Source of the DNA: Limisphaerales bacterium
Lineage (GTDB): Bacteria; Verrucomicrobiota; Verrucomicrobiia; Limisphaerales; AAA164-E04
Direction: 5' to 3'
NCBI GenBank assembly: GCA_965203425.1
Contig: OZ241891.1
Coordinates: 1,775,127-1,839,126 of the forward strand
Length of the DNA: 64,000 nucleotides
In this document: positions 1-64,000 of the stretch, piece by piece
How positions within the stretch are numbered: position 1 is the stretch's first letter
How the letters are laid out: each line of letters starts with the position of its first letter
Position numbers and translations under genes: made by a program
The notes under the pieces: generated by a model
Databases searched by the model: none
Seen by the model: the letters and a program-made list of their open reading frames with translations, nothing else
What the model was told of the DNA's origin: nothing

Positions 1-379
1 CAGAAGTCATGTTATGACGCAATTGAAAACCGAAAGTAACCGAGTAGATGAAGAGCTCCTGAGAAAATGGCGACGCGATTTGGTGCAATTTCCGCCGGTC
101 ATCAAGATCAATTCCAAAGGCAAAAACATCCTTGGGCATACTGCTCCGTTTCCTCGCGAGATACCCGCTTACGCTATACAGGCATTCAGCGGCGTGGGCG
201 AAACCGTTCTTGATCCATTCGCGGGCAGTTTCACCACTCCAATTGAAGCAACCCTGACCGGAAGACACGGGATTGGCATTGAACTCAACAAAGACTTGTT
301 CAGGAAAGCTATCATAACCAACGTCAGACAACATCTCTCCATGTTTGATGACCCGTGGCTGGAGTACGACTATGCCTGA
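1..379 (+). CDS. DNA methyltransferase (N4/N6 amino-MTase), C-terminal part; the 5' end lies outside the window
   Basis: The reading frame is open from base 2. It contains HTAPFPREIP and the AdoMet motif VLDPFAGSFTT typical of N4/N6 MTases. Its stop overlaps the next ORF start by 8 nt. Confidence 0.75.
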   Translation, partial: RSHVMTQLKTESNRVDEELLRKWRRDLVQFPPVIKINSKGKNILGHTAPFPREIPAYAIQAFSGVGETVLDPFAGSFTTPIEATLTGRHGIGIELNKDLFRKAIITNVRQHLSMFDDPWLEYDYA

Positions 380-1010
380 GGATGAAGGCGGAGAGAAACG
401 AGTCATAGGACTCTACGGTGAGATGCGCCTCGCCATGGAGTTGCATCAGAGGGATTGGCAAGTTTATAGAGCATATATTGATGACAAGTTTGATTTTGTC
501 ATCATGAAGTGCTACTGCGATAGATGCAAAGATTTCACAACATCGTTGCGACGCAGAGCGGAGTACCGCGGAAGGAAGACCAATGTTGTCACCAATCTGT
601 GTGAAAAATACGGCGCGGACTCCATACGCATGTTAGTCAGATTCATTCAAGTCAAAACCTCAGAAGGCGTGAACAAAGGTAAACCACAGGAACGAGAATA
701 CAGTTTCCATCCTAAAATCCGATACCACCTGGCCGACGGACGCGTTTTTTACGTTTGGATTCAAGTATGGGACAAGGATAAGGTCAACTACTACATCTTT
801 AAGACCGAGGATGTAAAGAAATTCGATAACATCAGCCTCGACACATATCAGATGACCGACAATCAGAAGACAAATCTACGCATAGACCCTGAAGGGAAAG
901 TACTGACTGGGTCAAAATACAACACCGCCGAGGTGTTTCAGGAGTTCCTAAACAATTTCGATGTATTCGACGAACTGATTGAAGGTGATGATGAATGGAA
1001 ATGGATATAG
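372..1010 (+). CDS. putative PD-(D/E)xK restriction endonuclease partner of the upstream methyltransferase
   Basis: The ATG at 372 overlaps the MTase stop. The pattern GLYGE..A..L...W.VY....DDKFDFVIM ... FIQVKTS fits a D...(E/Q)xK nuclease core. A Cys-rich insert (CYCDRC...C) lies between the two core motifs. No search was run. Confidence 0.45.
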   Translation: MPEDEGGEKRVIGLYGEMRLAMELHQRDWQVYRAYIDDKFDFVIMKCYCDRCKDFTTSLRRRAEYRGRKTNVVTNLCEKYGADSIRMLVRFIQVKTSEGVNKGKPQEREYSFHPKIRYHLADGRVFYVWIQVWDKDKVNYYIFKTEDVKKFDNISLDTYQMTDNQKTNLRIDPEGKVLTGSKYNTAEVFQEFLNNFDVFDELIEGDDEWKWI

Positions 1011-1415
1011 ATTAAAAATCGTAACCATTTGTTTGCGGACGAGCATGCGGGATTGGAATCGATTCGGCGAACCTTGTTTTTCCTGCGGAGCACTTGGACT
1101 CAGGTTCAATGACGACAATCCGCGACATGCCGAATCCTTTGTATTCGAATCTGACTGCGCCTTGGGAATGAGAATCTCGATCTTTGACTCCCATCGTTTT
1201 TTCGTTCTTTTCGCTGTGGATTCCGGCCACCGTTTTGTTTGGCTTTGGTTTTGTCGAGCTTTCGTTTTCCACAAATTTGCCGACCGAACGGCGTTTTGGA
1301 TTCGCCGAAAGAAATTTAGCCGGACAACTTTTGGACAAATTTCTTTGTAACAAATGTTGCGTGGGCAGGGTCAAAGGATTAAAAATAGCCGGAAAATCTG
1401 AACTAAGGAAAAATT

Positions 1416-2933
1416 ATGTGGATTCCTAAATGGCAACGCGACCGCAAGATCGGATTGGAGTCGCCCGTCCCGACGCAACCCGTCTCCAACGAAGAGTACA
1501 TTCCCCGTCCGCAAAACAAACAGCAGCGGGAATGGGAACAGCACATTGACCAGATGGCCTCTCAGAAATCCAAGGCGCTTGGAATGTCCAAGCGGGATTT
1601 TCTCAAATCCTCGATGGGAATGGCCACCGCCTTTTACGCCAGCAACCTCGTTTATGGGCCTTTTTGGGACGTGGTCGAAGCCGAAACTCTGGAATCAGCC
1701 GCCTCCGAAGAGAAATTTCCCAAAGGCGAATACTTCGTGTTCGACGTGCAGACGCATTTTACCGACAGTATTCCCCTCGGCATTCGCCGATACGGCAACA
1801 GCATCCTCCAAGGCATGGGAGTCCGACTAGAAGACAGTCCCGACGAATACAGCTTTCCTAACTTTGTCAAAGAGATTTTCTTCGACAGCGAGACCAGCCT
1901 CGCCGTGGTTTCCGGCATTCCCGGCCGCGAAATCGACAAAGACAAGGCCGGCAACATCCTTGAGGGACGCGACCGACGCGGCGGCATTCTTCCCAGCTGG
2001 CTGATGTCCAAAGCCAAGAAGCAGCTCAACAAAATCGCCGGCGGCACCCGCGCCTTCTGCCAAGGCAATTGCGCTCCCAATCATTATTGGGACAAAGTCA
2101 AAAATCAGCCCGACTTCCCTGCTCTCTTTGACCAAATGGAACGAGAGATCAAACAATACGGCATCGATTCTTGGAAGTGGTACTGCCACACCGATCCCGG
2201 ACGCTCCGGCAACGGCTTTCGCATGGACGACGAAAAAATGGCCTATCCCTTCTATGAAAAATCCGCCGAATTGGGATTGAAAGTCATCAGCGTTCACAAA
2301 GGCTTTGCCGCGCAATCCCGCACGCTCGGCCACTTCGCCCATCCCGGCGATTTAGAAAAGGCCGCTCTGGATCACCCCGACTTTACCTTCATCGTCTATC
2401 ACAGCGCGCTGAAGCACGGCCCCAGCGAAGCCGAAGCCAAACATCCCGACTTCTTTGACCCCGAAACCGGCGACTTCCTTTGGCACGCCGACCTAATGAA
2501 AATCAAGAAGCGCCACCCAGAGATGGACAACGTCTACTGCGAAATCGGATCTTCCTTTGGTCTGACCGCCATTATTCATCCGCTTTTGTGCCAACACCTG
2601 ATTGGAAAGAACATTCAAACCTACGGCGCCGACCACGTCATTTGGGGAACCGACTGCCTCTGGTGGGGATCGCCCCAGTGGGTCATCGACGCCATGAAAC
2701 GCTTTCAAATCTCCGATGAACTTTGCGAAAAATTTGGCTACGCAAAAATCACCAAAGAAGACAAGGCAAAAATTTTCGGCCTCAACGCCGCCAAAATTTA
2801 CGGCGTCGATACCGCAAAGATCGAACTCCAACCGTTCCCAAAAGACACCCTCTCCCAACTTAAAACCGCATATCTGGAACAAGGCGGCGAGCGCGACAAC
2901 GCCGCTTACGGTTGGGTCCGCGCCGAGGCATAA
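1416..2933 (+). CDS. amidohydrolase-family metal-dependent hydrolase with a Tat-like (KR) signal
   Basis: 505-aa ORF with AAGGA upstream of the [19 protein letters not shown] resembles a Tat signal. FDVQTHF, VHKGF and WGTDC motifs are typical of amidohydrolase_2 TIM barrels. Confidence 0.7.
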
Positions 2934-2962
2934 ATCCTTTCACGCAAAAAGCAACTTTTAGA

Positions 2963-3991
2963 ATGCGCCCCGAGCGAATTGGCATCTTGCGTCTCTTTAT
3001 CCTTTCGGCACTTGCCTTAATCCTTCGGCAAACAATAGCCGAGGATCCGCCTCGCGCAAACGCGTTGACAACCGGAAATAGTCATGTTGGGAAGCCATTG
3101 CCCGATTACCTCACGGGAGACGAATGCCTCTTCTGCCACCGCAACACAGCGGGAGCCACTTGGAACATCGACGAACACCAAAGAACTTTGCGCCCAATCA
3201 CCGCGGTTCCGGAAATTGAGGCCATGTTGCGTTCCCATCCCAATTTGCAATCCTTCACCGATCAAGTTCACTTCCTACTCGGCAACAAGCGCCAAATCCG
3301 CCTGCTCAGAAAATCCGAAAAGTACGGCCGGCTGGACATTCTGTCCGCCATCCTGCAACCCAACCAAGCCGACGGGGCCCTCGCCCTAGTCAACCAAGAT
3401 CCTTTCCATTGGGATGAGAAAATCTTCGGGCAACAATGCGCCGGTTGCCATGCCACCGCCGTAAATTCTCGGACGCAGGCGTTTTCCGCCACGGGCATTG
3501 ATTGCTACGCTTGCCACGGCGTTGTGGATTTAAAACACGCCAAGGATACTTCGCTCGTTTTTCTTTCCCAAAAACGGAACGACTCGCCAAGCGTGATTGC
3601 CTCCACTTGCGGCCAATGCCACATTCGAACCGGCCAATCCAAAGCCTCTGGCTTGCCCTACGCCAACAACCACGTCGTCGGCGACAATCTCTTTGCCGAC
3701 TTTGACGTCGACCTTTCCCCAGAAGCCTTGGCAGCGGCTCCGCCGAGAGAACGGCATATTTTGGCGAACATACGCGATAGCCTGCATTCCCAAAAACAGC
3801 CGGAAAGAAACGGAGAAACAGCGGCCAAACAAAGCACAACCTGTCTCTCCTGCCACAACATCCACCGCGCCTCCGTAAAAAAACACCGCAAGATCCCTCC
3901 GTCGGACTATTGCCACATTTGCCACCAACCTCCCGACATGGAATTAACCTACAACCGCAAAGAAAAACACCACGCACTCTGCGGCTATTGA
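2963..3991 (+). CDS. multiheme c-type cytochrome (six CxxCH motifs), secreted
   Basis: Heme motifs: CLFCH, CAGCH, CYACH, CGQCH, CLSCH, CHICH. Hydrophobic N-terminus [13 protein letters not shown]. The start was chosen at the internal Met of ORF 2912..3991. Confidence 0.8.
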
Positions 3992-4002
3992 CCCATTTTT
4001 AT

Positions 4003-4272
4003 ATGACTGCCACAAACGAACCCAACTACGAGAAACCGCCTTTCGCCGCGGACATGGACGAAACGGACATCAACGTCCGCGCCTACTTCTCCCGCTTCTC
4101 CGACGACAAACTCCGCGAATACAACCCGGATTGGTCAGACGAACAAATCATCCAATGGGACGGCAATTTCCGCTCCGACGGCGCCTTAATGCTGGTCTGT
4201 TGCGAACGCGACGTCGAAATCGAAGAATACCGACGCATCCTCGAAGAACACATCCAGCTGCGCAAACTCTAA
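4003..4272 (+). CDS. hypothetical small acidic protein
   Basis: 89-codon ORF starting [11 protein letters not shown], between the cytochrome and the sulfatase. No recognisable motif. Confidence 0.35.
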
Positions 4273-4410
4273 GCCGCCTTTGCCGACAAGGAGAAAACCC
4301 CACAAACGTCCCGCGCCTTCTGCGGCCTTGCGGAAATTGGTGTCAGCGGATATTGAGTCTTGCCCTTTTGATTCGTCTCGCTTAAAGTTTTCCCAACTCA
4401 TTTTTAATTT

Positions 4411-6027
4411 ATGAAACATCATTTTATCGCTCTGTTCGCCGCCGTATCGACGATAACTTTCCCAGCGCACGCCAAGGAAGCTCGTCCGAACATTCTATTT
4501 GTTTTCACCGACGACCACGCCACGCACGCCATCGGCGCCTACAATGGCTGGTTGAAATCGGTAAACCCCACGCCCAACATCGACCGCTTGGCCAATGAAG
4601 GAATGCTGTTTGAAAACAGTTTCTGCTCCAACTCCATCTGCGGTCCCAGCCGAGCCGTCATCCTCTCCGGCAAGCACAGCCACAAAAACGGTTTCATGAA
4701 CAACGGCAACACCTTCGACTGGAACCAGCAGATATTCCCCAAACTCCTCCAAACCGCCGGCTACCAAACCGCCATTTACGGCAAAAGCCACCTCAAAGGC
4801 CGCCCTCAAGGATTCGATCACTGGGCAGTGCTACCCGGACAAGGACTCTACTATAATCCCGACTTGATATTCCCCGACGGACGCCGCCGCATCGACGGCC
4901 ACTGCACAGACGTCGTGACCGATCTGGCCGTCCAATGGCTTCAGGAAAAACGCCAAGCCGACAAACCGTTCATGCTTATGGTACAGCACAAAGCGCCGCA
5001 CCGAAACTGGATGCCCGCGCTCCGCCACCTCCGCCTTTACGACGACATAGAAATCCCGGAACCGCCAACCCTCTTTGACCAATGGAAAGACAACGCGCCC
5101 GGCGCCCAATATCAAGAATTAGAAATCGACCGACACATGGACTTGAACTACGACCTCTTCGTTGACTTGACGCCGGAATTCAACCAAGCGCCCTCGCAAA
5201 TACGTCAAGACCGCGGGGCATGGCACAACATGAAGCGCATGACGCCCCGCCAACTCAAAGATTGGCGAGCCGCCTACGGCCCCAAAGACGCCGCCTTCCA
5301 CAAAGCCAATCTCGCAGGCAAAGAACTCGTGCGCTGGAAATTTCAACGTTACGCCAAAAACTACTTGCGCTGCGTCAAAGGCATAGACGAAAGCCTGGGA
5401 CGCCTTCGCGCCGCATTGAAAGAACTCGGACTCGACAAAAACACCGTAGTCATCTACAGCTCCGACCAAGGCTTCTATATCGGCGATCACGGCTGGTACG
5501 ACAAACGCTGGATGTACGAAGAATCCCTGAAAATGCCCTTCATCGTCCAATGGCCGGGCGTCACAGCGCCGGGTTCCCGCAATACTCATCTAATCCAAAA
5601 CTTGGACTACGCCGAAACTTTCCTTGAACTGGCGGGCGCGCCCATCCCCGACGACATGCAAGGACGCTCGCTTGTCCCATTACTGCAGGGCAAATCGCCG
5701 GCCAATTGGCGGCGGAGCATCTACTATCACTACTACGAATATCCCAGCTATCACATGGTGCCGCGTCACTACGGCATCCGAACCGGACGCCACAAGCTCA
5801 TGCACTTCTACCAATTCGGCGACGAATGGGAACTCTACGACCTCCAAACCGATCCAGACGAACTCCACAACCTCTACGGCCAACCTGAACAAGCCCGCCT
5901 CACCGCTCAATTGAAACAACAACTCGTCACCCTTCAGCAATACTACGAAGACGACAGCGACATTTCGGAAAAACCCGACTCTTGGAAAGCCCAAATGCGC
6001 CGCCAAAATGGATCGGCACGGTTCTAA
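4411..6027 (+). CDS. sulfatase (formylglycine-dependent arylsulfatase family), secreted
   Basis: Signal peptide MKHHFIALFAAVSTITFPAHA. NILFVFTDDH motif and canonical C-x-P-x-R in SICGPSRAVILSGK. Confidence 0.9.
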   Translation: MKHHFIALFAAVSTITFPAHAKEARPNILFVFTDDHATHAIGAYNGWLKSVNPTPNIDRLANEGMLFENSFCSNSICGPSRAVILSGKHSHKNGFMNNGNTFDWNQQIFPKLLQTAGYQTAIYGKSHLKGRPQGFDHWAVLPGQGLYYNPDLIFPDGRRRIDGHCTDVVTDLAVQWLQEKRQADKPFMLMVQHKAPHRNWMPALRHLRLYDDIEIPEPPTLFDQWKDNAPGAQYQELEIDRHMDLNYDLFVDLTPEFNQAPSQIRQDRGAWHNMKRMTPRQLKDWRAAYGPKDAAFHKANLAGKELVRWKFQRYAKNYLRCVKGIDESLGRLRAALKELGLDKNTVVIYSSDQGFYIGDHGWYDKRWMYEESLKMPFIVQWPGVTAPGSRNTHLIQNLDYAETFLELAGAPIPDDMQGRSLVPLLQGKSPANWRRSIYYHYYEYPSYHMVPRHYGIRTGRHKLMHFYQFGDEWELYDLQTDPDELHNLYGQPEQARLTAQLKQQLVTLQQYYEDDSDISEKPDSWKAQMRRQNGSARF

Positions 6028-6161
6028 TAAAAAAGCGAATCGCCTTTATGGAAACAGCGAATTTGTGGATCTCGTTTTTGTTGGGCATTGCAAGTCCTTC
6101 GTCCGCAAGACTAATGTGACGCGCCGAGCGGAAACGACTCGGAATCGTATCGAACGAAACA

Positions 6162-7783
6162 ATGACATCTGCGCAAAAAGAACGAAAAGCAGCAATGCAA
6201 ACCTCGTCGGTGTATTACGGCGATTGCTTGAAACACTTGATGCAATGGAACAACTGGAATCGCTGGGACGAAAACAATAACGCCCGCCTCAAAATGGATC
6301 GGAAGTTGACCGATTTGATTTATCTCGACCCGCCGTGGAACAGCGACACCTACTACAACATCACCTACGAAACAGCCGACAACAAAGCCAAAGGCAACAC
6401 CGCCCAATCCACCGTGTTCACCGATGTCTGGGAATGGGGCGACGCCCCCGAAGAACGCCTCAAACGGCTCACCAAAGACTACATTAGCCCGAACGACCCT
6501 TTCTATCCCCTGCTCCGCGCCCGCGACTGCATCGCCGGATTAGAACAGATTCTCGGCCGCCACAGCATGCTGGCTTACCTCACTTACATGGCCGAACGAT
6601 TAGCCATGTGCCGCGAACTATTGAAAGACACCGGCAGCATCTATCTCCACTGCGATCCAACCGCCGGCCATTACTTGAAAACGCTGATGGACGCTATCTT
6701 CGACAAAGAAAACTACCGCAATGATATTGTTTGGTCTTACCGGACTGGCGGCGCGAGCAAAAAACATTTCTCCCGCAAGCACGAATACATCTTCTTTTAC
6801 TGCAAAAATCATAAGGCGAATCCAACTTTTAATCCGCAAATGGAGAAATCCTACACGAAGGCAAAGGGACGAAAACCGGGCAAAATCAATTACGGGGGGG
6901 AGAGACAGAATTCTACGAAGATGAGAATGGCGTTTTCAATTTGGTATATGCCCGCGCGGTTTGGGAAATGTCGTATATTGGATCGACAGATCCAGAGAGG
7001 CGCGGCTACCGCACGCAGAAGCCGTTGAAGTTATTGAAACGCATTATTGAGGCCAGCACGAATGAAGGGGATGTGGTGTTAGACCCGTTTTGCGGTTGCG
7101 GACCGGCGGTGGTTGGAGCGCATCAATTGAAGCGCAAGTTCATCGGCATCGATATTTCTCTCTTTACCGTCCAAAGCGTTGTCCGAGTGTGGCTGGAAGA
7201 GATTGGATTAGGCGGCATTCGCATTGCGGGCATCCCCGAAGATTTGGCGAGCGCAAGGCAGTTGGCAGTGGACGATCCGTTTGCGTTTGAAAGCTTTGCG
7301 ATTGAGCTGTGTCATCCCGCATTCGTCGCCAATAAAGAACAGCGCCAAGACGGCGGCACAGACGGCAAAGGCGTTCTGCTGCAGCCAGTCCAAGAGAACG
7401 GGAAATGGAAGAATATCGTGCTAGTGCAGGTCAAAGGAGGCAAGAATCCGCCGAGCAAAGATAAGGTGGAGGCGTTTGCGAGAAGGATTGAGAAGACAGA
7501 GGGCGTGATTTGCGGGGTGTTTATTACGGTGGAGGAGAAGCATTGGACGCGGGAGATGAAGAAGATTGCGAGGGAGATGGGCAAGTTCAAATATCCGCAT
7601 TCGTCGACCAAATATCCGCGCTTGCAACATTGGCACATCAAACGGGCCGATTTGCGGAACAAGGAAGAGACGCTGTTTGAAGGCTTGCCGAATTTGCCGG
7701 AGTTGATGGGCTTGGATAAGAAGGCGTTAATTCCGCGCCAAGCCGATTTTGCTTATTGGAAACCCACCGAAGAGGAAGATTAA
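6162..7783 (+). pseudogene. N4/N6 DNA methyltransferase fused to a C-terminal Mrr-like restriction-endonuclease domain, split by a frameshift at a G7 tract
   Basis: ORF 6162..7028 carries LIYLDPPWNSD (motif IV). ORF 6941..7783 carries RGYRTQKP, VLDPFCGCG (motif I) and then GTDGKG...LVQVKGG (nuclease-like). Reading 8 G instead of 7 at 6894-6900 joins them as ...NYGGGETEFYEDENGVFNLVYARAVW... Confidence 0.8.
6894..6900 (+). repeat. G7 homopolymer at the frameshift point of the methyltransferase gene
   Basis: tacGGGGGGGagag was read directly. The frame changes exactly here. Confidence 0.9.
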
Positions 7784-7904
7784 AAATGAGCCATTCTGTC
7801 TTTACGCACATAGCGCGCGGCGATTGCGGGGGTTTGAATTTTTCAAAGAGACGCAAGAGCGCCCTCATACCGATCCAGATAAAATTCGGCCTTGTTGTGT
7901 GTTG

Positions 7905-9359
7905 TTAGAAGTTTAGCGTTATGCTGGCAAGGGCGGCGGAGCTTGGATCGGCGCGTTGTTGAAGTGATTGGACGATTTCCTGCGCGGAGCGGTTGACTTT
8001 GCCGTGAAATTGTTCTTTGCCGTTGACGATGACGGTTATTGGATAGTCAAGGTTCACGAGCGAATCAGAAAGGCGCACGATGAGTTGCGGCGTGTTTTCA
8101 GCGGTGATGCGGATCGTTTGGCCATCGACTTCGGCGGTGAGCTTTTGGCCTTTGGCTAAATGTTGTTTGGGGATTTGCAGCCAGTAAAATCGGGAGGTGA
8201 TGCCTTTGGCCTGTCGCCAAATGATTTTCTTCGGCCAAGGGTTGCGGCGGAATTGAGACATCCACGGAAGGGCTTCGGCGTCTTTTCGGTTCATCCAGTG
8301 TCCCATTTCGGGGTAGATGCGCACAAGGTGCGGGTATCCGTTTGGATCGTTTTGGCGCAGGTTGAACAACATCTCTTTCCATTTGGCCGCGATTTGGTTG
8401 CGTTTGTATGCGCTGTCTTTGCCGCCCACGAATAAACCAAAGCCGATGTTGCGCAAGTTGTCGGGTTCGGCATCGTTGGGATGTCCGGCCATCATGGAGG
8501 CCGCCGCCCAGCGATCCGCCATACGAGTTGCGAGTTGATAGACGCCATCGCCTCCTGCGGAGTAGCCCATTAGGTAAACGCGGTTGGGATTGACGCCGCG
8601 CGCCGCCGTGTAGTTTTCAATCAATCGATCAAACAGGCCGTCGATGTGCGGCTGGTGCCATAGATTCCAAGTATCGGTGGGAGCTCTGGGCGCGATGTAA
8701 AATCCTTCGGCCGGTTGGTAGAGCTGAATTTGATTTTTCCATTGGCTGTCGTTCACTTCCGGCGGGGCGCCTCCACCGCCGTGCATGGATATCCACAAGG
8801 AACGTTCTCCTTTCGGCGCACGGCCAAAGGCTTTTTCAAGGTAGCGCAGCGTTTTGTCTCCGATTTGAATGGACTGCGATTTGATTTCGGCAGCCCGCTC
8901 TGCAGCGATGCGCTTGCGGCAATCTGCCCAAAGCAAATCAATGGCTGTTTGCGCTTCGGCTTGGGAAAGGTTGTCTTTGTTCCAATCAGCCAGAAGAGCG
9001 GCGAGAGCTTTTTGTTCGTCGCCGTCGCCTTGCTCCACCGGAGAATCTGCGAGAGTGCAAAGAAATCGACGACTTTGAAAGAAGATCGGATTTCTCGACA
9101 AGGTTGAAAAACCGACGTCAGAATCATCCAGTTTGACTTTCCCTTGAAGGCCTTTTTGGTTCTTGCTCCATTCCGGCAGCGGCATTGTAGTTGGCGAAAC
9201 GCCGTTGGCTTCTAGACCTTGCCGTTGATGCCGGTTTTGGATAATGGACTCATCCAACGCCCCCGCCCGAATCCAGCTTAGGAGACAGAGATAACCAACG
9301 CCGGAAAACAACGTGAGCTTGGGAAAGATGGCGAATTGTGATGGGAAAACACTGCGCAT
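7905..9359 (-). CDS. secreted alpha/beta-hydrolase (esterase / peptidase S9-like)
   Basis: GxSxG nucleophile elbow in YLMGYSAGGDG. Hydrophobic N-terminus after the internal Met (MRSVFPSQFAIFPKLTLFSGVGYLCLL). Confidence 0.65.
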   Translation of the reverse strand: MRSVFPSQFAIFPKLTLFSGVGYLCLLSWIRAGALDESIIQNRHQRQGLEANGVSPTTMPLPEWSKNQKGLQGKVKLDDSDVGFSTLSRNPIFFQSRRFLCTLADSPVEQGDGDEQKALAALLADWNKDNLSQAEAQTAIDLLWADCRKRIAAERAAEIKSQSIQIGDKTLRYLEKAFGRAPKGERSLWISMHGGGGAPPEVNDSQWKNQIQLYQPAEGFYIAPRAPTDTWNLWHQPHIDGLFDRLIENYTAARGVNPNRVYLMGYSAGGDGVYQLATRMADRWAAASMMAGHPNDAEPDNLRNIGFGLFVGGKDSAYKRNQIAAKWKEMLFNLRQNDPNGYPHLVRIYPEMGHWMNRKDAEALPWMSQFRRNPWPKKIIWRQAKGITSRFYWLQIPKQHLAKGQKLTAEVDGQTIRITAENTPQLIVRLSDSLVNLDYPITVIVNGKEQFHGKVNRSAQEIVQSLQQRADPSSAALASITLNF

Positions 9360-9429
9360 ATTTTTTATTTTGTTTATTCCTTCTGTTGCAAAAGTCTTGG
9401 CTGAGGATCTGGATTTCGGAGAGCCCATT

Positions 9430-9916
9430 CCTCGACGGCCGGGAACGGAAAAGGTTCGTTTCGGGATCGTCGATAAATCGTTCGCAAACTGATCCTATTC
9501 TTAACTTGCGTTTCAAAATCCAAGCAATCGCCGCCGCATGACAAGTGATGTGAGAGCGGCGCATCACTTCGGCGTGGGCCGCGGGGAAAGCCTCGAGTAG
9601 TGCGGATGTTGTCGAAAAAATCGCGAGAATGCGAGGCAACGTCGAGGCCTCGTTCCCGTGTCAATTCGTTTTGAAGAGAATTCAGGAGAGACTTTGGTTC
9701 TCCTTCGATCTGGCCGCTATCGCCGGTTTCTACCCAACCCGCCGCGCCGACAAATCGAACCGGGCAAGTTCCAAACCTTGTGATGTAATGCGGCGAACGA
9801 TCTCCGAACGGCTCTTTCAGAAAATCAAGCACCAGCCGCACTTCATTGGCGTAACGGCAGACTACATTTTCCGCAGTCGGCTCATATTCCGCAGGCATCG
9901 TCTCTTCCGAAATCAA
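9430..9916 (-). pseudogene. C-terminal fragment of a Gfo/Idh/MocA-type oxidoreductase, frameshifted and lacking the Rossmann domain
   Basis: ...HSRDFFDNIRTTRG in ORF 9374..9916 continues in another frame (ORF 9250..9639) as AHAEVMRRSHITCHAAAIAWILKRKLRI...ERFIDDPETNLFRSRP. This is the typical C-terminal signature of the family. No N-terminal half lies upstream. Confidence 0.5.
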
Positions 9917-10295
9917 TCACGGGATGACAATAAGCCAATCCCCGCCCAAGAAAAAGAGAAACTAAAAACCGCTATTTCAAGGGGATTTTTCAATCTAGGA
10001 TTTGTAATAATTGACTACCAGAGTGCAACTACCAGCCGCTATCAGTATTTTGTCGATAACATCCAGTTGGGAAGCCTCCAGATAATGCCAACTAACAGGC
10101 CAAGCCAAATGCCAAGCTCGGATTGCAAGCAGACCAAAAAGACACGCAAAAATACTCCAAATTCCGAGAATAAAAATTATATTCAGATTTTCTCTGCTTT
10201 TCTCAATTCGCTTTTCATCGCCGGTTAATCCTTCGTCAATATCTTCCTTGCCTTTGCCGCTAGGTTTTTCCGTTTTTGTCTTTCCAAGAATTTTT

Positions 10296-10789
10296 CTAAT
10301 CTTCTTTGGTTCTTGCGATATAGTAATCTCTAATATCTCCTTTAGGTATCACAACTCCAAAACTATCCTGATTCTTGCCATCGACCCATGTTTTGTACCA
10401 AGGCGATCCTTTTTCGTGCGTCAATTCGGACAGTTGCCACGGCGTCCAATCACGGTAAAATTCCCAAATCTCGTCCAAAAACTCGATTGTATCATTGTCG
10501 GCCATATCTTCGAGAGTCTTCATTTTCGCCTCGATTCCCGTCTTCGCCTCGTCTTTGATGGGACGTTTGCCGTATCCCTTGAAAGCATCATAAACGCCTC
10601 GGACAACGGGTCCGTGCTTCCCTCAACATCTTCTCGAATCAAAGGTCGGTCTATCCCGTAAAGCCCAAGATGCCAGCCGTGCGCCAGATAAACGAGTTTG
10701 ATGAGTTTCAAAATGCCTATCTCTTGCTTTGCTTCCCTTGCCCGTTCGACAAAGTAATTCGCAACGACAATTGCGGGGAAATCTTTCAT
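10296..10789 (-). pseudogene. Panacea / DUF4065 (SocA-GepA-like antitoxin-type) domain protein, frameshifted near 10620
   Basis: MKDFPAIVVANYFVERA...ILKLIKLVYLAHGWHLGLYG...EDVEG is followed, in another frame, by KHGPVVRGVYDAFKGYGKRPIK...MKTLEDMADNDTIEFLDEIWEFY. Joined, these give the DUF4065 hallmark (W/K)xGPVV..VY..FK.YG. Confidence 0.6.
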
Positions 10790-11585
10790 GCGCCAATTCC
10801 TCCTTTCTTTTGGAGACGACGGCGGACAATCACAAAAGCCAGCGCAAACAAGCCAAACACGAGCGCATATTCCGCAGGTTCTGGAATAAACGATCTGGAA
10901 ACGCCTATGTTGACTGATCCAGATGCCAGATAAGGCGCCTGAGGCCAAAGTCCATCACTCCTTCTCGTCCAAAGAGGCGAGTTCCCAAAGTCGCTGATTG
11001 GTTTGTCCATAATGCCGGCGCCAATCAATTGGAATACATTATTGGAAGAATAAACCAGATTGGGAGGAGTAATGCGAATTCCAATCTCATCGTAATTCGC
11101 AGTGTCGTTCATAAAAATCTTGCCGATGGTTCTTGAGGCAACAACCGAATACTCATCTCCAACAATGCGGATTGCTGGCGCGTTGGTATCGTTGGCAGTA
11201 AAGGACGACGTTCTGTAACCACCTCCCGGAAGTCTGTTTTGAACAGACTCGATGTCTATGGCATTGGTGCTTCCAAACAAGGGAGTAAGATTGAAAAACT
11301 GGTTGGTTGGCTTGTTAGCGGGGTAAAAGTCGGCGGCACTGCCAATTTGCCAAGAGTCTCGTGCGTGATAGGTGCCGCTGCTTCGAATGCTGCTGGGGTA
11401 ATGCGCGGTGGCAAAACCTCCTCGAAAAATCCACAGGGTTTTGTTGGTGTTGTCTTGGCTGGGATAGTGTTGATATGAAGTTGCGCTTGAGCGGTTGTTG
11501 CCGTCCAAATCAGAGCCAATCCCGTCAGAGCCAGCCAAAAGAAGCCGAGAGCCGTCCGTTTCGTCCATAATGCGTTGAATCTCAT
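10786..11585 (-). pseudogene. PEP-CTERM-anchored secreted protein (paralog of 48075..48890), with its signal peptide in a different frame
   Basis: The C-terminus IPEPAEYALVFGLFALAFVIVRRR is a PEP-CTERM sorting signal. The signal peptide MRFNALWTKRTALGFFWLALTGLALIWTATTAQAQLHI (ORF 11256..11585) is out of frame with the body ...YQHYPSQDNTNKTLWIF. The paralog reads AQAQLYIHIYPSQDSPTNQTLWIF in a single frame. Confidence 0.7.
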
Positions 11586-11589
11586 CTTG

Positions 11590-12515
11590 CCAAAATCAAT
11601 TTACCCGATTCACTTCTTTCGTCAACCCAGAATTGAACGTTTCCCAAAAAATCTCAAGCGGAATTTGCGGCGGATGGCTGGAAGGCGATGAAGGCGGAGA
11701 CGAGATGGATGAAGGCCATGAAGGTTTTCGCCAGCCGGTCATAGCGAGTGGCAATGCGCCGAAATCCTTTGATTCGACAAGAGAATCGCTCCACTTGCGC
11801 CGCATTCGATATTTCTTTTTATCGTAGGGAAAGAGCATTTTCCGACTTGCTCTCGGCGGGATGACGGCTTCGATGCTCTGATGTTCCAAGAATTTGCGGA
11901 AGTCGTCGCTGTCGTAGGCCTTGTCCATTACAGCGGCGTCCAGCCAGCGAGATTTTGGCACTCCTTCCCAAACGGCTGGGAAGGCGGTGGCATCGTGGCT
12001 TTGGCCGGGGCTCAGGGAAAAGGAAACGGCGGTGCGGTCATCAGCGCAGGCGGCGTGCAGTTTGGTGGTCAGGCCGCCGCAGGATCTTCCCATCGCTTGC
12101 TTGGCTTGGCCGCCGTCTTTCTTGGCGACGGAGGCATGCTGATGCGCTCACACGGTGATGGAATCGATGAAGAGATGGCGCAAGGGTTTGTCGTCTAGGC
12201 TTTGGAGATGCCTCCAAATTCGCTTCCAAAGGCCTGATTTTTCCCAGCGCCGAAAGCGGTTGTAAGCGGCATTCCTACAGCAAAACTCTCTGGGCAGATC
12301 GCGCCAAGGGTTTCCGGTTCGGGCTATGTAGAGGATGGCTTCGACGAACATTCGGGGGCTGAGTTTGGACGGGGCAGTGGTCGTTCCTTTGACTTCGCGG
12401 ATTATGGGTTCAATGGCTTTCCAAAGGTTGTCGCTGACAATCAAACGGCAAGATAAAACAGAATCTTTCATGGCAAAACCTCAGTCTTGCCGTTTTGAAT
12501 CATTCTTGTCAATCT
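11590..12515 (-). mobile_element. IS5-family insertion sequence (DUF4096 + DDE_Tnp_1 type), decayed copy; ends approximate
   Basis: It encloses the transposase reading frame. I see only weak imperfect terminal inverted similarity (around 11617-11640 versus 12487-12512), so the boundaries are uncertain. Confidence 0.6.
11654..12471 (-). pseudogene. IS5-family transposase with an in-frame TGA and a C-terminal frameshift
   Basis: N-terminus ...LSPRMFVEAILYIARTGNPWRDLPREF...YNRFRRWEKSGLW. It then reads FIDSITV-TGA-AHQHASVAKK, where the family has V-R-AHQHA (TGA at 12148-12150). DDE part: GGLTTKLHA...DKAYDSD. After YRMRR the conserved VERFSCRIKGFRRIATRYDRLAKTFMAFIHL is in another frame. Confidence 0.75.
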
Positions 12516-12518
12516 AAA

Positions 12519-12824
12519 CTACTTTCCTAGCAACTCAAAATAATGCGCAAAGAAACCACCGAGCAAAGCGGTTATCCCTATGGACGCCACTATCAAAACC
12601 CAGTTCTTCAACTTTTCCAAACGATCCAAGCGGACGTTAATGCCGTCTTTGCCGTTGCCTCGAATGTCTTCGTCTAAGCCTTTGAGAGTCCCATCTATCT
12701 TATCCAGCCGAATTTTCAGGTCGGATTCCATTGTATTCAAATGGTTTTCGAGAGCGTCAATCTTCCCGCTAACGAAAATCTTCAACTCGTTAGTCGTCAT
12801 TATCTCCATGTCTGGTTCACTCAT
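12519..12824 (-). CDS. small coiled-coil protein with a C-terminal transmembrane anchor
   Basis: 101 aa. Heptad-like ALENHLNTMESDLKIRLDKIDGTLKGLDEDI...RLDRLEKL followed by the TM segment WVLIVASIGITALLGGFFAHYF. Its start overlaps the upstream stop by 8 nt. Confidence 0.55.
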   Translation of the reverse strand: MSEPDMEIMTTNELKIFVSGKIDALENHLNTMESDLKIRLDKIDGTLKGLDEDIRGNGKDGINVRLDRLEKLKNWVLIVASIGITALLGGFFAHYFELLGK

Positions 12825-12987
12825 CGTCTTTGTCCAGTTTCTCCTTAATTTCTTCCAAAATCGCCTCGACTTTGTTCATCCAGTTCACCACCATCGAATA
12901 GAACACGAAGCCACACGCCGAAACGCCTAAGACTATTGCAAGAGGCTCAGCGGCTTCAATCCAGAATAGTATGCTGTCAATGTCCAT
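12817..12987 (-). CDS. small membrane protein (N-terminal TM, acidic coiled-coil tail)
   Basis: MDIDSILFWIEAAEPLAIVLGVSACGFVFYSMVV...KVEAILEEIKEKLDKDDE. AAGGAG lies 8 nt upstream of the ATG at 12987. Confidence 0.5.
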   Translation of the reverse strand: MDIDSILFWIEAAEPLAIVLGVSACGFVFYSMVVNWMNKVEAILEEIKEKLDKDDE

Positions 12988-12991
12988 AGGC

Positions 12992-13351
12992 TTAATTCTC
13001 CTTTTCGCATTGGCAAGCCGTGGTTGGCTGATTGGCGAAGACGGTTTCCAGCCGGCTGACAATGCGCTCTTCCACTCCGTCAATTTTGGTTTCCAACCGG
13101 GCTTCCACTCGGTTGATTCTGGCGTTCTGATCGGTGTGAAGCCAGACCATTATTCCAAGCAGGAGAATGAGTCCGATGAAGTGGAAATTTAGGCGGGTTT
13201 CAATTTTCCCTACCTTTGTTTGCAGGACGTTTTGCCCTTCTTTGATTTGGCCGAGTTCATTGTTGATTTTGCCGAGTTCTCGAAGAATCGCCGAGTCTCC
13301 AGCCATATCGGTAGCTTTTGAATCATGGTCAGTCATAATGTATCTAGTCAT
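12992..13351 (-). CDS. small membrane protein (coiled-coil, central TM, coiled-coil)
   Basis: 119 aa. LGKINNELGQIKEGQNVLQTKVGKIETRL, then TM FHFIGLILLLGIMVWL, then ARINRVEARLETKIDGVEERIVSRLE. Confidence 0.55.
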   Translation of the reverse strand: MTRYIMTDHDSKATDMAGDSAILRELGKINNELGQIKEGQNVLQTKVGKIETRLNFHFIGLILLLGIMVWLHTDQNARINRVEARLETKIDGVEERIVSRLETVFANQPTTACQCEKEN

Positions 13352-13379
13352 TATTTATTGACGTCCCAACGCGAGACGT

Positions 13380-13410
13380 CGTCCACTTAATATTAAATAT
13401 AACGTGGACG
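13380..13410. promoter_or_regulatory. 7-bp inverted repeat with a 17-nt AT-rich spacer, in the divergent region between the small-protein trio and scpA
   Basis: CGTCCAC-ttaatattaaatataac-GTGGACG was read directly. The spacer contains -10-like hexamers. No function has been shown. Confidence 0.25.
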
Positions 13411-13508
13411 ATTTGCTTCGACAAGGCAAATTTTAATTTTTTTCGTGGATTGCGCCGAACCCGGTTTCTCCGCTTTGTCGTTGCCAAAGCCCGCCGTTTA
13501 GGGATAGG

Positions 13509-14345
13509 ATGTTCTCGCGCAAAATCGACGGCAAAGTTTTCGCAACAAAGCAAATGGCCGCATACAAAGTCCAGTTCGAAGTTTACGAAGGCCCGCTTGA
13601 CCTTCTGCTTTACCTCGTCCGCAAGCAGGAAGTGGATATCTATCAAGTGAACCTCGCCCGCTTGGCCGCCGAATTCATCCAATACATCGAGCAAATGCGG
13701 GAATGGGACATCCACGTCGCCGGCGAGTTCGTCGTTATGGCCGCCACCCTGATGCACATCAAAAGCCGCGAACTACTCCCCAAAGAAAAACAAGACAAAT
13801 CCCAAGAAGACGACGAGGACCAAGACCCTCGCTGGGAACTCATCCGCCAACTTGTCGAATATAAAAAGTTCAAAGACGCCGCCGGCCGTCTCCAGGATTT
13901 TGAAACCGCCCAAGAAAACATCTTCCCCCGCAACCCCGGCAAACCCCAACTCCCTCCCCTCGAAACCGCCGAACAAAACCCCCAAGTCACGGTCTTTGAC
14001 CTTCTCCATGCCGTCAACGCCATCCTCACCCGAGTCCAAGAGCAAGAAGCCGACGCGAGAGACATTCATGCCGATCTATTCACCGTCAGCGAAAAAATTC
14101 AACTCATCCGGGAGACCGTCCTCCAAAAAAGGCGAATTCGGTTTACAGAACTCTTCGCCGACGCCCGTTCCCGGCCAGAAATCGTCTGCACCTTTCTGGC
14201 CATGCTCGAATTGATCCGTCTTCGCCTCATCCAGGCACTCCAACGAAAACCATTCGGAGAAATCGAGCTGGAACAATGCGTCGATTCGGAAAACACTGCG
14301 GACGCAAAGGAGGAGGTCCCGCAAACTCCCCAACGCCGCAACTAG
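13509..14345 (+). CDS. scpA: segregation and condensation protein A
   Basis: YKVQFEVYEGPLDLLLYLVRKQEVDIYQVNLARLAAEFIQYI is the ScpA N-terminal signature. The true start may be the Met at 13554. Confidence 0.85.
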   Translation: MFSRKIDGKVFATKQMAAYKVQFEVYEGPLDLLLYLVRKQEVDIYQVNLARLAAEFIQYIEQMREWDIHVAGEFVVMAATLMHIKSRELLPKEKQDKSQEDDEDQDPRWELIRQLVEYKKFKDAAGRLQDFETAQENIFPRNPGKPQLPPLETAEQNPQVTVFDLLHAVNAILTRVQEQEADARDIHADLFTVSEKIQLIRETVLQKRRIRFTELFADARSRPEIVCTFLAMLELIRLRLIQALQRKPFGEIELEQCVDSENTADAKEEVPQTPQRRN

Positions 14346-14370
14346 AGAAACAATCCGCCTAAAATCTCCT

Positions 14371-15195
14371 ATGGACTTGCGTTTCGTCATAGAATCCATT
14401 CTCTTTGCCGCGCAAAAACCACTGACGCCTGCCGAACTGCACGACCTTTGCCGCGCGACTTCCGAACAATGCGAAGAAGTCCGCCAGCGCAAAGCACTCG
14501 TCAAACCCAGCACCAAACGCATCCGCCAAACATTGGAGCAACTGGCCAAAGAACACGAACAATCCAGCCGAAGCTACCGATTGATCTGCGTTGCCGGCGC
14601 CTGGCAATTCGTCACCCGAAGTGAATACGCCCCTTGGGTTCGCTCGCTCGTCGGCCAAAAACCCCGCCCGCCAAAACTCTCCCAACCAGCCCTTGAAACC
14701 CTGGCCATCATCGCCTACCGCCAACCCCTCACCCGCGCAGAAGCCGAACAAATTCGCGGCGTCTCCGTCGACGGCGTCGTGCAAACCCTGCTGGAACGAG
14801 AGCTAATCGAACAACGCGGCCGAGCCGAAATCATCGGCCGCCCCATGACATACGGAACCACCGAATACTTCCTCGAATACTTCGGCCTCCAATCACTGAA
14901 CGATCTACCAGCCGCCCCCGAACTCCACCGAATCGAAGTTCAACGACCAGAATCCCTTCAAACCGTCGAACCCGGCCTAGCTACAACCCCAGACCCCGCA
15001 CTCGCCTTAACCGCCGATTCGGAAAACCCAACAAACGCAAAAACAAAAATCAACGCCAACACACAAAACACACAACCAAATCCGGCCGACGGCGACTCCG
15101 CCGCTCCGCCAACAGACAATCCATCTCATCATGCTCCGGAAAACCAACCAACCAACCAACGAAGCCAAACTGCAAAAACACCGCAAGGCCATTGA
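14371..15195 (+). CDS. scpB: segregation and condensation protein B with a low-complexity C-terminal tail
   Basis: IESILFAAQKPLTPAEL...ALETLAIIAYRQPLTRAEAEQIRGVSVDGVVQTLLERELI...GRPMTYGTTEYFLEYFGL. The P/N/Q/T-rich tail overlaps the pheA start. Confidence 0.85.
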   Translation: MDLRFVIESILFAAQKPLTPAELHDLCRATSEQCEEVRQRKALVKPSTKRIRQTLEQLAKEHEQSSRSYRLICVAGAWQFVTRSEYAPWVRSLVGQKPRPPKLSQPALETLAIIAYRQPLTRAEAEQIRGVSVDGVVQTLLERELIEQRGRAEIIGRPMTYGTTEYFLEYFGLQSLNDLPAAPELHRIEVQRPESLQTVEPGLATTPDPALALTADSENPTNAKTKINANTQNTQPNPADGDSAAPPTDNPSHHAPENQPTNQRSQTAKTPQGH

Positions 15196-16225
15196 CTCCA
15201 TTGACGCGCAAATCGTCGGCCTCCTCAACGAACGCACCAAACACGTTCTTGGAATCGGAAAAATCAAACTGGCCGGCGGCGGCGGCATCTACGCGCCTCA
15301 CCGCGAACGAGCCGTCCTCCAAAAACTCGACCGACTCAACCAAGGCCCCGTAACCCGCCAATCCCTGCGAGCCATCTACCGTGAAATCATGTCCAGCGCT
15401 CTCTCCCTCGAAAAACCGATGACCATCGCCTTTCTTGGTCCAGAAGCCACATTCACTCACCAAGCCGCCATCAGCCGATTCGGACACAGCCTCCAATACC
15501 TCGCCCAAAAAACCATCGCCGACGTCTTCGCCGAAGTCAGCAAAGACCGCGCCGATTACGGAGTCGTCCCCGTCGAAAACTCCACCGAAGGCGTCGTCTC
15601 CAACACGCTGGACATGTTCGTGGACAGCGACCTCAAAATCGTCGCCCAAATCATCATGCCCATCCGTCACTGCCTCGTTGCCGGCGTCTGCCGCTCCCGA
15701 ATCAAAAAACTTTACTCCCATCCCCAAGCCCTCGGACAATGCCGCAACTGGGTTCAAACCCGCTTCCCAAAAACGGAAATCATCGAAACCTCCTCCACCA
15801 CAAGAGCCGCCCAACTCGCCGCCGCCGAACCCGGCGCCGCCGCCATTGCCAGCGCCCTTGCCGCCGAACAATGCCAACTCCAAATCCTCGAAACCGACAT
15901 CCAAGACAACGCCGCCAACATTACCCGATTCCTCGTACTCGGCGCCCAATGTAGCCCCCCCACCGGCAAAGACCGCACCAGCCTCATGTGCCGCATCGCC
16001 GACGAAGTTGGCGCCCTTCATCGCGCCCTCGAACCCTTCCGAAAACACCAACTTAATCTCACCAAAATCGAATCCCGCCCCAGCAAACGCAAAGCCTGGG
16101 AATACTACTTCTTCATCGACCTTGACGGACACCTCCAAGACCCCTCCCTCAAAAAAGCCATCGCCGCCCTCGAAAAAGAATGCGGCGCCGTCAAAACCCT
16201 CGGATCCTACCCCGCCGCCGACTAA
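15131..16225 (+). CDS. pheA: bifunctional chorismate mutase / prephenate dehydratase
   Basis: Chorismate mutase: IDSIDAQIVGLLNERTKHV. Prephenate dehydratase: IAFLGPEATFTHQAA, TRFLVL. ACT domain: TSLMCRIADEVGALHRALEPF...NLTKIESRPSK. Confidence 0.9.
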   Translation: MLRKTNQPTNEAKLQKHRKAIDSIDAQIVGLLNERTKHVLGIGKIKLAGGGGIYAPHRERAVLQKLDRLNQGPVTRQSLRAIYREIMSSALSLEKPMTIAFLGPEATFTHQAAISRFGHSLQYLAQKTIADVFAEVSKDRADYGVVPVENSTEGVVSNTLDMFVDSDLKIVAQIIMPIRHCLVAGVCRSRIKKLYSHPQALGQCRNWVQTRFPKTEIIETSSTTRAAQLAAAEPGAAAIASALAAEQCQLQILETDIQDNAANITRFLVLGAQCSPPTGKDRTSLMCRIADEVGALHRALEPFRKHQLNLTKIESRPSKRKAWEYYFFIDLDGHLQDPSLKKAIAALEKECGAVKTLGSYPAAD

Positions 16226-16664
16226 TCCTTTGCCAACAACCTGCAACGCACTCAACCAACACAAATAGAACACTAAGCCGTTGCAAAACGCCCAAAAATC
16301 AAAAAACAGCCCAGCCAACCACCAAAAATCGAAGAAAAATCCCGCAATCCACCAAAAAAAGACGAGAAAAAGCAAAAAAGTCGAAAAAACTTGCGCTCAA
16401 GGTTGATTTTTGATTTTCTTGCGTTTGGAAGTTTTTTCGGTGAAGAGATTCCTTTGTCAGGTCTCCCGCTGAATATCACAGTTTAATCTTGATGATGGTC
16501 TCGGGAGAGCCGTATACATCTTTCCTGTTGCTCCGGCAAACAGGCAGAACGTTTTTCGCATCTCTTTGCTGAATTAACTTCCAATCCGGCCTGAACGGAG
16601 GCATGAAGTGTGTTTTCGTTATGTTCAGGCCATAGACAGTAAAAATTGGAATTGTTTTCGGCTT

Positions 16665-17477
16665 ATGGAACATTTATTTGACACAGTTCTCAACGGATCG
16701 TTGAGCTTTGACGGAATCGCAACTGCGGCCTTGCCGCCGCTAATCGTTGCGGGAGGCCTCGCTCTCCTCGCATTCATCCTCGCAACACTCGCCGCCTTCC
16801 AAAAGCGGCCGAGCCAACAATCGGCCAAAGCCCTTCCCAACTTCGGAACGCTTTGGATTCTCGGCATCGCCGCCAGCATCTTGTCCACCGCGCAGACCCC
16901 AACCGCGCAAGCCGAGGCAACGCACGGCTACCGAGATGCAGGCTGTAACTGCTCGCCAAACCGCATCCCAGGCGAAATTATCAGGACGCGTACACAGCCC
17001 TACATCATTCACATGCCAGACACTTACGTGCCGAACTGCAAAAACGACTATCGCGTCAGCAACGTGAGAAACTGCGAATCCGTTGCTTACGACTGGCATT
17101 ACCGCTATCTGTGCTATTGGGAAGATGGCTATTGGGCCTGTTTGTACGCCAGGGCGGACGACTGTTTGGACGACGGAGTAATAGGTGGTGGAATAACTGA
17201 ACTCGCCGGCCTCTTATCTGCAATTGAGAGCAAGGGCAAGCCTACTAATTGGAGCAAACTCGTGAAGCAGACTCCGTACCGGGTTGTTGCGGGCTTTTTA
17301 GTTGGTTGGGTAAGATGTTGGGTTTATACTGAGGCTGCAAAAGCGGAATGGGATGCATGTGCAACCACTTGGAGTGAGCGAAACTGGAATCAGTGGGATG
17401 AATTTTGCGACGCCTTAGTGAACATAAGAAAAGACGTGGCGGATGAAGGCGAGTTTCACGATTGCACGGAGGACTAA
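16665..17477 (+). CDS. hypothetical Cys/Trp-rich membrane-anchored or secreted protein
   Basis: Two N-terminal hydrophobic segments (LPPLIVAGGLALLAFILATLAAF; FGTLWILGIAASIL) are followed by a domain with about 12 Cys. No recognisable family. Confidence 0.5.
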   Translation: MEHLFDTVLNGSLSFDGIATAALPPLIVAGGLALLAFILATLAAFQKRPSQQSAKALPNFGTLWILGIAASILSTAQTPTAQAEATHGYRDAGCNCSPNRIPGEIIRTRTQPYIIHMPDTYVPNCKNDYRVSNVRNCESVAYDWHYRYLCYWEDGYWACLYARADDCLDDGVIGGGITELAGLLSAIESKGKPTNWSKLVKQTPYRVVAGFLVGWVRCWVYTEAAKAEWDACATTWSERNWNQWDEFCDALVNIRKDVADEGEFHDCTED

Positions 17478-17503
17478 TTTGCGGAGAACTGAGTAAGAAA
17501 GAA

Positions 17504-17866
17504 ATGAAGGCAAAAACTCGATGCATTTTGTTTGAGGGAATCGCTTTGGCGGTGTCCATTCCTTCTATATTGGCGCTGGCCTTTGACGCGCCCCGCTCTT
17601 TCCTTTGGGCTTGCTTGTCTCTGCAGGTTACAGCGATTGCGATGGTGATACTCTTTAAGGTCAAGCGGTGGGGTTGGTACAGAAATCCTCCGTCTGATAC
17701 TATCGATGAAAAGACAAGCGACAACATATCCGCGCTGGGAATGTTGGCCTTTGTTGTGGTGTTTGGCTTGGCGATATTTTTGCCGCAGGTTTGGAAAGGG
17801 ACAGATGCGCCAACGGAAGCGGCGGAGACCGAGGAGAGTGAATTGCGCAATAGCATTGAGAATTAA
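17504..17866 (+). CDS. small 3-TM membrane protein with an acidic tail (paralog of 17894..18253)
   Basis: MKAKTRCILFEGIALAVS... shares its architecture and local motifs (MK..K..I.EG; W/LY(R/K).xP) with the next ORF. Confidence 0.5.
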   Translation: MKAKTRCILFEGIALAVSIPSILALAFDAPRSFLWACLSLQVTAIAMVILFKVKRWGWYRNPPSDTIDEKTSDNISALGMLAFVVVFGLAIFLPQVWKGTDAPTEAAETEESELRNSIEN

Positions 17867-17893
17867 GACTTGGAAAACTAAAGACTGGAAACT

Positions 17894-18253
17894 ATGAAAA
17901 CTACGAAAAAAGCCATAATCATTGAAGGATTTGGAGGACTTGTGTTCTTTTTCATGTTCTTAGGACTTTTCTACGATGTGCCAGTTCTCTACATTTTGCT
18001 TGGCATGCCGCTCACGTGGCTTGCGTTCATGTTCGTTGGCGAGAAGTTTGGGTTGTATAAGAAGGAACCAAACAAGGTTCCCGTTTCTGATAGAACGGAG
18101 AATTTCTTGTTTATTTCTGCTATGATTACCGCTGCTTTGGGGGCTATTGTTGTCACGCATTTTTTCCCGCACGGCCAAAAAGAAGGAATTGGAAGTGATA
18201 AACACGCCAACCGTTCCGCCCGTTTTAGAACGAGAAAGACCGCAATCACCTGA
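17894..18253 (+). CDS. small 3-TM membrane protein (tandem paralog)
   Basis: MKTTKKAIIIEGFGGLVFFFMFLGLF... has the same hydrophobic layout as the preceding ORF. Confidence 0.5.
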   Translation: MKTTKKAIIIEGFGGLVFFFMFLGLFYDVPVLYILLGMPLTWLAFMFVGEKFGLYKKEPNKVPVSDRTENFLFISAMITAALGAIVVTHFFPHGQKEGIGSDKHANRSARFRTRKTAIT

Positions 18254-18905
18254 AGTCGTTCAAGAAGAACCAGCCGTCCGTCCTCCCTTCCGGGAGATTG
18301 TTCCCGAAGCTGTTCCTCCACTAGCGCAAGAAGTTCCTTGTTGCGGTGGTGATTTGCCCGAAGGGGAATCTCCGCAACAAGCAAGGGAAGAAGGCGTGCC
18401 AAGGCGGGAAGATGGTTGGCATCCGTTGATGGAAGAAGTGCCGCCCGAAGACATTGTGGAATATGCCGAGAGTGTCTTTCAAGATTCGGAAAACGAGCCG
18501 GCGGAAGAATCTGAGGGAGATTGGGTGGAAGAATCTGGCTTGGATTGGGACAAGGCGCGCTTGGAGTTGTTGGAGCAGTTTGAAGGTTGGCAGAAAGCGT
18601 CTTTGGCGGCGGCGATGTTGGAGGCCGAGCAGTTTATGGAAGTGATGAGCGAGGAAGACGCGCGTTGGATTCAAGAGAAAGATCAGCGGCAGTTTGACGC
18701 AGCACAACACCCAAACCCTTCCTCAAAACATGCCGCTTTGTTTTACAAATCGTTAGAGATGACCGCGGCGGTGAATCGCAGTCAGGCTTCGGCAGTGGCC
18801 AAAGAGATTCGGGCGGAGATTGCGCGGCGAACGAGGGAACTGCATCAGGAATTGGAAGATCCCGGCCCGCCGCCCAGACTGCAATTTGAAGAAGAAGGAC
18901 GATAG
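18195..18905 (+). CDS. hypothetical acidic, Pro/Glu-rich protein
   Basis: Long ORF 18147..18905. The GTG at 18195 is preceded by AAGGAA. The start is uncertain, and the ORF could be joined to the preceding gene by a frame change in the CAAAAAG run. Confidence 0.4.
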   Translation: MINTPTVPPVLERERPQSPEVVQEEPAVRPPFREIVPEAVPPLAQEVPCCGGDLPEGESPQQAREEGVPRREDGWHPLMEEVPPEDIVEYAESVFQDSENEPAEESEGDWVEESGLDWDKARLELLEQFEGWQKASLAAAMLEAEQFMEVMSEEDARWIQEKDQRQFDAAQHPNPSSKHAALFYKSLEMTAAVNRSQASAVAKEIRAEIARRTRELHQELEDPGPPPRLQFEEEGR

Positions 18906-18929
18906 GTTTTTTCCTTCGTTGCTTGCGAT

Positions 18930-18971
18930 GCCCGCTTGGGAAAAGAGATTTTCCCGGCGGGCTTTTTTTTT
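18930..18971 (+). terminator. rho-independent terminator
   Basis: GCCCGCttGGGAAAAgagaTTTTCCCgGCGGGC followed by T9, located 25 nt after the stop at 18905. Confidence 0.6.
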
Positions 18972-19089
18972 GCGGTTAGCGGTTGGCAAAATGGCGGCGG
19001 CAATGGTTCTGAGCGAGAACAGAGCGGTTTTGGAAGTTGACGGATGGCAAAGAGAATCGGTAGTCTTTGCGGTTAAAATTCTTTGATTT

Positions 19090-20718
19090 ATGTTTGTTCA
19101 TATTCGGAAACATCAGAAGTGGCTTTTGGGTTTGATCGTGATCGTGGTGGGGATTTCATTCGTGGTTTTCTTCACGCCAAACGTTCAATACGGCAATTTG
19201 GACTTTTTTGGCGGCGGCAACGCGGTTGGCTCGATTGCCGGCCGTCCCGTCGCTCATAAGGAATTCAGAGAGGCTTATCAAGAAACGATGCTGTTCTTTG
19301 GCGAGCGGCAGGGCGTGAACTATGAGCAAGCAACGGCTAATCGCCTGCTTCTTCTGGAAAAAGCGAAAGAGCGTGGCATTGAAGTTTCGGAGGAGGCTGC
19401 CGCCAAATGGATTGTGAACGAGTTTAAGGATCCGGAAACGAATGAATTTCGGCGCGAATCCTACGACAACGCCGTGACCAATACCCTGCCCCGATACGGC
19501 ATGAACAAAGGAGACTTGCAACGGTTTGCGCGCAATCAGGTGGTCATTGGGCAGTTGCAAGAACTGGCCGGGCTTGTGGGCGAATTGGTAACGCCTCAGG
19601 AAGCTGAGCGGCTGTATCGAGAGCAAAACTTGCAGGCGAACACGCAGGCGGTTTTCTTTTCTTCGAGCGATTATGTGAACCTTGGCGAGAGTTTGGAGGG
19701 GCTGGAAGCCTTTTATACGAACCGCATGGCGCTTTATCGGGAGCCTGAAAAACGGCGGATTCACTATCTTGAGTTCGCCGCGACAAATTACTTGGCTGAG
19801 GCGAAAGAAAGATTGACCGAGTCCACTAACTTGGCGGAGATGATCAACGGAATTTATATGGAAAAAGGCACTAATTCGTTCACGAAGAACGGCGTTGTGT
19901 TGAGCGAAGAAGAGGCGAAAGAGCAAATTCAACGGCAAGAATTTAAGAAAGTCGGCCAAGAGATTGCCAAAGAAAAGGCAAAAGAGTTGGCGGAGGAGTT
20001 GTTCAACATCGAGCCAATGAAGGCCGAAAATCTGCCGGAGTTGGCCGCCGCCAAGGGCTACACGGCCGAAGTTTCCGAGCCCTTCGCCGCAGATCAATCT
20101 GTTCCCAGAATTGGCGATTCCTATGAACTAACGAGGCAAGTGTTTCAACTCACGGAAATCCCCTTCACTAGGGCGTTTCACACAGCGAACGGCACTTACT
20201 TGGTTGCGCTTCATAGCATTCTTCCCAGCGAAGTGCCGCCTTTGGAAAAGATTCGCGGCCAAGTGCAAACCGATTTTTACGAGCAAAAGTCTTTGGAAAA
20301 CGCCCGCGAAGCGGCGGCAACTTTTCATACCTCGCTGACCAACGAGCTGGCGCAGGGAAAGGCCTTCGAAGCCATTTGCAAAGAGGCCGGGCACGAGCCG
20401 ATTCAAATGCCCCTGTTTTCCCAAAGCAGTCGAACGCTTGCCGGCGCCGATCCTCGGGCGCACTTATATTTGTTGCAAAGCCTGGCCTTTGATCTTAAAG
20501 CGAGGGAAGTCAGCCGAGTTTCCCAAACCGAAGACGGCGCAATGATCCTTTTTGTGTATTCGTTCGTTGAGGCGAAGGAAGAGCAAGTGAAGGAGGAACT
20601 ACCCGATTACGCTAAAACCCTGCGGCAAAGACGCCGTTCAGAAGCCTTCGGCGGATGGTTTCAAGAAGAGCAGAAGTCGTTAAATTTTCCCTCCTCTTCA
20701 GCAAGCGACAACTTATAG
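19090..20718 (+). CDS. PpiD/SurA_N-like periplasmic chaperone, membrane anchored
   Basis: N-terminal anchor KWLLGLIVIVVGISFVVFF and a length and layout like PpiD. I did not see a clear parvulin signature. Confidence 0.5.
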   Translation: MFVHIRKHQKWLLGLIVIVVGISFVVFFTPNVQYGNLDFFGGGNAVGSIAGRPVAHKEFREAYQETMLFFGERQGVNYEQATANRLLLLEKAKERGIEVSEEAAAKWIVNEFKDPETNEFRRESYDNAVTNTLPRYGMNKGDLQRFARNQVVIGQLQELAGLVGELVTPQEAERLYREQNLQANTQAVFFSSSDYVNLGESLEGLEAFYTNRMALYREPEKRRIHYLEFAATNYLAEAKERLTESTNLAEMINGIYMEKGTNSFTKNGVVLSEEEAKEQIQRQEFKKVGQEIAKEKAKELAEELFNIEPMKAENLPELAAAKGYTAEVSEPFAADQSVPRIGDSYELTRQVFQLTEIPFTRAFHTANGTYLVALHSILPSEVPPLEKIRGQVQTDFYEQKSLENAREAAATFHTSLTNELAQGKAFEAICKEAGHEPIQMPLFSQSSRTLAGADPRAHLYLLQSLAFDLKAREVSRVSQTEDGAMILFVYSFVEAKEEQVKEELPDYAKTLRQRRRSEAFGGWFQEEQKSLNFPSSSASDNL

Positions 20719-20809
20719 CGTGTTCGTTGCGGAAAACGCCCCAGAAGAATTGAAATGAGATGTCGAGCAAAATGGATGGTTCCCAGAATTAAAATTCGCG
20801 TTTAAATGA

Positions 20810-20838
20810 TTGACAATGGCAGGAAACTCGGTTATTTT
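20810..20838 (+). promoter_or_regulatory. sigma70-like promoter candidate
   Basis: TTGACA-N17-TATTTT, ending 10 nt upstream of the ATG at 20848. Confidence 0.35.
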
Positions 20839-20847
20839 ACGGGCTTT

Positions 20848-21647
20848 ATGAGATTTTGGAAACCAATCATTGCGATAGTTTCCGCATGCTTTGCCGGCGG
20901 ATTCTGACAAACAACGGCGCAAGTTGTGACAATCCGTGATCCGAATACGGGGGATTTCGTCAATGTGGAGAAAACGGAACCGCTTGAGATTCATTACACC
21001 GATTCAAGCGACACTACTTACACTCTGCAGGTAGCGAAAGATGTCGAGGTTTTGGAATTTGTTGATCTAACCAGCCTAACTTTGCCTGAGGGTTTGACGA
21101 AGTTGCACACTCTGGAAATTGACTCCCGACCTGATGGTATTTTATTTCAATTGACAAGCCTGAACCTCCCCAAAGATATAGGAAAAGATGCGGACTGGCC
21201 GTTTCGATTGGTGCTGGGAAACCGTGGTGAGGAAGGAAAAGAGCAAAACGAACGGAGATCAATTCTTTTATTAGCGGTGCATAAAGATATGCGGCCTTTT
21301 TTGCTGATGTACCGGTTTTTACCGAACGATGGACCCTTTTCATTTCCGATTAGAATTCCGGCTGCGAAGGATTTGATAAGGAATCGAGAACCTGACGACG
21401 ATGGAGTTTTTAGAATTGACATGTCCCATATTTTTGGAGAGGGGTTGATGTTATTGAAGTTCATGGCGTTCCGCCGAGGATATGGTTGAACCGTCAAGAA
21501 GGAGGCGTCGAGATTGTTTGGGATCGAGGCCAGTTGCAGTCCGCTCCCAGCATCGACGGACCTTGGACGGACATCACTTTTGACGATACGCGCCGTCTTT
21601 TTCTCCGCTCTTCCAGTCCTGCCGAGTTCTTTCGGGTAAAGCCATAA
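20848..21647 (+). pseudogene. lipoprotein-type secreted protein, interrupted by an in-frame TGA and a 3' frameshift
   Basis: MRFWKPIIAIVSACFAGGF (lipobox-like VSAC), then TGA at 20905-20907, then the same frame continues into ORF 20926..21489. The last ~75 codons (...VEIVWDRGQLQSAPSIDGPWTDITFDD...AEFFRVKP) are in another frame and end at 21647. Confidence 0.5.
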
Positions 21648-21874
21648 TCCCGACAGCACAAAAAGCCCGGCGCGGTAAAGGCGCAGTCTCGCGTGGAGCG
21701 GCGTTGACTGGGCGTCTAACGAAGATCAGTTTGAAAGGTTGTCGGATGAAGACTTGGCGTCAATGGAAGAGAACTTGGGGAACGCGATTACGGAAGGCGA
21801 TCAATCGAAGGCGCAATCGCGTAACTGCAAGCCGAGCAAGCCCGCAAACGATCTGCTGAAATGAGGAGAAGTCG

Positions 21875-22950
21875 ATGCAACTGAACTACGCGGTAGTGCA
21901 TCAGCTAGTGAAGGAAGCCGGGGCACCCGGGGCGGGAGTGAATTTGGCGCAGACCCTGCTGGGTGCGGAGAATCCCGTAGTCGTCGACTTGGTCGACCGG
22001 CTCGTGGGCCTTATCGGCCAGCGGGAGAACATGGCGCACTACGGTGTGTTCCGCGACGACCCTGCGAGCACGAGGGTCCCGAGCATAGTGAAGAGCTACT
22101 GTATGGAGACAGAGCCAACGTCCGGCGATTTTCTGTCACTGACGAACGATTGCATGGCTGCGCTCCGTGATAGGGCTGGATCACAAAACTTGGCCACCGG
22201 CGGCTATCTGTTGTTCGCGGACTACTTCAGCACGGACAGGTTTCTGCTGACCGCAATGATCAAGCAGCGTTCCGGCATCACGATGGATGGGTTGGTGCCT
22301 ACGAGCATCACGGAACTCGACCTGCGCAAGCTTCACCAAGTCGCGCGCGTCGTCTTCGACCGGCTGCGTCAGTACGAAGAAGCTGCGGCGGAACGACAGG
22401 ACATGACCTACGTATCGTTCGTCAGTCCGAAGGGAAACCGGGAGGCGGCGGGCTATTTCGTCACGGCGTTGGGATGCACGCCGGGGACGCCAGCGGCAGC
22501 CGCGACCAGAGGTGTGATTGTTGGGACCAGTGAATTTTTGGCACTCGCAAATCTATTCGGTCCGAGGGATACGAAGCTAGAGCGGAACTGATCGATCTCC
22601 TTCGCAGGAAGGCTGATAACAAGGAGCGCGTCAGCTTATACGATGTCGTCGAAGTCATCCGGAGATATTTCCCGCCAGAAGAGGCGGACGATTTAGCGAA
22701 CGAATTCGTTGCGCACCTGCAAAGCGAAACCCGCAGAGTCCCTATGGAATTCCCGGTGGCGAAGGCAGTCGTCAACCGATACACCCGGTTTACGTACCGG
22801 AGCAACCAGTTGAAGGTGGATATCGAGAAAGCCGCGGTGACACTCGAAGACAGCGGGCCAATCTACTTCGACCGGGAACATCGTAGGCTGGTGATTTCGG
22901 AGGAAGAATTCATCGCCAAGTTGGACGCCGCCTTGCAAGACGATGAGTAA
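21875..22950 (+). pseudogene. NA37 / NdpA (YejK)-like nucleoid-associated protein, with a frame change near 22555-22570
   Basis: MQLNYAVVHQLVKEAG... start and ~350-aa joined length. ORF 21875..22591 continues in frame +1 as ...ARAELIDLLRRKADNKERVSLYDVVEV...MEFPVAKAVVNRYTRFTYRSNQLKVDIEK... to 22950. GGAG lies before the ATG. Confidence 0.6.
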
Positions 22951-24142
22951 TCCACAACCGCTAGCCGACGCGGTCGGGTTGTACCGTCGCGTCGGATGTC
23001 CGAAGTGGAGCGATCGGCAGTTCCGTGGAGAACTAGATTATGCCGAATCACACGAACTCCTGGGTCGGCTGCGCAAGCAGAGCGTGAAGGATGGTCGCCT
23101 CGACGAGCTGAAGGTCGACGGCAAGTGGGTTCTGAGCGGAGAAGAACTGCCCGCGACGGGCAATCGCGCTACGTTCGCCTTCAGCACCTCAACACAGGAT
23201 GGTGCCCGGTTTTTTCGCGGCGTTGCGGAACTGGTGGGGAGCTATCATCCCTTGGGGCGGGGGAAGCTTCCAGGTCGCTTCTATCTGGTCGATGAAGATT
23301 ATCAGCACGGTGGGGACGAGACATCACCCGATACTGTTCGGAATCTCATCGAATTGACACGATTCGTCACGGCGCTGACAGAGCTCGCCGATCACAAGTA
23401 CGAGACCGAGGGCACCGGCGCCTGGACGCTGGTGTTCCGCACCAAAGACGGCCTGGGCATGTTGGAGACGAGGTTCGGTGAGGAACTGCTGGGCGTAAAG
23501 GTGCCATCCGTCGCCTGGGAAGTGGTGGAGGGTCTGCGCATGGGCTCCGACGGTATCCATCAGAAGGAAAAACGGTGGATGTTCAGGGCCACGATGTGCG
23601 AGTTCCTGAGAGATGGTGTGCCATTTCGCGAATTCGTCGAGCGCGGTGCGCAATGGTCGAAAGCGTACGAGGACGACCTGCACACCTACCTGAGCGGTTT
23701 CTCGTTCGAGGAAGTGAAACGCAAGATCGCGGAGGAACAGGCCCGATTCACCGAGCAGATCTCGACGATCCTGGGAGACATCACAGTCAATGTACTGAGT
23801 CTGCCGCTGTCGGTGGCTGTCGTCATGATCCTGAAGACGCAGACCGCGAATTGGACTGAGTGGCTTTCGATTCCGTTATTGTTGGTAGTAGCGTTCGCTA
23901 TTACTTGCCTCGTCCGCCATTACCAACGGGTAGTTCCTTGTGTGGAGAAGGACATCTACAGAGTTTTCGGCAAAATGAAAACCAGAGATCCTGTTGTTCC
24001 CCCCAAGGAACTGGAGAACAACGTCAAGGAAACAGTGGAGTCTCTACAGAACGAGATCGGAAAACTCCGCACAACGTTCTGGATTTATTTGTTCGCGGTT
24101 TGGGCGGTACTAGTCATCGGCGTCCTCATGGTGCTATATTAA
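22943..24142 (+). CDS. hypothetical protein: unassigned soluble N-terminal domain plus three C-terminal TM segments
   Basis: 399 aa. The start overlaps the upstream stop (ATGAGTAA). TM segments: ITVNVLSLPLSVAVVMIL, WLSIPLLLVVAFAITCLV, FWIYLFAVWAVLVIGVLMVLY. Confidence 0.6.
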   Translation: MSNPQPLADAVGLYRRVGCPKWSDRQFRGELDYAESHELLGRLRKQSVKDGRLDELKVDGKWVLSGEELPATGNRATFAFSTSTQDGARFFRGVAELVGSYHPLGRGKLPGRFYLVDEDYQHGGDETSPDTVRNLIELTRFVTALTELADHKYETEGTGAWTLVFRTKDGLGMLETRFGEELLGVKVPSVAWEVVEGLRMGSDGIHQKEKRWMFRATMCEFLRDGVPFREFVERGAQWSKAYEDDLHTYLSGFSFEEVKRKIAEEQARFTEQISTILGDITVNVLSLPLSVAVVMILKTQTANWTEWLSIPLLLVVAFAITCLVRHYQRVVPCVEKDIYRVFGKMKTRDPVVPPKELENNVKETVESLQNEIGKLRTTFWIYLFAVWAVLVIGVLMVLY

Positions 24143-24203
24143 AGAGATGGAGAGGCGGGAAATGGGCGCGAACCGCTGGAGGCGATTGGGTGAACCGGGA
24201 AGG

Positions 24204-25115
24204 TCAATTTCGGGAGTCGGGCGGGGATTCAAATTCGAATTCGTCGTCTTCGAGTTCCAATCTTGTTCGTCGCGACAACTTCAAGCGCACAAAGCCGTAT
24301 ACCAGATAGGCGGTGAACAGCACGGGAAGTATCACCGGCAAAATTTGGTTCTGCAAAATGAGGATGAGTCCGATAAAAATCACCGCGCCGGCGCTTTTTA
24401 GAAAAGTGCTGCGCGTTCGAAATCCGACACTTTTGAAGGAGGGATAGCGCACTTCGCTAATCATCATCATCGAGAGAAAGAACATAATCACCGGCAAAAC
24501 ATACCGCCACGAACCAGTGGAAAAACCTTTTTCGTCAATCCATAAAATAAACCAAGTTAGCGAGGCCACCAAACCGGCCGCTGCGGGAATCGGGAAGCCC
24601 AAAAACTCTTTTTTACTGTCTTGGTTTTGTTCGGCTGCCAAGCAGTTGAACCGGGCCAAGCGGAGTGCGCCGCAGATAAGATAGATGGAGGCAATGAACC
24701 ATCCGATTTCTGGGCGGCCGACGAAAACGTCTTTGAGCACGATGCGATGCACCAAAAATGCCGGCGCCACACCGAAGGAAACGATGTCCGCCAAAGAATC
24801 AAACTCCCTTCCAAAAGGGCTTTCCAGTCCGCCCATGCGAGCCACTCGCCCGTCCAGAAAGTCAAAGAGGCAGGCCAGCAAAATGAACAACAAGGCGCGA
24901 TAAATCATGCTGGTGAAGTCCTCTCTTTGCGGATTGGCTTGGACAATGCTGGTAAGCGCGACGAAACCGCAGAAGAGATTGCCGGCGGTCATCAGATTCG
25001 GGAGCAGGTAAATCTTCAGGCGGGCGTCTGTTGAGTTGGGAAGGGCGTGGCGGCTTGTTGACCGGCGCAGTGGCTCTTTTTTCGTTCCGGCTTGTTTTTT
25101 CCGCATCATCGGCAC
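24204..25115 (-). CDS. pssA: CDP-diacylglycerol--serine O-phosphatidyltransferase
   Basis: CDP-alcohol phosphatidyltransferase motif DFLDGRVAR...GREFDSLADIVSFGVAPA. N-terminus LPNLMTAGNLFCGF. Multiple TM segments. Confidence 0.85.
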   Translation of the reverse strand: MPMMRKKQAGTKKEPLRRSTSRHALPNSTDARLKIYLLPNLMTAGNLFCGFVALTSIVQANPQREDFTSMIYRALLFILLACLFDFLDGRVARMGGLESPFGREFDSLADIVSFGVAPAFLVHRIVLKDVFVGRPEIGWFIASIYLICGALRLARFNCLAAEQNQDSKKEFLGFPIPAAAGLVASLTWFILWIDEKGFSTGSWRYVLPVIMFFLSMMMISEVRYPSFKSVGFRTRSTFLKSAGAVIFIGLILILQNQILPVILPVLFTAYLVYGFVRLKLSRRTRLELEDDEFEFESPPDSRN

Positions 25116-25410
25116 GGTATTTTAGGGGAAAGACGCTGTCAAGGGAAAGCCGAATTTGGGAAGATTTCCTTTTTCTCTGACTCTTTGCGCGGGCATTCCT
25201 TTCTCCTTGAAACTGTTGTGAAAGAACGCTAAATCCGCCGTCGACAATGGTTTGCGTTCGTTTTGTCGCGATTGGGAGGAAAAATTGCGCGGGTTGCTTT
25301 GAGTCCGTCTTGCGAGAATGTGTTTGAAACCAGCGGGGAGGAGTTTGTATTCTTACTCCCCGAATGGAGTTCAAGTTGTCAGTCGTTTTCCGGGCGAACC
25401 GCAGGATTTC

Positions 25411-26178
25411 ATGAAGAATCAGAGCGTATCCGCAGCGCGGGAGGCTTTCGCTCTTGGGCAGGAAAAACAGCCCGCGGCGGAAGATTTTTGCCAAAAAAAC
25501 GAGGGCGTCTTCCATCGGGTTGGCCGCTGGATTCTGTCTAATCTCGGCGACAAAAGAGATGGCGAATATCAAATTGCGCTGAAGTTTTTGGAGGATTGCA
25601 AAAACATATTGGACGTCGGTTGCGGCACGGGAACGTTTCTCGCCAAACGGCCGGACGCCATTTTAGGCGTGGACGTCAATCCGGAGAATGTTGAGTATTG
25701 CAGGCGGCAAGGGCTTCGAGCGGCGGTGGGCGACGCTCTGGCTTTGGAGTTTGACGATCAAGTTTTTGACGGGGTCCATTGCTCCCATTTGATGCAGGTA
25801 TTTCTTCCAGATCAGGCCGCGCAGTTGATCAAGGAACTCACTCGTGTGACTCGGAAGGGAGGGAAGATTGTTGTCACCACGCAGAACTGGTTTTCTCGAT
25901 TTTATCGACATCCAGAAAATGTTCGACCTTATCCTCCCGACGCCATTGGGCGCTATTACTATGCTCGACGAGGTTCGGTTTCTCCGATGTATCCGGGTCT
26001 TCCCCGCCTGCGGCAGCAAGGCATTCGTCTGCGGCGCCCTCCCCTTGTGGAATTATATAGTTCGACTCGTCCCACCTTGGATCGAGTGTTCGCGGTGCTG
26101 AACACGATTCAATACGCTTTTTATTTGCGAAAATTTTGGAGTTATGACGCCTATACGGCAATGTTCCGGCGGGAATAG
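25411..26178 (+). CDS. class I SAM-dependent methyltransferase
   Basis: Motif I ILDVGCGTGTFL and motif ...FDGVHCSHLMQ... The start was chosen at the internal Met of ORF 25318..26178. Confidence 0.75.
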   Translation: MKNQSVSAAREAFALGQEKQPAAEDFCQKNEGVFHRVGRWILSNLGDKRDGEYQIALKFLEDCKNILDVGCGTGTFLAKRPDAILGVDVNPENVEYCRRQGLRAAVGDALALEFDDQVFDGVHCSHLMQVFLPDQAAQLIKELTRVTRKGGKIVVTTQNWFSRFYRHPENVRPYPPDAIGRYYYARRGSVSPMYPGLPRLRQQGIRLRRPPLVELYSSTRPTLDRVFAVLNTIQYAFYLRKFWSYDAYTAMFRRE

Positions 26179-26253
26179 CCTATGGTTCGGAAAAAGAGGC
26201 CGTTTCCACATTGGGCTTGAGCGGCGAGCGCAGATTTCTAAAATTCTTTCTAG

Positions 26254-26541
26254 ATGGAAAGCGCAGATTTCAACATCGATTATACCGCCAAATTAGCTCG
26301 AATCGAGTTGACGGAATCGGAGCGGAAGGAATACGGTTCGCAACTGGCCGACATTCTTCGGTATGTTAAGAAACTTCAGGAGCTGAACGTCGAAGGAGTG
26401 GAACCAACCGCTCATCCCGTTCCATTGCGTAACGTGCTCCGTCCCGACGTCGTGGAGCCGTCGCTCTCGACCGAAGAAGCCTTGAAAAACACGCCGCGGC
26501 GGGACGGCAGGCTCTTCCAAACGCCCAAAATTGTGGAATAG
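26254..26541 (+). CDS. gatC: Asp/Glu-tRNA(Asn/Gln) amidotransferase subunit C
   Basis: 95 aa. AKLARIELTESERKEYGSQLADILRYVKKLQELNVEGVEPTAHP. Located immediately upstream of gatA. Confidence 0.9.
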   Translation: MESADFNIDYTAKLARIELTESERKEYGSQLADILRYVKKLQELNVEGVEPTAHPVPLRNVLRPDVVEPSLSTEEALKNTPRRDGRLFQTPKIVE

Positions 26542-26574
26542 TTTGGGAAAGAGTCAAACCGGCAAAAAACATTC

Positions 26575-28050
26575 ATGCTCAACGAACTTAGCATTGCCGA
26601 GGCAAGACAAAAGCTGTTGGCAAAAGAGATCCGCGCCGTGGAACTCGTCGAAGCATGCCTGAATCGGATGGATGCCGTTGACGACAAATGCCGCGCTTTT
26701 CTCAGCTGGAATGCGGAGGCGGCTTTGGAACAAGCGGTCGCGGCGGACGCACTTCCCCAATCCGAAAAATCGAAGAAACCTCTCTTGGGCATCCCAATCG
26801 CCCTCAAGGATAACTTGGCCGTCAAAGACGAACGGCTGTCTTGCGCGTCCAAAATTCTGGAAAACTTCGTTTCTCCTTACGACAGCACCGTTGCGGAGAA
26901 ATTAAAGCAATCCGGCGCCATTCTTATGGGACGGCTGAATCTCGACGAGTTTGCGATGGGCAGTTCCACCGAAAATTCCGCCTTCGGCTCTACAAAGAAT
27001 CCGTGGGATATAAATCGCGCTCCGGGCGGTTCCTCAGGAGGCGCGGCGGCGGCGGTGAGTTCTGATCAATGCATTGCGGCCTTGGGTTCGGACACCGGCG
27101 GCTCGATTCGCCAACCTGCGGCCTTTTGCGGTTGCGTCGGCCTCAAACCCTCCTATGGACGCGTCTCGCGCTACGGTCTGGTGGCCTTTGCTTCTTCGCT
27201 GGATCAAGTCGGGCCCCTCACAAAAACCGTTGCCGACGCCGCCATGCTTCTCCAGATCATTGCTGGCCAAGACCTGCGCGATTCCACAAGCGTTTCCGAG
27301 CCAGTTCCCAATTTCGCATCTGACCTCGAGGATTCGGTGAATTTTGTTCGAGGATTGAAAATTGGCCTGCCAAAAGAGTACTTTGTCGAAGGTTTGAATG
27401 CGGAAGTTCAAGCCGCCATTGAAGACGCCGTCCGAACGTTTGAGAACCTCGGAGCGGAGATTTTAGAAGTCTCCCTGCCCCATTCCGAATACGCCGTTGC
27501 TGCCTACTATTTGATCGCCACGGCGGAAGCCAGCGCCAACCTCGCCCGCTTTGAAGGGATTCGATACGGACTCCGAGTGGAAGGCGAAGACCCCTTTCAG
27601 CTTCACTCAAAAACTCGCGGGCACGGGTTTGGCGCAGAAGTCAAGAGACGAGTCCTTTTAGGCACCTACACCCTCAGCTCCGGCTACTACGACGCTTATT
27701 ATCTCCGGGCGCAAAAGGCGCGGACACTAATCCGGCAGGATTTCCTTGACGCCTTCAAAAAAGCAGACCTGCTTCTCACTCCCACAACGCCGACACCGGC
27801 CTTTCTCATCGGAGAGAAAACTTCCGACCCGATCCAGATGTATCTTTCGGACATTTTCACCATTCCGGCGAACTTGGCGGGAAATTGCGCCATCAGCCTG
27901 CCGTGCGGATTTGCTCAGAATCCAAAATTGCCGATCGGACTCCAACTCTTGGGCAAATCCTTTGGAGAAACCGCCTTGTTGAAGGCGGCGCACGCCTTCG
28001 AGCAAATCGCCGAGTGGAAACGGCACAAACCGGAGATTGGACGCTTTTGA
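26575..28050 (+). CDS. gatA: Asp/Glu-tRNA(Asn/Gln) amidotransferase subunit A
   Basis: Amidase signature GGSSGGAAAAV...GSDTGGSIRQPAAFCG and typical GatA termini. Confidence 0.95.
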   Translation: MLNELSIAEARQKLLAKEIRAVELVEACLNRMDAVDDKCRAFLSWNAEAALEQAVAADALPQSEKSKKPLLGIPIALKDNLAVKDERLSCASKILENFVSPYDSTVAEKLKQSGAILMGRLNLDEFAMGSSTENSAFGSTKNPWDINRAPGGSSGGAAAAVSSDQCIAALGSDTGGSIRQPAAFCGCVGLKPSYGRVSRYGLVAFASSLDQVGPLTKTVADAAMLLQIIAGQDLRDSTSVSEPVPNFASDLEDSVNFVRGLKIGLPKEYFVEGLNAEVQAAIEDAVRTFENLGAEILEVSLPHSEYAVAAYYLIATAEASANLARFEGIRYGLRVEGEDPFQLHSKTRGHGFGAEVKRRVLLGTYTLSSGYYDAYYLRAQKARTLIRQDFLDAFKKADLLLTPTTPTPAFLIGEKTSDPIQMYLSDIFTIPANLAGNCAISLPCGFAQNPKLPIGLQLLGKSFGETALLKAAHAFEQIAEWKRHKPEIGRF

Positions 28051-28202
28051 ACAAAGAGAATTCTTTTGCTTTTCCCGTTTCTCCCTCTTCGTCGGCTGGG
28101 GCGCTTCCCGCTTTGAATCGAGATTTTGCCGGCTGGCAAAATTTCCGCAAAACGCCTTTTTCCGCGCGAAATATGCGGCAATGCCGGCTTGCTTAATCTT
28201 CA

Positions 28203-28676
28203 ATGGGCATCGAAATCGAAAGAAAATTCCTCGTTGCCAATGACGACTGGCGACCTCTCGTCCAACAAAGCCTCGAATGCCGCCAAGGTTATGTCGGCGT
28301 CAAAGGAAAAGGTTCCATTCGAGTTCGCATTCTGGGCAATCGAGGTTTCTTGACGCTAAAAGGTCCGCGCATTCGGTTGAGCCGGGCAGAATTTGAATAT
28401 CCCATTCCGCTTGCTGACGCCGAAGAACTTTTGGCCTCTTTTTGTCACTACGACGCAATCGCCAAAATTCGCCATCAAGTTTTTTTTGAAGGGAAAATGT
28501 GGGAAATTGACGAGTTCCTTCAACAGAATTCCGGGCTTGTTCTGGCGGAAGTGGAATTAGAAAGCGAAAATCAGCCCCTTTCTTTGCCCGGTTGGGTGGG
28601 CAAGGAAGTTTCCTTCGACGACCGCTACTTCAACGCCAACTTGGCCAAAAACCCCTTCACCACCTGGCGCACTTAA
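28203..28676 (+). CDS. CYTH-domain protein (triphosphate tunnel metalloenzyme)
   Basis: Starts MGIEIERKFLV (ExExK motif). 157 aa. Confidence 0.8.
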   Translation: MGIEIERKFLVANDDWRPLVQQSLECRQGYVGVKGKGSIRVRILGNRGFLTLKGPRIRLSRAEFEYPIPLADAEELLASFCHYDAIAKIRHQVFFEGKMWEIDEFLQQNSGLVLAEVELESENQPLSLPGWVGKEVSFDDRYFNANLAKNPFTTWRT

Positions 28677-29003
28677 AACCACAATCCAAACATTGCCCAC
28701 CTCCGCCGCCCTCACTTTCCGTCAATCATCGGAATCAGAACGCCAACGGAATCAGAGCGCAAGACGCAAAACTGATGACAATCCTCTATCCGTTACGCAC
28801 TCCCAAAGAGAGCGGAAAAGCTGACGCCAAAACGAGTGGATGGATAAACCAGAACACAGGAAAGACACTGACATGAACAGCCACTTCCGCCGACAACGCT
28901 CTACCTCCGCCCGATCAATCATGCGCCAGCCAGCCAAATCAAAAATCCAAACACCCCCAAAAACACCGCAGGAAGAGCAAACATCAACCACCAAAATCGA
29001 GAA

Positions 29004-29357
29004 TCACTCATCGAAAAATCCTCCCCAAAAAACCACTCCCGCAACCAAGCCCAACCAAATCACAAAAGCCAACATGAACTTCCAACCCAGAGCCCGCCAA
29101 GTAACCACAAGCAGACGCCAACCGCCAAACAACCCCAACAAAAACACATAAATCGACGTGAAGAAAGTCCACTGAAACACAAGCAAAACAACCCCCGTCC
29201 CCGAATCGCCATACTCCTCAAACACAGGAAACCCCATAACCGCAGCAAACTCCCTATTCCACTGCGCCAGAGAGAGATTCCACTGCAACCCCTGCACAAT
29301 AGCGGGCATCAAACAAAAAAAAGCAAAGCCTCCATAGACGAGCCAACGCATAGCCAA
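29004..29357 (-). CDS. hypothetical Trp/Phe/Gly-rich integral membrane protein
   Basis: 117-aa ORF with ~4 hydrophobic segments. It lies in a strongly A/C-rich (plus strand) block, so the coding call is tentative. Confidence 0.35.
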   Translation of the reverse strand: MAMRWLVYGGFAFFCLMPAIVQGLQWNLSLAQWNREFAAVMGFPVFEEYGDSGTGVVLLVFQWTFFTSIYVFLLGLFGGWRLLVVTWRALGWKFMLAFVIWLGLVAGVVFWGGFFDE

Positions 29358-29369
29358 AAGAGAGGAAAA

Positions 29370-30050
29370 TCAATCCTCAAAGAACCAATCGGGAAGCCAA
29401 GGAGATAAAGTCCCTGGAAAGTAAAAGTGGATGATTCCCAAAACAGCAAAAACAGCCATCACAAAAAGACGAAGCATCCACATGCCCAAAAGAAACTTGC
29501 CAATTCTGCCAAGCCAACCCCGCTCGGGAAACTTCTCCAAAACAGACAGCAACCAGAACCACCATAAAATTTCGAACAAAATATAGCCAAGCAGAAGCGG
29601 AAGAATCCACTCGAACAGAATTGTAAACAAAGTCGTATCCCAAAAATCCCGCTCCCAGAAATCCTTCAACCAATCCATAATCAAGCAATCGCTACCTCCG
29701 CCGACGCAACCGCAGGAACGCCTGCCCGCCAACGACAAAGCCAAAAAAGAGAGAAATTCAAAAATCAAACAAATCGGAAAATCACTCCCAAATAGAGCGG
29801 AAGAATCCACAAACAGCATCCCAAAACAACCAACAAACCGAGCCAACAGAGACCACGACAATGATGATCTGAACCGAGTAATGCACGCCCCAAAACCAAA
29901 CCCAGACAACCGCCAAAGAAGACCAAATCCAAGCCTTAGCATCCGCAAAAAGAACGCCAAAATCCGATACCCCAAACAATGACGCAACAACCTGATCCGG
30001 AGGCCAAAGCAAGCCAAGCAAGTAAGCACCAACGCCAGAAACAGGTGCAA
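29370..30050 (-). CDS. hypothetical integral membrane protein (start uncertain)
   Basis: 226-aa ORF. The C-terminal ~100 aa (MDWLKDFWERDFW...ILWWFWLLSVLEKF...) look like a real 3-TM protein. The N-terminal part is low complexity. Confidence 0.35.
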   Translation of the reverse strand: MHLFLALVLTCLACFGLRIRLLRHCLGYRILAFFLRMLRLGFGLLWRLSGFGFGACITRFRSSLSWSLLARFVGCFGMLFVDSSALFGSDFPICLIFEFLSFLALSLAGRRSCGCVGGGSDCLIMDWLKDFWERDFWDTTLFTILFEWILPLLLGYILFEILWWFWLLSVLEKFPERGWLGRIGKFLLGMWMLRLFVMAVFAVLGIIHFYFPGTLSPWLPDWFFED

Positions 30051-30153
30051 CTTGGATATGACGGTTTTTGGGAAACCGTCAACAGTTACCGACTAAACAA
30101 CATGCGCCCATCAAAATCAAAAACCAAATAAATCATTGCGTTTTGCTTCGCTT

Positions 30154-31902
30154 TTATTCCGCAGATTCGGCGGGCGCGGGCGGTTCTTTTTCGGCCGCTG
30201 TTGTTTCTTGCGGAGCGCCGCTTTGTTCGCCGTCGCTTTCGCCTTCCGGTTCATCGTCGACGGCGTTAAAGGCGTGCTGAAGGGCCACTAAGTCTTCTCC
30301 GGGTTTCAGAGAATCCAACACAGCTTGTTCTACTTCGAGTTGCTCTTTTGAGTAGTTGGCGGCTCGGATGGAGAGGCCGATTCGACGGTCGGCCTTGTCA
30401 ATTTTAATCACGCGCGAGGTTACTTCTTGCCCGACTTTCAAGACGCTTTTGATTTTTTCGACTCGCTCCTCGCTCACCTGCGAGATGTGAACAAGGCCGT
30501 CGATATCGTGTTTCAAGCCGATGAAGGCGCCGAATCTGGCGATTTTTGTGATTTTTCCGACGATCATGTCGCCTATTTTGTAAAGTTGGTCGATGTTTTC
30601 CCAAGGGTCTTCGGAGAGCTGTTTGATGCCGGTAGAGATTCGTTGGTTTTCCCTGTCGACTTCAAGAACAATGGCCTCGACTTCTTGGCCTTTTTTCAAC
30701 ATTTCGGATGGATGGTTGATTTTGCGAGTCCAGGACATATCGCTGACGTGAATCATTCCGTCCAAGCCTTCTTCCAAGCCAATAAAGGCGCCGTAGCTGG
30801 TTAGATTGCGAATTTTGCCTTTGACTTTGCTTCCCGGAGGATATTTTTCCAGTGCTTTGTCCCAAGGATTTTCTTCCAACTGACGGATGCCCAAAGAGAT
30901 TTTCTGCTCTTCTTTATTGATGTCGAGCACGACCGCTTTGATTTCCTGCTTGGCGCGCAAGACGTCCGACGGTCTGGAAATTCGTTTGGTCCAGGAAAGC
31001 TCGGTTACGTGAACCAGTCCCTCGACGCCCGGTTCCAATTCAACGAAGGCGCCGTAAGGCATCAGGTTGACTACTCGGCCTTGGACGGTGGCGCCAACGG
31101 GATATTTGGTGTCGATATTGTCCCAAGGATTGGCCGTCTTCTGTTTGATTCCCAAGCTGACGCGCTCTTTTTCGTAGTTGATGTCCAGCACGACGACGTC
31201 AATTTCCTGCCCGACTTTTAGCAATTCGGAAGGATGATTGATGCGGCCCCAACTCATATCGGTGATATGAAGCAAGCCGTCCAGTCCGTTCAAATCGATG
31301 AAGGCGCCAAAATCGGTAATGTTTTTGACGGTTCCTTTGCGAACGTCGCCCGGAGTCATTACGGACAACAGATTCGCCCGGCGTTCCATGCGTTCTTGCT
31401 CGATCAGCTCGCGGCGGGATAGCACGATGTTCTGCCGTTCCTGGTTGATTTTTACCACTTTGTATTCGTAGGTGTTCCCGATAAGGGCATTTAGATTTTT
31501 AGGCGGGATGACGTCAATTTGAGATGCCGGAAGGAACGCCTCGACCCCGATGTTCACGAGCAGTCCTCCCTTAATCACCGCTTTGACGCTTCCAGAAATG
31601 GTGCCGCCTTCATTGCAAATCGTCAGAATCTTCTTCCAATTCTCTTTAAATTCGGCCTTTTCCTTAGAGAGAATCACCATCCCCTCGCGGTTTTCCAATC
31701 GTTCGATGAGCACTTGAACCTTGTCTCCGACCTGAACTTCCGCAATGTCGGGAAACTCAGAAGCCGACACCGCTCCCTCGCTTTTGTACCCAATATCCAC
31801 CAACACTTCTTTGGGACGCACTTCGATAACCGTCCCCGTGACCACGTCTCCGGCGGCAAAACGCACTTCGTTCTGCCGCATGGCTTCTTCCATAGTAAGC
31901 AT
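30154..31902 (-). CDS. rpsA: 30S ribosomal protein S1
   Basis: Six S1 repeats (e.g. GDVVTGTV, GTVKNITDFGAFIDL, GRVVNLMPYGAFVEL, GKIRNLTSYGAFIGL, GKITKIARFGAFIGL). 582 aa. Confidence 0.95.
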   Translation of the reverse strand: MLTMEEAMRQNEVRFAAGDVVTGTVIEVRPKEVLVDIGYKSEGAVSASEFPDIAEVQVGDKVQVLIERLENREGMVILSKEKAEFKENWKKILTICNEGGTISGSVKAVIKGGLLVNIGVEAFLPASQIDVIPPKNLNALIGNTYEYKVVKINQERQNIVLSRRELIEQERMERRANLLSVMTPGDVRKGTVKNITDFGAFIDLNGLDGLLHITDMSWGRINHPSELLKVGQEIDVVVLDINYEKERVSLGIKQKTANPWDNIDTKYPVGATVQGRVVNLMPYGAFVELEPGVEGLVHVTELSWTKRISRPSDVLRAKQEIKAVVLDINKEEQKISLGIRQLEENPWDKALEKYPPGSKVKGKIRNLTSYGAFIGLEEGLDGMIHVSDMSWTRKINHPSEMLKKGQEVEAIVLEVDRENQRISTGIKQLSEDPWENIDQLYKIGDMIVGKITKIARFGAFIGLKHDIDGLVHISQVSEERVEKIKSVLKVGQEVTSRVIKIDKADRRIGLSIRAANYSKEQLEVEQAVLDSLKPGEDLVALQHAFNAVDDEPEGESDGEQSGAPQETTAAEKEPPAPAESAE

Positions 31903-32225
31903 AATGAAAATCCAAGCAAAAAACCGCCGCCCAAACGCAACGGCAAACGCTGGAATAAAATCGTCTATTTCCGTTTGTCTATCTTCGATCGCCCGTTTTT
32001 GACAAACCGCACCCGCGGCTTTTTAGGCAAAGCAAGAAAAATAGACGCGCCTCATGGAAAATCAAGCGAAAAAAGAATCACTGCCCGCCAAAAGCCTTCG
32101 CGCAAAACCGACAAACGAATCCCCGCACAACATCCGCCGGCGATTGTCTCGCCAAAAAAACGCCCGCGCGTTTTCAATCAATCCACCGCCGACAATCTTC
32201 TGCAAAACCCATCGGCAAGTTGGCC

Positions 32226-35200
32226 TCATCTCTTCTCTGCTTCTTTGACGGGCCGCCGCCGGGCAAACAATCCCTTCAAATCCTCAAGCACGAGATAGCC
32301 GGCAGGAACCAAAAACAATGAAATCATCGTGGCGAACATCACGCCGAAGGCCAGTGACGTGGCCATCGGGATCAGAAACTTCGCCTGCACGCTTTTCTCA
32401 AGAATTAAGGGAATCAGGCCGACAAAGGTCGTCAAAGAAGTCAACAAAATGGGGCGGAATCGGGCCGCGCCCGCTTGGCGAACCGCGTCTATCAGTTGGC
32501 CGCCCCGGCTGCGAAACCGATTAATATAGACAACCATCACCAGATTGTCGTTCACAACCACGCCGGAAAGAGCAACGATGCCGAACATAGAAAGGATCGT
32601 GAGGTTCATTCCCATGAAGATGTGTCCCCAAACGGCGCCAACCAGTCCGAAAGGAATGGCCGACATCACGATAAACGGCTGAAAATAGGAGCGAAAGGGA
32701 ATGGCCAGCAAAGCGTAAATGATGAGGAGCGCCAAGGGGTAGCCGCGCAAAATGCCCTGTATGGTTTCCTGTTGCTCCTGCTGTTCGCCTTCCCAAGTGT
32801 AAGAGATTCCGGGATGTTTCTCCATTAGATTCGGAAGATAATTCGCTTCCAGATCAGCAATTATCTCGTTGGCGTTGGCTTTGGAGGCGTCCACGTCTGC
32901 CGTTACATTAATGGCGCGCCGCCGATCCACTCGCTTAATTTCGGAGTATCCGCGACCGGCCTGAACTTCGGCCGCCTCTCCGAAAGGAACTTCCGCTCCA
33001 AAGGGCGTTCGAATTCGCATCTCCTCCAAATCTCCCAAAGATCGACGCTCCGACTTCGGATAACGCACCATAACGCGCACTTCGTCGCGGCCGCGCTGAA
33101 TGCGTTGGGCTTCCTCGCCGTAAAAGGCCTGCCGCACTTGGCGGCCTAAATCCATTTGCGATAATCCCAAGGCTTCAGCACCGGGGCGGATGGCTAATTT
33201 GACTTCCTGCTTCCCATCGCGAAAGGAATCAGCGATGTCAAACACGCCGGTGTAGGAGCGCAGATGCCCCTTCAACTCATCCGCCGCCCGCCGCAAGCGG
33301 ACGAAGTCATTCCCCGTCAACTGCGCGTTGATGGCCTCGCCGGAGGAAAAAAGAGAGGAAGTGAAGATCAACTCGGTCGCTCCCGGAACTTCTCCGGTTA
33401 ATTCCCGCCATCGAGCGGCCAGTTCCCGGCTGCTGTTTCCCTGCCGGTTCTCCGCCTTTTGTAGTTCAATGTGCACTTCGCCCAAGTGGGCGCTGGAAAC
33501 ATCGGCGACGAAATTGCCGCCTCCTTCCTGCTGCGCTCTGTTAAACGGCTGCTGCCCCACCGAAGAGAGAACGTGGCGAAACACGCTCTTCTCGCCTGCT
33601 TTCCGATTCCCGTCGATTTTCTTGCGCAGCGCATCGGCGCCGGCCTCGATTTTCGCCAAAGCCTTTCGAGTGGATTCCGCCGGCGTTCCCAGAGGCATTG
33701 CTAGAATCGCGGCCATGTTGTCCCCTTCCACCGGCGGAAAAAATTGGAACTTGATCCATCCCCCGACGATCAGCCCCATCGTCACCATCATGACTCCGAA
33801 GGCAATAGCAATTGTGAGGTAGCGAGCCCGCAGGGCGGCGGCGAGAATGGGTTGATACACGCCGCGGATAAACGCCCTCAATCGACCGGCAAACCAAGCC
33901 TGAAACCGGAGGAGAACAGCTGAAATCGACCGGCCAGAGACGCGCCGCTCCCCTTTCCAATGGCTCAAATGGCAGGGCAACACCAGCAGGGACTCCACCA
34001 GCGAAAACAACAAGGTGGGAATCACAACCGCCGGAATCACTCTGATGATCTGGCCGGTGTTGCCAGGCACCATCAACAAAGGCAAAAAAGCGGCCACGGT
34101 GGTGAAAACGGCAAAAATCACCGGCTTGCCGACTTCCTGAGCGCCGCGAATGGCCGCCGCCAGTTTGTCGGACTCGGACTCTTGGTGGGCGTGGACGTTC
34201 TCGCTGACGATGATGGCGTCGTCCACCACGATGCCCAAAACCAAAATGAACGCGAAAAGAGAGATCATGTTGATGGAGACGTCCGCCCAAGGCATCACCC
34301 AAAGTGTTCCCAAGAAAGAAGCGGCCAACCCAAAACTCACCCAAACGGCCAGATTGATTCTCAAAAACAGCGCCAGAGAGAGAAACACCAGCAACAAGCC
34401 GAACAAGCCGTTTTTGACCAGCAACTGCTGCCGGCTGCGGAGATAGGAGGCGTCGTCCTGCCAAGCCGATATCGACAAGCCTTCGGGCAGGCGAGCCTTC
34501 TTCTCCTCCACAAATTCATGGACGGTTTTGGAGATTTCCAAAGCGTTCTGATCGCCCACGCGAAACACTTGAATCAAAACCGAAGGCATGCCGTCAAACC
34601 GCCCCTCGGTGTCCGTCTCCGCAAATCCGTCGACCACTGGCGCCACCTCGCGAAGCCATAACTGCGTTCCATCGCGGCGACTCCGAAGCAGAATGCCTTC
34701 AAAGTCCGCGCCCCGATAAGCCTGCCCCTTAGTTCGCAACAAAATCTCGCCGCCTCCCGTCTTCACCGAGCCGCCGGGCAAATCAAAAGAACGCCGCCGC
34801 ACCGCCGCCGCCACTTCGTCAAAGGAAAGACCGTATTTTCGAAGCGCCTGCTCGGACACTTCAATCGAAATCTCGTAGGGACGAACGTTGGCCAACTCTA
34901 CCTGCGTGATGTTGGGCAAGGCCGCAAGTTCGTCCCGGAACTGCTCGCCGAGCCGTTTGAGTGCCGCTTCCGAAACCCGTCCGGCAAGGGCAACGTTGAT
35001 GACTTGCCGACGCATCAAAACTTCCTGAACCACCGGCTTTTCCGACTCTTCCGGGAAGGTGTCGATGGCATCCACCCGCGCCTTAATTTGATCCAAAACT
35101 TCGGAGGCGTTCGCGTTGGGTAACAACTCGGCCATGACCGTTCCGCTTCCCTCGCGGGCGGTGGAGGTGATTTGCTTAATCCCCTCCAAGCTTTGAATGG

Positions 35201-35411
35201 CCTCTTCCACGCGGATGCAAACGCCTTCCTCCACTTCTTCCGGCGCCGCTCCCAGATAATCCACTTGCACGGAGACCATGCCCGACTCCGTCTCCGGAAA
35301 CACTTCGCGCTTGATCGACCGGGCAGACATCAATCCGGCCAAAATGATGAAAATCACAAGCAGGTTGGCGGCCACGCCGTTGCGAGCAAACCACTGGATC
35401 ACTCCGTTCAT
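32226..35411 (-). CDS. RND efflux transporter, inner-membrane permease (AcrB/CzcA superfamily)
   Basis: 1061 aa, starts MNGVIQWFARNGVAANLLVIFIILAG. It has the 12-TM two-large-loop layout and conserved VVDDAIIVSENV and VVNDNLVMV segments. Confidence 0.95.
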   Translation of the reverse strand: MNGVIQWFARNGVAANLLVIFIILAGLMSARSIKREVFPETESGMVSVQVDYLGAAPEEVEEGVCIRVEEAIQSLEGIKQITSTAREGSGTVMAELLPNANASEVLDQIKARVDAIDTFPEESEKPVVQEVLMRRQVINVALAGRVSEAALKRLGEQFRDELAALPNITQVELANVRPYEISIEVSEQALRKYGLSFDEVAAAVRRRSFDLPGGSVKTGGGEILLRTKGQAYRGADFEGILLRSRRDGTQLWLREVAPVVDGFAETDTEGRFDGMPSVLIQVFRVGDQNALEISKTVHEFVEEKKARLPEGLSISAWQDDASYLRSRQQLLVKNGLFGLLLVFLSLALFLRINLAVWVSFGLAASFLGTLWVMPWADVSINMISLFAFILVLGIVVDDAIIVSENVHAHQESESDKLAAAIRGAQEVGKPVIFAVFTTVAAFLPLLMVPGNTGQIIRVIPAVVIPTLLFSLVESLLVLPCHLSHWKGERRVSGRSISAVLLRFQAWFAGRLRAFIRGVYQPILAAALRARYLTIAIAFGVMMVTMGLIVGGWIKFQFFPPVEGDNMAAILAMPLGTPAESTRKALAKIEAGADALRKKIDGNRKAGEKSVFRHVLSSVGQQPFNRAQQEGGGNFVADVSSAHLGEVHIELQKAENRQGNSSRELAARWRELTGEVPGATELIFTSSLFSSGEAINAQLTGNDFVRLRRAADELKGHLRSYTGVFDIADSFRDGKQEVKLAIRPGAEALGLSQMDLGRQVRQAFYGEEAQRIQRGRDEVRVMVRYPKSERRSLGDLEEMRIRTPFGAEVPFGEAAEVQAGRGYSEIKRVDRRRAINVTADVDASKANANEIIADLEANYLPNLMEKHPGISYTWEGEQQEQQETIQGILRGYPLALLIIYALLAIPFRSYFQPFIVMSAIPFGLVGAVWGHIFMGMNLTILSMFGIVALSGVVVNDNLVMVVYINRFRSRGGQLIDAVRQAGAARFRPILLTSLTTFVGLIPLILEKSVQAKFLIPMATSLAFGVMFATMISLFLVPAGYLVLEDLKGLFARRRPVKEAEKR

Positions 35412-36604
35412 TCCCCGCCTCCTGCTTTTTCACCGGCGACGTTCACCTTCATGCCGTCCACGGGAACGTCCACTGAGGAAAGACAAAGCCGATCCCCTGG
35501 CTCAAAGCCCCCTTCAACCACCGCCTGCTCGCGATCGGCCCGCAAAATCTGCAACTCCCGAATTCGCAAGCGGCCTGCCGCATCCACCGCCAAAGTCTGT
35601 CGGTTTTCTAAAACCAGCGACCGCGGTACGACGTATACGCCCTTGGCCGTCCGTCCCTGAATTTCCGCCTCGACGAACATGCCCACTCTCAACGGCGGAT
35701 TTGTTCCGTCCTCCGCATCGTAGGGATTTTTCACTTCGGCGATGACGGCAATCATGCGAGAATCCACGTCCACTTCCCCATCTACCCGAACTACCTGCCC
35801 CCGCCAACGATGTTCCCGCCTGCCAAACCGCCCTTTCAGCGCAACAGAAATCGACCGCCGCTGTAAATCCTCTGAACTTTCTCCCGGAGGAACATCCAAA
35901 AAGCGCAACTCGGTCAAAGGCAAGGGCAGGCGGACTTCGACGCGATCTACGCCGAAAAGCGCCGCCAACTCCTCGCCTCGGCGCACAAACTGCCCGGCGT
36001 CTACCGCCGCGCGCCGCACGCGACCGTCAAAGGGCGCCGTTATTTGAGTTCGCTCCAAGTCCAAATTCGCTTTTTCCCAATCCGCTTGGGCGGCCGCGAG
36101 CGTCGATTTTGCCTCCGCCAACTGCGGCTGCCGAAGCAACAGGGCGCTGGCCTCCTTTTCCGTTCCCATTTCCCGCCAATCTTGCGCCGCTACTTTCGCC
36201 TCCGCTTCCGCCGTAGCCAAGCGCAGTTGCGCCGAAGCCACTTGCGCCGAAGCCCGCGTCACCGCCAGCTCGAAATCCCGCGAATCTATGGCCACCAACA
36301 ATTCTCCCTTGCGGAAAACGCCCCCTCTTTTGAGAGACGGCGAAATCGCCGTGACCATTCCGTCCACTTCCGGAATCAATCGGATGGCGGTTGCGGCCTC
36401 AACCGTCCCTTGGCTTTTGACCGAGATTGGAAAATCCACCCGTTTCAACGCCCGCAACTCTAGCGTTGGCGTTGGCGTTTCCACCGGATTTGGCGTGGCC
36501 GTTCGGCGCCACTTCACCATCGCCCACAAAGCGGCGGCGCTCAATCCAAGAACCAACACCGGCGGAACGACCTTTCGCAACATAGGCATCATCCCATTCA
36601 TCAA
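35408..36604 (-). CDS. RND efflux periplasmic adaptor (membrane fusion protein)
   Basis: N-terminal anchor, a coiled-coil hairpin region (AQLRLATAEAEAKVAAQDW...LAEAKSTLAAAQADWEKANLDLERTQITAPFDG), and 4-nt overlaps with both neighbours. Confidence 0.85.
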   Translation of the reverse strand: MMNGMMPMLRKVVPPVLVLGLSAAALWAMVKWRRTATPNPVETPTPTLELRALKRVDFPISVKSQGTVEAATAIRLIPEVDGMVTAISPSLKRGGVFRKGELLVAIDSRDFELAVTRASAQVASAQLRLATAEAEAKVAAQDWREMGTEKEASALLLRQPQLAEAKSTLAAAQADWEKANLDLERTQITAPFDGRVRRAAVDAGQFVRRGEELAALFGVDRVEVRLPLPLTELRFLDVPPGESSEDLQRRSISVALKGRFGRREHRWRGQVVRVDGEVDVDSRMIAVIAEVKNPYDAEDGTNPPLRVGMFVEAEIQGRTAKGVYVVPRSLVLENRQTLAVDAAGRLRIRELQILRADREQAVVEGGFEPGDRLCLSSVDVPVDGMKVNVAGEKAGGGE

Positions 36605-38259
36605 TCCTTAGGCGACGCTTGCAGAGCATTCCGCCCGTTCGCAACCTTGTCTTCGGCGGCAAAATCTCCGCTCCCTCCCAACGCAAGATAAAGATCGATG
36701 CGGTTCAGAAGCCTTGCCCGGCGCACGTCAATCCCTTCAATAGCGTCCGATAAGAAGCGACGTTGCGATTCCAGAACGCTCATCAACTCTTCCAAACCCG
36801 AAGAGTAGCGCCGATTGGCCAGCGCCAGCGCCGCTTCGGACTCGGCGGCCGCAGACTGAACGCGGCGCTCTCGCTCGGCCAACAGCGACTCGCTTTGCAA
36901 CGCAAACTCCACCTCGCTAAAAGCCCGAAGCACGGCGGAAACATAGAGAGCGGCCGCCTCGCGCGTCCGAGCCTTTGACAAATCCACGCCCGCGCGCAAC
37001 TTTCCCCATTGCAAAATGGGTTGCGCTAGATTGCCGGCCAAAGTCCAAACGCCGCCCAAGCCCGCGTCCGGCAAATCTTCCGGCTCGGCCACTTGCGTGC
37101 CGGCGGACGGAGTCAGGCTAATCTTGGGAAACAACGCGGCCCGCGAAGCCCACAAACGCGCATCCGCCGCCGCCAAGCGCCGTTCCGCCGCCGCCAAATC
37201 CGGCCGCCGTTTGAGCGCTTCGGAAGGAATTCCCGCCGGCACGGCGCCTTTCAAAGGCGGCAAGGGACCCAACAATGAAATTTGTCCCGACGGATACCGA
37301 CCCAAAAGAAGCTCAACTTGTTGCAAGGCTTGATGCAGTTCCCGCCGCCGCTGCGCAACCAACGCTTCCGCATTCTCGGCGCTGTTAATCGAAAGCCGCC
37401 AATCCAACGCGGACCGCAGTCCCCGTTCATACCGTTTCTCAATCTTCTTCGCCGTTTCGCAAAAGCTGGCCGCCGAATCGCGGGCGGCCTGCAGTTGTTC
37501 CCGCGCCGCCACTGCTTCCACCCAAGCCTTGCTGATCGACGCCGCCAAAGACAATCGGCGCATTTTCCAATCGGCCAGCGAGGCTTGCGACTCAGCCAAA
37601 GCGGCTTTTTTTCCGGCTCGAACGCCTCCCCACAAATCAATCTCCCAAGAAGTGCTGAAGTTAAGCCGATAAGTCGTGTACGTTGCGGACGGAGAACCGC
37701 CTGCGGATTCGCTCGGATTGTCCGGAATCGGAAAGCCTATAAAATTCTGTTTCTGTCGAGACCCATCCACCTGCGCGGAGAGACTCGGCCAAAGATCGGC
37801 CCCGGCAATGTGGGCGTTGGCCGCCGCCGCTTCCATTCGAGCCGTCATCGCCCGCAAGTCCGGATTGCCGTCAAAGGCTTCGGCAAGCAGGGACGACAAT
37901 TCTTCAGACAGAAAGGAGTCCCACCAAAGAGGCTCGTCCGTTGCGGAAACGGTTGCCGCCCCAAACCATGCCGAGGGAATCCGCAATTCCTTTGGCAACG
38001 CCTGCCTTTCCGGCACAGACACGCAACCGGACGCCAACCCAAAAACCAGAACAACGGACACCGCCGCTTTCTTTGCAAAATCGGACGCAGTGCCAATTCC
38101 CGATTCTTGTCTGATTTCCGGCGGAAGAACGGACGAATGCTCCGCGCGATTGCGTTGGCAGTGCTTTTTTTGAGAGGCTCGCTGCTGCCCGGCAAAGACA
38201 ATGGGGAAAAGGCGGCCAATGCGGGGGCGGCAATTTATTTTCCAGCGAGCATTAGCCAT
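36601..38259 (-). CDS. outer-membrane efflux factor (TolC/NodT family lipoprotein); start uncertain
   Basis: Lipobox LVFGLASGC and duplicated OEP repeats with long coiled segments. The longest ORF (to 38379) would overlap the upstream RDD gene, and no canonical start lies close to the lipobox. Confidence 0.75.
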   Translation of the reverse strand: MANARWKINCRPRIGRLFPIVFAGQQRASQKKHCQRNRAEHSSVLPPEIRQESGIGTASDFAKKAAVSVVLVFGLASGCVSVPERQALPKELRIPSAWFGAATVSATDEPLWWDSFLSEELSSLLAEAFDGNPDLRAMTARMEAAAANAHIAGADLWPSLSAQVDGSRQKQNFIGFPIPDNPSESAGGSPSATYTTYRLNFSTSWEIDLWGGVRAGKKAALAESQASLADWKMRRLSLAASISKAWVEAVAAREQLQAARDSAASFCETAKKIEKRYERGLRSALDWRLSINSAENAEALVAQRRRELHQALQQVELLLGRYPSGQISLLGPLPPLKGAVPAGIPSEALKRRPDLAAAERRLAAADARLWASRAALFPKISLTPSAGTQVAEPEDLPDAGLGGVWTLAGNLAQPILQWGKLRAGVDLSKARTREAAALYVSAVLRAFSEVEFALQSESLLAERERRVQSAAAESEAALALANRRYSSGLEELMSVLESQRRFLSDAIEGIDVRRARLLNRIDLYLALGGSGDFAAEDKVANGRNALQASPKD

Positions 38260-38347
38260 TCCAACTCCAACAAGTTGTTTCGGGATGATGTTCCATTCAG
38301 ATTGCGAAATCGTCAAGATCGATTCAGAAAAGGCCGCCGCAAAGGTT

Positions 38348-39112
38348 TTAAGATTTCTTCTCTCCGCAAAAGAGAACATCGACTATGTCAAGCACCAAAC
38401 GCTCTTCGGAAAGGCCTCGAACATTTTCTTCCGGTATCGGAACAATCGACTGGAAGCGAGCGGCCAGTTCGGAAAAGAGACGCCAACGCGCTTCGGGCAA
38501 CAAAGCGGAGCGGCGTTGGACGGCTTGCAAAGCGGCGTCCGCCAGTTCCGGATCCACTTCCTGCCGCAGCCGCGCCATCAAGGTTTGACAATCGCGCAGT
38601 GAATTGTACTTTTCAGCTGCGTCAAGATCCGGCGGACGGAAGCGAGGTTGGGGAATGCGCACAACGACGGTTCCGGCCGCAATATCTCCCAGCCGCCTCC
38701 CTTGCCGGTCGGCAAAAGCCGTCAGCCCTCCGACGGCGTAAAAGAAGGGAAGATGATCGACGACACGCAAGAGATTGCGCATCACAATTTGACTGAACAA
38801 AAGCTTGGAGCCGGCCCCGTTCGCCACGCGAATTTGCACGATGCGCTTGCCGATGGTCTGGCCTTTTTGCCTCCACTCAAGCGCGATGCTGTAGCCGATT
38901 TCGATCCCAAAAGCGGCGAGAAACGCGATGGCTTGGGCCGTATCCGCGCTCAATACGCGAAGCAGAGTCAACGGAATCTGAATCAACACCACGCACAGCA
39001 AGATGATCCCGAAGTCAATGGACACAGCCAACAGACGAAGCACAGGGCTGGCAATCGGCTGCGAAAACTCGATGCCTTCCGGCGTCCGAACTCGAAACAT
39101 CCGAATGTTCAT
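38348..39112 (-). CDS. RDD-family membrane protein
   Basis: RLLAVSIDFGIILLCVVLI...GKRIVQIRV...ADRQGRRLGDIAAGTVVV. Confidence 0.75.
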   Translation of the reverse strand: MNIRMFRVRTPEGIEFSQPIASPVLRLLAVSIDFGIILLCVVLIQIPLTLLRVLSADTAQAIAFLAAFGIEIGYSIALEWRQKGQTIGKRIVQIRVANGAGSKLLFSQIVMRNLLRVVDHLPFFYAVGGLTAFADRQGRRLGDIAAGTVVVRIPQPRFRPPDLDAAEKYNSLRDCQTLMARLRQEVDPELADAALQAVQRRSALLPEARWRLFSELAARFQSIVPIPEENVRGLSEERLVLDIVDVLFCGEKKS

Positions 39113-39127
39113 TTCAGCGGTCGATGA

Positions 39128-40189
39128 TTAGGCTTCATTGGATAACGGAGAATAAAAGGGCCGTTCCCTTTGCATTTTGTCTTTCCCAAGCTTGCGGCGT
39201 CCAAAATGAGCGAAGAATCCAACCAAGACGACCGCTTCCACGAGGCCGAAGGCGATCTTCGCCGCATAAGGCAACTGAGGCTCGTGGTCTTGAGACAAAA
39301 ACGATTCGACCAAGCCGGCCCAAATCAGCATCAAGGCGACGCCGCAAAGAATGGTAAGCAGTTTCGGCAGGATCATCCGCATCCGTGCCGAGAGGGAATA
39401 TTGATTGCGCCAACCAGCGACGGCTCTTCCCAAAAGCAAGCCGCCCTGCCCCGCAATGAGAAAGGCCGGAATCTCAACAATCCCGTGAGGCAACAGCCAG
39501 CCAAGCAGGAAGACGGTTTCTCCCGCGGCCGCATAGTCAAAGGCAACCGCCCCCAGAATGACGCCATTGTAAAATAGCACAAGGATCGTCCCAACGCCCC
39601 AAGTGATCCCCAGACAAAGAGCAAAAATGGCCACTTGGGTGTTGTGGGTCATCAGCCTGGCAGAAAAGGCGGAATTCCATTTTTTGCTTTCCCCACCGCT
39701 ATATTCGCGAGATTCCTCGCCGGCCACGCGTTCGGATGGATCGCCGTGCAAATGAGAGAAGCCTTCGGGAATCAAATCTCCTTTGGCGGCGGGATCGATT
39801 ATCAGAACGGCGGCGCCAAAGAAACTTCCAGCCAACATAATTCCAGCCGAAAGAAGCAAAGCGCGCCAATGCCTCATAACCGTCGCTGGCCAAACGCAGA
39901 AGAACCAATCCCGGAAAGAAAAGCGAGACTGAATCTGGTTGCCATCTTGAATCTCCGCATAAGCGGCGGCCACCAGTTGCTCCAGCCAATCGCTTGTTTC
40001 TGGCCGAAGCGAATAAGTGGCCAGCTTTCCCAGCCCGCCGGCGGCGCGTTCATACAGATAATGAAACCTCTGCAGTCGATCAAAGTCCAAGCGGGCGTGC
40101 GGATCGCGCTCCAATTCCCGGACGAAGGATTGAAGTTCTTCCCAAAACGGAGTCTCTTGTCGGATGAATTTGTCCAAATCCAGAATCAT
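39128..40189 (-). CDS. SpoIIM-like (DUF95) membrane protein
   Basis: ...FYNGVILGAVAFDY...GWLLPHGIVEIPAFLIAGQGGLLLG. The start at the internal Met gives a 4-nt overlap with the DUF58 stop. Confidence 0.7.
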   Translation of the reverse strand: MILDLDKFIRQETPFWEELQSFVRELERDPHARLDFDRLQRFHYLYERAAGGLGKLATYSLRPETSDWLEQLVAAAYAEIQDGNQIQSRFSFRDWFFCVWPATVMRHWRALLLSAGIMLAGSFFGAAVLIIDPAAKGDLIPEGFSHLHGDPSERVAGEESREYSGGESKKWNSAFSARLMTHNTQVAIFALCLGITWGVGTILVLFYNGVILGAVAFDYAAAGETVFLLGWLLPHGIVEIPAFLIAGQGGLLLGRAVAGWRNQYSLSARMRMILPKLLTILCGVALMLIWAGLVESFLSQDHEPQLPYAAKIAFGLVEAVVLVGFFAHFGRRKLGKDKMQRERPFYSPLSNEA

Positions 40190-41577
40190 AGAATTTGTCT
40201 CTTTTTGATGGATAGATATTGGTTGACCACTTCGATTCCAAGTCGGTCGGCCTCCGGCATCAGAAAGTCGACGCCGCGGCTTTTTAGACGTCGTTGGAAC
40301 AAAACTAAGGCGTCCCACTTTTCGTGCCCGGCCAGCTCGCCGTAAATTTCATCCACAGAGGAAACCGCCTCATTTCCGAACAAGGGACGAACCAACCGGG
40401 GACGAATGGCGATGACCGCCGCAAGGTGCTGCCGCCGAACCAAGTCGACGTTTTCCAAAAAACTCTCCATCAAAAGCGCTTCGTCCAAAGAAACCAAAAA
40501 TAACAAAAGCGAGCGGCGATTCAAACGCAGCCGAATGCCGGCGAGCAGTTCTCGAAAGTCAGGCGTCGCGTCGCTGGTTTCCAAAGGATAAAGAGTGTCG
40601 CGGCAAGCGTTGAAGTGCGCCCGCCCGGATGCGGCCCGCAAGAAATGCCGTACCCGATCCGAATAAGTGAAAAAGCCGAATCGATCTCCCTGCCGCTCGG
40701 CCAACTGCGCAAGCATCAATCCCACGGCAAGGTTCTTTTCCAGATAGCTAGTCTGCCCCTCACCCGGCGAACGGACAGGACAAGGCCTTCCGCTGAGTCG
40801 AGAGGCGTCCAGCACTACGTAAATGTCTTGAGTCCGCTCCAACTGATAGACCTTTGTGATCGGCTTGCTTCGCTTCGCTGTCGCCTTCCAGTGAATGTCC
40901 TCATAACCGTCTCCGGGAACGTATTCCCGAAGCTTTTCAAAATCTCTTCCCTTCCCCAACTGCCGCAGCGAATGCTCTCCCAATCTTTCCCCGCGGACAA
41001 ACAAGGCGCCCAACTGTTTTCGCTCTGCCAAAACGTCCGGAAAGACCTGCACCTCGCACTTTGCCGCCAAACGAGTTTGAATCCGCCAAAACCCAAAACG
41101 CGACGCCGTCTCCAAACAAACAAACTCGATCTGTCGAAGCCCGCGCTTCACTGCAAGGCAAGGCACGCGGATCGAAATCTTCTTTTCATCACCCTCCGCA
41201 ACCACTAAAAACTCCGGCTCCAAACAGCGAACGACCTCCGGAAACGCAACCGCCGCCCGGCAAATCATCGCGCGAGGCCGTTGCCATTCCAGTTCAAAAA
41301 CAAAGTCGCCCCGCCGATGACGAGAAAGCCGAAACCGTTTCGGCACATTCGCGCGAACGCCATCCCATTGTCCCGAAGAATTCGCCAAGTCCCAAAGAAC
41401 CCAAGCGGCAAAAAATCCGCCAAACAAAAGAAGCGCCGGCCAAAGACCGGGCGCCAATACATACAAAGCCGAGCCGGACAACAGCGCAACGGAAACGCAG
41501 AAAATCAACTTTCGGCTCGGACTGCAACTCATTCCCATCGACAAGGCGAAAAGGCCGCGCCGCGGCAAACGCGTCAA
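40186..41577 (-). CDS. DUF58-domain protein (MoxR partner)
   Basis: LREYVPGDGYEDIHWKATAKRSKPITKVYQLERTQDIYVVLDASRLS. Two N-terminal TM segments. Confidence 0.85.
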   Translation of the reverse strand: MTRLPRRGLFALSMGMSCSPSRKLIFCVSVALLSGSALYVLAPGLWPALLLFGGFFAAWVLWDLANSSGQWDGVRANVPKRFRLSRHRRGDFVFELEWQRPRAMICRAAVAFPEVVRCLEPEFLVVAEGDEKKISIRVPCLAVKRGLRQIEFVCLETASRFGFWRIQTRLAAKCEVQVFPDVLAERKQLGALFVRGERLGEHSLRQLGKGRDFEKLREYVPGDGYEDIHWKATAKRSKPITKVYQLERTQDIYVVLDASRLSGRPCPVRSPGEGQTSYLEKNLAVGLMLAQLAERQGDRFGFFTYSDRVRHFLRAASGRAHFNACRDTLYPLETSDATPDFRELLAGIRLRLNRRSLLLFLVSLDEALLMESFLENVDLVRRQHLAAVIAIRPRLVRPLFGNEAVSSVDEIYGELAGHEKWDALVLFQRRLKSRGVDFLMPEADRLGIEVVNQYLSIKKRQIL

Positions 41578-42539
41578 CGAGGCACGGAAACCTTTCCTAA
41601 CGCTTGCGCAATCACTTCTTCCACGGTCAACCCCTCCATTTCAAACTCCGGCCGCAACACAAGCCGATGCCCCAGAACCGGTGCCGCCAATGCCTGCACA
41701 TCGTCGGGCGAAACATAGTCGTTGCCGTGAATAACGGCCCGGGCGCGCGCCGCCGTCAACAAAGCCTGAGTCGCCCGCGGCCCAACGCCGGAAAGAACGC
41801 TTTCCTCCTTCCGCGTAGCGCGCACCAAGTCGACTACATACACCGCCAACTCCTCTCTTACCGTCAAATGCTTCAATCCTTCCCGAAAAGCCTCGACGTC
41901 GTCCCGCGCCAAAACTGGTTTAACGGCGCCGCTCTCCAGCGCCACTTCCGGCGCATCATTTCCCAAAGAGCGCCGGGCCAAGGAAATCTCCTCTTCACGG
42001 CTCGGACATTCCATTCGTATCTTGAGCATAAAGCGATCCTTCTGCGCTTCGGGCAAGGGATAGGTGCCTTCAAATTCAATCGGATTTTGCGTGGCAAACA
42101 CGGTAAAGTCGGCGGGCAAGCGATGAGTTTCATTGTCGATAGTCACGGTTCGCTCCTGCATCGCTTGAAGCAAAGCTGCCTGCGTCTTCGCCGGCGCCCG
42201 GTTAATTTCATCCGCCAAAATAAAGGAGTGAAAAATTGGCCCCCGAATCAGATGGAACTCCGCAGTCTTAAGATTGAAAACATTCGTGCCGGTCAAGTCC
42301 GAAGGCATCAAGTCGGGCGTAAATTGAATCCGCGAATAATCGCAGCAAAGCGTCTTGGCCAGAGTCCGCACCAAAAGCGTCTTGGCCACGCCCGGCACGC
42401 CCTCGATCAAGGCGTGGTTGCCCGTGAAGATCGCGATCAAGGCATGCTCGACGACTTCCGCCTGGCCGATGATAATCTTCGCCACTTCGCTCCGCGCCCG
42501 CCGCAAAACGGCCTGCAATCTTTCTATGTCCGGGTTCAC
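41574..42539 (-). CDS. MoxR-family AAA+ ATPase
   Basis: HALIEGVPGVAKT (Walker A), ILADEINRAPAKTQAALLQAMQE (Walker B / sensor region), 321 aa. Confidence 0.95.
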   Translation of the reverse strand: MNPDIERLQAVLRRARSEVAKIIIGQAEVVEHALIAIFTGNHALIEGVPGVAKTLLVRTLAKTLCCDYSRIQFTPDLMPSDLTGTNVFNLKTAEFHLIRGPIFHSFILADEINRAPAKTQAALLQAMQERTVTIDNETHRLPADFTVFATQNPIEFEGTYPLPEAQKDRFMLKIRMECPSREEEISLARRSLGNDAPEVALESGAVKPVLARDDVEAFREGLKHLTVREELAVYVVDLVRATRKEESVLSGVGPRATQALLTAARARAVIHGNDYVSPDDVQALAAPVLGHRLVLRPEFEMEGLTVEEVIAQALGKVSVPR

Positions 42540-43738
42540 GCTGTTTCTTTGGTTTTTCCAACTTGCGCCCGCCGCAACAAGCCCGCGGCCTTTCTATAGG
42601 CTTCCACAGGAGAAATGCTCCGGGCTTGCGCTTGGCTTGCGATTTGCTGAATTTCCGCTTCGAATTGAAGAACGCCGCCGCTAGAACGGCGCATGCTCCG
42701 ACGCCAACGCTCCGCGCAAATCGGCAACAAATCCTGCGCCAACACGTGCCGCCGCAACAAGCCAGAAATCCCACCAACTGCAAACGCATCCGCCGCCAAA
42801 CGGCCAGGATCAACAAAAGCCTCCGCTTCCGGAACCCGATTCGACTTCGGCAACAAGCTCGCCGAAGAGCGCCAAACAATCAGCAGTCCAATCAAAATCA
42901 GGCTAATATACAACGGCAAAAGCCGATAACGACGCATCAAGGCCACCATACTCGCTTGAGAACGAACGCCCAAATGCGTTTCGTCAAACCAGACCTCCCG
43001 ACGCCCCATCAAAAGCCAGCGCACAAACTCCGGCGACGGCTCTTCCAACAACGCTTTGTTGCTCAAAACATAAGTGCCACTGAGAACGGTCAAAAATCCC
43101 TCACCCAAAGGCCTCCGCACAACCGTCGGAACACCGTCCGCCTCGAAAACAATCCCCCACTCGCCATCCGCATCCACAACAAATCCCCCACGGCCCAATC
43201 GAGGCAACGACTCAACGCGCAAGCCTTCCTCATCCGAAACACGCGACATTCGTCCCTCCTCAGACGCCTCCTCGCCAAATGCCCGACAATATCGTAACCC
43301 CGGGCCAAACTCCAAATCCTCGCCCGAATTTCCCGCACGATCTGTTTCTCGAAACGACCAAACCAAATGTCCCCCCGAACGCGCAAAATCCAGCCAGCGC
43401 TTCGGCGGATGCCAATCTGAAAAAGTCTCCTTCAACCGAGAAGAGACATCTCTCTTGGATTGGAAGGAGGGAGACGCCCCCAGCCAAAACATCGTTGCCC
43501 GACCGGGATTGGAGAGAGTCTCGGCGGAACGAATGAACCGGCGAACCTCCAAGCCGGACAAAGACCGAAGGGCTTCATACAATGCCCGGCAACCGAGAGC
43601 GTCCGAACGAAAGGTGGAATACTTCGGATAAGAATCCCCCTTTTCAAATCGCAACCAAACCAACCGAAGCAATCCACTCCCCAAAACGAGCGCCAGAATC
43701 AAAGCGAAAATCGCCGGTCTTGCCCCCTTCCTATTCAT
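42536..43738 (-). CDS. DUF4350-like membrane-anchored protein
   Basis: N-terminal TM, then YSTFRSDALGCRALYEALRSL. Its position between DUF4129 and MoxR is as in conserved clusters. The assignment is from memory. Confidence 0.5.
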   Translation of the reverse strand: MNRKGARPAIFALILALVLGSGLLRLVWLRFEKGDSYPKYSTFRSDALGCRALYEALRSLSGLEVRRFIRSAETLSNPGRATMFWLGASPSFQSKRDVSSRLKETFSDWHPPKRWLDFARSGGHLVWSFRETDRAGNSGEDLEFGPGLRYCRAFGEEASEEGRMSRVSDEEGLRVESLPRLGRGGFVVDADGEWGIVFEADGVPTVVRRPLGEGFLTVLSGTYVLSNKALLEEPSPEFVRWLLMGRREVWFDETHLGVRSQASMVALMRRYRLLPLYISLILIGLLIVWRSSASLLPKSNRVPEAEAFVDPGRLAADAFAVGGISGLLRRHVLAQDLLPICAERWRRSMRRSSGGVLQFEAEIQQIASQAQARSISPVEAYRKAAGLLRRAQVGKTKETA

Positions 43739-45384
43739 CCCGCCGCCCTTCGTATTTGGCTTACGTGGTCTTCGTAAGCGCGCAGCCTCGCTTCATCCAC
43801 TTCATATCGCCCATACCAAACGCGGTCAAACCCTTTCACCACAAAAGAAAACGCCTCCTCCACTCCCGGAACCTGATGCTCGCGCCGCTTCACCTCGCTC
43901 AAATAAGCCGCGTTGGACTTTGCCCTCGTGATGCGAATCAGTTGTTTGCCGTGAAGATGAGACAGCGCCGACAAATAAAAAGCCCGCAAAGCGCGGCGAT
44001 AATCGCCCTCCTCCGCAAACCGCCTCGCCCGAGCCAACCACTCATCTTCCGGCAAATCATTGGCCAACGCCGTCCAATCATCCACTTCAGGCTTGACGAA
44101 AACCTGAGGCGCCGAGCCCGGCACCGCCGAAGACTTTTGCCGCCGCAACACCAAACGACACAGCAACCAAACCAACAGCAGACCAACGGCCGCCAGCAAA
44201 ACAATCAGCAAGTGCTTGACCGACGGAGAAAAGGAACCCAACCAACCCCCCGAAGAATCGCCGCCGCGATCCCAAGATCCAAAGATCCATTCCAGAAAGT
44301 TCTCCGCCCAACGATTGACCTTCCAAAGCCAACGCCTAAACAAGGACACGCCCTCCTCACTCGCCGCCGCCGGCATCCGCCAAGTGAACTCAGGCCGTTG
44401 AACGACTTCCCGGATAGCCTCGCCAATCTCCTCCGAAGTCACTGCCTCTTGCGTCCGTCCCAACGGCGTCGCCAAGGAAAATAACATTCCCGCAAACAGC
44501 GCGCCGCCAAAAAGCCGCAACGCCAATCCCCTCCGCCCGGATTGTTCGGCCAACCGCGCCAGCCGATCCCGAATATCCAAACCAGAACGACGAGAGCGAA
44601 GATAATAATGACGCAAAACATAAACCGCCTTCGCCAAGGGACTGACCACGGCGTAAACCGCAAAGCAAACCACAACAAACACCGTGCTGTTCAGCAACAC
44701 AACCCACCACGGCGATTGGGTGACCACGGTCTCCACGCCAGTCGCTATCTTGAGCAACTTGGGAACCATAAACACCAACATGTAGCCATTCAAAAACACA
44801 AAAAACGCCCAAGCGGAAAGAACCAACAACGCAACATGGTTTTGCCGCTGCCAAACAAAAACCTCCGCTGCCGCCTCTTTGAAAGTCTGCCGCAAAGAAG
44901 CCCCTCCAACGCCGCCAATCACCGAAGCGCTTTGCCCAAAACCCAGCACCCAGCCCATCGGAACAACCACCAAAGCCGCAATCGCCCCAACCACCAAAAA
45001 CACCGCAAACACGGCAATTTGACGCAAACCCAAAAAAAGCCAATCCAACGCAGAACCAGCCGGCAAAGGCCGCCGAGAAAGAACGGCAAACAACTCCGCC
45101 GCAAACCTCGCCTGCCAAGCCCTCCACCACAAAACGGCAAGCGCCACCGCAAAGGAAAACGTCGCCAAATGTTCCCCGGCAAAGGGACTGACCGTCATAT
45201 CCGTCAAAAAATAAAGCAAAACCAATCCAAAAGGACACAGCCCAAGCAAATAAACGCACCAAGCCCGAACCGGCGCCGCAACCAACAAATAGAACGCCCG
45301 CTCACACAACTCCACCCCGCCGATTTCTTCGAAAGTTTTCCCCGCCGCCACGCCCGCTTTGCTCTCCAAACTCCGTGCCATCAC
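43735..45384 (-). CDS. polytopic membrane protein with a C-terminal DUF4129-like domain
   Basis: About 8 TM segments, then ...ARRFAEEGDYRRALRAFYLSALSHLHGKQLIRITRAKSNAAYLSEV...VWYGRYEVDEARL. Confidence 0.6.
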   Translation of the reverse strand: MMARSLESKAGVAAGKTFEEIGGVELCERAFYLLVAAPVRAWCVYLLGLCPFGLVLLYFLTDMTVSPFAGEHLATFSFAVALAVLWWRAWQARFAAELFAVLSRRPLPAGSALDWLFLGLRQIAVFAVFLVVGAIAALVVVPMGWVLGFGQSASVIGGVGGASLRQTFKEAAAEVFVWQRQNHVALLVLSAWAFFVFLNGYMLVFMVPKLLKIATGVETVVTQSPWWVVLLNSTVFVVVCFAVYAVVSPLAKAVYVLRHYYLRSRRSGLDIRDRLARLAEQSGRRGLALRLFGGALFAGMLFSLATPLGRTQEAVTSEEIGEAIREVVQRPEFTWRMPAAASEEGVSLFRRWLWKVNRWAENFLEWIFGSWDRGGDSSGGWLGSFSPSVKHLLIVLLAAVGLLLVWLLCRLVLRRQKSSAVPGSAPQVFVKPEVDDWTALANDLPEDEWLARARRFAEEGDYRRALRAFYLSALSHLHGKQLIRITRAKSNAAYLSEVKRREHQVPGVEEAFSFVVKGFDRVWYGRYEVDEARLRAYEDHVSQIRRAAG

Positions 45385-45698
45385 TCAATCATTTCCTCCC
45401 AGCCCGAAGTGTCGTGAAACCAATCCGGAATCAAAATCATCAACTTGCCCGCAAAGGCAACCAGTCCCCAAACCGCCAGAAAACCCAGAACGCCGCAAGC
45501 CGCTTCAGCCAACGATCCAAAGCGCCTCTTCCGCTCCGTTTGCGCCTTGCTCTCCGCCGCCATACAAGCCGCGCAAACCATTTTGCCTCCCACAAAAGTG
45601 ACGCACTCCCGGCAGTAATGGCGACCGCAAGAACGGCACTTGGCCGCCGCCTCCCGCTCCCAATGATGAAAACACCGTTGCTCGCGCAGCTCTTTCAT
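45381..45698 (-). CDS. small B-box-like zinc-finger protein with a C-terminal TM
   Basis: CFHHWEREAAAKCRSCGRHYCRECVTFVGGKMVCAACM, then TM GVLGFLAVWGLVAFAG. The ATG at 45698 overlaps the upstream stop by 4 nt. Confidence 0.5.
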   Translation of the reverse strand: MKELREQRCFHHWEREAAAKCRSCGRHYCRECVTFVGGKMVCAACMAAESKAQTERKRRFGSLAEAACGVLGFLAVWGLVAFAGKLMILIPDWFHDTSGWEEMIE

Positions 45699-46252
45699 TT
45701 TTCGCGTCCACTCGGTTCTCCGCTCTTCGCAACCGCCGGAGATGGAACACTTTCTCGATTTTGTCCGGTTTCCGCTTCGCCGCTTTGCGCCGCCAAAATC
45801 TTCGGCTCCAACAGCGCAATCGTCTTCACCGCCGCCCGCCAGCGATTGCACGAACCCAACTCCGCCTCCTGCACCCGAGTTCGAATCATCGTCCGCGCCG
45901 CCGGCCCTTTGACAAGCTCGTGCAGCAACAAAATCCCTAACAAAATGCTGAAAGCCTGCGCCAAGAAACGGATGACGATGTTTCCGGAAACAATCGCAAA
46001 AACAGCAAGGGCAAGCAGAAAAATGATAGAAGTTAGCCGCCAGCCAAAGTTAAGAGTGCGAACGACGGCAATTGCCTCAATGTCTCGATAGGGAATGCGC
46101 TTGTAGTTTTCCCGAACATATGAATGAGTATCCACCACCAACAGATGATCTTTGCCTAAATAAGTTTTCGATAGACCGCCGAATTTGATGAACGAACCCT
46201 TGCAAAATCCAGCGCCGGGCAGTTTTTCGTAAGTCTTTTCAGCCATTGTCAC
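45695..46252 (-). CDS. hypothetical membrane protein (soluble N-domain + 2 TM)
   Basis: 185 aa. TM segments LTSIIFLLALAVFAIVSG and AFSILLGILLLHEL. Embedded in the overlap chain. Confidence 0.45.
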   Translation of the reverse strand: MTMAEKTYEKLPGAGFCKGSFIKFGGLSKTYLGKDHLLVVDTHSYVRENYKRIPYRDIEAIAVVRTLNFGWRLTSIIFLLALAVFAIVSGNIVIRFLAQAFSILLGILLLHELVKGPAARTMIRTRVQEAELGSCNRWRAAVKTIALLEPKILAAQSGEAETGQNRESVPSPAVAKSGEPSGREK

Positions 46253-46935
46253 AAATAAAAATCTTCAAAAGACACCGCGAAAAATATCCACAACCAAAAC
46301 CCAATCTGCGCCAAGCCAAGCAAGATCGCCGCCGCAAAAACCCCATTCCCGGAGCGAACAAGACTTCCCGCCGAATTCCAGCGAAAAATTGCGTAAATGA
46401 TGGCGGCCGGCACGGTGATTATCGTTATCGGCCAAAATAGAATGGGCAACAAAGCGAGCATCAAGGCGAAGGAATCATGTCGAAACCGCTCGCGAACCAA
46501 GCCGTCCATTGTTTCTTTTTCCTGCGCAGTTTCCAAACAAGCGGGACAAAGCGTTTTTCCCTCAAAAACAATCTCGCACAAACCGCACAAATAACGCCCG
46601 CAATCCTCGCAAAGACTTTCAGCTTGTTTGGACTCGTGGAAAAAGCAGGCCGACTCCTCTTCCAGCAAAATTCGCCGTCCGGCATTGACCGTCTCCTTCC
46701 TTGTCAAAGCTGGATATAAACGCACGGTCAACGCTTTTTCGCAGGTCGGACAAGAATTCATCGCCGCGCTTTGCAACTCGCTAATCAGAATGTCGCCGTC
46801 GCAGGCCGGACAACGCAAGGGCGGCGGCGCTTGCCGTTCATTCGCCGATCCAACTGTCCGCTGCGTTTCCGCAACCGGCCGGTTTTCCAAGTTCGCTTGT
46901 CCGCCGGACGGCGTTGCTGGCGGCGGGATGTTCAT
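46249..46935 (-). CDS. zinc-ribbon + B-box-like zinc-finger membrane protein
   Basis: CPACDG...CPTCEK, then CFFHESKQAESLCEDCGRYLCGLCEIVFEGKTLCPACL, then 3 TM segments. Confidence 0.55.
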   Translation of the reverse strand: MNIPPPATPSGGQANLENRPVAETQRTVGSANERQAPPPLRCPACDGDILISELQSAAMNSCPTCEKALTVRLYPALTRKETVNAGRRILLEEESACFFHESKQAESLCEDCGRYLCGLCEIVFEGKTLCPACLETAQEKETMDGLVRERFRHDSFALMLALLPILFWPITIITVPAAIIYAIFRWNSAGSLVRSGNGVFAAAILLGLAQIGFWLWIFFAVSFEDFYL

Positions 46936-47753
46936 TTGCGGATGACTCGCGTGCCGCAGATGTGGTCGTGCAAAGTGCGCTTCTCCGAATCAAAGGCAGC
47001 AATAATGTAGCCGATGAGCAAAAGAATGCCGCTCAAGACTTCCGCCAAGGTGCGCCCCAAAGCCCGACCACAGCCGATAGGCTCTCCATTGGCCGTGACT
47101 ACCCGAAGATCAAGCGCCAATTTGCCCAAAGTGGCGCCAAACTTCCAAGTCAACAGCCAAGTGTAGCAAAGAGCTACTGACAAGTTGAACAGATCGAAAA
47201 CCAACTCACCCGGCGTTGTCTCCGGGCTCCACAGAGATTCCATGCCAAATAGCGAATACCGCAAAAACTCCATCGGAATCCCAACAATCAATCCGTCCAG
47301 AAACTTGGCGACAAAGCGAATCCAGAATCCGGCGTAGTTCAATTCTGCCGCATAGGCGACGCCTTGGGTGATTTTGGCCATGAAGGTGGGTTTGCAGTTG
47401 GCGCAGACGAAGCTTCCTCGAAACAAAATCACGTCTTCCTTCAAAAAGACGCCGCCGCATTGGGCGCAGGCGACGTGATCTCCCGCCATTTGCTCCGCCG
47501 AAGGCGCTTGAACGGCTTGGCCGTAGGGTTGCCAATCCGCCATTCCGTCGCGCCAGACCAGTGTTTCCGACGCAATGGTTCCTTGTCGAACCAATTCGTC
47601 GAATGCCGTTTGCTCTAACGGGCCGAGCCGTTCCTCGCCTTTCAAATAATACCACTTTGCCACTTTTATCGCTTTCGTTTGTCGGTTGCCTTCTCGGATT
47701 CGGTTGGCAAGGAAGAATCCCCGCTCTGAAAAGAAAAGGCAAGGAAAATTCAA
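46932..47753 (-). CDS. GYF_2 (DUF4339) + zinc-ribbon + RDD-domain membrane protein
   Basis: KWYYLKGEERLGPLEQTAFDELVRQGTIASETLVWRDGMADWQPY; CAQCGG...CANCK; RDD part YAGFWIRFVAKFLDGLIVG...CGTRV. The GTG at 47663 just before KWYY is an alternative start. Confidence 0.7.
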   Translation of the reverse strand: MNFPCLFFSERGFFLANRIREGNRQTKAIKVAKWYYLKGEERLGPLEQTAFDELVRQGTIASETLVWRDGMADWQPYGQAVQAPSAEQMAGDHVACAQCGGVFLKEDVILFRGSFVCANCKPTFMAKITQGVAYAAELNYAGFWIRFVAKFLDGLIVGIPMEFLRYSLFGMESLWSPETTPGELVFDLFNLSVALCYTWLLTWKFGATLGKLALDLRVVTANGEPIGCGRALGRTLAEVLSGILLLIGYIIAAFDSEKRTLHDHICGTRVIRK

Positions 47754-48074
47754 AGATTACGGACAGGACGGCTAGACAGTGCTTGCACTTGCTTTGGCTC
47801 GATCCCAATCCCGCAAGCCAATCCCCCTCGCCGCTTGACTTCCAACCACTTAAAAAACTCTCTTTTTCCGCAGCAACAGGCGGGGAATTTTCCCATCCCG
47901 AATCTCCCTTTTCGCGCTTCTTTGCGATTTTCGCCGCCGCCAATGAATTTTTCTTAACTTTTTCGTCTTTTTTGTGGATTTGGGGCTTGACTCTTTGCGG
48001 TGAAGAAACTATGAGTGAAGCAACTTTTAGTCTATTGAGAAGTCTTTTATTCGAATAATTAACTGGTTGACCTT

Positions 48075-48890
48075 ATGAAAATACAAAGTCCCCCCCCCCC
48101 CCCCCGCAATCCTAAGCCTTTGCCCATCGGCGCCTTTGTAGCAACGGTTTTGCTTGCTTTGGCGACGCTGGAACAAAGCCAAGCCCAACTTTACATCCAC
48201 ATCTATCCCAGCCAAGACAGCCCCACCAACCAAACCCTCTGGATTTTCTCCGGCAGCTCCACTGCGGGGAGCAGCAGCAGCATTCGAACCTCTGGCATCT
48301 ACGAATCACAAGACTCTTGGCGCTTTGCCGATCATGGCGGAAACTTTTACAATGCCAACGCGCCCAATAACCAGACAATCTCGCTCTCTCCCCTCTTTTC
48401 CAGTTCCAACTCCAAAGACATTGAATCCATCAGAAAGAGGATTCCCGGCGGCGGCCGAACCAATATCACTTTTGCCGCCAGCGCCACCAACACGCCCACA
48501 ATCACCATTGCCAGCGGCAACCAAACCATTTCCCACCTTTTTATGGACGATAATACTTTATCTCGAGATGGCATAGGGATTCGGGTCTCCGGGAGCGCTT
48601 TTTCCTATTCCAGCGGAGCGTCTTCGGCTTGGACGGGCGCCGGCATCCTCAACAAACCCATCAGCGATTTCTTTGGTGGGAGAACCTACAATAATTGGAA
48701 GATTGGGATTGCGGCGCCTCGCTTCGCGGCGGATTCTCAAGGCTCGGTGAGGATTGTCGTCAACAGCCAAGTCATCCCCGAACCAGAGGAATACGCTCTC
48801 GTCTTCGGCTTGTTTGCGCTAGGTTTTGTGTTCTTTCATCGATGGCGCAGGCAAAAGAAACGCCGCCAACCAGCCGCCACAACTTCGTAG
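48075..48890 (+). CDS. PEP-CTERM-anchored secreted protein
   Basis: C-terminus VIPEPEEYALVFGLFALGFVFFHRWRRQKKRR. N-terminal signal ...AFVATVLLALATLEQSQAQ. Paralog of 10786..11585. Confidence 0.8.
   Translation: MKIQSPPPPPRNPKPLPIGAFVATVLLALATLEQSQAQLYIHIYPSQDSPTNQTLWIFSGSSTAGSSSSIRTSGIYESQDSWRFADHGGNFYNANAPNNQTISLSPLFSSSNSKDIESIRKRIPGGGRTNITFAASATNTPTITIASGNQTISHLFMDDNTLSRDGIGIRVSGSAFSYSSGASSAWTGAGILNKPISDFFGGRTYNNWKIGIAAPRFAADSQGSVRIVVNSQVIPEPEEYALVFGLFALGFVFFHRWRRQKKRRQPAATTS
48090..48105 (+). repeat. C16 homopolymer inside codons 6-11 of the PEP-CTERM gene
   Basis: Counted directly: agt + 16 C + gcaat. It is translated as PPPPPR in the listed frame. Confidence 0.9.
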
Positions 48891-49063
48891 CTGCCAGTTT
48901 CTGCGACGGTCAACCAGCGGCCAGCAGAGATTGCGGACTCGCGTCGGCTTTGTTGCAGGCTAGTGATTTCGCAGTTTCAATATCCACTTCGCTTGGGGAT
49001 TTTTCTCAAGCGGAGTTTTTTGTTTGGCTACGAATGAAGAATTAGGATTTTTGGGAACGCGTT

Positions 49064-49822
49064 TCAGTTAGCGACTTCGCGGTCGATCCGGCCGTCTTTC
49101 ATGTGAATGACGCGGTTGGCGCGTTTGGCCACTTCGTCGTCGTGGGTGACGAGGATGATGGTTTTGCCGCTGGCGTTGAGGCGATCAATGATGCCGAGCA
49201 CTTCCAGGCCGGTAGCGGAATCGAGGTTGCCGGTGGGTTCGTCGGCCAAGATCATCAGGGGATCATTGGCTAGGGAACGAGCGATGGCGACGCGCTGTTG
49301 CTGGCCGCCGGAGAGTTGGTTGGGGCGGTGTTCGCGGCGGTCAGCTAGGCCGACAAGATTCGCCAACTCAACGCATCGATCATAAGTTTCGGAGAGGTCT
49401 TTTCCCTGATAAAACAGCGGAACTTGGATGTTTTCAATTACCGTCAACTGGGCGATGAGATTGTAAGATTGGAAGATGAAACCGATTTGGCGACCGCGGA
49501 TTTCGGAGAGATCGTCATCCGGCATTTCCGAGACGTCTTCGCCGCCCAAATAATATTTGCCTACGGTGGGACGGTCGAGGCAACCTAAAATGTTTAGCAT
49601 CGTGGATTTGCCGGAGCCGGAAGGCCCCATAATGGCAACGTATTCACCTTCTTGAATGGTCATATCAACGCCCCGCAGAGCCAGAACTTCGATTTCTTCT
49701 CTGAGAAGGTATTTCTTCGGGATTTTTTGGATTTTCCCTCCGATTTGCTTTTTCGGTTCCTGTCCGCCAAGGGAGTATCGTTTTACGATGCCTCGGATGC
49801 GGATGATGGCGTTTTTGCTCAT
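49064..49822 (-). CDS. ABC transporter ATP-binding protein (MacB/LolD-like), with no adjacent permease
   Basis: Walker A GPSGSGKST, signature LSGGQQQRVAIARSL, Walker B ILADEPTGNLD. The start was chosen at the internal Met MSKNAIIRIRG. Confidence 0.9.
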   Translation of the reverse strand: MSKNAIIRIRGIVKRYSLGGQEPKKQIGGKIQKIPKKYLLREEIEVLALRGVDMTIQEGEYVAIMGPSGSGKSTMLNILGCLDRPTVGKYYLGGEDVSEMPDDDLSEIRGRQIGFIFQSYNLIAQLTVIENIQVPLFYQGKDLSETYDRCVELANLVGLADRREHRPNQLSGGQQQRVAIARSLANDPLMILADEPTGNLDSATGLEVLGIIDRLNASGKTIILVTHDDEVAKRANRVIHMKDGRIDREVAN

Positions 49823-49938
49823 GATTCGATGAGTTGGCGGGGCATTTTTGGCGCGGCCGCTCCAATCACTATCGCTGGGAAACATTTTGGAGTCAAACTT
49901 CTTGAAGACGGCTCAGATTCCAATCTACAATCCATGCC

Positions 49939-50235
49939 TTGTTTATGACACGGCAACAGGTTCTGGATTTGTATTTCTTGGACGCCCGGCACAAGTTGAT
50001 TGATTTGGCGGCGTTTGTCGACCGCGTGGAGCGAAGCGAAGGCAAAACCGACTTTCGCATGGAAGCCTTCTATCAAGCGGCAAAGGTGTTGGCGGGAAAC
50101 CAGCCCAGCAAAGCGGCAACGACGCTGAACGTCTTTTCGGACCCAACGACCGAGCCCATTGAAGCGGCCACCACAAAGGCCGCCTGCGGCGCTTGGCCGG
50201 GCGGCGCAAAAACTGCCGAACACTCACAGCCATGA
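49939..50235 (+). CDS. hypothetical protein
   Basis: 98-aa ORF whose stop overlaps the TatD-like start by 4 nt. No recognisable motif. Confidence 0.35.
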
Positions 50236-51059
50236 GATACATCGAACCCCACGGACACATGGTCAGCCGCACTACGGACGACTACGCGTCTATGGCCGCC
50301 GCCGGTTGCGCCGCCGTATGCGAACCCGCATTTTGGGCCGGGTTCGACCGCAAAAGCGCCGATGGTTTCTACGACTACTTTTGCCAACTAACCGAACACG
50401 AACCCAAACGCGCCGCCAAGTTCGGCCTTCCGCACTACTCTTGGCTTTGCCTCAATCCCAAAGAAGCGGAAGACTTGAAGCTGGCCGAGGAAGTGCTGTC
50501 CCTCATCCCTGAGTTTATAGACAAGCCAAACGTCCTGGGCATTGGCGAAATCGGCCTCAACAAAAACAGCCGAAACGAGCTGAAAGTGCTGGAAATGCAC
50601 ATCGACTTGGCCGGCGCGCGCGATCAGTTGATCCTAGTTCACACGCCGCACTTGGAAGACAAGCGAAAGGGAACTCGCTTGATTCTGGACGCGCTCAAGA
50701 ACGATCCCCGAATTCGTCCCGAAAGATGCATCATCGACCACGTCGAAGAACACACCGTCAAGATGGCGCTGGACGAAGGCTTTTGGGCGGGAATGACGTT
50801 GTATCCGGAATCTAAGTGCAGCCCTTCGCGGGCGATTGACATGCTGGAAGTCTACGGCGCCGAACGCATCTGGATGAACAGCGCCTGCGACTGGGGCGCC
50901 AGCGTCCCTTTGGCCGTGCCGCACGCTATGCTGGAAATGCGCCGCCGAGGCCATTCAGCAGACTGGATTGACCAAGTGGTCTTTGGAAATCCCAAGGCCT
51001 TTATGGAGCAGTCTCCCCACTTTTCGACCGCCGCCGCAAAGCCGGACGCTTCAAAGTAA
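50232..51059 (+). CDS. TatD-related metal-dependent hydrolase
   Basis: [10 protein letters not shown]...LGIGEIGLN...LILVHTPH...IDHV... is the histidine/aspartate pattern of TatD-type TIM barrels. Confidence 0.7.
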
Positions 51060-51099
51060 CGACCGCGTTTTTGCGCAATCTCAATTCAAAATCAAAGGA

Positions 51100-52290
51100 A
51101 TGAAACTCAGTCACGGACTTCATTTGGCCTACTGCACAAACATCCACCGAGGAGAGCATTGGGAACAGACCTTCGACGCCCTAAAGCAATACACGCTAAA
51201 AGTGCGCCGGCAAGTCTGCCCAGAAAAGCCGTATGCCATCGGACTGCGCCTGAGTGCCGTCGCCGCTCAGGAACTCAGCCGCCCCAATGCTTTGGACGCC
51301 TTCCAAAAGTGGCTCGAAAACGAAAACTGCTACGTCTTTACGATCAACGGATTCCCCTACGGAACCTTTCATGGAACGCGAGTAAAGGAACAAGCCTACC
51401 AACCGGACTGGGCGGCGATAGAGCGCCTGCAATACACAAACCTTCTTTTCGATTTGTTAGCCTCTCTGCTACCCGATGGCGTCGACGGCAGCGTAAGCAC
51501 GGTGCCGGTTTCCCACAAAAACTTCATCCCAAACGACCGCCAAACCCGCGAAGCGCGGAAAAACTTGTGGAAATGCGTCGACCATATCGAGCAACTCAGC
51601 CGCCGCACCGGCAAAAAACTGCACCTCGGCCTAGAACCAGAACCCCTTTGCTACTTGGAAACCAGCGAGGAAACCGTCCGATTCTTCGAACAAATGCGCA
51701 AAGACCGCCCCGGCGACTTGCGGATGGAGGATCACTTGGGCGTCAACTACGACTGCTGCCACATGGCCGTGGAGTTTGAAAATCCGCAGGAAGCCCTAAG
51801 CCGCTTGCAACAGCACAAAATTCCAATCAGCAAAATTCACCTCAGCTCGGCCTTGAAAGCGACGCCGACAACTGAAGTCCGCAAAGCCCTTTCAGCCTAC
51901 GCAAACGACGTCTATCTCCATCAAGTCATCGAACGCTCGATGGACGGCAAGCTGCGCCGTTATCCAGATTTGCCAAACGCGCTCGCCACCAAAACCGCGC
52001 CCCCGCGCTCGCCCGTAAAAGAAACAATCGCCGGGCTCCCAGAATGGCGCATTCACTTTCACATCCCGCTCCACTCGCCGCCAACCGAACTCTTCGGCAA
52101 CACCGCCGACCACATCGCGGGAACTCTGGACTTCATCAAAGAGCAGCCGAGAACTTGCTCGCACTTCGAGATGGAAACCTACACTTGGGAAGTGTTGCCG
52201 CCGGAAAGAAAACAACGAACCGTCGTAGATCAGCTCGTTGGCGAATACCGTTGGACTTTGGCGCAGATGACAAACCGCGGCCTGGCTTGA
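51100..52290 (+). CDS. xylose-isomerase-like TIM-barrel protein, EboE-like
   Basis: MKLSHGLHLAYCTNIHRGEHWEQTF...YAIGLRLSAVAAQEL resembles the EboE N-terminus as I remember it. AAAGGA lies before the ATG. Confidence 0.55.
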   Translation: MKLSHGLHLAYCTNIHRGEHWEQTFDALKQYTLKVRRQVCPEKPYAIGLRLSAVAAQELSRPNALDAFQKWLENENCYVFTINGFPYGTFHGTRVKEQAYQPDWAAIERLQYTNLLFDLLASLLPDGVDGSVSTVPVSHKNFIPNDRQTREARKNLWKCVDHIEQLSRRTGKKLHLGLEPEPLCYLETSEETVRFFEQMRKDRPGDLRMEDHLGVNYDCCHMAVEFENPQEALSRLQQHKIPISKIHLSSALKATPTTEVRKALSAYANDVYLHQVIERSMDGKLRRYPDLPNALATKTAPPRSPVKETIAGLPEWRIHFHIPLHSPPTELFGNTADHIAGTLDFIKEQPRTCSHFEMETYTWEVLPPERKQRTVVDQLVGEYRWTLAQMTNRGLA

Positions 52291-52746
52291 TACAAGCCCA
52301 TTCCGCAACCGCAACGTCGAGGTTTACGGATTGCCGCCCTCAGAGATCATCCGCCGCCGAACTCTCCTCAATCCCCCGGCCGACCGGGTTTCTTCTCCTT
52401 TTGGCCAGATTCGGCCGTTCGCTTTGCCCGGCGTTTTGCTATTTCATAAAGCAACAACGCCCGCGGCGAAAAACGGCAATCGCCTCCATTGGACGTTTTG
52501 GTTTTCCTTTCGTTCGGTTTTTTTGCGTCCGCTCTCATCTTGAAATCTCCTTCACTTCTTCATCACCTATTTTTCTTTTTCCCAGTTCTTCTCAAACGCC
52601 CTGCCCGCTGGAAAAAATCGCAGACAACGGATACGATTCGCTGGCTCTCTAACAAAGTAAGAGCAGAATCAGTGCCAACACTGTTTGCCGTTTGTCAAAA
52701 TTTTCGACTTTTCCTCGGTCTTCCCCTTCGCTAGGCTTTTCTTCTT

Positions 52747-54804
52747 ATGTTTGCGCAACAAAGCCATTCTTCAAACGTCGCCGCCAAGCGAACGCGCTTT
52801 TTAAGAAACTTATGGAAAAGCGCCGCCCTGACTTGTGTCGGAATTCTTGCCGCCAACCTCGCCGCCGCCAATCCAGCGTCCAAAGTGGCCGGACGCAGCC
52901 TCAAAGGCTGGTTGCAAGACTTGCAGTCCGCCAACGAAACCGTACGCCTCCGAGCAGCGAAAACCATCGGCCTTTTCGGCGCCCCCGCCGTGCCTCACTT
53001 GATTCGCTTGCTGGACGACTCCGATGACGCCGCCCGCTACTGGGCCGCCAGCCACCTCGGCAATTTGGGGGTGGAAGCCACCGCGGCAAGCGAAGCACTC
53101 CAACGCGCCTTTCAAAACACAAGCTCCCTCCCAGTGCGAATGGCCCTCGGCTACGCTTTATCCCAAATAGACCGGGCAGGCCCCTGGTTTCCTCCGCTTT
53201 ATGAAGGCGCGCAATCACCTCATCGTAGCACGGCCTGCGCCGCCGCCGATTTCTTTGCCCGAATCGGGCCGCCGGCAAACACAGCCCTGCCCCTTTTGCA
53301 AACCATCTTCAACAAACACTCCCAGCAAGGCGGCGACTATCATGTCCGAGGCGCCGTAAAAAACGCCATCCGCGCAATCCAAAACCAAAACAAACTGGAA
53401 CACCATGCCCGCTCCCCCGGAGGAAACTATTCCCGCCGCAACTTCACCCTGCCAGCTTCCGCAACCATCCCTCCGCCGAGAAACCGCAAAGAATCAACCA
53501 ATCGCCCCAACATCCTTTGGATCAGCTGCGAAGACATCAGCCCCAACCTCGGATGCTACGGCGACGACTACGCCTCCACCCCCAACTTAGATCAACTGGC
53601 TGAACAAGGCGTTCGCTTCACCCAAGCCTTCACCCCCTCCGGTGTATGCGCCGTCAATCGCACCGGCATCATCACCGGAATGTACCCCGTCGCCTATGGC
53701 GGACAACACATGCGCACCAAAATCCCTTTCCCTCCCGGAGTCCGTTGCTTCCCGGAATACCTGCGCCAAGCCGGATACTTCTGCACCAACAAATCCAAAA
53801 CAGACTACCAATCCCAAGTCGATCCCCGCAAAGTATGGGACCGACAAGGCGCCAAACACGGCGATTGGCGCGACCGAAAACCCGGCCAACCGTTCTTTTC
53901 CGTCATCAACCTAACCATCACCCACGAAAGCCAAATCCGGCACGGAGAAGGCACCCACGCCGCCTTGCAACAAAATCTCCGACCCAACCAAATCCACAAC
54001 CCATCCCTCGCCGCAAAATACCTTCCCCCTATCTATCCCAACACGCCGGAAACACGCAAAGACTGGGCATGGTATCACGACAACATCTCCGAAATGGATC
54101 GGCAAGCGGGCGCAATTCTCCAACGCCTCAACGACGACGGCCTTGCCGAGAACACCATCGTCATCTTCTGGAGCGACCACGGACGAGGACTCCCGCGAGG
54201 CAAACGCTGGATTTACGACTCCGGCGTTCACATTCCCATGATCGTCCGCTGGCCCGGACGCTTGAAAGCCGGCTCCACCAACAACGAACTCATAAGCACC
54301 CAAGACCTGCCCCCAACCATCCTCGCATTAGCAGGACTACAACCCAAAGACTACATGCACGGACGCATCTTCCTAGGCGACAAAAAACAACCAGAACCCA
54401 AAATGTTGTTCTTTCATCGCGACCGCATGGACGAAGCCCTCGAATTCATGCGAGCCGCCCGCGATAAACAATTCAAATACATCCGCAACTTCGAACCCGA
54501 ACGCCCCTACGCCCAACACATCGACTACATGGACAAAATGCCAACCCTCGTCGACATGCGCCGCCACCACCTAGAAGGCAAACTAAACCCCGTTCAATCC
54601 CTTTGGTTTCGCTCCCACAAACCAATCGAAGAACTGTACGACATTATAGCAGACCCTCACGAAACCAACAACCTAGCGTCGCTACCCAAACATCAGAAAA
54701 CACTCAAACGCATGCGGGACGCCCTAGAAACATGGCAAGTGCAAGTCAGCGACTCCAGCTTCGTCCCAGAACCCATTCTCTTCGAACGACTCACAACCCA
54801 ATAA
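52747..54804 (+). CDS. HEAT-repeat + sulfatase fusion protein with an atypical active-site motif
   Basis: N-terminal HEAT-like repeats (VRLRAAKTIGLFGAPAVPHLIRLLDDSDDAARYWAASHLGNLG). Sulfatase core NILWISCEDISP...; the FGly position reads GVCAVNRTGIITG instead of C-x-P-x-R. Confidence 0.85.
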   Translation: MFAQQSHSSNVAAKRTRFLRNLWKSAALTCVGILAANLAAANPASKVAGRSLKGWLQDLQSANETVRLRAAKTIGLFGAPAVPHLIRLLDDSDDAARYWAASHLGNLGVEATAASEALQRAFQNTSSLPVRMALGYALSQIDRAGPWFPPLYEGAQSPHRSTACAAADFFARIGPPANTALPLLQTIFNKHSQQGGDYHVRGAVKNAIRAIQNQNKLEHHARSPGGNYSRRNFTLPASATIPPPRNRKESTNRPNILWISCEDISPNLGCYGDDYASTPNLDQLAEQGVRFTQAFTPSGVCAVNRTGIITGMYPVAYGGQHMRTKIPFPPGVRCFPEYLRQAGYFCTNKSKTDYQSQVDPRKVWDRQGAKHGDWRDRKPGQPFFSVINLTITHESQIRHGEGTHAALQQNLRPNQIHNPSLAAKYLPPIYPNTPETRKDWAWYHDNISEMDRQAGAILQRLNDDGLAENTIVIFWSDHGRGLPRGKRWIYDSGVHIPMIVRWPGRLKAGSTNNELISTQDLPPTILALAGLQPKDYMHGRIFLGDKKQPEPKMLFFHRDRMDEALEFMRAARDKQFKYIRNFEPERPYAQHIDYMDKMPTLVDMRRHHLEGKLNPVQSLWFRSHKPIEELYDIIADPHETNNLASLPKHQKTLKRMRDALETWQVQVSDSSFVPEPILFERLTTQ

Positions 54805-54826
54805 ACAGCTAACATTCCAACAAAAC

Positions 54827-55387
54827 TCACAGCTCTACCATCGGATCTTCCTCGTAAGTCGAGCCAATACAGCACAAAGAATGAAGCGTCTGGGCGAATA
54901 GTAGATAAAGTGACTTGAGACGGACAATATCTCGAATCACACCCGCCACTTGAAAATAAAGATCGTCCACACCCTCCGGAAAATCTGCACCAAACCATCC
55001 CCCCATCATCCTTCACTGTTAAATAAATCTGAGTCTGAGAATCCACCATTTTTCGCAATTGAGCCATCTGAAAAAGCCGCCGCACTTTGCCCTCATTGTC
55101 CTGCATGCCGAAGAACTTGCCCAAGTTGCTAAACACACTACGACAATAAATTATAAACCGAAAATTATCTGAATTCACATACGGGGCGCGAATCCTCGTA
55201 AACGTCGTGGTTAAATTATTATGAGAGACGGTATAAGTATCCAAAGTCACCGTCCAATCTCCTACACATGCCTTAACTTTGGCAGGCTTGACAATCCCCC
55301 GGGTACAAACTCCCCGTCGATTTCCTCGCTCAACTGCCTCCAAACTTCATCCTGGCCAGGTCCAAACACTTTTTTCAAAAAACTCAT
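54827..55387 (-). pseudogene. hypothetical protein gene split into three frames at G/C runs
   Basis: MSFLKKVFGPGQDEVWRQLSEEIDGEFVPGG, shift at CCCGGGGG, IVKPAKVKACVGDWTVTLDTYTV...LTVKDD, shift at G6, GWFGADFPEGVDDLYFQVAGVIRDIVRLKSLYLLF... Confidence 0.5.
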
Positions 55388-55400
55388 ATCTATCAACTAA

Positions 55401-56876
55401 CTACAAAGACCTCTTAATTTTTTTCAGCTGCAGAAACTCCGGGCGTTTGGTGTAAAACGAATCCAACGGATAACACCCGCTCGCCAAACCATTGCGCGGC
55501 GCCGTAGTGCAATCGCTGAACGTGCGGCAAATCCGCTTGGCAACAAGTCTCCCCTTTGTAGTCGCATCCTCCAACATTTCAGGATAGCTCAACACCATCC
55601 GTCCTAGCCCTACAACATCCGCCCAGCCCTCACGAACTACATACTGCACCACATAAGGCAAAAACTCTTGCAAATAACTATACCCCGACCCAACTATAAT
55701 CATCCCATCGGAAGCCTGCTCCTTGATCAACCGCGCCACCCCAATCAGTCGAGCCACATCCACTATCGGATCATAAGCCGGTGAATAGCCGTCTGAAGGC
55801 GGATAGGCCGCCGGCCGTTGTATATGCGGATTGTAATAAGGCGATCCCGCGCTCACATTCAAAATCTTTATACCAATCTGCCGACACAACCTCACAAACT
55901 GAAAAGTCTCCCCAAGATCATAATCAACAGGGTCTTCCTGCTTTGCGGAAAAGGCATACCGATATGGAAGACAATCTTGATAATCCTCTGGAATTCCCGA
56001 CCCCAATCGTTCCAAATCCGCCCGAAACGGCACAAAGTCAAACGCGCTCAACCGCACGCCTATATCAATGCGATTCCCCGACTCTCGAATGCCTTGAACA
56101 ATCTCACGCAAAATTCGAGTTCGATTTTCAAAAGATCCACCATACTTCCCCGGCCGCGTATACGCGCTCAAAAATTCATGCAACAAATACCCATGACAAT
56201 GCTTAATATCTATAAAATCCGCACCAGCATCCGCCGCCACCTGAGCCGCTTGTACATAAGATTCAATCAAAACCCGAACCTCGTCATCAGACAAAACCTG
56301 ATCATCGCTCTCCACCTGAAACCGACGGTCCAATATCGGATGCCGATAGGCTACTCTCGGCTCCCATCGGTCTTTATTATACGGTCGACAAAACCTCCCA
56401 GAATGCGTCAACTGAAACCCAATCACCAAATCATCCACACCACCGTAATACTCGCAATGCACTTTTACCAAAGCCGCCCGCAGTTCCTCTAATGAGGATC
56501 GATTGGAAGGTAGTAAAATTAATTGATTCGGATTTGCCCGACCATCCGGTCGAACCGCCATTGCTTCTCCTCCGCAAATTAACTTGGCGCCACTCTGCCC
56601 AAACCGCCGCCAACGCCGAAACACTTCCTCCGTCGGCTTCCCATCCGCCGTGCCGTCCCAACCTTCCATCGGGTGAACTGCCCAACGATTGCCAATCCTT
56701 TTGCCGTTAATCCGCATCCAGTCAACTGGCCGCCTCAAAGGTGAATCATCTCCCGTCTCTATGCGATCATCGCAAGGAAGAACAACACCAAGACCGGCCA
56801 CGTGCTTGCAAAAACGTTCCACCGTCTTTAACAACGCTACGCGAACTAAATTAAAATCCTTCGACTTATCACTCAT
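55401..56876 (-). CDS. NADH:flavin oxidoreductase (Old Yellow Enzyme / 2,4-dienoyl-CoA-reductase-like TIM barrel)
   Basis: ...GGEAMAV...QLTHSGRF...FIDIKHCHGYLLHEFLS...RLSAFD... Confidence 0.85.
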   Translation of the reverse strand: MSDKSKDFNLVRVALLKTVERFCKHVAGLGVVLPCDDRIETGDDSPLRRPVDWMRINGKRIGNRWAVHPMEGWDGTADGKPTEEVFRRWRRFGQSGAKLICGGEAMAVRPDGRANPNQLILLPSNRSSLEELRAALVKVHCEYYGGVDDLVIGFQLTHSGRFCRPYNKDRWEPRVAYRHPILDRRFQVESDDQVLSDDEVRVLIESYVQAAQVAADAGADFIDIKHCHGYLLHEFLSAYTRPGKYGGSFENRTRILREIVQGIRESGNRIDIGVRLSAFDFVPFRADLERLGSGIPEDYQDCLPYRYAFSAKQEDPVDYDLGETFQFVRLCRQIGIKILNVSAGSPYYNPHIQRPAAYPPSDGYSPAYDPIVDVARLIGVARLIKEQASDGMIIVGSGYSYLQEFLPYVVQYVVREGWADVVGLGRMVLSYPEMLEDATTKGRLVAKRICRTFSDCTTAPRNGLASGCYPLDSFYTKRPEFLQLKKIKRSL

Positions 56877-56901
56877 CTAATAACTTTTCCCAAAATCATC
56901 T

Positions 56902-58320
56902 TCAATTGGTTTCGAACGAATTCAATACATCTTTGGACCAAACGAAAAACTCCACACTCAATCCTCGATTCACTATGCACTCCACACTTAAAGACTTCAC
57001 ACCGTCATCCAACTTCAATCCGCGAGTGTAACGCCGTTGAAAAGAAGATTCCAAAGGGTCTTTGATGTCGTTGTCGAACCAGTCGCTTGACTCAATATCT
57101 AATTCCCGTCCGTTCTGGTCAGTAGCCCGATAAAACAATTCAACGTCTTCTCCCGGATTCAACGTATCAATGATCGCAAAATGGTAATTAGACTTCCATG
57201 AATACCTCGAGTACGTAGCGTCCCAACCTGTAGTCGGACCACTTACATATTTGACATAATCGCCCACCGGCTGGGTGAGTTTATTGGCATGAAACTGCAT
57301 GCCGTTGGTGATAGTTGTAATCACCCGAGTATTCCCCGGCCCCGAAAGAAGCAAAAGCCGAAAACTGACCACATCCACTTCTATACTCTTTTTATGAGGT
57401 ATTACTTCTCCGACGCCGGGAACAGAAAGATTCTCGAAACGCCCACGTTGCCAAGCGGCAAACTCGTCACCTCTAAATTGGTAAAGTTCCATTGCCAACC
57501 GCCACACGGGTTCGTGAGGCGAAAGAAGTTCCGGTTTGCCTCCATCCGTCTTGTTTCCCGTGGGGTCCATAAATTCCCAACGCCGAAGCCGCAACGGCGT
57601 AGGCTTGCCATCCACTCTGGCAATGTCAATTTGCGGCTCTCCAGCGGAACGAAAACCACGAAGCACAATTTGCACACCGTTAACTACATTCGTCGACGGC
57701 AATACATCCGCCGTCCACTCTGGAAACGGAAACTCCTTCGGCAACGGATTCTTGATCATAATGCGGGACATCTGCAGATTCTTATCACCATAGAAAAACA
57801 AGGGAAATCGGCTCTGCCGGCGTGGGAATAAAGGTAGGTGAATTTTGGTAATCCATTCCGTTCCATCATTGCTGATTCGAATATTACCCCTGCCCCTTTG
57901 GATTCGATAAACAAAACCTTTGTCGTCCATTATCTCGCTTCGACTGGGAAATTTGTTCTGCCAATGTTTTTCTTGCGCGGTCGCTTTTGTATGTCTGAAA
58001 AAAATCACAATGCCTTCATCCTCAGAATTATAAACCGTCTCCGCCGGCGGAAGCCAACGGACGAACCTTGCCGGCAAATACCTCCGCAACAACCGATGCC
58101 ACTCCTTCCCCGTCGAATAGTTCACTCCGGCCGGCAAAGCTTCCATGTAACGCAATACCGAGCCATTATCCAGCACAACCGTGCGGTTTTGCTCTTGACG
58201 CCAGAACCAAAGTATAATTCCCCCCGCCAAGGCTACCAAAACGCTTCCTATCCAAATGCGCCTTCGCCGATACATAGATTCTGCTTCCTTGTTTTTCTCT
58301 TTTTTCAATTCAGATTCCAA
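56902..58320 (-). CDS. hypothetical N-terminally anchored protein, family member A
   Basis: 472 aa. TM IWIGSVLVALAGGIILWFW. Clear paralogy to the next gene (FPRRQ..FPL, FPEWTA..LP.TNVV.G.QVVL, RVDGKPT, F.DPTGNK, LSP.EPVW.L, VECIVNRGL..EFFV.S.DVL.S.ETN). Confidence 0.6.
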   Translation of the reverse strand: MESELKKEKNKEAESMYRRRRIWIGSVLVALAGGIILWFWRQEQNRTVVLDNGSVLRYMEALPAGVNYSTGKEWHRLLRRYLPARFVRWLPPAETVYNSEDEGIVIFFRHTKATAQEKHWQNKFPSRSEIMDDKGFVYRIQRGRGNIRISNDGTEWITKIHLPLFPRRQSRFPLFFYGDKNLQMSRIMIKNPLPKEFPFPEWTADVLPSTNVVNGVQIVLRGFRSAGEPQIDIARVDGKPTPLRLRRWEFMDPTGNKTDGGKPELLSPHEPVWRLAMELYQFRGDEFAAWQRGRFENLSVPGVGEVIPHKKSIEVDVVSFRLLLLSGPGNTRVITTITNGMQFHANKLTQPVGDYVKYVSGPTTGWDATYSRYSWKSNYHFAIIDTLNPGEDVELFYRATDQNGRELDIESSDWFDNDIKDPLESSFQRRYTRGLKLDDGVKSLSVECIVNRGLSVEFFVWSKDVLNSFETN

Positions 58321-58361
58321 CTCTTCTCCTTCCTATCTACTCAAAACATTTAAAATCAGGC

Positions 58362-60146
58362 TCAATTGGTTTCTAAAGACTCCAATACATCTTCGGACCG
58401 AACGAAAAACTCCGCAGTCAATCCTCGATTCACTATGCATTCCACATTTACGGATTGCGTCTCTTCGTCTAATTCCAAAGGAAATACCCAATTCCACTCA
58501 AAAGGCCGATGTTCGCTATAGTCTGCCAATAGCTTTCCCCCTAACGAAATACGGTCATCCGGAAACTGTTCATATCTGGTAAAATACTCATCCATCTGAA
58601 TCCAACCTCTGGGCGGAGTAGATCTGTAAAGACCGGGATAGCCTATGGGATGCCCATCTTGATCGGTAAAACGAAATAAAATTTCTACGTCTTCTACCGC
58701 TCCCGAGTTTTCTCCAATTCCATTGATTCTTACCATGTTCACGACAACGAGATGATAGTTTGATTTCCAATTTTCCCACGCTGATTCCCATGAACCAAGC
58801 CATGCCCCTTGGCCAATGGGAACTTCTCTACGAGTCTGTCCAGAGTCGGATTCGAATCCGGAATAATTAATATCTTTGAGTTCTTCGAATAGTTCTTGTT
58901 TTTTATCCTGCTTTAGTTTTTCAGCATGGATTTTCAGATTGTCGGGGTCTTTGAAGTGATTGCTTACAGTAGTGGAACCGGGACCGGAAATACATAGAAG
59001 GCGGAATCCAACGCTGTCCACTTCCATGGTTTTTTGAATCAGTTTCGCTTCGCCATCGCCGAGAACAGGAAGATTGGCAAATTTTCCTCGATGCTCGGCG
59101 GGAAACACATCATCGCGGGATCGATAAAGTTTCAATTGCAACTTCCACACCGGTTCTTGCGGCGATAGTTCGCAAGCCTCGCCTTTGTTGCCTGTGGGAT
59201 CGAAAAACTGGTGTCGAGGGGCGTAGTAATGGTTAGGGGATCGGTTTTGATAGGTTGTCGGCTTGCCGTCCACGCGGGAAACCTCAATATGAGGGATACA
59301 TCGGAATAATAAATTCCTCCTATCAGCCGGCGACCATGATCGCAGTCCTTGCTGTGGATCCATTATTTCTATAGCGTTTATCCCTTTGTAGCATTCAAAC
59401 TCATTTAGAACTACTTGAATGCCGTCGACTACGTTTGTCGCCGGCAGATCGGCCGCCGTCCATTCTGGAAACTTTGTTGTTGGGAACGGGTTCTTTGCCA
59501 TGAACGTTGCGATCAGCCGCCCGCCTTTGTTTCTTGCATGGCGATCGCCTTCGTCGGCCAGATAAAGACGGAGGGGAAACTGGCGTTGACGCCGCGGAAA
59601 GTTTGGCAGGGATAAAGGGTAAAACTCTAGCTTGCCGTCATTAGAATGCTGAATATTCGTCCTCGGGAATAGATCTTTTGGCCGATAAATAAAGCCTCCT
59701 TCTTCATCAACCGCCTCCACCCACGCAAACCGTTCATACCAACTGGAATAACGGCTAATTCCGGCAGGTTTTGGCAGGGGACGTCCTATCCTTCGAGGAA
59801 ACATTTTAGTTCCTAAATTTTCCTCCGGCATATTTTTTCGCATGAAGTAGAAGGAGGCGCCGTTGGGTGATGCCCTATGGGAACTATTTATCGTTAATGG
59901 TTTGGGAATTCCCGATTGGAGGCCGGCCGGTAGGTATTTTCGGGCTAGTCGTTGCCATAGACTTTCTTCGGTGTAAGCCGTTCTTCCGGGCGTCGCTCCC
60001 AGATAATGCAAGATTGAGTCATCCTCCAGAACCACTTCGTTTTCGCGTTCTTCTTCTCGTGTCCAAAAGAAAACGGATGCGGCTGCAGTCGTCAGAATGG
60101 TTCCGATTAAAATTTGGCGGCGCCAATGTTTCTTTTTCATGTTCAA
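58362..60146 (-). CDS. hypothetical N-terminally anchored protein, family member B
   Basis: 594 aa. TM ILIGTILTTAAASVFFW. Paralog of 56902..58320 with insertions. Confidence 0.6.
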   Translation of the reverse strand: MNMKKKHWRRQILIGTILTTAAASVFFWTREEERENEVVLEDDSILHYLGATPGRTAYTEESLWQRLARKYLPAGLQSGIPKPLTINSSHRASPNGASFYFMRKNMPEENLGTKMFPRRIGRPLPKPAGISRYSSWYERFAWVEAVDEEGGFIYRPKDLFPRTNIQHSNDGKLEFYPLSLPNFPRRQRQFPLRLYLADEGDRHARNKGGRLIATFMAKNPFPTTKFPEWTAADLPATNVVDGIQVVLNEFECYKGINAIEIMDPQQGLRSWSPADRRNLLFRCIPHIEVSRVDGKPTTYQNRSPNHYYAPRHQFFDPTGNKGEACELSPQEPVWKLQLKLYRSRDDVFPAEHRGKFANLPVLGDGEAKLIQKTMEVDSVGFRLLCISGPGSTTVSNHFKDPDNLKIHAEKLKQDKKQELFEELKDINYSGFESDSGQTRREVPIGQGAWLGSWESAWENWKSNYHLVVVNMVRINGIGENSGAVEDVEILFRFTDQDGHPIGYPGLYRSTPPRGWIQMDEYFTRYEQFPDDRISLGGKLLADYSEHRPFEWNWVFPLELDEETQSVNVECIVNRGLTAEFFVRSEDVLESLETN

Positions 60147-60281
60147 TTTCTTTCCTTGTTGGGTTTAGGTTGGGGTTTTTCCTTTGCTGCGGCAACTATA
60201 AAGATATTTGCGTTCATGTCGTTGTTGTCTCGTTTGGGAAGTTGGTTTTACCGAAGTTGTTGTTCGACAAGATTGAGGGGG

Positions 60282-60366
60282 TGGTGGCAGGAACAGGATT
60301 CGAACCTGTGAAGGCAATGCCAGCAGATTTACAGTCTGCCCCCGTTGACCGCTTGGGTATCCTGCC
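60282..60366 (-). tRNA. tRNA-Tyr (anticodon GTA), class II with a long variable arm, CCA encoded
   Basis: The reverse complement reads GGCAGGAtaCCCAAGCGGTCAACGGGGgCAGACTGTAAATCTGCtGGCATTGCCTTCACAGGTTCGAATCCTGTTCCTGCCACCA. It has a 7-bp acceptor stem, a T-arm GGTTCGAATCC and the anticodon loop CTGTAAA. Confidence 0.9.
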
Positions 60367-60393
60367 TTGTGGCCGTTTGGCGCGAACGAGGAG

Positions 60394-60422
60394 ATTAAGG
60401 CAGACATCGGCCGGGTTGTCAA
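60394..60422 (-). promoter_or_regulatory. sigma70-like promoter candidate for tRNA-Tyr
   Basis: On the minus strand: TTGACA-N17-CTTAAT. The -10 box ends 27 nt upstream of the mature tRNA 5' end. Confidence 0.35.
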
Positions 60423-60469
60423 CTCATGGAAAATTGTTTGAGTTGGAGGCCGGCGGCCGGGCGAGTGTT

Positions 60470-63400
60470 TTAGGCGTTTTCTTTTTGCGTGGACGGGCTT
60501 GGTTTTTTGCGGTTGCGCAAGGAGGCGAGGTAGGTTGCAGCGAGGGCGGCGGCAGTGATGAGGGCGATAAAGGGGATTGAGTTTGAGCGGGAGGCGGAAC
60601 GGGCTTGGATGCGGAGGGAGATTTTATTTAGGGATTCGACTTGGACGCTTTTGAGGAATTGGAGTTTTTGGCCTTGTTTGGGGAGGGTGAGGTCGAATCC
60701 TTTTGGGGCGGCGGCGGTTTCCTCTTGTTGTTGGACGAGGCGGTTGGCAAGGTTGAGGAGGGTGTTTTCGTCGGCGGGGTTTGTTTGTTTTAAGACTTCT
60801 TGGGCGGAGAGTTTTCGGTCGGATTGGGTGATTGCTCGGTTTTCGAGTGCGCCGCTTCGTTTGTTTTGTTGGACGGTGATGCCGGCCATGGCTTGGCGGG
60901 TTTTTAGGGTTTTGAGTTGGACGCGGGCGTCTTCGTTGAAGGCGTCGTCGTGGGGGGTGAGGTAGAAGGCGTTTTGGAAGGCGAATTGGGCTTGGTCTTC
61001 GTCGCCTTGTTGAAGGAGTTGGTTGCCTTGTTGGAGGAATGCTTCGGCTTCTTGGGCGCGGTGCCGTTGGCGGGCGGTTTCTTGGGAGAGGTAGTCTTCG
61101 AGTTTGGAGGAATGGGGAGGAGAAACTGCTTGGGATTCGATGAGTTGCAGGTCGCCGTCCCAGTCGGTGAGTTTCCATTGGCGGTCTAGGTAGACGGTCC
61201 AGGTTATGGAGTCTGCGGGAAGGTCGAGGTTGAGGCTTTTTAGGAGGGCGTCGAGTTTCTTGGGCGTGGATTGGGCGGGGGCGGCTTGGAAACATATTTG
61301 GACGCGGGTTTGGCCGGTGGGAAGGGGGTTTTGGCCGAGGGGGATTAGGAGTTGTTCGCTGTTTTCGAAGGCGGAGACGGTGCGTTCGTTGACGCGGGCG
61401 AACCAGAATTGGCTGTTTGGCGGGAGGGTAATTTCGAGGCTGCGCTTACTGCCGGGCAGGAGGTGAATGTCTGCTTGGGTGAGGATGCTTCCGTTTTGGG
61501 AAACGATTGTGGCGAGTTGGAAGCGGCTGACTTGGGCAGCGAGGGTCGGCGTGATTTGGCGGCGGGAAACGGCGATGGGGAGTTGGAAATCTGCTGAGAC
61601 TGCGCGGAAGCTGTGTTCTGGGGTTAGGCTGTCTGGCAAGCGGCGTCGCAGGCTGCGGGGAACGTTGTGCCAGTCGGTGCGGTAGAGTGATTCGGGGAGT
61701 GAGGGCAGAGCGATTTGGAGTCGGCCTTGGGTTCGCAAGGCGAGGAAGCTTCGTTGGAGGTTGGCGTTTTGGACGATTGCGCCCTGCAGGGGAAAGGGGG
61801 CGTCGCCTTCGGGAAGGGATTTTTGGTAAGTGAGGACGAGGTGGCAGTTGCCGATGATGCGCCGTTGCAGGCGGACGGTCCATTCGGCGCGGTCGGCGGC
61901 GTTTTGCGGCGGAGTGGAGACGGCGTCTGCAACGTGGTCGCCTTCGAAGCGGACGTTGTTGGCAGCGCTGGGGAGGGCGAGGCGGATGGAATTGACGGCT
62001 GTGTTTTTGATTCGGAAGTCCAGGAAGACGGCGACGTCGACTTTGCCTTCGGTAAAGAGCGCATCTTGCAGAGAGGAGACTTCGATCCAAGGGTCGACTT
62101 GTTCGATGCGGAAGACTAGGTTCCAGTTGCGGTTTAGCAGATCGAAGGCTTGCGCTCCGTTGGCGGAGAGGCCGCGCGTTCGCGGGTCGATGGGCGAGAC
62201 GTTGTCGCGCGTTGTTGGCTGGAGACGCACGCCTTGTTCGGGGACGATGAGTAGTTGGCCGCGCTGTCGGTCGGCTTCGCGGAGGGCGATTTTCGGCGCG
62301 GTCCAGGTTTCGCTGAGGGAAATGCCCGGACCGGAAAGCGTGACGTCGAAGCGCAAGGCGCCGAGTCGTTTTTGCTTCAAGTGAAGGGTGATGGCTTTTG
62401 CGCCGTTGTCGGAGGCTTCGGTCCAATGGCTTAATTGGTTGCCGCTGACGCTGTCGACGTTCATGCCTTCGGGCAGGGCGAATCTGAGGTGGAAGACGCC
62501 GGCTCGTGAGATTTGGGCGTCGATGGTGGTTGCCAGGAGCGTGCGGTCTTTGCCGATGGATAGTCTTTCGTTTGTCGTTACGGCGACGTGGGGTTCGACA
62601 GGTTCTGCGGAGAGAGTCAAAGCTGCGGAAGAAGGCTGGCTGTAGCGGAATGCTCGGCGAATTCCGGCGTCGGGGAATTGGTCGCGGCAGAGTTCTAAAA
62701 GGGTTGAGGGAAAGTCTTGAGGATCCATCGGCGCCAATCCGTCCGGGATGATTTCTTTGATTTGGACTTCGTTGCCGGCAGCCACTCCGATGGCGCCGAC
62801 TTGTCCGGAAACTCCTTCCACGGCGGGAAAGGAGAGCTCGGCTGTGTAGGGAAGCGGCGCGGCAATCCATTGGCTTCGGATGCGGACGAGGAAGGGTTTG
62901 GATTGGGGTTTGCCGAGGTCGATTTTCAGCAGGCCGTTTTCCGGCTCAAAACGCCATTGGGAAAGGTCTGGAGACCAAACGTCGTTAATGGCGATTTTGG
63001 CCGGCGCTAAAAGTTGGATTTGAGAAACTTCGCCTTGAGCGGGGCGGATGGCAACGTCGTGAAATCCCTCGATCAATCCGGAACTGGGAATGAGCAGCGT
63101 GATAAGTTCGGCAAAGTAGACCGGAGTTTCTTCGCTTCGGTTTCGTCGGCGGGGTTGCCATTGGATTTGGATGCCGTTGATGGGTTGGGGAATAACGGTC
63201 CAGCGGCTGTAAGATCCGTTGACGGCGGCGGGGGCAATAAGGATTGGATTCCCATATTCATCTTCGGACATGTTGTAAGAGCTGTCGCCGCCGGCGCGGG
63301 CTATGGCAATTGCCTGAGGCACGATGAGCTCCGCGTTGGGTTCGTCCAAGGCGATTTGGATGCGGTTGACGAGGCCGTGTTGCGTGGGAATCTGGAATTC

Positions 63401-64000
63401 GGACGGAGCTTCGGACGATTGTTTTACAGGAACTTGGTAGTCGAATTGAACGGTTTGCTCGCCGCCTTGCAGGGCAACCAAAATTACTTCCGGCGCTTGG
63501 GAGTCTGTTTCCGAAAGCTTGGCGCTGTCGGAGTTCAAGGAAATGCGAGTAAGGACGCCCGGAGGCCGAAGTAGCGAAATGGTTTCTCCCTCGCGAGCAT
63601 TCCACCAAATTTCGACTTGGCCGGATGCAAATCCGTCTTCAATTTGGATTTGCTGTTCCACGCGGTCGGGGATGGCGCGGGCGGACGGCAATTCGCCCGC
63701 GGACGTAGATTCACTGCTGAAGGCGGCGGGATGGCCGAGCAAGAGGAAAGCTGTTAGCGTCGCTGTTTTTGGGCCGGGGGAGGGTCTTTTGCCTGCCTGC
63801 CAGGCGGCCAACATCGACGGCAGGGCAAAGTATCGCAGCAGGAATGCAAACATTAGCAAGAGGGCGACGGGGCCGCCTTTCGGCCACGAGAACGTGGCGA
63901 AAAATATCAGGAGCCAAACGACCAGCTCCACGTAGGGTCGGTAAGGGGTTGGCATCATGATCTTAGAGTATCCGTAGATCAGCACCGCCAAAATGAGAGG
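60470..64000 (-). CDS. very large hypothetical membrane-anchored protein (N-terminal TMs, large extracytoplasmic region, TPR-like segment, C-terminal TM); the 5' end may lie outside the window
   Basis: The listed start at 63991 is a TTG and the frame stays open to base 64000. ATG-ATG at ~63958 is an alternative start. TPR-like AEAFLQQGNQLLQQGDEDQAQFAFQNAFYL. C-terminal TM IPFIALITAAALAATYLASL. Confidence 0.6.
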   Translation of the reverse strand, partial: PLILAVLIYGYSKIMMPTPYRPYVELVVWLLIFFATFSWPKGGPVALLLMFAFLLRYFALPSMLAAWQAGKRPSPGPKTATLTAFLLLGHPAAFSSESTSAGELPSARAIPDRVEQQIQIEDGFASGQVEIWWNAREGETISLLRPPGVLTRISLNSDSAKLSETDSQAPEVILVALQGGEQTVQFDYQVPVKQSSEAPSEFQIPTQHGLVNRIQIALDEPNAELIVPQAIAIARAGGDSSYNMSEDEYGNPILIAPAAVNGSYSRWTVIPQPINGIQIQWQPRRRNRSEETPVYFAELITLLIPSSGLIEGFHDVAIRPAQGEVSQIQLLAPAKIAINDVWSPDLSQWRFEPENGLLKIDLGKPQSKPFLVRIRSQWIAAPLPYTAELSFPAVEGVSGQVGAIGVAAGNEVQIKEIIPDGLAPMDPQDFPSTLLELCRDQFPDAGIRRAFRYSQPSSAALTLSAEPVEPHVAVTTNERLSIGKDRTLLATTIDAQISRAGVFHLRFALPEGMNVDSVSGNQLSHWTEASDNGAKAITLHLKQKRLGALRFDVTLSGPGISLSETWTAPKIALREADRQRGQLLIVPEQGVRLQPTTRDNVSPIDPRTRGLSANGAQAFDLLNRNWNLVFRIEQVDPWIEVSSLQDALFTEGKVDVAVFLDFRIKNTAVNSIRLALPSAANNVRFEGDHVADAVSTPPQNAADRAEWTVRLQRRIIGNCHLVLTYQKSLPEGDAPFPLQGAIVQNANLQRSFLALRTQGRLQIALPSLPESLYRTDWHNVPRSLRRRLPDSLTPEHSFRAVSADFQLPIAVSRRQITPTLAAQVSRFQLATIVSQNGSILTQADIHLLPGSKRSLEITLPPNSQFWFARVNERTVSAFENSEQLLIPLGQNPLPTGQTRVQICFQAAPAQSTPKKLDALLKSLNLDLPADSITWTVYLDRQWKLTDWDGDLQLIESQAVSPPHSSKLEDYLSQETARQRHRAQEAEAFLQQGNQLLQQGDEDQAQFAFQNAFYLTPHDDAFNEDARVQLKTLKTRQAMAGITVQQNKRSGALENRAITQSDRKLSAQEVLKQTNPADENTLLNLANRLVQQQEETAAAPKGFDLTLPKQGQKLQFLKSVQVESLNKISLRIQARSASRSNSIPFIALITAAALAATYLASLRNRKKPSPSTQKENA

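What the first reader, a model, noticed from the sequence alone, without database searches (positions are those of the whole stretch)
21660..24203. Compositionally distinct two-gene module: NA37/NdpA-like DNA-binding protein coupled to a membrane-anchored protein of unknown family
- **First gene.** ORF 21875 starts MQLNYAVVHQLVKE... With its continuation in frame +1 (to 22950) it gives a ~350-aa product that I recognise as the NA37/NdpA(YejK) nucleoid-associated family.
- **Coupling.** Its stop overlaps (ATGAGTAA) the start of a 399-aa ORF. That ORF has a ~270-aa N-terminal domain I cannot assign to any family, followed by three hydrophobic helices at the C-terminus.
- **Composition.** By eye the block is richer in G+C and uses CAG/AAG/GTC/GAC codons, whereas flanking genes prefer CAA/AAA. 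It is wedged between a decayed lipoprotein gene and the 3' end of pssA, which looks like a horizontally acquired insert.
- **Known context.** NdpA-like proteins are carried by mobile elements; for example, plasmid pCAR1 encodes one.
- **Hypothesis.** A nucleic-acid-binding protein paired with a membrane-spanning partner is the layout of many abortive-infection or defence modules. This pairing could be an undescribed defence or MGE-maintenance system.
- **Caveat.** The NA37 gene carries a frame change near 22555-22570, so it may be inactive or the assembly may be wrong at that point.
Basis: partly seen in the sequence, partly recalled or inferred. Interest (0 to 1): 0.7.

Follow-up and report, generated by a model that had tools for sequence, protein, structure and literature searches.

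The report
Nucleoid-protein plus membrane-protein anti-phage pair
This is a real, horizontally moving two-gene unit, a YejK-like DNA-binding protein plus a membrane protein, that belongs to a kind of anti-phage defence system first described in 2025-2026, and the copy here reads as broken by a one-base deletion in its first gene.

Summary

- **First gene.** After restoring one T in a T-run (22535-22539), 21875-22950 encodes a full-length NA37/YejK-like protein (Pfam E=1.7e-35).
- **Second gene.** 22943-24142 overlaps it by 8 nt. It encodes a 399-aa protein with a ~270-aa soluble domain and three C-terminal hydrophobic helices.
- **Pairing.** An NA37 gene sits directly upstream of every relative of the 399-aa protein that could be checked: 11/11 genome loci, 24/24 metagenome loci, 4 close relatives, 3 E. 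coli prophages and a Klebsiella phage.
- **Mobility.** The module DNA (21860-24141) is 82% identical to copies in unrelated contexts that carry restriction-modification genes.
- **Known relatives.** Both proteins are homologous to DS-1, an experimentally validated E. coli anti-phage pair (Science 2026). The architecture matches "Type II PANGU" (bioRxiv 2026).
- **Proposed mechanism.** In that model the nucleoid protein senses phage-induced genome degradation and activates a membrane effector.
- **Novelty.** The pair is a new, divergent member in an uncultured lineage, not a new system.
- **State of this copy.** The sensor gene is frameshifted here. It is also frameshifted, independently, in two other genomes. 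Real decay and homopolymer sequencing error cannot be told apart here.
- **Composition.** The compositional signal is weak.

The parts
21863..21868 (+). GAGGAG ribosome-binding site. It lies at the 5' edge of the DNA shared with copies of the module elsewhere (similarity starts at 21860-21861).
   Evidence: Read directly from the sequence. blastn of L015 and L016 against the window starts at 21861 and 21860.
21875..22950 (+). NA37/YejK-like nucleoid-associated protein gene, the presumed sensor (PagA-like or DS-1A-like). It is 358 aa once repaired. As assembled it is split into 21875-22591 (238 aa) and a second frame that runs to 22950.
   Evidence: PF04245 E=1.7e-35, full length. NCBIfam YejK E=9.7e-27 and DS1_1_antiphage E=1.3e-20, both below the equivalog cut-offs. 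phrog_3767 E=2.5e-49. PDB 9be2 YejK E=5e-10. 28% identity, E=6e-58, to the E. coli prophage protein WP_001460784.1.
22535..22539 (+). Frameshift site. The T5 run here has one base fewer than in the relatives, which have T6 or T7.
   Evidence: Codon-level DNA alignment with L015, L016 and L017 shows a single 1-nt gap at 22533/22534. L047 reads ...GTNEFFGARESIRSEGYEARAEL... through this site.
22943..24142 (+). 399-aa presumed membrane effector (DS-1B-like, with the architecture of Pag2B). It overlaps the NA37 stop by 8 nt.
   Evidence: No Pfam or PADLOC hit. phrog_5023 E=2.2e-32, full length. NCBIfam DS1_2_antiphage E=1.6e-8, below cut-off. hhalign of the family alignment against DS-1B gives probability 99.0%, E=5.7e-18, over 315 columns. 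BLASTP against the E. coli prophage partner gives E=6e-36. The family has 747 cluster representatives at E<=1e-3.
22943..23764 (+). N-terminal soluble alpha/beta domain (residues 1 to ~274). It is mildly acidic (pI 5.5, net charge -7) and is the presumed docking domain for the nucleoid protein.
   Evidence: AlphaFold2 pLDDT is mostly 80-95 over residues 10-250. No Foldseek match in PDB or BFVD below E=0.7. Charge computed.
23684..23707 (+). Most conserved motif of the family, TYLSGFSF (residues 248-255), just ahead of the first hydrophobic helix.
   Evidence: Alignments A1, A2 and A3. This motif is also what blastn used to find the E. coli copies.
23777..23926 (+). Hydrophobic helices 1 and 2 (about residues 279-300 and 306-328). 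Helix 1 carries the invariant P288 and the conserved S290.
   Evidence: Hydropathy scan. Long helices in the model. Invariant and nearly invariant columns in A2 and A3.
24068..24139 (+). C-terminal hydrophobic helix 3 (about residues 376-399).
   Evidence: Hydropathy scan and model.
20719..24167 (.). Variable spot between the PpiD-like gene and the 3' end of pssA. Its content differs among close relatives.
   Evidence: L047 carries an extra 4.4-kb insert with a UvrD-like helicase. L045 has a different methyltransferase gene and no module, and its similarity to the window resumes at 24168. L017 is syntenic with the window over 16655-24171.
20788..21647 (+). Frameshifted gene for a ~260-aa secreted protein. 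It is a neighbour and is not part of the mobile module.
   Evidence: A 1-nt deletion in a T-run at about 21430 relative to L017. The gene is split at a different site in L017 and intact at 260 aa in L047. L015 and L016 share no similarity with this stretch.

Best explanation
**What it is.** The block 21860-24141 is a two-gene anti-phage defence module of the 'nucleoid-associated protein plus effector' kind. It has the architecture of Type II PANGU and is a distant homologue of DefensePredictor DS-1.

**How it most likely works.** These steps are taken from the published relatives and were not shown here.
1. The YejK-like protein coats chromosomal DNA.
2. An infecting phage degrades the host genome, which frees that protein.
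3. The freed protein binds the N-terminal soluble domain of the 399-aa membrane protein.
4. This activates the three-helix membrane part, which damages the cell envelope.
5. The infected cell stops growing before phage progeny are released (abortive infection).

**History and state of this copy.**
- The module arrived by horizontal transfer into a variable spot between a PpiD-like gene and pssA.
- The sensor gene carries a 1-nt deletion in a T-run in this assembly. As written, the system is off.
- I cannot decide whether that is a true mutation or a homopolymer read error.
For: **Shown here**
- The repaired first gene is a full-length NA37 protein.
- The two genes overlap by 8 nt.
- An NA37 homologue lies directly upstream, on the same strand, of every homologue of the second gene that has room for it.
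  - 11/11 genome loci from Pseudomonas, Vibrio and Candidatus Moraniibacteriota.
  - 24/24 metagenome loci.
  - Close relatives L015, L016, L017 and L047.
  - Three E. coli lambdoid prophages.
  - Klebsiella phage P7641.
- The second gene is homologous to DS-1B (hhalign probability 99.0%, E=5.7e-18).
- Both genes hit the NCBIfam models DS1_1_antiphage and DS1_2_antiphage.
- The module DNA is 82% identical to copies in L015 and L016, where the flanks are unrelated.
- Those flanks hold Vsr plus Dcm, N6_N4 methylases, a ResIII enzyme and AAA_15/AAA_21 genes.
- The Vibrio copy follows an MmeI-type enzyme, a helicase and a T5orf172 protein. The Moraniibacteriota copy lies next to a serine recombinase and a TraG-like protein.
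- Both genes are under purifying selection, with dN/dS of 0.22-0.41.

**From the literature**
- DS-1, an NA37 protein plus a 404-aa protein, was among the cloned units that protected E. coli (PMC13092281).
- In Type II PANGU (Pag2A nucleoid protein, Pag2B with an N-terminal acidic domain and a C-terminal transmembrane domain), both genes are needed against T4.
- Neither PANGU gene is toxic on its own.
- Pag2A leaves the nucleoid on infection and binds the Pag2B N-domain with a KD of 19 nM (10.64898/2026.04.06.716658).

**Inference**
- The sensor gene is independently frameshifted in the window, in L047 and in E. coli 214-4, and the partner is intact each time.
- That fits a sensor that activates the effector. 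It does not fit an antitoxin.
Against: - No experiment bears on this copy or its clade.
- Similarity to DS-1 is remote. Scores are 34 and 74 bits, against equivalog cut-offs of 315 and 330.
- The sequence of the tested PANGU Pag2B was not available, so homology to it is untested.
- The N-terminal domain is only mildly acidic (net -7). Pag2B is described as densely acidic.
- In the window itself the checked neighbours are housekeeping genes, not defence genes.
- How Pag2B-type effectors act is unknown even in the published work.
- The sensor gene is frameshifted as assembled.
Confidence: 0.75

Rival explanations
1. The identity is the same, but the frameshift is an assembly artefact. The real genome would have one more T at 22535-22539, and the system would be intact and active.
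For: - The deletion lies in a homopolymer.
- Two other apparent 1-nt frameshifts in the window also lie in homopolymers. One is in a G7 run at 6894, inside a DNA methylase whose repaired product gives one continuous PF01555 hit. The other is in a T-run at about 21430.
- The window's own proteins come from a single 4.23-Mb contig. I take that as a possible sign of long-read assembly, but the sequencing method is unknown.
- dN/dS of the window's NA37 is no higher than in intact copies.
Against: - L047 comes from a different assembly and has an independent frameshift in the same gene at a G3 site, which is not a long homopolymer.
- A complete E. coli genome also has a frameshift in this gene. Real inactivation of the gene therefore does occur.
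- Runs of 7 to 16 identical bases survive elsewhere in the window.
Confidence: 0.4
2. The pair serves a mobile element rather than defence. A plasmid- or phage-borne nucleoid protein (as I recall for Pnd of pCAR1) would organise or silence foreign DNA, with a membrane partner that tethers it.
For: - Copies lie in prophages, next to a serine recombinase and a TraG-like protein, and near a DUF927 primase-helicase gene.
- Two plasmids carry distant relatives of the second gene.
- From my own knowledge, NdpA-like proteins are known on plasmids.
Against: - The distant homologue DS-1 and the architecturally matching Type II PANGU were shown to block phages, the latter needing both genes.
- In the window and in L015-L017 the pair is not inside a recognisable mobile element.
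- Prophage accessory slots next to hokD and ParDE-type genes are typical places for defence cargo.
Confidence: 0.1
3. The pair is a toxin-antitoxin-type addiction module. The membrane protein would be a constitutive toxin that the NA37 protein neutralises.
For: - It is a two-gene overlapping operon with a membrane protein.
- In E. coli prophages it sits next to other toxin-antitoxin genes.
Against: - The NA37 gene is broken in three genomes while the membrane gene stays intact. That would be lethal if NA37 were the antitoxin.
- The PANGU study found neither gene toxic on its own.
Confidence: 0.05
4. The first gene is the organism's housekeeping YejK nucleoid protein, and its neighbour is unrelated.
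For: The best NCBIfam hit by E-value is YejK, and a solved YejK structure matches.
Against: - The score is 94 bits against an equivalog cut-off of 341.
- The partner is strictly conserved across phyla.
- The pair is absent next to pssA in the close relative L045.
- It occurs at unrelated genomic sites in L015 and L016.
Confidence: 0.03

Closest known systems
Type II PANGU (Pag2A/Pag2B), Li et al., bioRxiv 10.64898/2026.04.06.716658
   Same: - It is a two-gene operon with a YejK-like nucleoid protein first.
- The second protein has an N-terminal soluble (acidic) domain and a C-terminal transmembrane region.
- It occurs in E. coli mobile DNA and spreads across phyla.
   Different: - The sequence of the tested Pag2B could not be compared, because the supplementary table is not held.
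- The window's N-terminal domain is only mildly acidic.
- The host is an unidentified uncultured lineage.
- The sensor gene is frameshifted here.
DefensePredictor DS-1 (working ID D390: WP_000355468.1 + WP_000150292.1), Science 2026, PMC13092281; NCBIfam NF053868 and NF053869
   Same: - It has the same gene order and sizes (391 aa plus 404 aa).
- The first protein is an NA37 protein.
- The second protein is homologous over 315 columns (hhalign probability 99.0%).
- It was experimentally validated as anti-phage in E. coli.
   Different: - The relationship is very distant. The NA37 proteins share 21% identity (E=2e-10).
- Both window proteins score far below the equivalog cut-offs.
- DS-1A has an extra N-terminal zinc-ribbon-like stretch (NinF-like hit) that the window protein lacks.
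E. coli lambdoid-prophage pair WP_001460784.1 + WP_001460783.1 (strains 602354 and E203449; frameshifted in 214-4), and the pair in Klebsiella phage P7641
   Same: - These are the closest named relatives found. The NA37 proteins match at E=6e-58 (28% identity, full length).
- The partners match at E=6e-36 (26% identity over 298 aa).
- They show the same 8-nt overlap.
- One copy also has a frameshift in the sensor gene.
   Different: - They are carried in a prophage accessory slot next to hokD and a Q antiterminator gene.
- I found no test of these exact genes. Whether this pair is the 'E. coli upec' PANGU system is unknown.
YejK/NdpA of E. coli (PDB 9be2) and the plasmid NdpA-like protein Pnd of pCAR1
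   Same: They share the NA37 fold family.
   Different: - From my own knowledge, these are stand-alone nucleoid proteins with no dedicated membrane partner.
- The window protein fails the YejK equivalog cut-off.
RexAB of phage lambda (from my own knowledge; an analogy only)
   Same: It is a prophage-borne two-gene abortive system in which a cytoplasmic sensor of DNA-related events activates a membrane protein.
   Different: Neither window protein hit any model in PADLOC-DB. Direct similarity to RexA or RexB was not tested.

Membership tests
NA37 / YejK-like nucleoid-associated proteins (PF04245) | Full-length match to the family HMM above the gathering score | tested here: met
   123.4 bits against a cut-off of 24.6, over profile positions 1-320 of 325. 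This holds only after restoring one base at 22535-22539.
YejK proper (NCBIfam NF001557, equivalog) | Score at or above the equivalog cut-off of 341 bits | tested here: not met
   94 bits.
DS-1 anti-phage system (NCBIfam NF053868 and NF053869, equivalogs) | Both proteins score above the equivalog cut-offs (330 and 315 bits) | tested here: not met
   73.7 and 34.1 bits. The proteins are homologous but are not equivalogs.
DS-1 anti-phage system | The second protein is homologous to DS-1B along its length | tested here: met
   hhalign of A3 against DS-1B gives probability 99.0%, E=5.7e-18, over 315 collinear columns.
Type II PANGU | YejK-like protein of at least 300 aa with HMM E<1e-10 (the authors' criteria) | tested here: inconclusive
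   Met for the repaired 358-aa product. As assembled, the longest ORF is 238 aa.
Type II PANGU | Operon with the partner gene, with a gap of less than 40 bp | tested here: met
   The genes overlap by 8 nt. The same tight junction is seen in relatives.
Type II PANGU | The partner has an N-terminal acidic DNA-mimic domain and a C-terminal transmembrane domain | tested here: inconclusive
   The architecture is met: a soluble domain of residues 1 to ~274 and three hydrophobic helices. Acidity is modest (pI 5.5, net -7). DNA mimicry could not be assessed.
Type II PANGU | Sequence homology to the tested Pag2A and Pag2B | not testable with these tools
   The sequences are in a supplementary table that is not held.
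Type II PANGU / DS-1 | Protection against phage that requires both genes | not testable with these tools
   This needs an experiment.
Defence-island association (the criterion used to call PANGU-like operons) | Known defence genes within 10 kb | tested here: inconclusive
   - In the window, the neighbours checked by Pfam (19090-21647 and 24204-28050) gave housekeeping families or no family. The rest of the +/-10 kb was not scanned.
- The nearest defence-type gene seen is a frameshifted methylase at 6162-7780, about 14 kb away.
- The criterion is met for relatives L015, L016 and L011.

The most novel reading that the evidence does not exclude
The repeated one- or two-base frameshifts in the sensor gene might be more than decay or read error.
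- They occur at a T-run here, an A7 run in E. coli 214-4 and a G3 site in L047, and the effector gene is intact each time.
- They could be a reversible on/off switch, that is, phase variation of a costly abortive-infection system.
- The frameshifted G7 tract in the methylase gene at 6894 in the same window could be another example.
- Separately, this environmental clade (38 proteins of at least 47% identity) could be a mechanistically distinct subtype, because its docking domain is only mildly acidic.
Probability: 0.1. Interest if true: 0.5.

Novelty: new member of a known kind. Interest (0 to 1): 0.3.

Why it matters
- **Reach of the system.** The find extends a very recently described defence strategy, a chromosome-coating protein used as a sentinel for genome destruction, to an uncultured environmental lineage.
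- **Strength of the pairing.** The membrane-effector version is a tightly co-inherited pair. The partner family has 747 cluster representatives, and it was never seen without an NA37 gene wherever this could be checked.
- **Two practical by-products.**
  - A family alignment and a confident model of an N-terminal domain with no structural relatives. Both could guide work on how this class of effector is switched on, which the published studies leave open.
  - Natural sensor-dead, effector-intact alleles, which argue that the sensor is an activator and not an antitoxin.
- **For annotation.** Both genes can be renamed from 'hypothetical'.

Tried and rejected
**Searches that found nothing**
- PADLOC-DB 2.0 gave no hit for either protein.
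- Pfam gave no family for the 399-aa protein, only a chance-level CobD hit.
- Foldseek of the model against PDB and BFVD gave nothing below E=0.7.
- A profile search of the PDB with the partner family gave nothing meaningful.
- A viral-contig scan with the family found no relatives.
- A metagenome scan with the PpiD-like neighbour, meant to find an empty site, found nothing. The empty-site evidence came instead from contigs that carry gatA.

**Look-ups that failed**
- The look-up of encoding contigs had no record for P0001 or P0011.
- The cluster look-up returned no names, so the organism was not identified.
- The window holds no rRNA gene and only one tRNA gene.

**Analyses that were uninformative**
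- My scan for homopolymer frameshifts across the window flagged 53 sites, mostly adjacent genes that fuse by chance. Only the site at 6894 was verified.
- The promoter and terminator scan found no more than shuffled sequence gives.

**Corrected error**
- I first misread the DefensePredictor table and called the system DS-17. Table S11 shows that D390 is DS-1.

**Rejected readings**
- Housekeeping YejK.
- A toxin-antitoxin module with NA37 as the antitoxin.
- Composition as evidence of horizontal transfer.
Full report

Yes.
- ORF 21875-22591 begins MQLNYAVVHQLVKE. A second frame carries the reading on to 22950.
- Joining the two frames gives a 358-aa protein. It matches Pfam NA37 (PF04245) end to end, at 123.4 bits and E=1.7e-35, as one stretch across the junction.
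- It also matches a solved YejK structure (9be2, E=5e-10) and phrog_3767 'nucleoid associated protein'.
- The stop TAA at 22948-22950 lies inside ATGAGTAA, whose ATG at 22943 starts a 399-aa ORF.
- That protein has no Pfam or PADLOC family.
- It has three hydrophobic segments at about residues 279-300, 306-328 and 376-399.
- Its AlphaFold2 model has a confident alpha/beta domain over roughly residues 10-250, followed by long helices.

**2. Where the frame breaks**

- DNA alignment with three intact relatives places a single 1-nt gap at 22533/22534. The window has A-T5 where the relatives have T6 or T7.
- The repaired reading ...GTSEFFGTRKSIRSEGYEARAEL... agrees with relative L047 (...GTNEFFGARESIRSEGYEARAEL...).

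**3. Is the pair a unit?**

- The 399-aa protein has 38 close relatives of at least 47% identity, almost all from metagenomes.
- By exhaustive HMMER it has 747 cluster representatives at E<=1e-3, mostly about 400 aa and collinear.
- An NA37 homologue lies directly upstream, on the same strand, in every locus where upstream sequence exists.

| Source of loci | NA37 directly upstream |
|---|---|
| Species-representative genomes (nine Pseudomonas, one Vibrio, one Candidatus Moraniibacteriota) | 11 of 11 |
| Metagenome loci with room upstream (the other three have under 210 nt) | 24 of 24 |
| Close relatives L015, L016, L017, L047 | 4 of 4 |
| E. coli lambdoid prophages | 3 of 3 |
| Klebsiella phage P7641 | 1 of 1 |

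- Junctions are overlaps or gaps of a few bases.
- Both genes evolve under purifying selection, with pairwise dN/dS of 0.22-0.41.

**4. Is it mobile?**

- Composition is a weak signal. Module GC is 0.571, against 0.532 +/- 0.032 for same-size windows, and 11% of those windows are as GC-rich or richer.
- Codon preferences are shifted by roughly 1.5 SD.
- Comparative evidence is decisive. L015 and L016 share 82% DNA identity with the window over exactly 21860-24141 and nothing outside it.
- In the window's own lineage, the interval between the PpiD-like gene (ending at 20718) and pssA (3' end at 24204) is variable.
  - L017 resembles the window over 16655-24171.
  - L047 carries an extra 4.4-kb insert with a UvrD-like helicase.
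  - L045 has a different methyltransferase gene next to pssA and no module, and its similarity to the window resumes at 24168.
- Contexts elsewhere are rich in defence or mobile-element genes.
  - L015 has Vsr plus Dcm and an N6_N4 methylase.
  - L016 has a ResIII/endonuclease protein, an N6_N4 methylase, two AAA_15/AAA_21 proteins and a weak HicB-like hit.
  - The Vibrio locus has an MmeI-type enzyme, a DEAD helicase and a T5orf172 protein.
  - The Moraniibacteriota locus has a serine recombinase and a TraG-like protein.
  - Pseudomonas loci have a DUF927 primase-helicase and a PIN toxin.
  - In E. coli the pair sits in a prophage accessory slot next to hokD and, in one strain, ParDE.

**5. 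What is known**

Two recent papers cover this kind of system.
- **DefensePredictor (Science 2026, PMC13092281).** It validated 42 new systems in E. coli and lists a YejK nucleoid-associated domain as newly implicated in defence.
  - Its DS-1 (working ID D390) consists of WP_000355468.1 (NA37, 391 aa) and WP_000150292.1 (404 aa, hypothetical).
  - NCBIfam now has the equivalog models DS1_1_antiphage and DS1_2_antiphage. The window proteins hit them at E=1.3e-20 and E=1.6e-8, far below the cut-offs.
  - A 54-sequence alignment of the partner family matches DS-1B with hhalign probability 99.0% and E=5.7e-18 over 315 columns.
- **PANGU preprint (bioRxiv 10.64898/2026.04.06.716658).** It defines nucleoid-protein-plus-effector operons as PANGU.
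  - Type II pairs the nucleoid protein Pag2A with Pag2B, which has an N-terminal acidic 'DMK' domain and a C-terminal transmembrane domain.
  - Both genes are needed against T4, and neither is toxic alone.
  - The phenotype is abortive infection.
  - Pag2A leaves the nucleoid on infection, and it binds the DMK domain of Pag2B with a KD of 19 nM.
  - How Pag2B then acts is unknown.
- The window pair has exactly this architecture.
- Its nearest named relatives are the E. coli prophage pair WP_001460784.1 and WP_001460783.1, at E=6e-58 and E=6e-36.
- I could not compare it with the tested Pag2B, because that sequence is in a supplement that is not held.

**6. Mechanism**

- By homology and architecture, I propose the PANGU scheme. 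The nucleoid protein is released when a phage degrades host DNA, it docks on the N-terminal domain of the membrane protein, and this activates the membrane part to abort the infection.
- Only the parts list and the homology are shown here. Every functional step is inferred.
- One piece of new support comes from natural alleles. The sensor gene is independently frameshifted in three genomes, and the effector gene is intact each time.

| Genome | Change |
|---|---|
| Window | 1-nt deletion in a T-run |
| L047 | G3 to G2, at the position equivalent to window 22289 |
| E. coli 214-4 | A7 to A5 |

- That pattern could not be tolerated if the nucleoid protein were an antitoxin. It is expected if the protein is an activator.

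**7. Is this copy alive?**

This is unresolved.
- Pointing to homopolymer read error:
  - The window has two more apparent homopolymer frameshifts.
  - One is in a G7 run at 6894, inside a DNA methylase whose repaired product gives one continuous PF01555 hit.
  - The other is in a T-run at about 21430, in the neighbouring secreted-protein gene.
  - dN/dS shows no relaxation in the window's copy.
- Pointing to real inactivation:
  - The independent breaks in L047 and E. coli 214-4 show that this gene does get inactivated.
  - Long homopolymers survive elsewhere in the window.
- I put the chance of an artefact at about 40%.

**8. Verdict**

- It is not an undescribed system. It is a divergent new member, in an unidentified uncultured lineage, of the NAP-plus-membrane-effector defence kind (Type II PANGU architecture, DS-1 superfamily).
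- Its sensor gene reads as broken.
- Interest is modest. The value lies in annotation, in the strict co-occurrence data, in a confidently modelled N-terminal domain with no structural relatives, and in the sensor-dead alleles.

Noticed in passing
window 6162-7780 (+), G7 run at 6894: ORFs 6162-7025 and 6941-7780 merge into one 540-aa protein when a single G is added. The merged protein gives a continuous N6_N4 DNA-methylase hit (E=5e-44) that spans the junction, plus a weak Mrr_cat hit. This is either a frameshifted or phase-variable restriction-modification-type gene or a homopolymer read error.
   Followed up: partly
window 20788-21647 (+); L017 4946-5789; L047 7913-8695: The gene next to the module encodes a ~260-aa secreted protein with no Pfam family. 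It is split by a 1-nt deletion in a T-run (about 21430) in the window and at a different site in L017. It is intact in L047.
   Followed up: partly
window 21875-24142 compared with L017 and L047: The module looks mosaic. The window's NA37 is closest to that of L047 (dS 0.16, against 0.45 to L017). Its partner gene is closest to that of L017 (dS 0.24, against 0.52 to L047). This suggests recombination between the two genes.
   Followed up: no
L007 (Pseudomonas gorinensis NT2 chromosome) 6089-10888: Both genes of this pair appear to be interrupted by two copies of the same insertion-sequence-like element, seen as identical 326-aa ORFs at 6359-7339 and 8875-9855. This would be another way the module is inactivated.
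   Followed up: no
L047 3492-7894: A close relative carries an extra 4.4-kb insert at the same variable spot. It encodes a 288-aa protein, two small ORFs and a 691-aa UvrD-like helicase. It may be another defence cargo.
   Followed up: no
L003 3210-4052, L007 11279-12121, L010 12868-13728: A conserved ~280-aa protein with no Pfam family (N-terminus MNTIQELK...) lies downstream, on the opposite strand, of the pair in several Pseudomonas loci.
   Followed up: no
window 1416-6021 (+): This stretch encodes an amidohydrolase, a multihaem cytochrome c and a sulfatase. The organism was not identified.
   Followed up: no
window 40189-45384: This looks like a MoxR-type AAA ATPase operon with neighbouring DUF58-like and membrane-protein genes. 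I judged this by eye from translations made while testing for frameshifts. The adjacent genes fuse under artificial one-base edits, but they are separate genes.
   Followed up: no

Follow-up and report, generated by a model that had tools for sequence, protein, structure and literature searches.

A conserved ten-gene MoxR/DUF58 predicted operon with a zinc-finger and GYF head in a Limisphaerales bacterium

Gene content and packing of the cassette

The stretch of DNA analysed here (the window; 64,000 nucleotides) carries ten ORFs (g1-g10) on the minus strand from 47753 to 38348, and direct reading of the window sequence finds all of them in the order and at the positions that an earlier sequence-only reading had given. 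Eight junctions in succession, from g1/g2 through g8/g9, are 4-nt NTGA overlaps, again as described in that reading (46932/46935, 46249/46252, 45695/45698, 45381/45384, 43735/43738, 42536/42539, 41574/41577, and 40186/40189, all on the minus strand), and a 15-nt spacer separates g9 from g10. The start codons within the overlaps are ATG in five cases and GTG or TTG in three, and the GTG codons at 46252 and 45384 each have an alternative ATG further downstream. In relatives, a 4-nt overlap is available at the g4>g5, g6>g7, g7>g8, g8>g9, and g9>g10 junctions in 40-53 of about 58-82 loci. Because tight junctions recur across relatives as well as in the window, the tight packing claimed earlier goes beyond chance, and g1-g10 are one conserved, tightly packed predicted operon. 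The stoichiometric complex that had been deduced from this packing is an overstatement, and we infer complex formation only as a possibility. Promoter and terminator scans of the cassette give signals at chance level only, and a single transcript remains a prediction. A Pfam profile search of the ORFs reproduces all the earlier domain calls, with the B-box (g2 and g4) and DUF4129 (g5) matches lying below the curated cut-offs in the window and above them in orthologues (cut-offs of 24.1 bits for zf-B_box, 24.8 bits for DUF4129, and 30.4 bits for DUF4350).

The first four genes form the head of the cassette. g1 (46932-47753) encodes a cytoplasmic GYF_2 domain (about 47520-47654; Pfam, 51.8 bits), a CxxC-x17-CxxC zinc ribbon (47394-47468) that is present in 48 of the 53 orthologues, and an RDD membrane domain (46953-47336; Pfam, 85.1 bits). 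The true start of g1 is more likely a GTG at 47663, a codon read directly in the sequence, because orthologues of 242-246 aa begin just before the WYY motif; orthologue lengths overall span 242-259 aa. g2 (46249-46935) combines an N-terminal zinc ribbon (46741-46812), in which C42, C45, C62, and C65 are invariant, with a B-box-like binuclear zinc finger (46537-46647; zf-B_box, 22.9 bits) and three C-terminal TM helices. The zf-B_box match is found in 14/16 members of the g2 family, all eight ligands are invariant in the family alignment, and the eight-ligand pattern is retained in 56 of 59 g2 ORFs. The AF2 model of g2 contains three helices and reaches a pLDDT of 84.7 over residues 36-145 and >90 across the finger; a fold search with the finger does not discriminate between a B-box and LIM or RING fingers (best E-value 0.18). 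g4 (45381-45698) is a small protein with a second B-box-like finger (45564-45674; zf-B_box, 18.6 bits) followed by one TM helix, and its eight-ligand pattern is retained in 61 of 63 orthologous ORFs; the L004 orthologue exceeds the curated cut-offs of both zf-B_box (24.9 bits) and ANCHR-like_BBOX (30.6 bits). The ligands in g2 and g4 are spaced C-x2-H-x8-C-x2-C-x4-C-x2-C-x9-C-x2-C over 37 residues, so the zinc-ligand pattern proposed earlier names the correct residues, while its x7 and x7/8 spacings are off by one or two.

The third head gene, g3 (45695-46252), encodes a two-TM protein that is a 185-aa short form in this lineage and has no match in Pfam or NCBIfam. Its orthologues occupy the identical position in every cassette, and their alignment gives an N-terminal consensus LWLGxDHLL...YxRFxxxDIQAI and, behind the two TM helices, a conserved GPxCxC. 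PP occurs within the last 30 residues of 32/59 orthologues, and 24/59 have a PPx[RV][IL]-type tail, a motif on which other families score 0-2. The g3 of the window lacks the PP tail, and a Pro-rich stretch lies at the N-terminus of g2 here instead.

The core is encoded by g5-g10, and all cassette proteins except MoxR are predicted to be membrane-embedded by hydropathy and topology. The DUF4129 domain at the C-terminus of the polytopic membrane protein g5 (43735-45384) reaches 23.6 bits in the window, compared with 26.8 and 34.2 bits in orthologues. g6 (42536-43738) carries DUF4350 (35.1 bits), a GldG-like, flavodoxin-like domain (PMC5898192), and its predicted topology places this domain outside the cytoplasm, flanked by two TM helices, and ends in a cytoplasmic tail. 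g7 (41574-42539), predicted to be the sole soluble protein of the ten, is a MoxR-type AAA+ ATPase (AAA_3, 207.5 bits; AAA_lid_2, 78.3 bits) that matches PDB 2R44 at E=1.3e-78 and shows the Walker A/B-type motifs GVPGVAKT and ILADEINR in its translation. g8 (40186-41577) is a DUF58 protein (52.8 bits) whose vWA-like cytoplasmic domain follows an N-terminal TM hairpin; it may start at ATG 41538 rather than at TTG 41577, as the L001 orthologue aligns from residue 14 and the closest relative starts at the equivalent of ATG 41538. g9 (39128-40189) is a SpoIIM-like (DUF95) polytopic membrane protein (SpoIIM, 119.4 bits) in which N183, H235, E239, E295, and Q300 are invariant, and its N-terminal cytoplasmic helical domain is DUF8413 in precomputed annotation, where DUF8413 together with SpoIIM is recorded on orthologues. 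g10 (38348-39112) is an RDD membrane protein (64.2 bits) that ends in a cytoplasmic domain roughly 100 aa long.

In all relatives, g10 is the last conserved cassette gene and the genes downstream vary. Those 3' of g10 in the window, on the same strand, encode OEP, HlyD-type, and ACR_tran (Pfam) components of an RND efflux system. g10 and the outer-membrane factor gene overlap by 32 nt only if the longest ORF is taken, and the start used in relatives (38259) gives a gap of about 88 nt. The efflux genes directly follow the cassette in the window, as noted earlier, and otherwise only in close relatives; we rejected them as part of the cassette.

Conservation and linkage of head and core

Conservation was assessed on the 80 top-ranking SpoIIM relatives, out of at least 407, from species-dereplicated genomes, with loci that have at least 8.3 kb upstream of g9 taken as informative (n=51). 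The ten families occur in identical order at 45 of these 51 loci, so that the zinc-finger and GYF genes do travel with the MoxR core. The head, which the sequence-only reading had considered unusual here, is actually what the cassette normally has in Verrucomicrobiota-type genomes; the g2 family by itself comprises 635 50%-identity clusters at E<=1e-30. About 50 Verrucomicrobia-type genomes have the head as their standard arrangement, so the cassette is a widespread system rather than an isolated curiosity. The gene order is constant, and the flanking genes differ, in six contexts of the g2 family (27-82% identity). Pairwise identities correlate with those of g9 at 0.74-0.88 for g1-g4 and 0.88-0.92 for the core genes, and none of 300 permutations reaches the observed correlations. 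Co-divergence with g9 is also expected for any vertically inherited neighbours. Four 50%-identity clusters contain fusions of g1 and g2, and a GYF domain joined directly to the g2 module is seen in one protein.

The system can also be lost. One close relative has a frameshift in g2 and a block deletion that removed g3-g9 together with half of g10, and the system is therefore dispensable. Two cassettes are without g1-g2 (L022 and L079) and one is without g1-g4 (L080), and core-only clusters exist in Rhizobium and Paracoccus (with DUF805 at the head) and in Nocardia (with no head); the head is therefore not obligatory. The sequence-only reading had stated that the core RDD-SpoIIM-DUF58-MoxR-DUF4350-DUF4129 recurs in bacteria, and it does so on Rhizobium and Paracoccus plasmids, in Nocardia, and in mycobacterial Rv3689-Rv3695, without a characterised function.

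A candidate membrane machine and its alternatives

We tentatively propose that the cassette is a MoxR/DUF58 inner-membrane machine carrying a PVC-type cytoplasmic adaptor head, a mechanism that we infer and consider plausible, if somewhat short of probable. The MoxR AAA+ ATPase (g7) and its membrane-anchored, vWA-like partner DUF58 (g8) would form the engine, accompanied by the polytopic DUF4129 protein, the periplasm-facing GldG-like DUF4350 protein, and the SpoIIM-like and RDD proteins, and ATP spent by MoxR would drive, via DUF58, the assembly or a switch of state of a complex. The output may be secretion or membrane remodelling, as was predicted for the DUF4350, MoxR, and vWA module by Makarova, Galperin and Koonin 2015 (PMC5898192), and SpoIIM homologues adjoin vWA and COG0714 ATPase genes (PMC5898192). 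In Mtb, the SpoIIM-like Rv3694c co-purifies with the RDD protein Rv3695 (PMC8093794), and the core genes are co-regulated in M. chelonae (PMC8191103). Verrucomicrobiota-type bacteria would have added onto this widespread core a four-gene head (GYF-zinc ribbon-RDD, zinc ribbon-B-box-3TM, 2-TM protein, and B-box-TM), whose soluble domains are all predicted to be cytoplasmic and which would act as an adaptor or scaffold layer. By analogy with eukaryotic B-boxes, the two fingers may oligomerise, and the ligand of the g1 GYF domain may be a proline-rich peptide, for which the Pro-rich C-terminus that g3 has in many lineages is a candidate; jointly, the B-box and GYF head would recruit or gate the MoxR/DUF58 engine. 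A bacterial GYF domain does bind a proline-rich sequence, ZnR-GYF pairs serve as switches, and an architecture of GYF, zinc ribbon, and membrane module was already reported in PVC bacteria (PMC11135422).

The cysteine-rich head could instead be a thiol/redox or zinc sensor that activates the MoxR machine under envelope or oxidative stress, which we regard as rather unlikely. At least six Cys-rich zinc sites are present in the head, one in each of the g1 and g2 ribbons and two in each of the g2 and g4 B-boxes, along with the CxC of g3, and the cysteines are dense and invariant in the alignments. This reading likens the sites to those of zinc-containing anti-sigma factors and the operon to Bat-type MoxR/DUF58 operons, which are linked to aerotolerance, and in stress-related transcriptomes the genes of the mycobacterial core respond together. 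However, Pfam and NCBIfam searches find no sigma factor, kinase, or transcription factor in the cassette, the ligands are spaced as in structural cross-brace fingers and not as in the HxxxCxxC ZAS motif, and the zinc may be either structural or regulatory.

Quality control or processing of membrane proteins, with the B-box proteins presenting clients to a membrane peptidase and MoxR as unfoldase, is a distinctly unlikely function. Prokaryotic B-box domains were reportedly proposed by Burroughs, Iyer and Aravind in 2011 as partners of membrane-associated peptidases, DUF4129 is otherwise C-terminal in transglutaminase-like (papain-fold) proteins according to Pfam, and the TM segments of g9 contain His, Glu, and Asn residues that are invariant. 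Nevertheless, no peptidase or transglutaminase domain is detected at E<=0.1 among the ten cassette proteins, and SpoIIM has neither a known catalytic activity nor a PDB relative. The bracketing of the operon by two RDD proteins (g1 and g10) would fit regulated ion or solute transport, in which these proteins, perhaps with SpoIIM, form a cation/proton antiporter-like channel assembled or gated under the control of MoxR/DUF58 and the cytoplasmic adaptors. A Halobacillus RDD protein is reported to be a Na+(Li+,K+)/H+ antiporter, and the TARA locus has a Na_H_Exchanger gene immediately upstream of the cassette. This function is quite improbable, however: the neighbours differ in every other lineage, and it accounts neither for the large domain of DUF4350 in the periplasm nor for the DUF4129 protein.

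A role in anti-phage defence or biological conflict, as a MoxR-vWA 'ternary' system in which the zinc-finger proteins would be the sensors, is disfavoured and very improbable: g7 has a secondary match to the bpMoxR model (48 bits) and g2 a weak match to PADLOC HEC-08 (23 bits), but AAA_3 (207 bits) scores far above bpMoxR for g7, no effector, VMAP, iSTAND, or other conflict domain is found in the cassette proteins, and the cassette is near-universal, order-stable, and co-diverging over about 50 genomes, in housekeeping surroundings with varying flanks, unlike patchy defence islands. That the cluster serves, in an accessory or regulatory role, the RND pump that lies directly 3' on the same strand in the window and the closest relative is hardly credible and largely refuted by synteny, since the downstream genes are unrelated in five more distant lineages, one relative lost the MoxR core (g3-g9) and retained the pump, and g10 and the outer-membrane factor gene are at least 88 nt apart.

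Comparison with known systems

Bat (Bacteroides aerotolerance) and TgpA-type operons share with g7-g8 a MoxR-proper ATPase directly followed by DUF58, and the cassette has DUF4129 in common with TgpA-type proteins (Pfam). In contrast to these operons, a Pfam search finds no BatA/BatB vWA proteins, TPR BatC, or transglutaminase core in the cassette.

The g2 and g4 fingers are predicted to be binuclear cross-brace fingers, like the membrane-linked prokaryotic B-boxes and those of TRIM/MID1, and their first six ligands match the B-box2 spacing C-x2-H-x8-C-x2-C-x4-C-x2-C, whereas the last ligand pair is a C-x2-C after a 9-residue spacer and not His-based. The RING and coiled coil of TRIM/MID1 are absent from g2 and g4. 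Their tethering to membrane helices resembles that of prokaryotic B-boxes, which were already described as membrane-linked (Burroughs 2011, as cited in PMC4506424), and no peptidase partner, as proposed for the latter, was found in the cassette.

GltJ of Myxococcus xanthus is a membrane protein with a cytoplasmic ZnR + GYF switch, and, as in g1, its GYF_2 domain and 4-Cys zinc ribbon are adjacent and face the cytoplasm (PMC11135422). The NCBIfam GltJ model aligns to g1 residues 23-79 at 26 bits against a cut-off of 450, which rules out g1 as a GltJ orthologue. Unlike in GltJ, the order in g1 is GYF then ZnR, and a ZnR C-terminal to GYF was noted in PVC bacteria (PMC11135422); the membrane part of g1 is RDD and not a Glt component, and gliding-motility genes are absent from the cassette.

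The archaeal arCOG01314 (DUF4350), MoxR/COG0714, and vWA module has the same GldG-like membrane-anchored DUF4350, MoxR, and vWA-type partner (PMC5898192). It differs in having Ig-like and S-layer-type components where the cassette has DUF4129, SpoIIM, and RDD, and in lacking the zinc-finger/GYF head, and its function is likewise only predicted.

The closest known systems also include Mtb Rv3689-Rv3695, the Rhizobium and Paracoccus plasmid loci, and the Nocardia cluster, in which the six core families stand in the g5-g10 order. The clusters of the Rv3689-Rv3695, Rhizobium, and Paracoccus type are as tightly packed as the cassette and likewise without characterised function. Their SpoIIM proteins are only about 26% identical to g9, g1-g4 are absent from them, and no B-box, g2, g3, or g4 HMM match lies within 9-10 kb. 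In the alphaproteobacterial core clusters, DUF805 membrane proteins take the head position that g1-g4 occupy in the cassette.

Gene layout and domain content of the cassette

We read the start codons, stop codons and junctions of the ten-gene cassette directly. The ten minus-strand ORFs that a sequence-only reading had placed at 38348-47753 (g1 to g10, running from 47753 down to 38348) are all present. At eight successive junctions the neighbouring genes overlap by exactly 4 nt (NTGA), the length which that reading had given, with ATG as the start codon in five, GTG in two and TTG in one, and the g9/g10 spacer is 15 nt. Three of the eight overlaps depend on non-ATG starts; an alternative ATG lies downstream of both GTG 46252 and GTG 45384, and g8 of the closest relative uses an ATG 13 codons downstream of the start chosen in the window. 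The start of g1 is more probably GTG 47663 than TTG 47753, because its orthologues begin 1-3 codons before a WYY motif. Tight junctions are also kept in the cassettes of relatives, and scans for promoters and for terminators both performed no better than on shuffled sequence. A divergent plus-strand gene at 48075-48890 encodes a 271-aa protein with an N-terminal signal-like segment and no Pfam match, and its C-terminus (PEP-x-hydrophobic-RRQKKRR) resembles a PEP-CTERM sorting signal, which would be consistent with an origin in the Verrucomicrobiota.

Pfam reproduced every domain call of the sequence-only reading, with zf-B_box (g2 and g4) and DUF4129 (g5) falling under the cut-off in the window proteins. 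In g1, which belongs to the four-gene head (g1-g4), GYF_2 (PF14237) scores 51.8 bits against a gathering score of 25.8 and RDD (PF06271; gathering score 24.1) scores 85.1 bits; the second RDD protein, g10, closes the six-gene core (g5-g10) and scores 64.2 bits. Within the core, DUF4350 (PF14258) in g6 scores 35.1 bits against 30.4, SpoIIM/DUF95 (PF01944) in g9 scores 119.4 bits against 26.9, and DUF58 (PF01882) in g8, directly after the MoxR gene g7, scores 52.8 bits against 23.4. DUF4129 (PF13559) reaches 23.6 bits in g5 against 24.8, and 26.8 and 34.2 bits in orthologues. With AAA_3 (207.5 bits, cut-off 27), AAA_lid_2 (78.3 bits) and the Walker A and B motifs all present, g7 is a MoxR-proper AAA+ ATPase; its translation contains GVPGVAKT and ILADEINR motifs, and the MoxR structure 2R44 in the PDB matches it at 1.3e-78. 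Sequence-profile searches of the PDB with SpoIIM and DUF58 returned nothing significant, and g3 is without a Pfam family, the sole trace being a sub-threshold DUF6232 match in one orthologue. Hydropathy and AF2 models place all proteins but MoxR in the membrane, with the zinc fingers and the GYF domain on the cytoplasmic side.

In sporulation, SpoIIM works together with SpoIID and SpoIIP as the DMP engulfment complex. Pfam detects neither SpoIID nor SpoIIP domains among the ten cassette proteins, and the organism belongs to the Verrucomicrobiota. The sporulation function does not carry over to g9, which is nonetheless a member of the SpoIIM family.

Linkage of head and core across genomes

The SpoIIM alignment was scanned against 185,579 species-level genomes, giving at least 407 relatives, the nearest of them in a Limisphaerales MAG. 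We took the best 80 of these (47-55% identity, one at 87%) and surveyed their surroundings with HMMs derived from the window cassette and from five of its orthologues. Among these 80, all ten families occur in order in 45 of the 51 loci that have at least 8.3 kb upstream, and on almost all of the 29 shorter contigs the genes are as expected for as far as the contig reaches, the two departures being L026 and L023. The zinc-finger and GYF genes therefore do travel with the MoxR core, and the head, which the sequence-only reading had called unusual, is instead the rule for the clade. The same order, namely (GYF-)RDD, g2, g3-like, small B-box, DUF4129, DUF4350, MoxR, DUF58, SpoIIM and RDD, is found in every readable g2 context (loci L001, L002, L004/5, L006/7 and L008); the proteins there are 27-82% identical to g2, and the flanking genes are different in each. 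Incomplete loci begin at g3 (L022 and L079), at g5 (L080) or at g7 after a scaffold gap (L074), or hold g9-g10 only (L040, and L026 despite 6.6 kb upstream); L023 has an additional g1-like ORF after g10.

By label, the surveyed genomes are mostly Verrucomicrobiota of several orders, along with Kiritimatiellae, Lentisphaerae, Bryobacterales, Desulfobacterota and others. Some of these bin labels are plainly wrong. Bins L021, L023, L034, L018 and L047 are labelled Bifidobacteriaceae, Klebsiella, Saccharimonadales or Pseudomonadales and contain a cassette of the Verrucomicrobia type that is about 50% identical; their contigs are probably mis-binned, and the taxon labels of the survey therefore need care.

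Pairwise identities of the cassette genes follow those of g9, with r = 0.74-0.88 for g1-g4 and 0.88-0.92 for the other core genes, and none of 300 permutations gave correlations as high. Fusions of g1 and g2 occur in four representative clusters, and one further protein joins GYF directly to the g2 module. The single polypeptides concerned (cluster representatives P0164, P0195, P0265, P0149 and P0179) carry GYF_2 and RDD with the zinc ribbon/B-box/TM module, or GYF joined to it directly. They look like Rosetta-stone fusions, and they may be frameshift or gene-calling artefacts. In a close relative with a 3.8 Mb genome (L003:9264-12813), g1 and the efflux genes are retained, g2 is frameshifted into ORFs of 129 and 89 aa, and g3-g9 are deleted together with the N-terminal half of g10, whose remnant is followed immediately by the same OEP/RND genes. 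This locus represents a naturally occurring loss of the MoxR core. We conclude with high confidence that the ten genes form a conserved unit.

The core also occurs without the head. That it recurs in bacteria had been stated in the sequence-only reading, and we found it in Rhizobium, Paracoccus and Nocardia. The Rhizobium and Paracoccus plasmids carry DUF805, DUF4129, DUF4350, MoxR, DUF58, SpoIIM and RDD in that order, and in Nocardia the RDD gene is inverted. Mycobacterial orthologues of Rv3689-Rv3695 share the annotation of the core and are co-regulated (PMC8191103). The HMMs of g1-g4 and of the B-box find no match in the Rhizobium, Paracoccus, Nocardia or mycobacterial core clusters, indicating that the head is a lineage-specific addition to an ancient core. 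The alphaproteobacterial core-only clusters have one or two DUF805 membrane proteins upstream of DUF4129 (L009:3529-4628 and L010:4239-4679). The comparison suggests that the core is shared while the head module fitted to it varies from lineage to lineage.

The B-box-like fingers of g2 and g4

The zinc ligands of g2 and g4 follow one pattern, C-x2-H-x8-C-x2-C-x4-C-x2-C-x9-C-x2-C; the residues quoted in the sequence-only reading are right, and its spacer lengths differ from these by one or two. None of the eight ligands varies across an alignment of 102 sequences, and the pattern is kept in 56 of 59 g2-type and 61 of 63 g4-type ORFs from other genomes. The eight ligands have cross-brace spacing in both proteins. 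Against the zf-B_box gathering score of 24.1 (PF00643), g2 of the window reaches 22.9 bits and g4 18.6 bits, both below it; 14 of 16 g2 relatives match the family at E<=0.01, and the g4 orthologue of L004 passes both zf-B_box (24.9) and ANCHR-like_BBOX (30.6, cut-off 27). At the level of the family, the marginal zf-B_box and DUF4129 calls thus appear to hold.

With a deep alignment as input, the soluble part of g2 models well (AF2, residues 36-145: mean pLDDT 84.7, and above 90 across the finger), and the full-length model has a pLDDT of 60. Foldseek searches of the PDB with both g2 models gave no match at E<0.1 (best E = 0.18); for residues 36-145 the list is headed by LIM domains and also includes RINGs and, in sixth place, a PML B1-box, so that the fold is not assignable to a B-box over LIM or RING. 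Sequence-profile searches of the PDB with the g2 family and with its B-box segment found nothing significant except LysW-type ribbons, which match the g2 N-terminus; the marginal matches of the finger (E 0.12-0.5) include the B-boxes of TRIM28 and MID1/2, which are those in register from the first ligand. The domain of g2 and g4 is best described, from its ligand pattern, as a putative binuclear cross-brace finger with B-box2-like spacing in the first six ligands, and "B-box-like" is a fair label.

A search for g4 homologues gave three close matches only; for g2 there are 25 close cluster matches, and 118 with a profile. Searched exhaustively with HMMER, 1.84 billion representatives yield 635 50%-identity clusters of the g2 family at E<=1e-30, a number that rises to 2221 at E<=1e-3. 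The 635 clusters show that membrane-tethered B-box-like fingers form a large and coherent radiation in bacteria, which is tied to an AAA+ chaperone and not to ubiquitin-type chemistry. For prokaryotic B-boxes, a role in membrane-protein folding, stability and proteolysis has been proposed (Burroughs et al., 2011, as cited in PMC4506424), and a full-text literature search for both terms found no link between B-box and MoxR in this sense.

Proposed mechanism and comparison with known systems

Beyond the conserved unit, we infer all that follows on how the machine works. Our tentative reading, which we hold at somewhat less than even odds, is that the cassette is one operon encoding one membrane-embedded machine. 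In it, g7 (MoxR) and g8 (DUF58) would form an ATP-driven module for assembly or switching, the DUF4129, DUF4350, SpoIIM and RDD proteins would form the membrane and periplasmic body, and g1-g4 would act as a cytoplasmic adaptor layer, in which the B-box fingers of g2 and g4 would oligomerise and the GYF domain of g1 would bind a Pro-rich peptide. A bacterial GYF domain does bind a proline-rich sequence, and the typical arrangement in PVC bacteria has a zinc ribbon after GYF and then a membrane module (Attia et al., 2024, PMC11135422).

The C-terminal tail of g3 is a candidate for an in-cassette ligand of the g1 GYF domain. Among 59 g3 orthologues, 32 have PP within the last 30 residues, and 24 end in DDPNxPPRL-type or APPVIS-type sequences, compared with 0-2 in the other nine families. 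Pro-rich C-termini (DDPNxPPRL, APPVIS or poly-Pro) are seen in about half of the g3 orthologues, across loci L012-L090. The window g3 is a short form without a Pro-rich tail, and the window g2 has a lineage-specific Pro-rich extension at its N-terminus (46810-46935; IPPPATP...APPPL). Both the g3 tails and this g2 extension are possible g1 GYF ligands. It is a speculative and rather unlikely extension of the machine reading that the cassette serves secretion or membrane remodelling at the envelope of PVC-type bacteria, where a g2-g4 hetero-oligomeric B-box lattice and a latch of the g1 GYF domain on the g3 proline-rich tail would organise the cytoplasmic face of the machine and gate a MoxR/DUF58 engine.

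Three rival explanations would give the proteins other tasks: the head may serve as a redox or zinc sensor, the cassette may carry out peptidase-linked quality control, or it may be an ion transport system. Less favoured is a role as an accessory of the RND efflux pump. As the sequence-only reading had noted, a tripartite system of three genes follows directly downstream on the same strand (32226-38259, minus), comprising an OEP lipoprotein, an HlyD-type adaptor and an AcrB-type pump with 4-nt overlaps between them; the RND genes lie beside the cassette only in the closest relatives, and we rejected the linkage on this synteny. The longest OEP ORF (592 aa) extends too far upstream, with a lipobox (LASGC) near residue 105. 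A defence role is also disfavoured and was rejected: PADLOC gave only a 23-bit Cys-rich match to HEC-08 and a 17-bit MoxR match, and Pfam and PADLOC find no VMAP, iSTAND, TERNS3 or effector domains. The HEC-08 match, to a candidate defence protein, lies in the Cys-rich region of g2 (46249-46935; E=7.7e-6) and probably reflects shared zinc-finger composition.

The cassette bears on a wider family. To our knowledge, MoxR/DUF58 operons are among the commonest uncharacterised ATPase systems of bacteria and archaea, and the DUF4129-DUF4350-MoxR-DUF58-SpoIIM-RDD core, found in M. tuberculosis, is still without a function. The soluble domains of the four added genes (GYF, zinc ribbons and B-box) are classical peptide- and protein-interaction modules, and they suggest concrete interactions that can be put to the test: of GYF with Pro-rich tails, of one B-box with another, and of the head with DUF58/MoxR. 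Such hypotheses could open up the whole family. If the lattice and latch were real, the cassette would be a previously unrecognised machine, a counterpart of TRIM-like B-box assemblies that is prokaryotic and does not depend on ubiquitin, and it would give the MoxR-DUF58-DUF4350-SpoIIM-RDD core its first functional handle.

We compared the cassette with known systems. In the Bat aerotolerance operon, the vWA proteins BatA and BatB and the TPR protein BatC follow MoxR-DUF58, whereas Pfam finds neither vWA (DUF58 apart) nor TPR in the ten proteins. Against the gliding-motility protein GltJ (NF033761, 450 bits), g1 reaches 26.2 bits in the GYF region only and is not a member. The MoxR-vWA ternary conflict systems have VMAP, iSTAND or TERNS3 as a third component and effector domains on the vWA protein (PMC8195603), and by Pfam and PADLOC the cassette differs from them in having no third component or effector domain. 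Makarova, Galperin and Koonin (PMC5898192) showed that DUF4350 is GldG-like, noted SpoIIM homologues beside vWA and COG0714 ATPase genes, and predicted that DUF4350, MoxR and vWA together form a secretion or membrane-remodelling complex. The cassette is not unique and not a categorically new system; it is a widespread, conserved and uncharacterised variant of the known MoxR/DUF58 membrane cluster.
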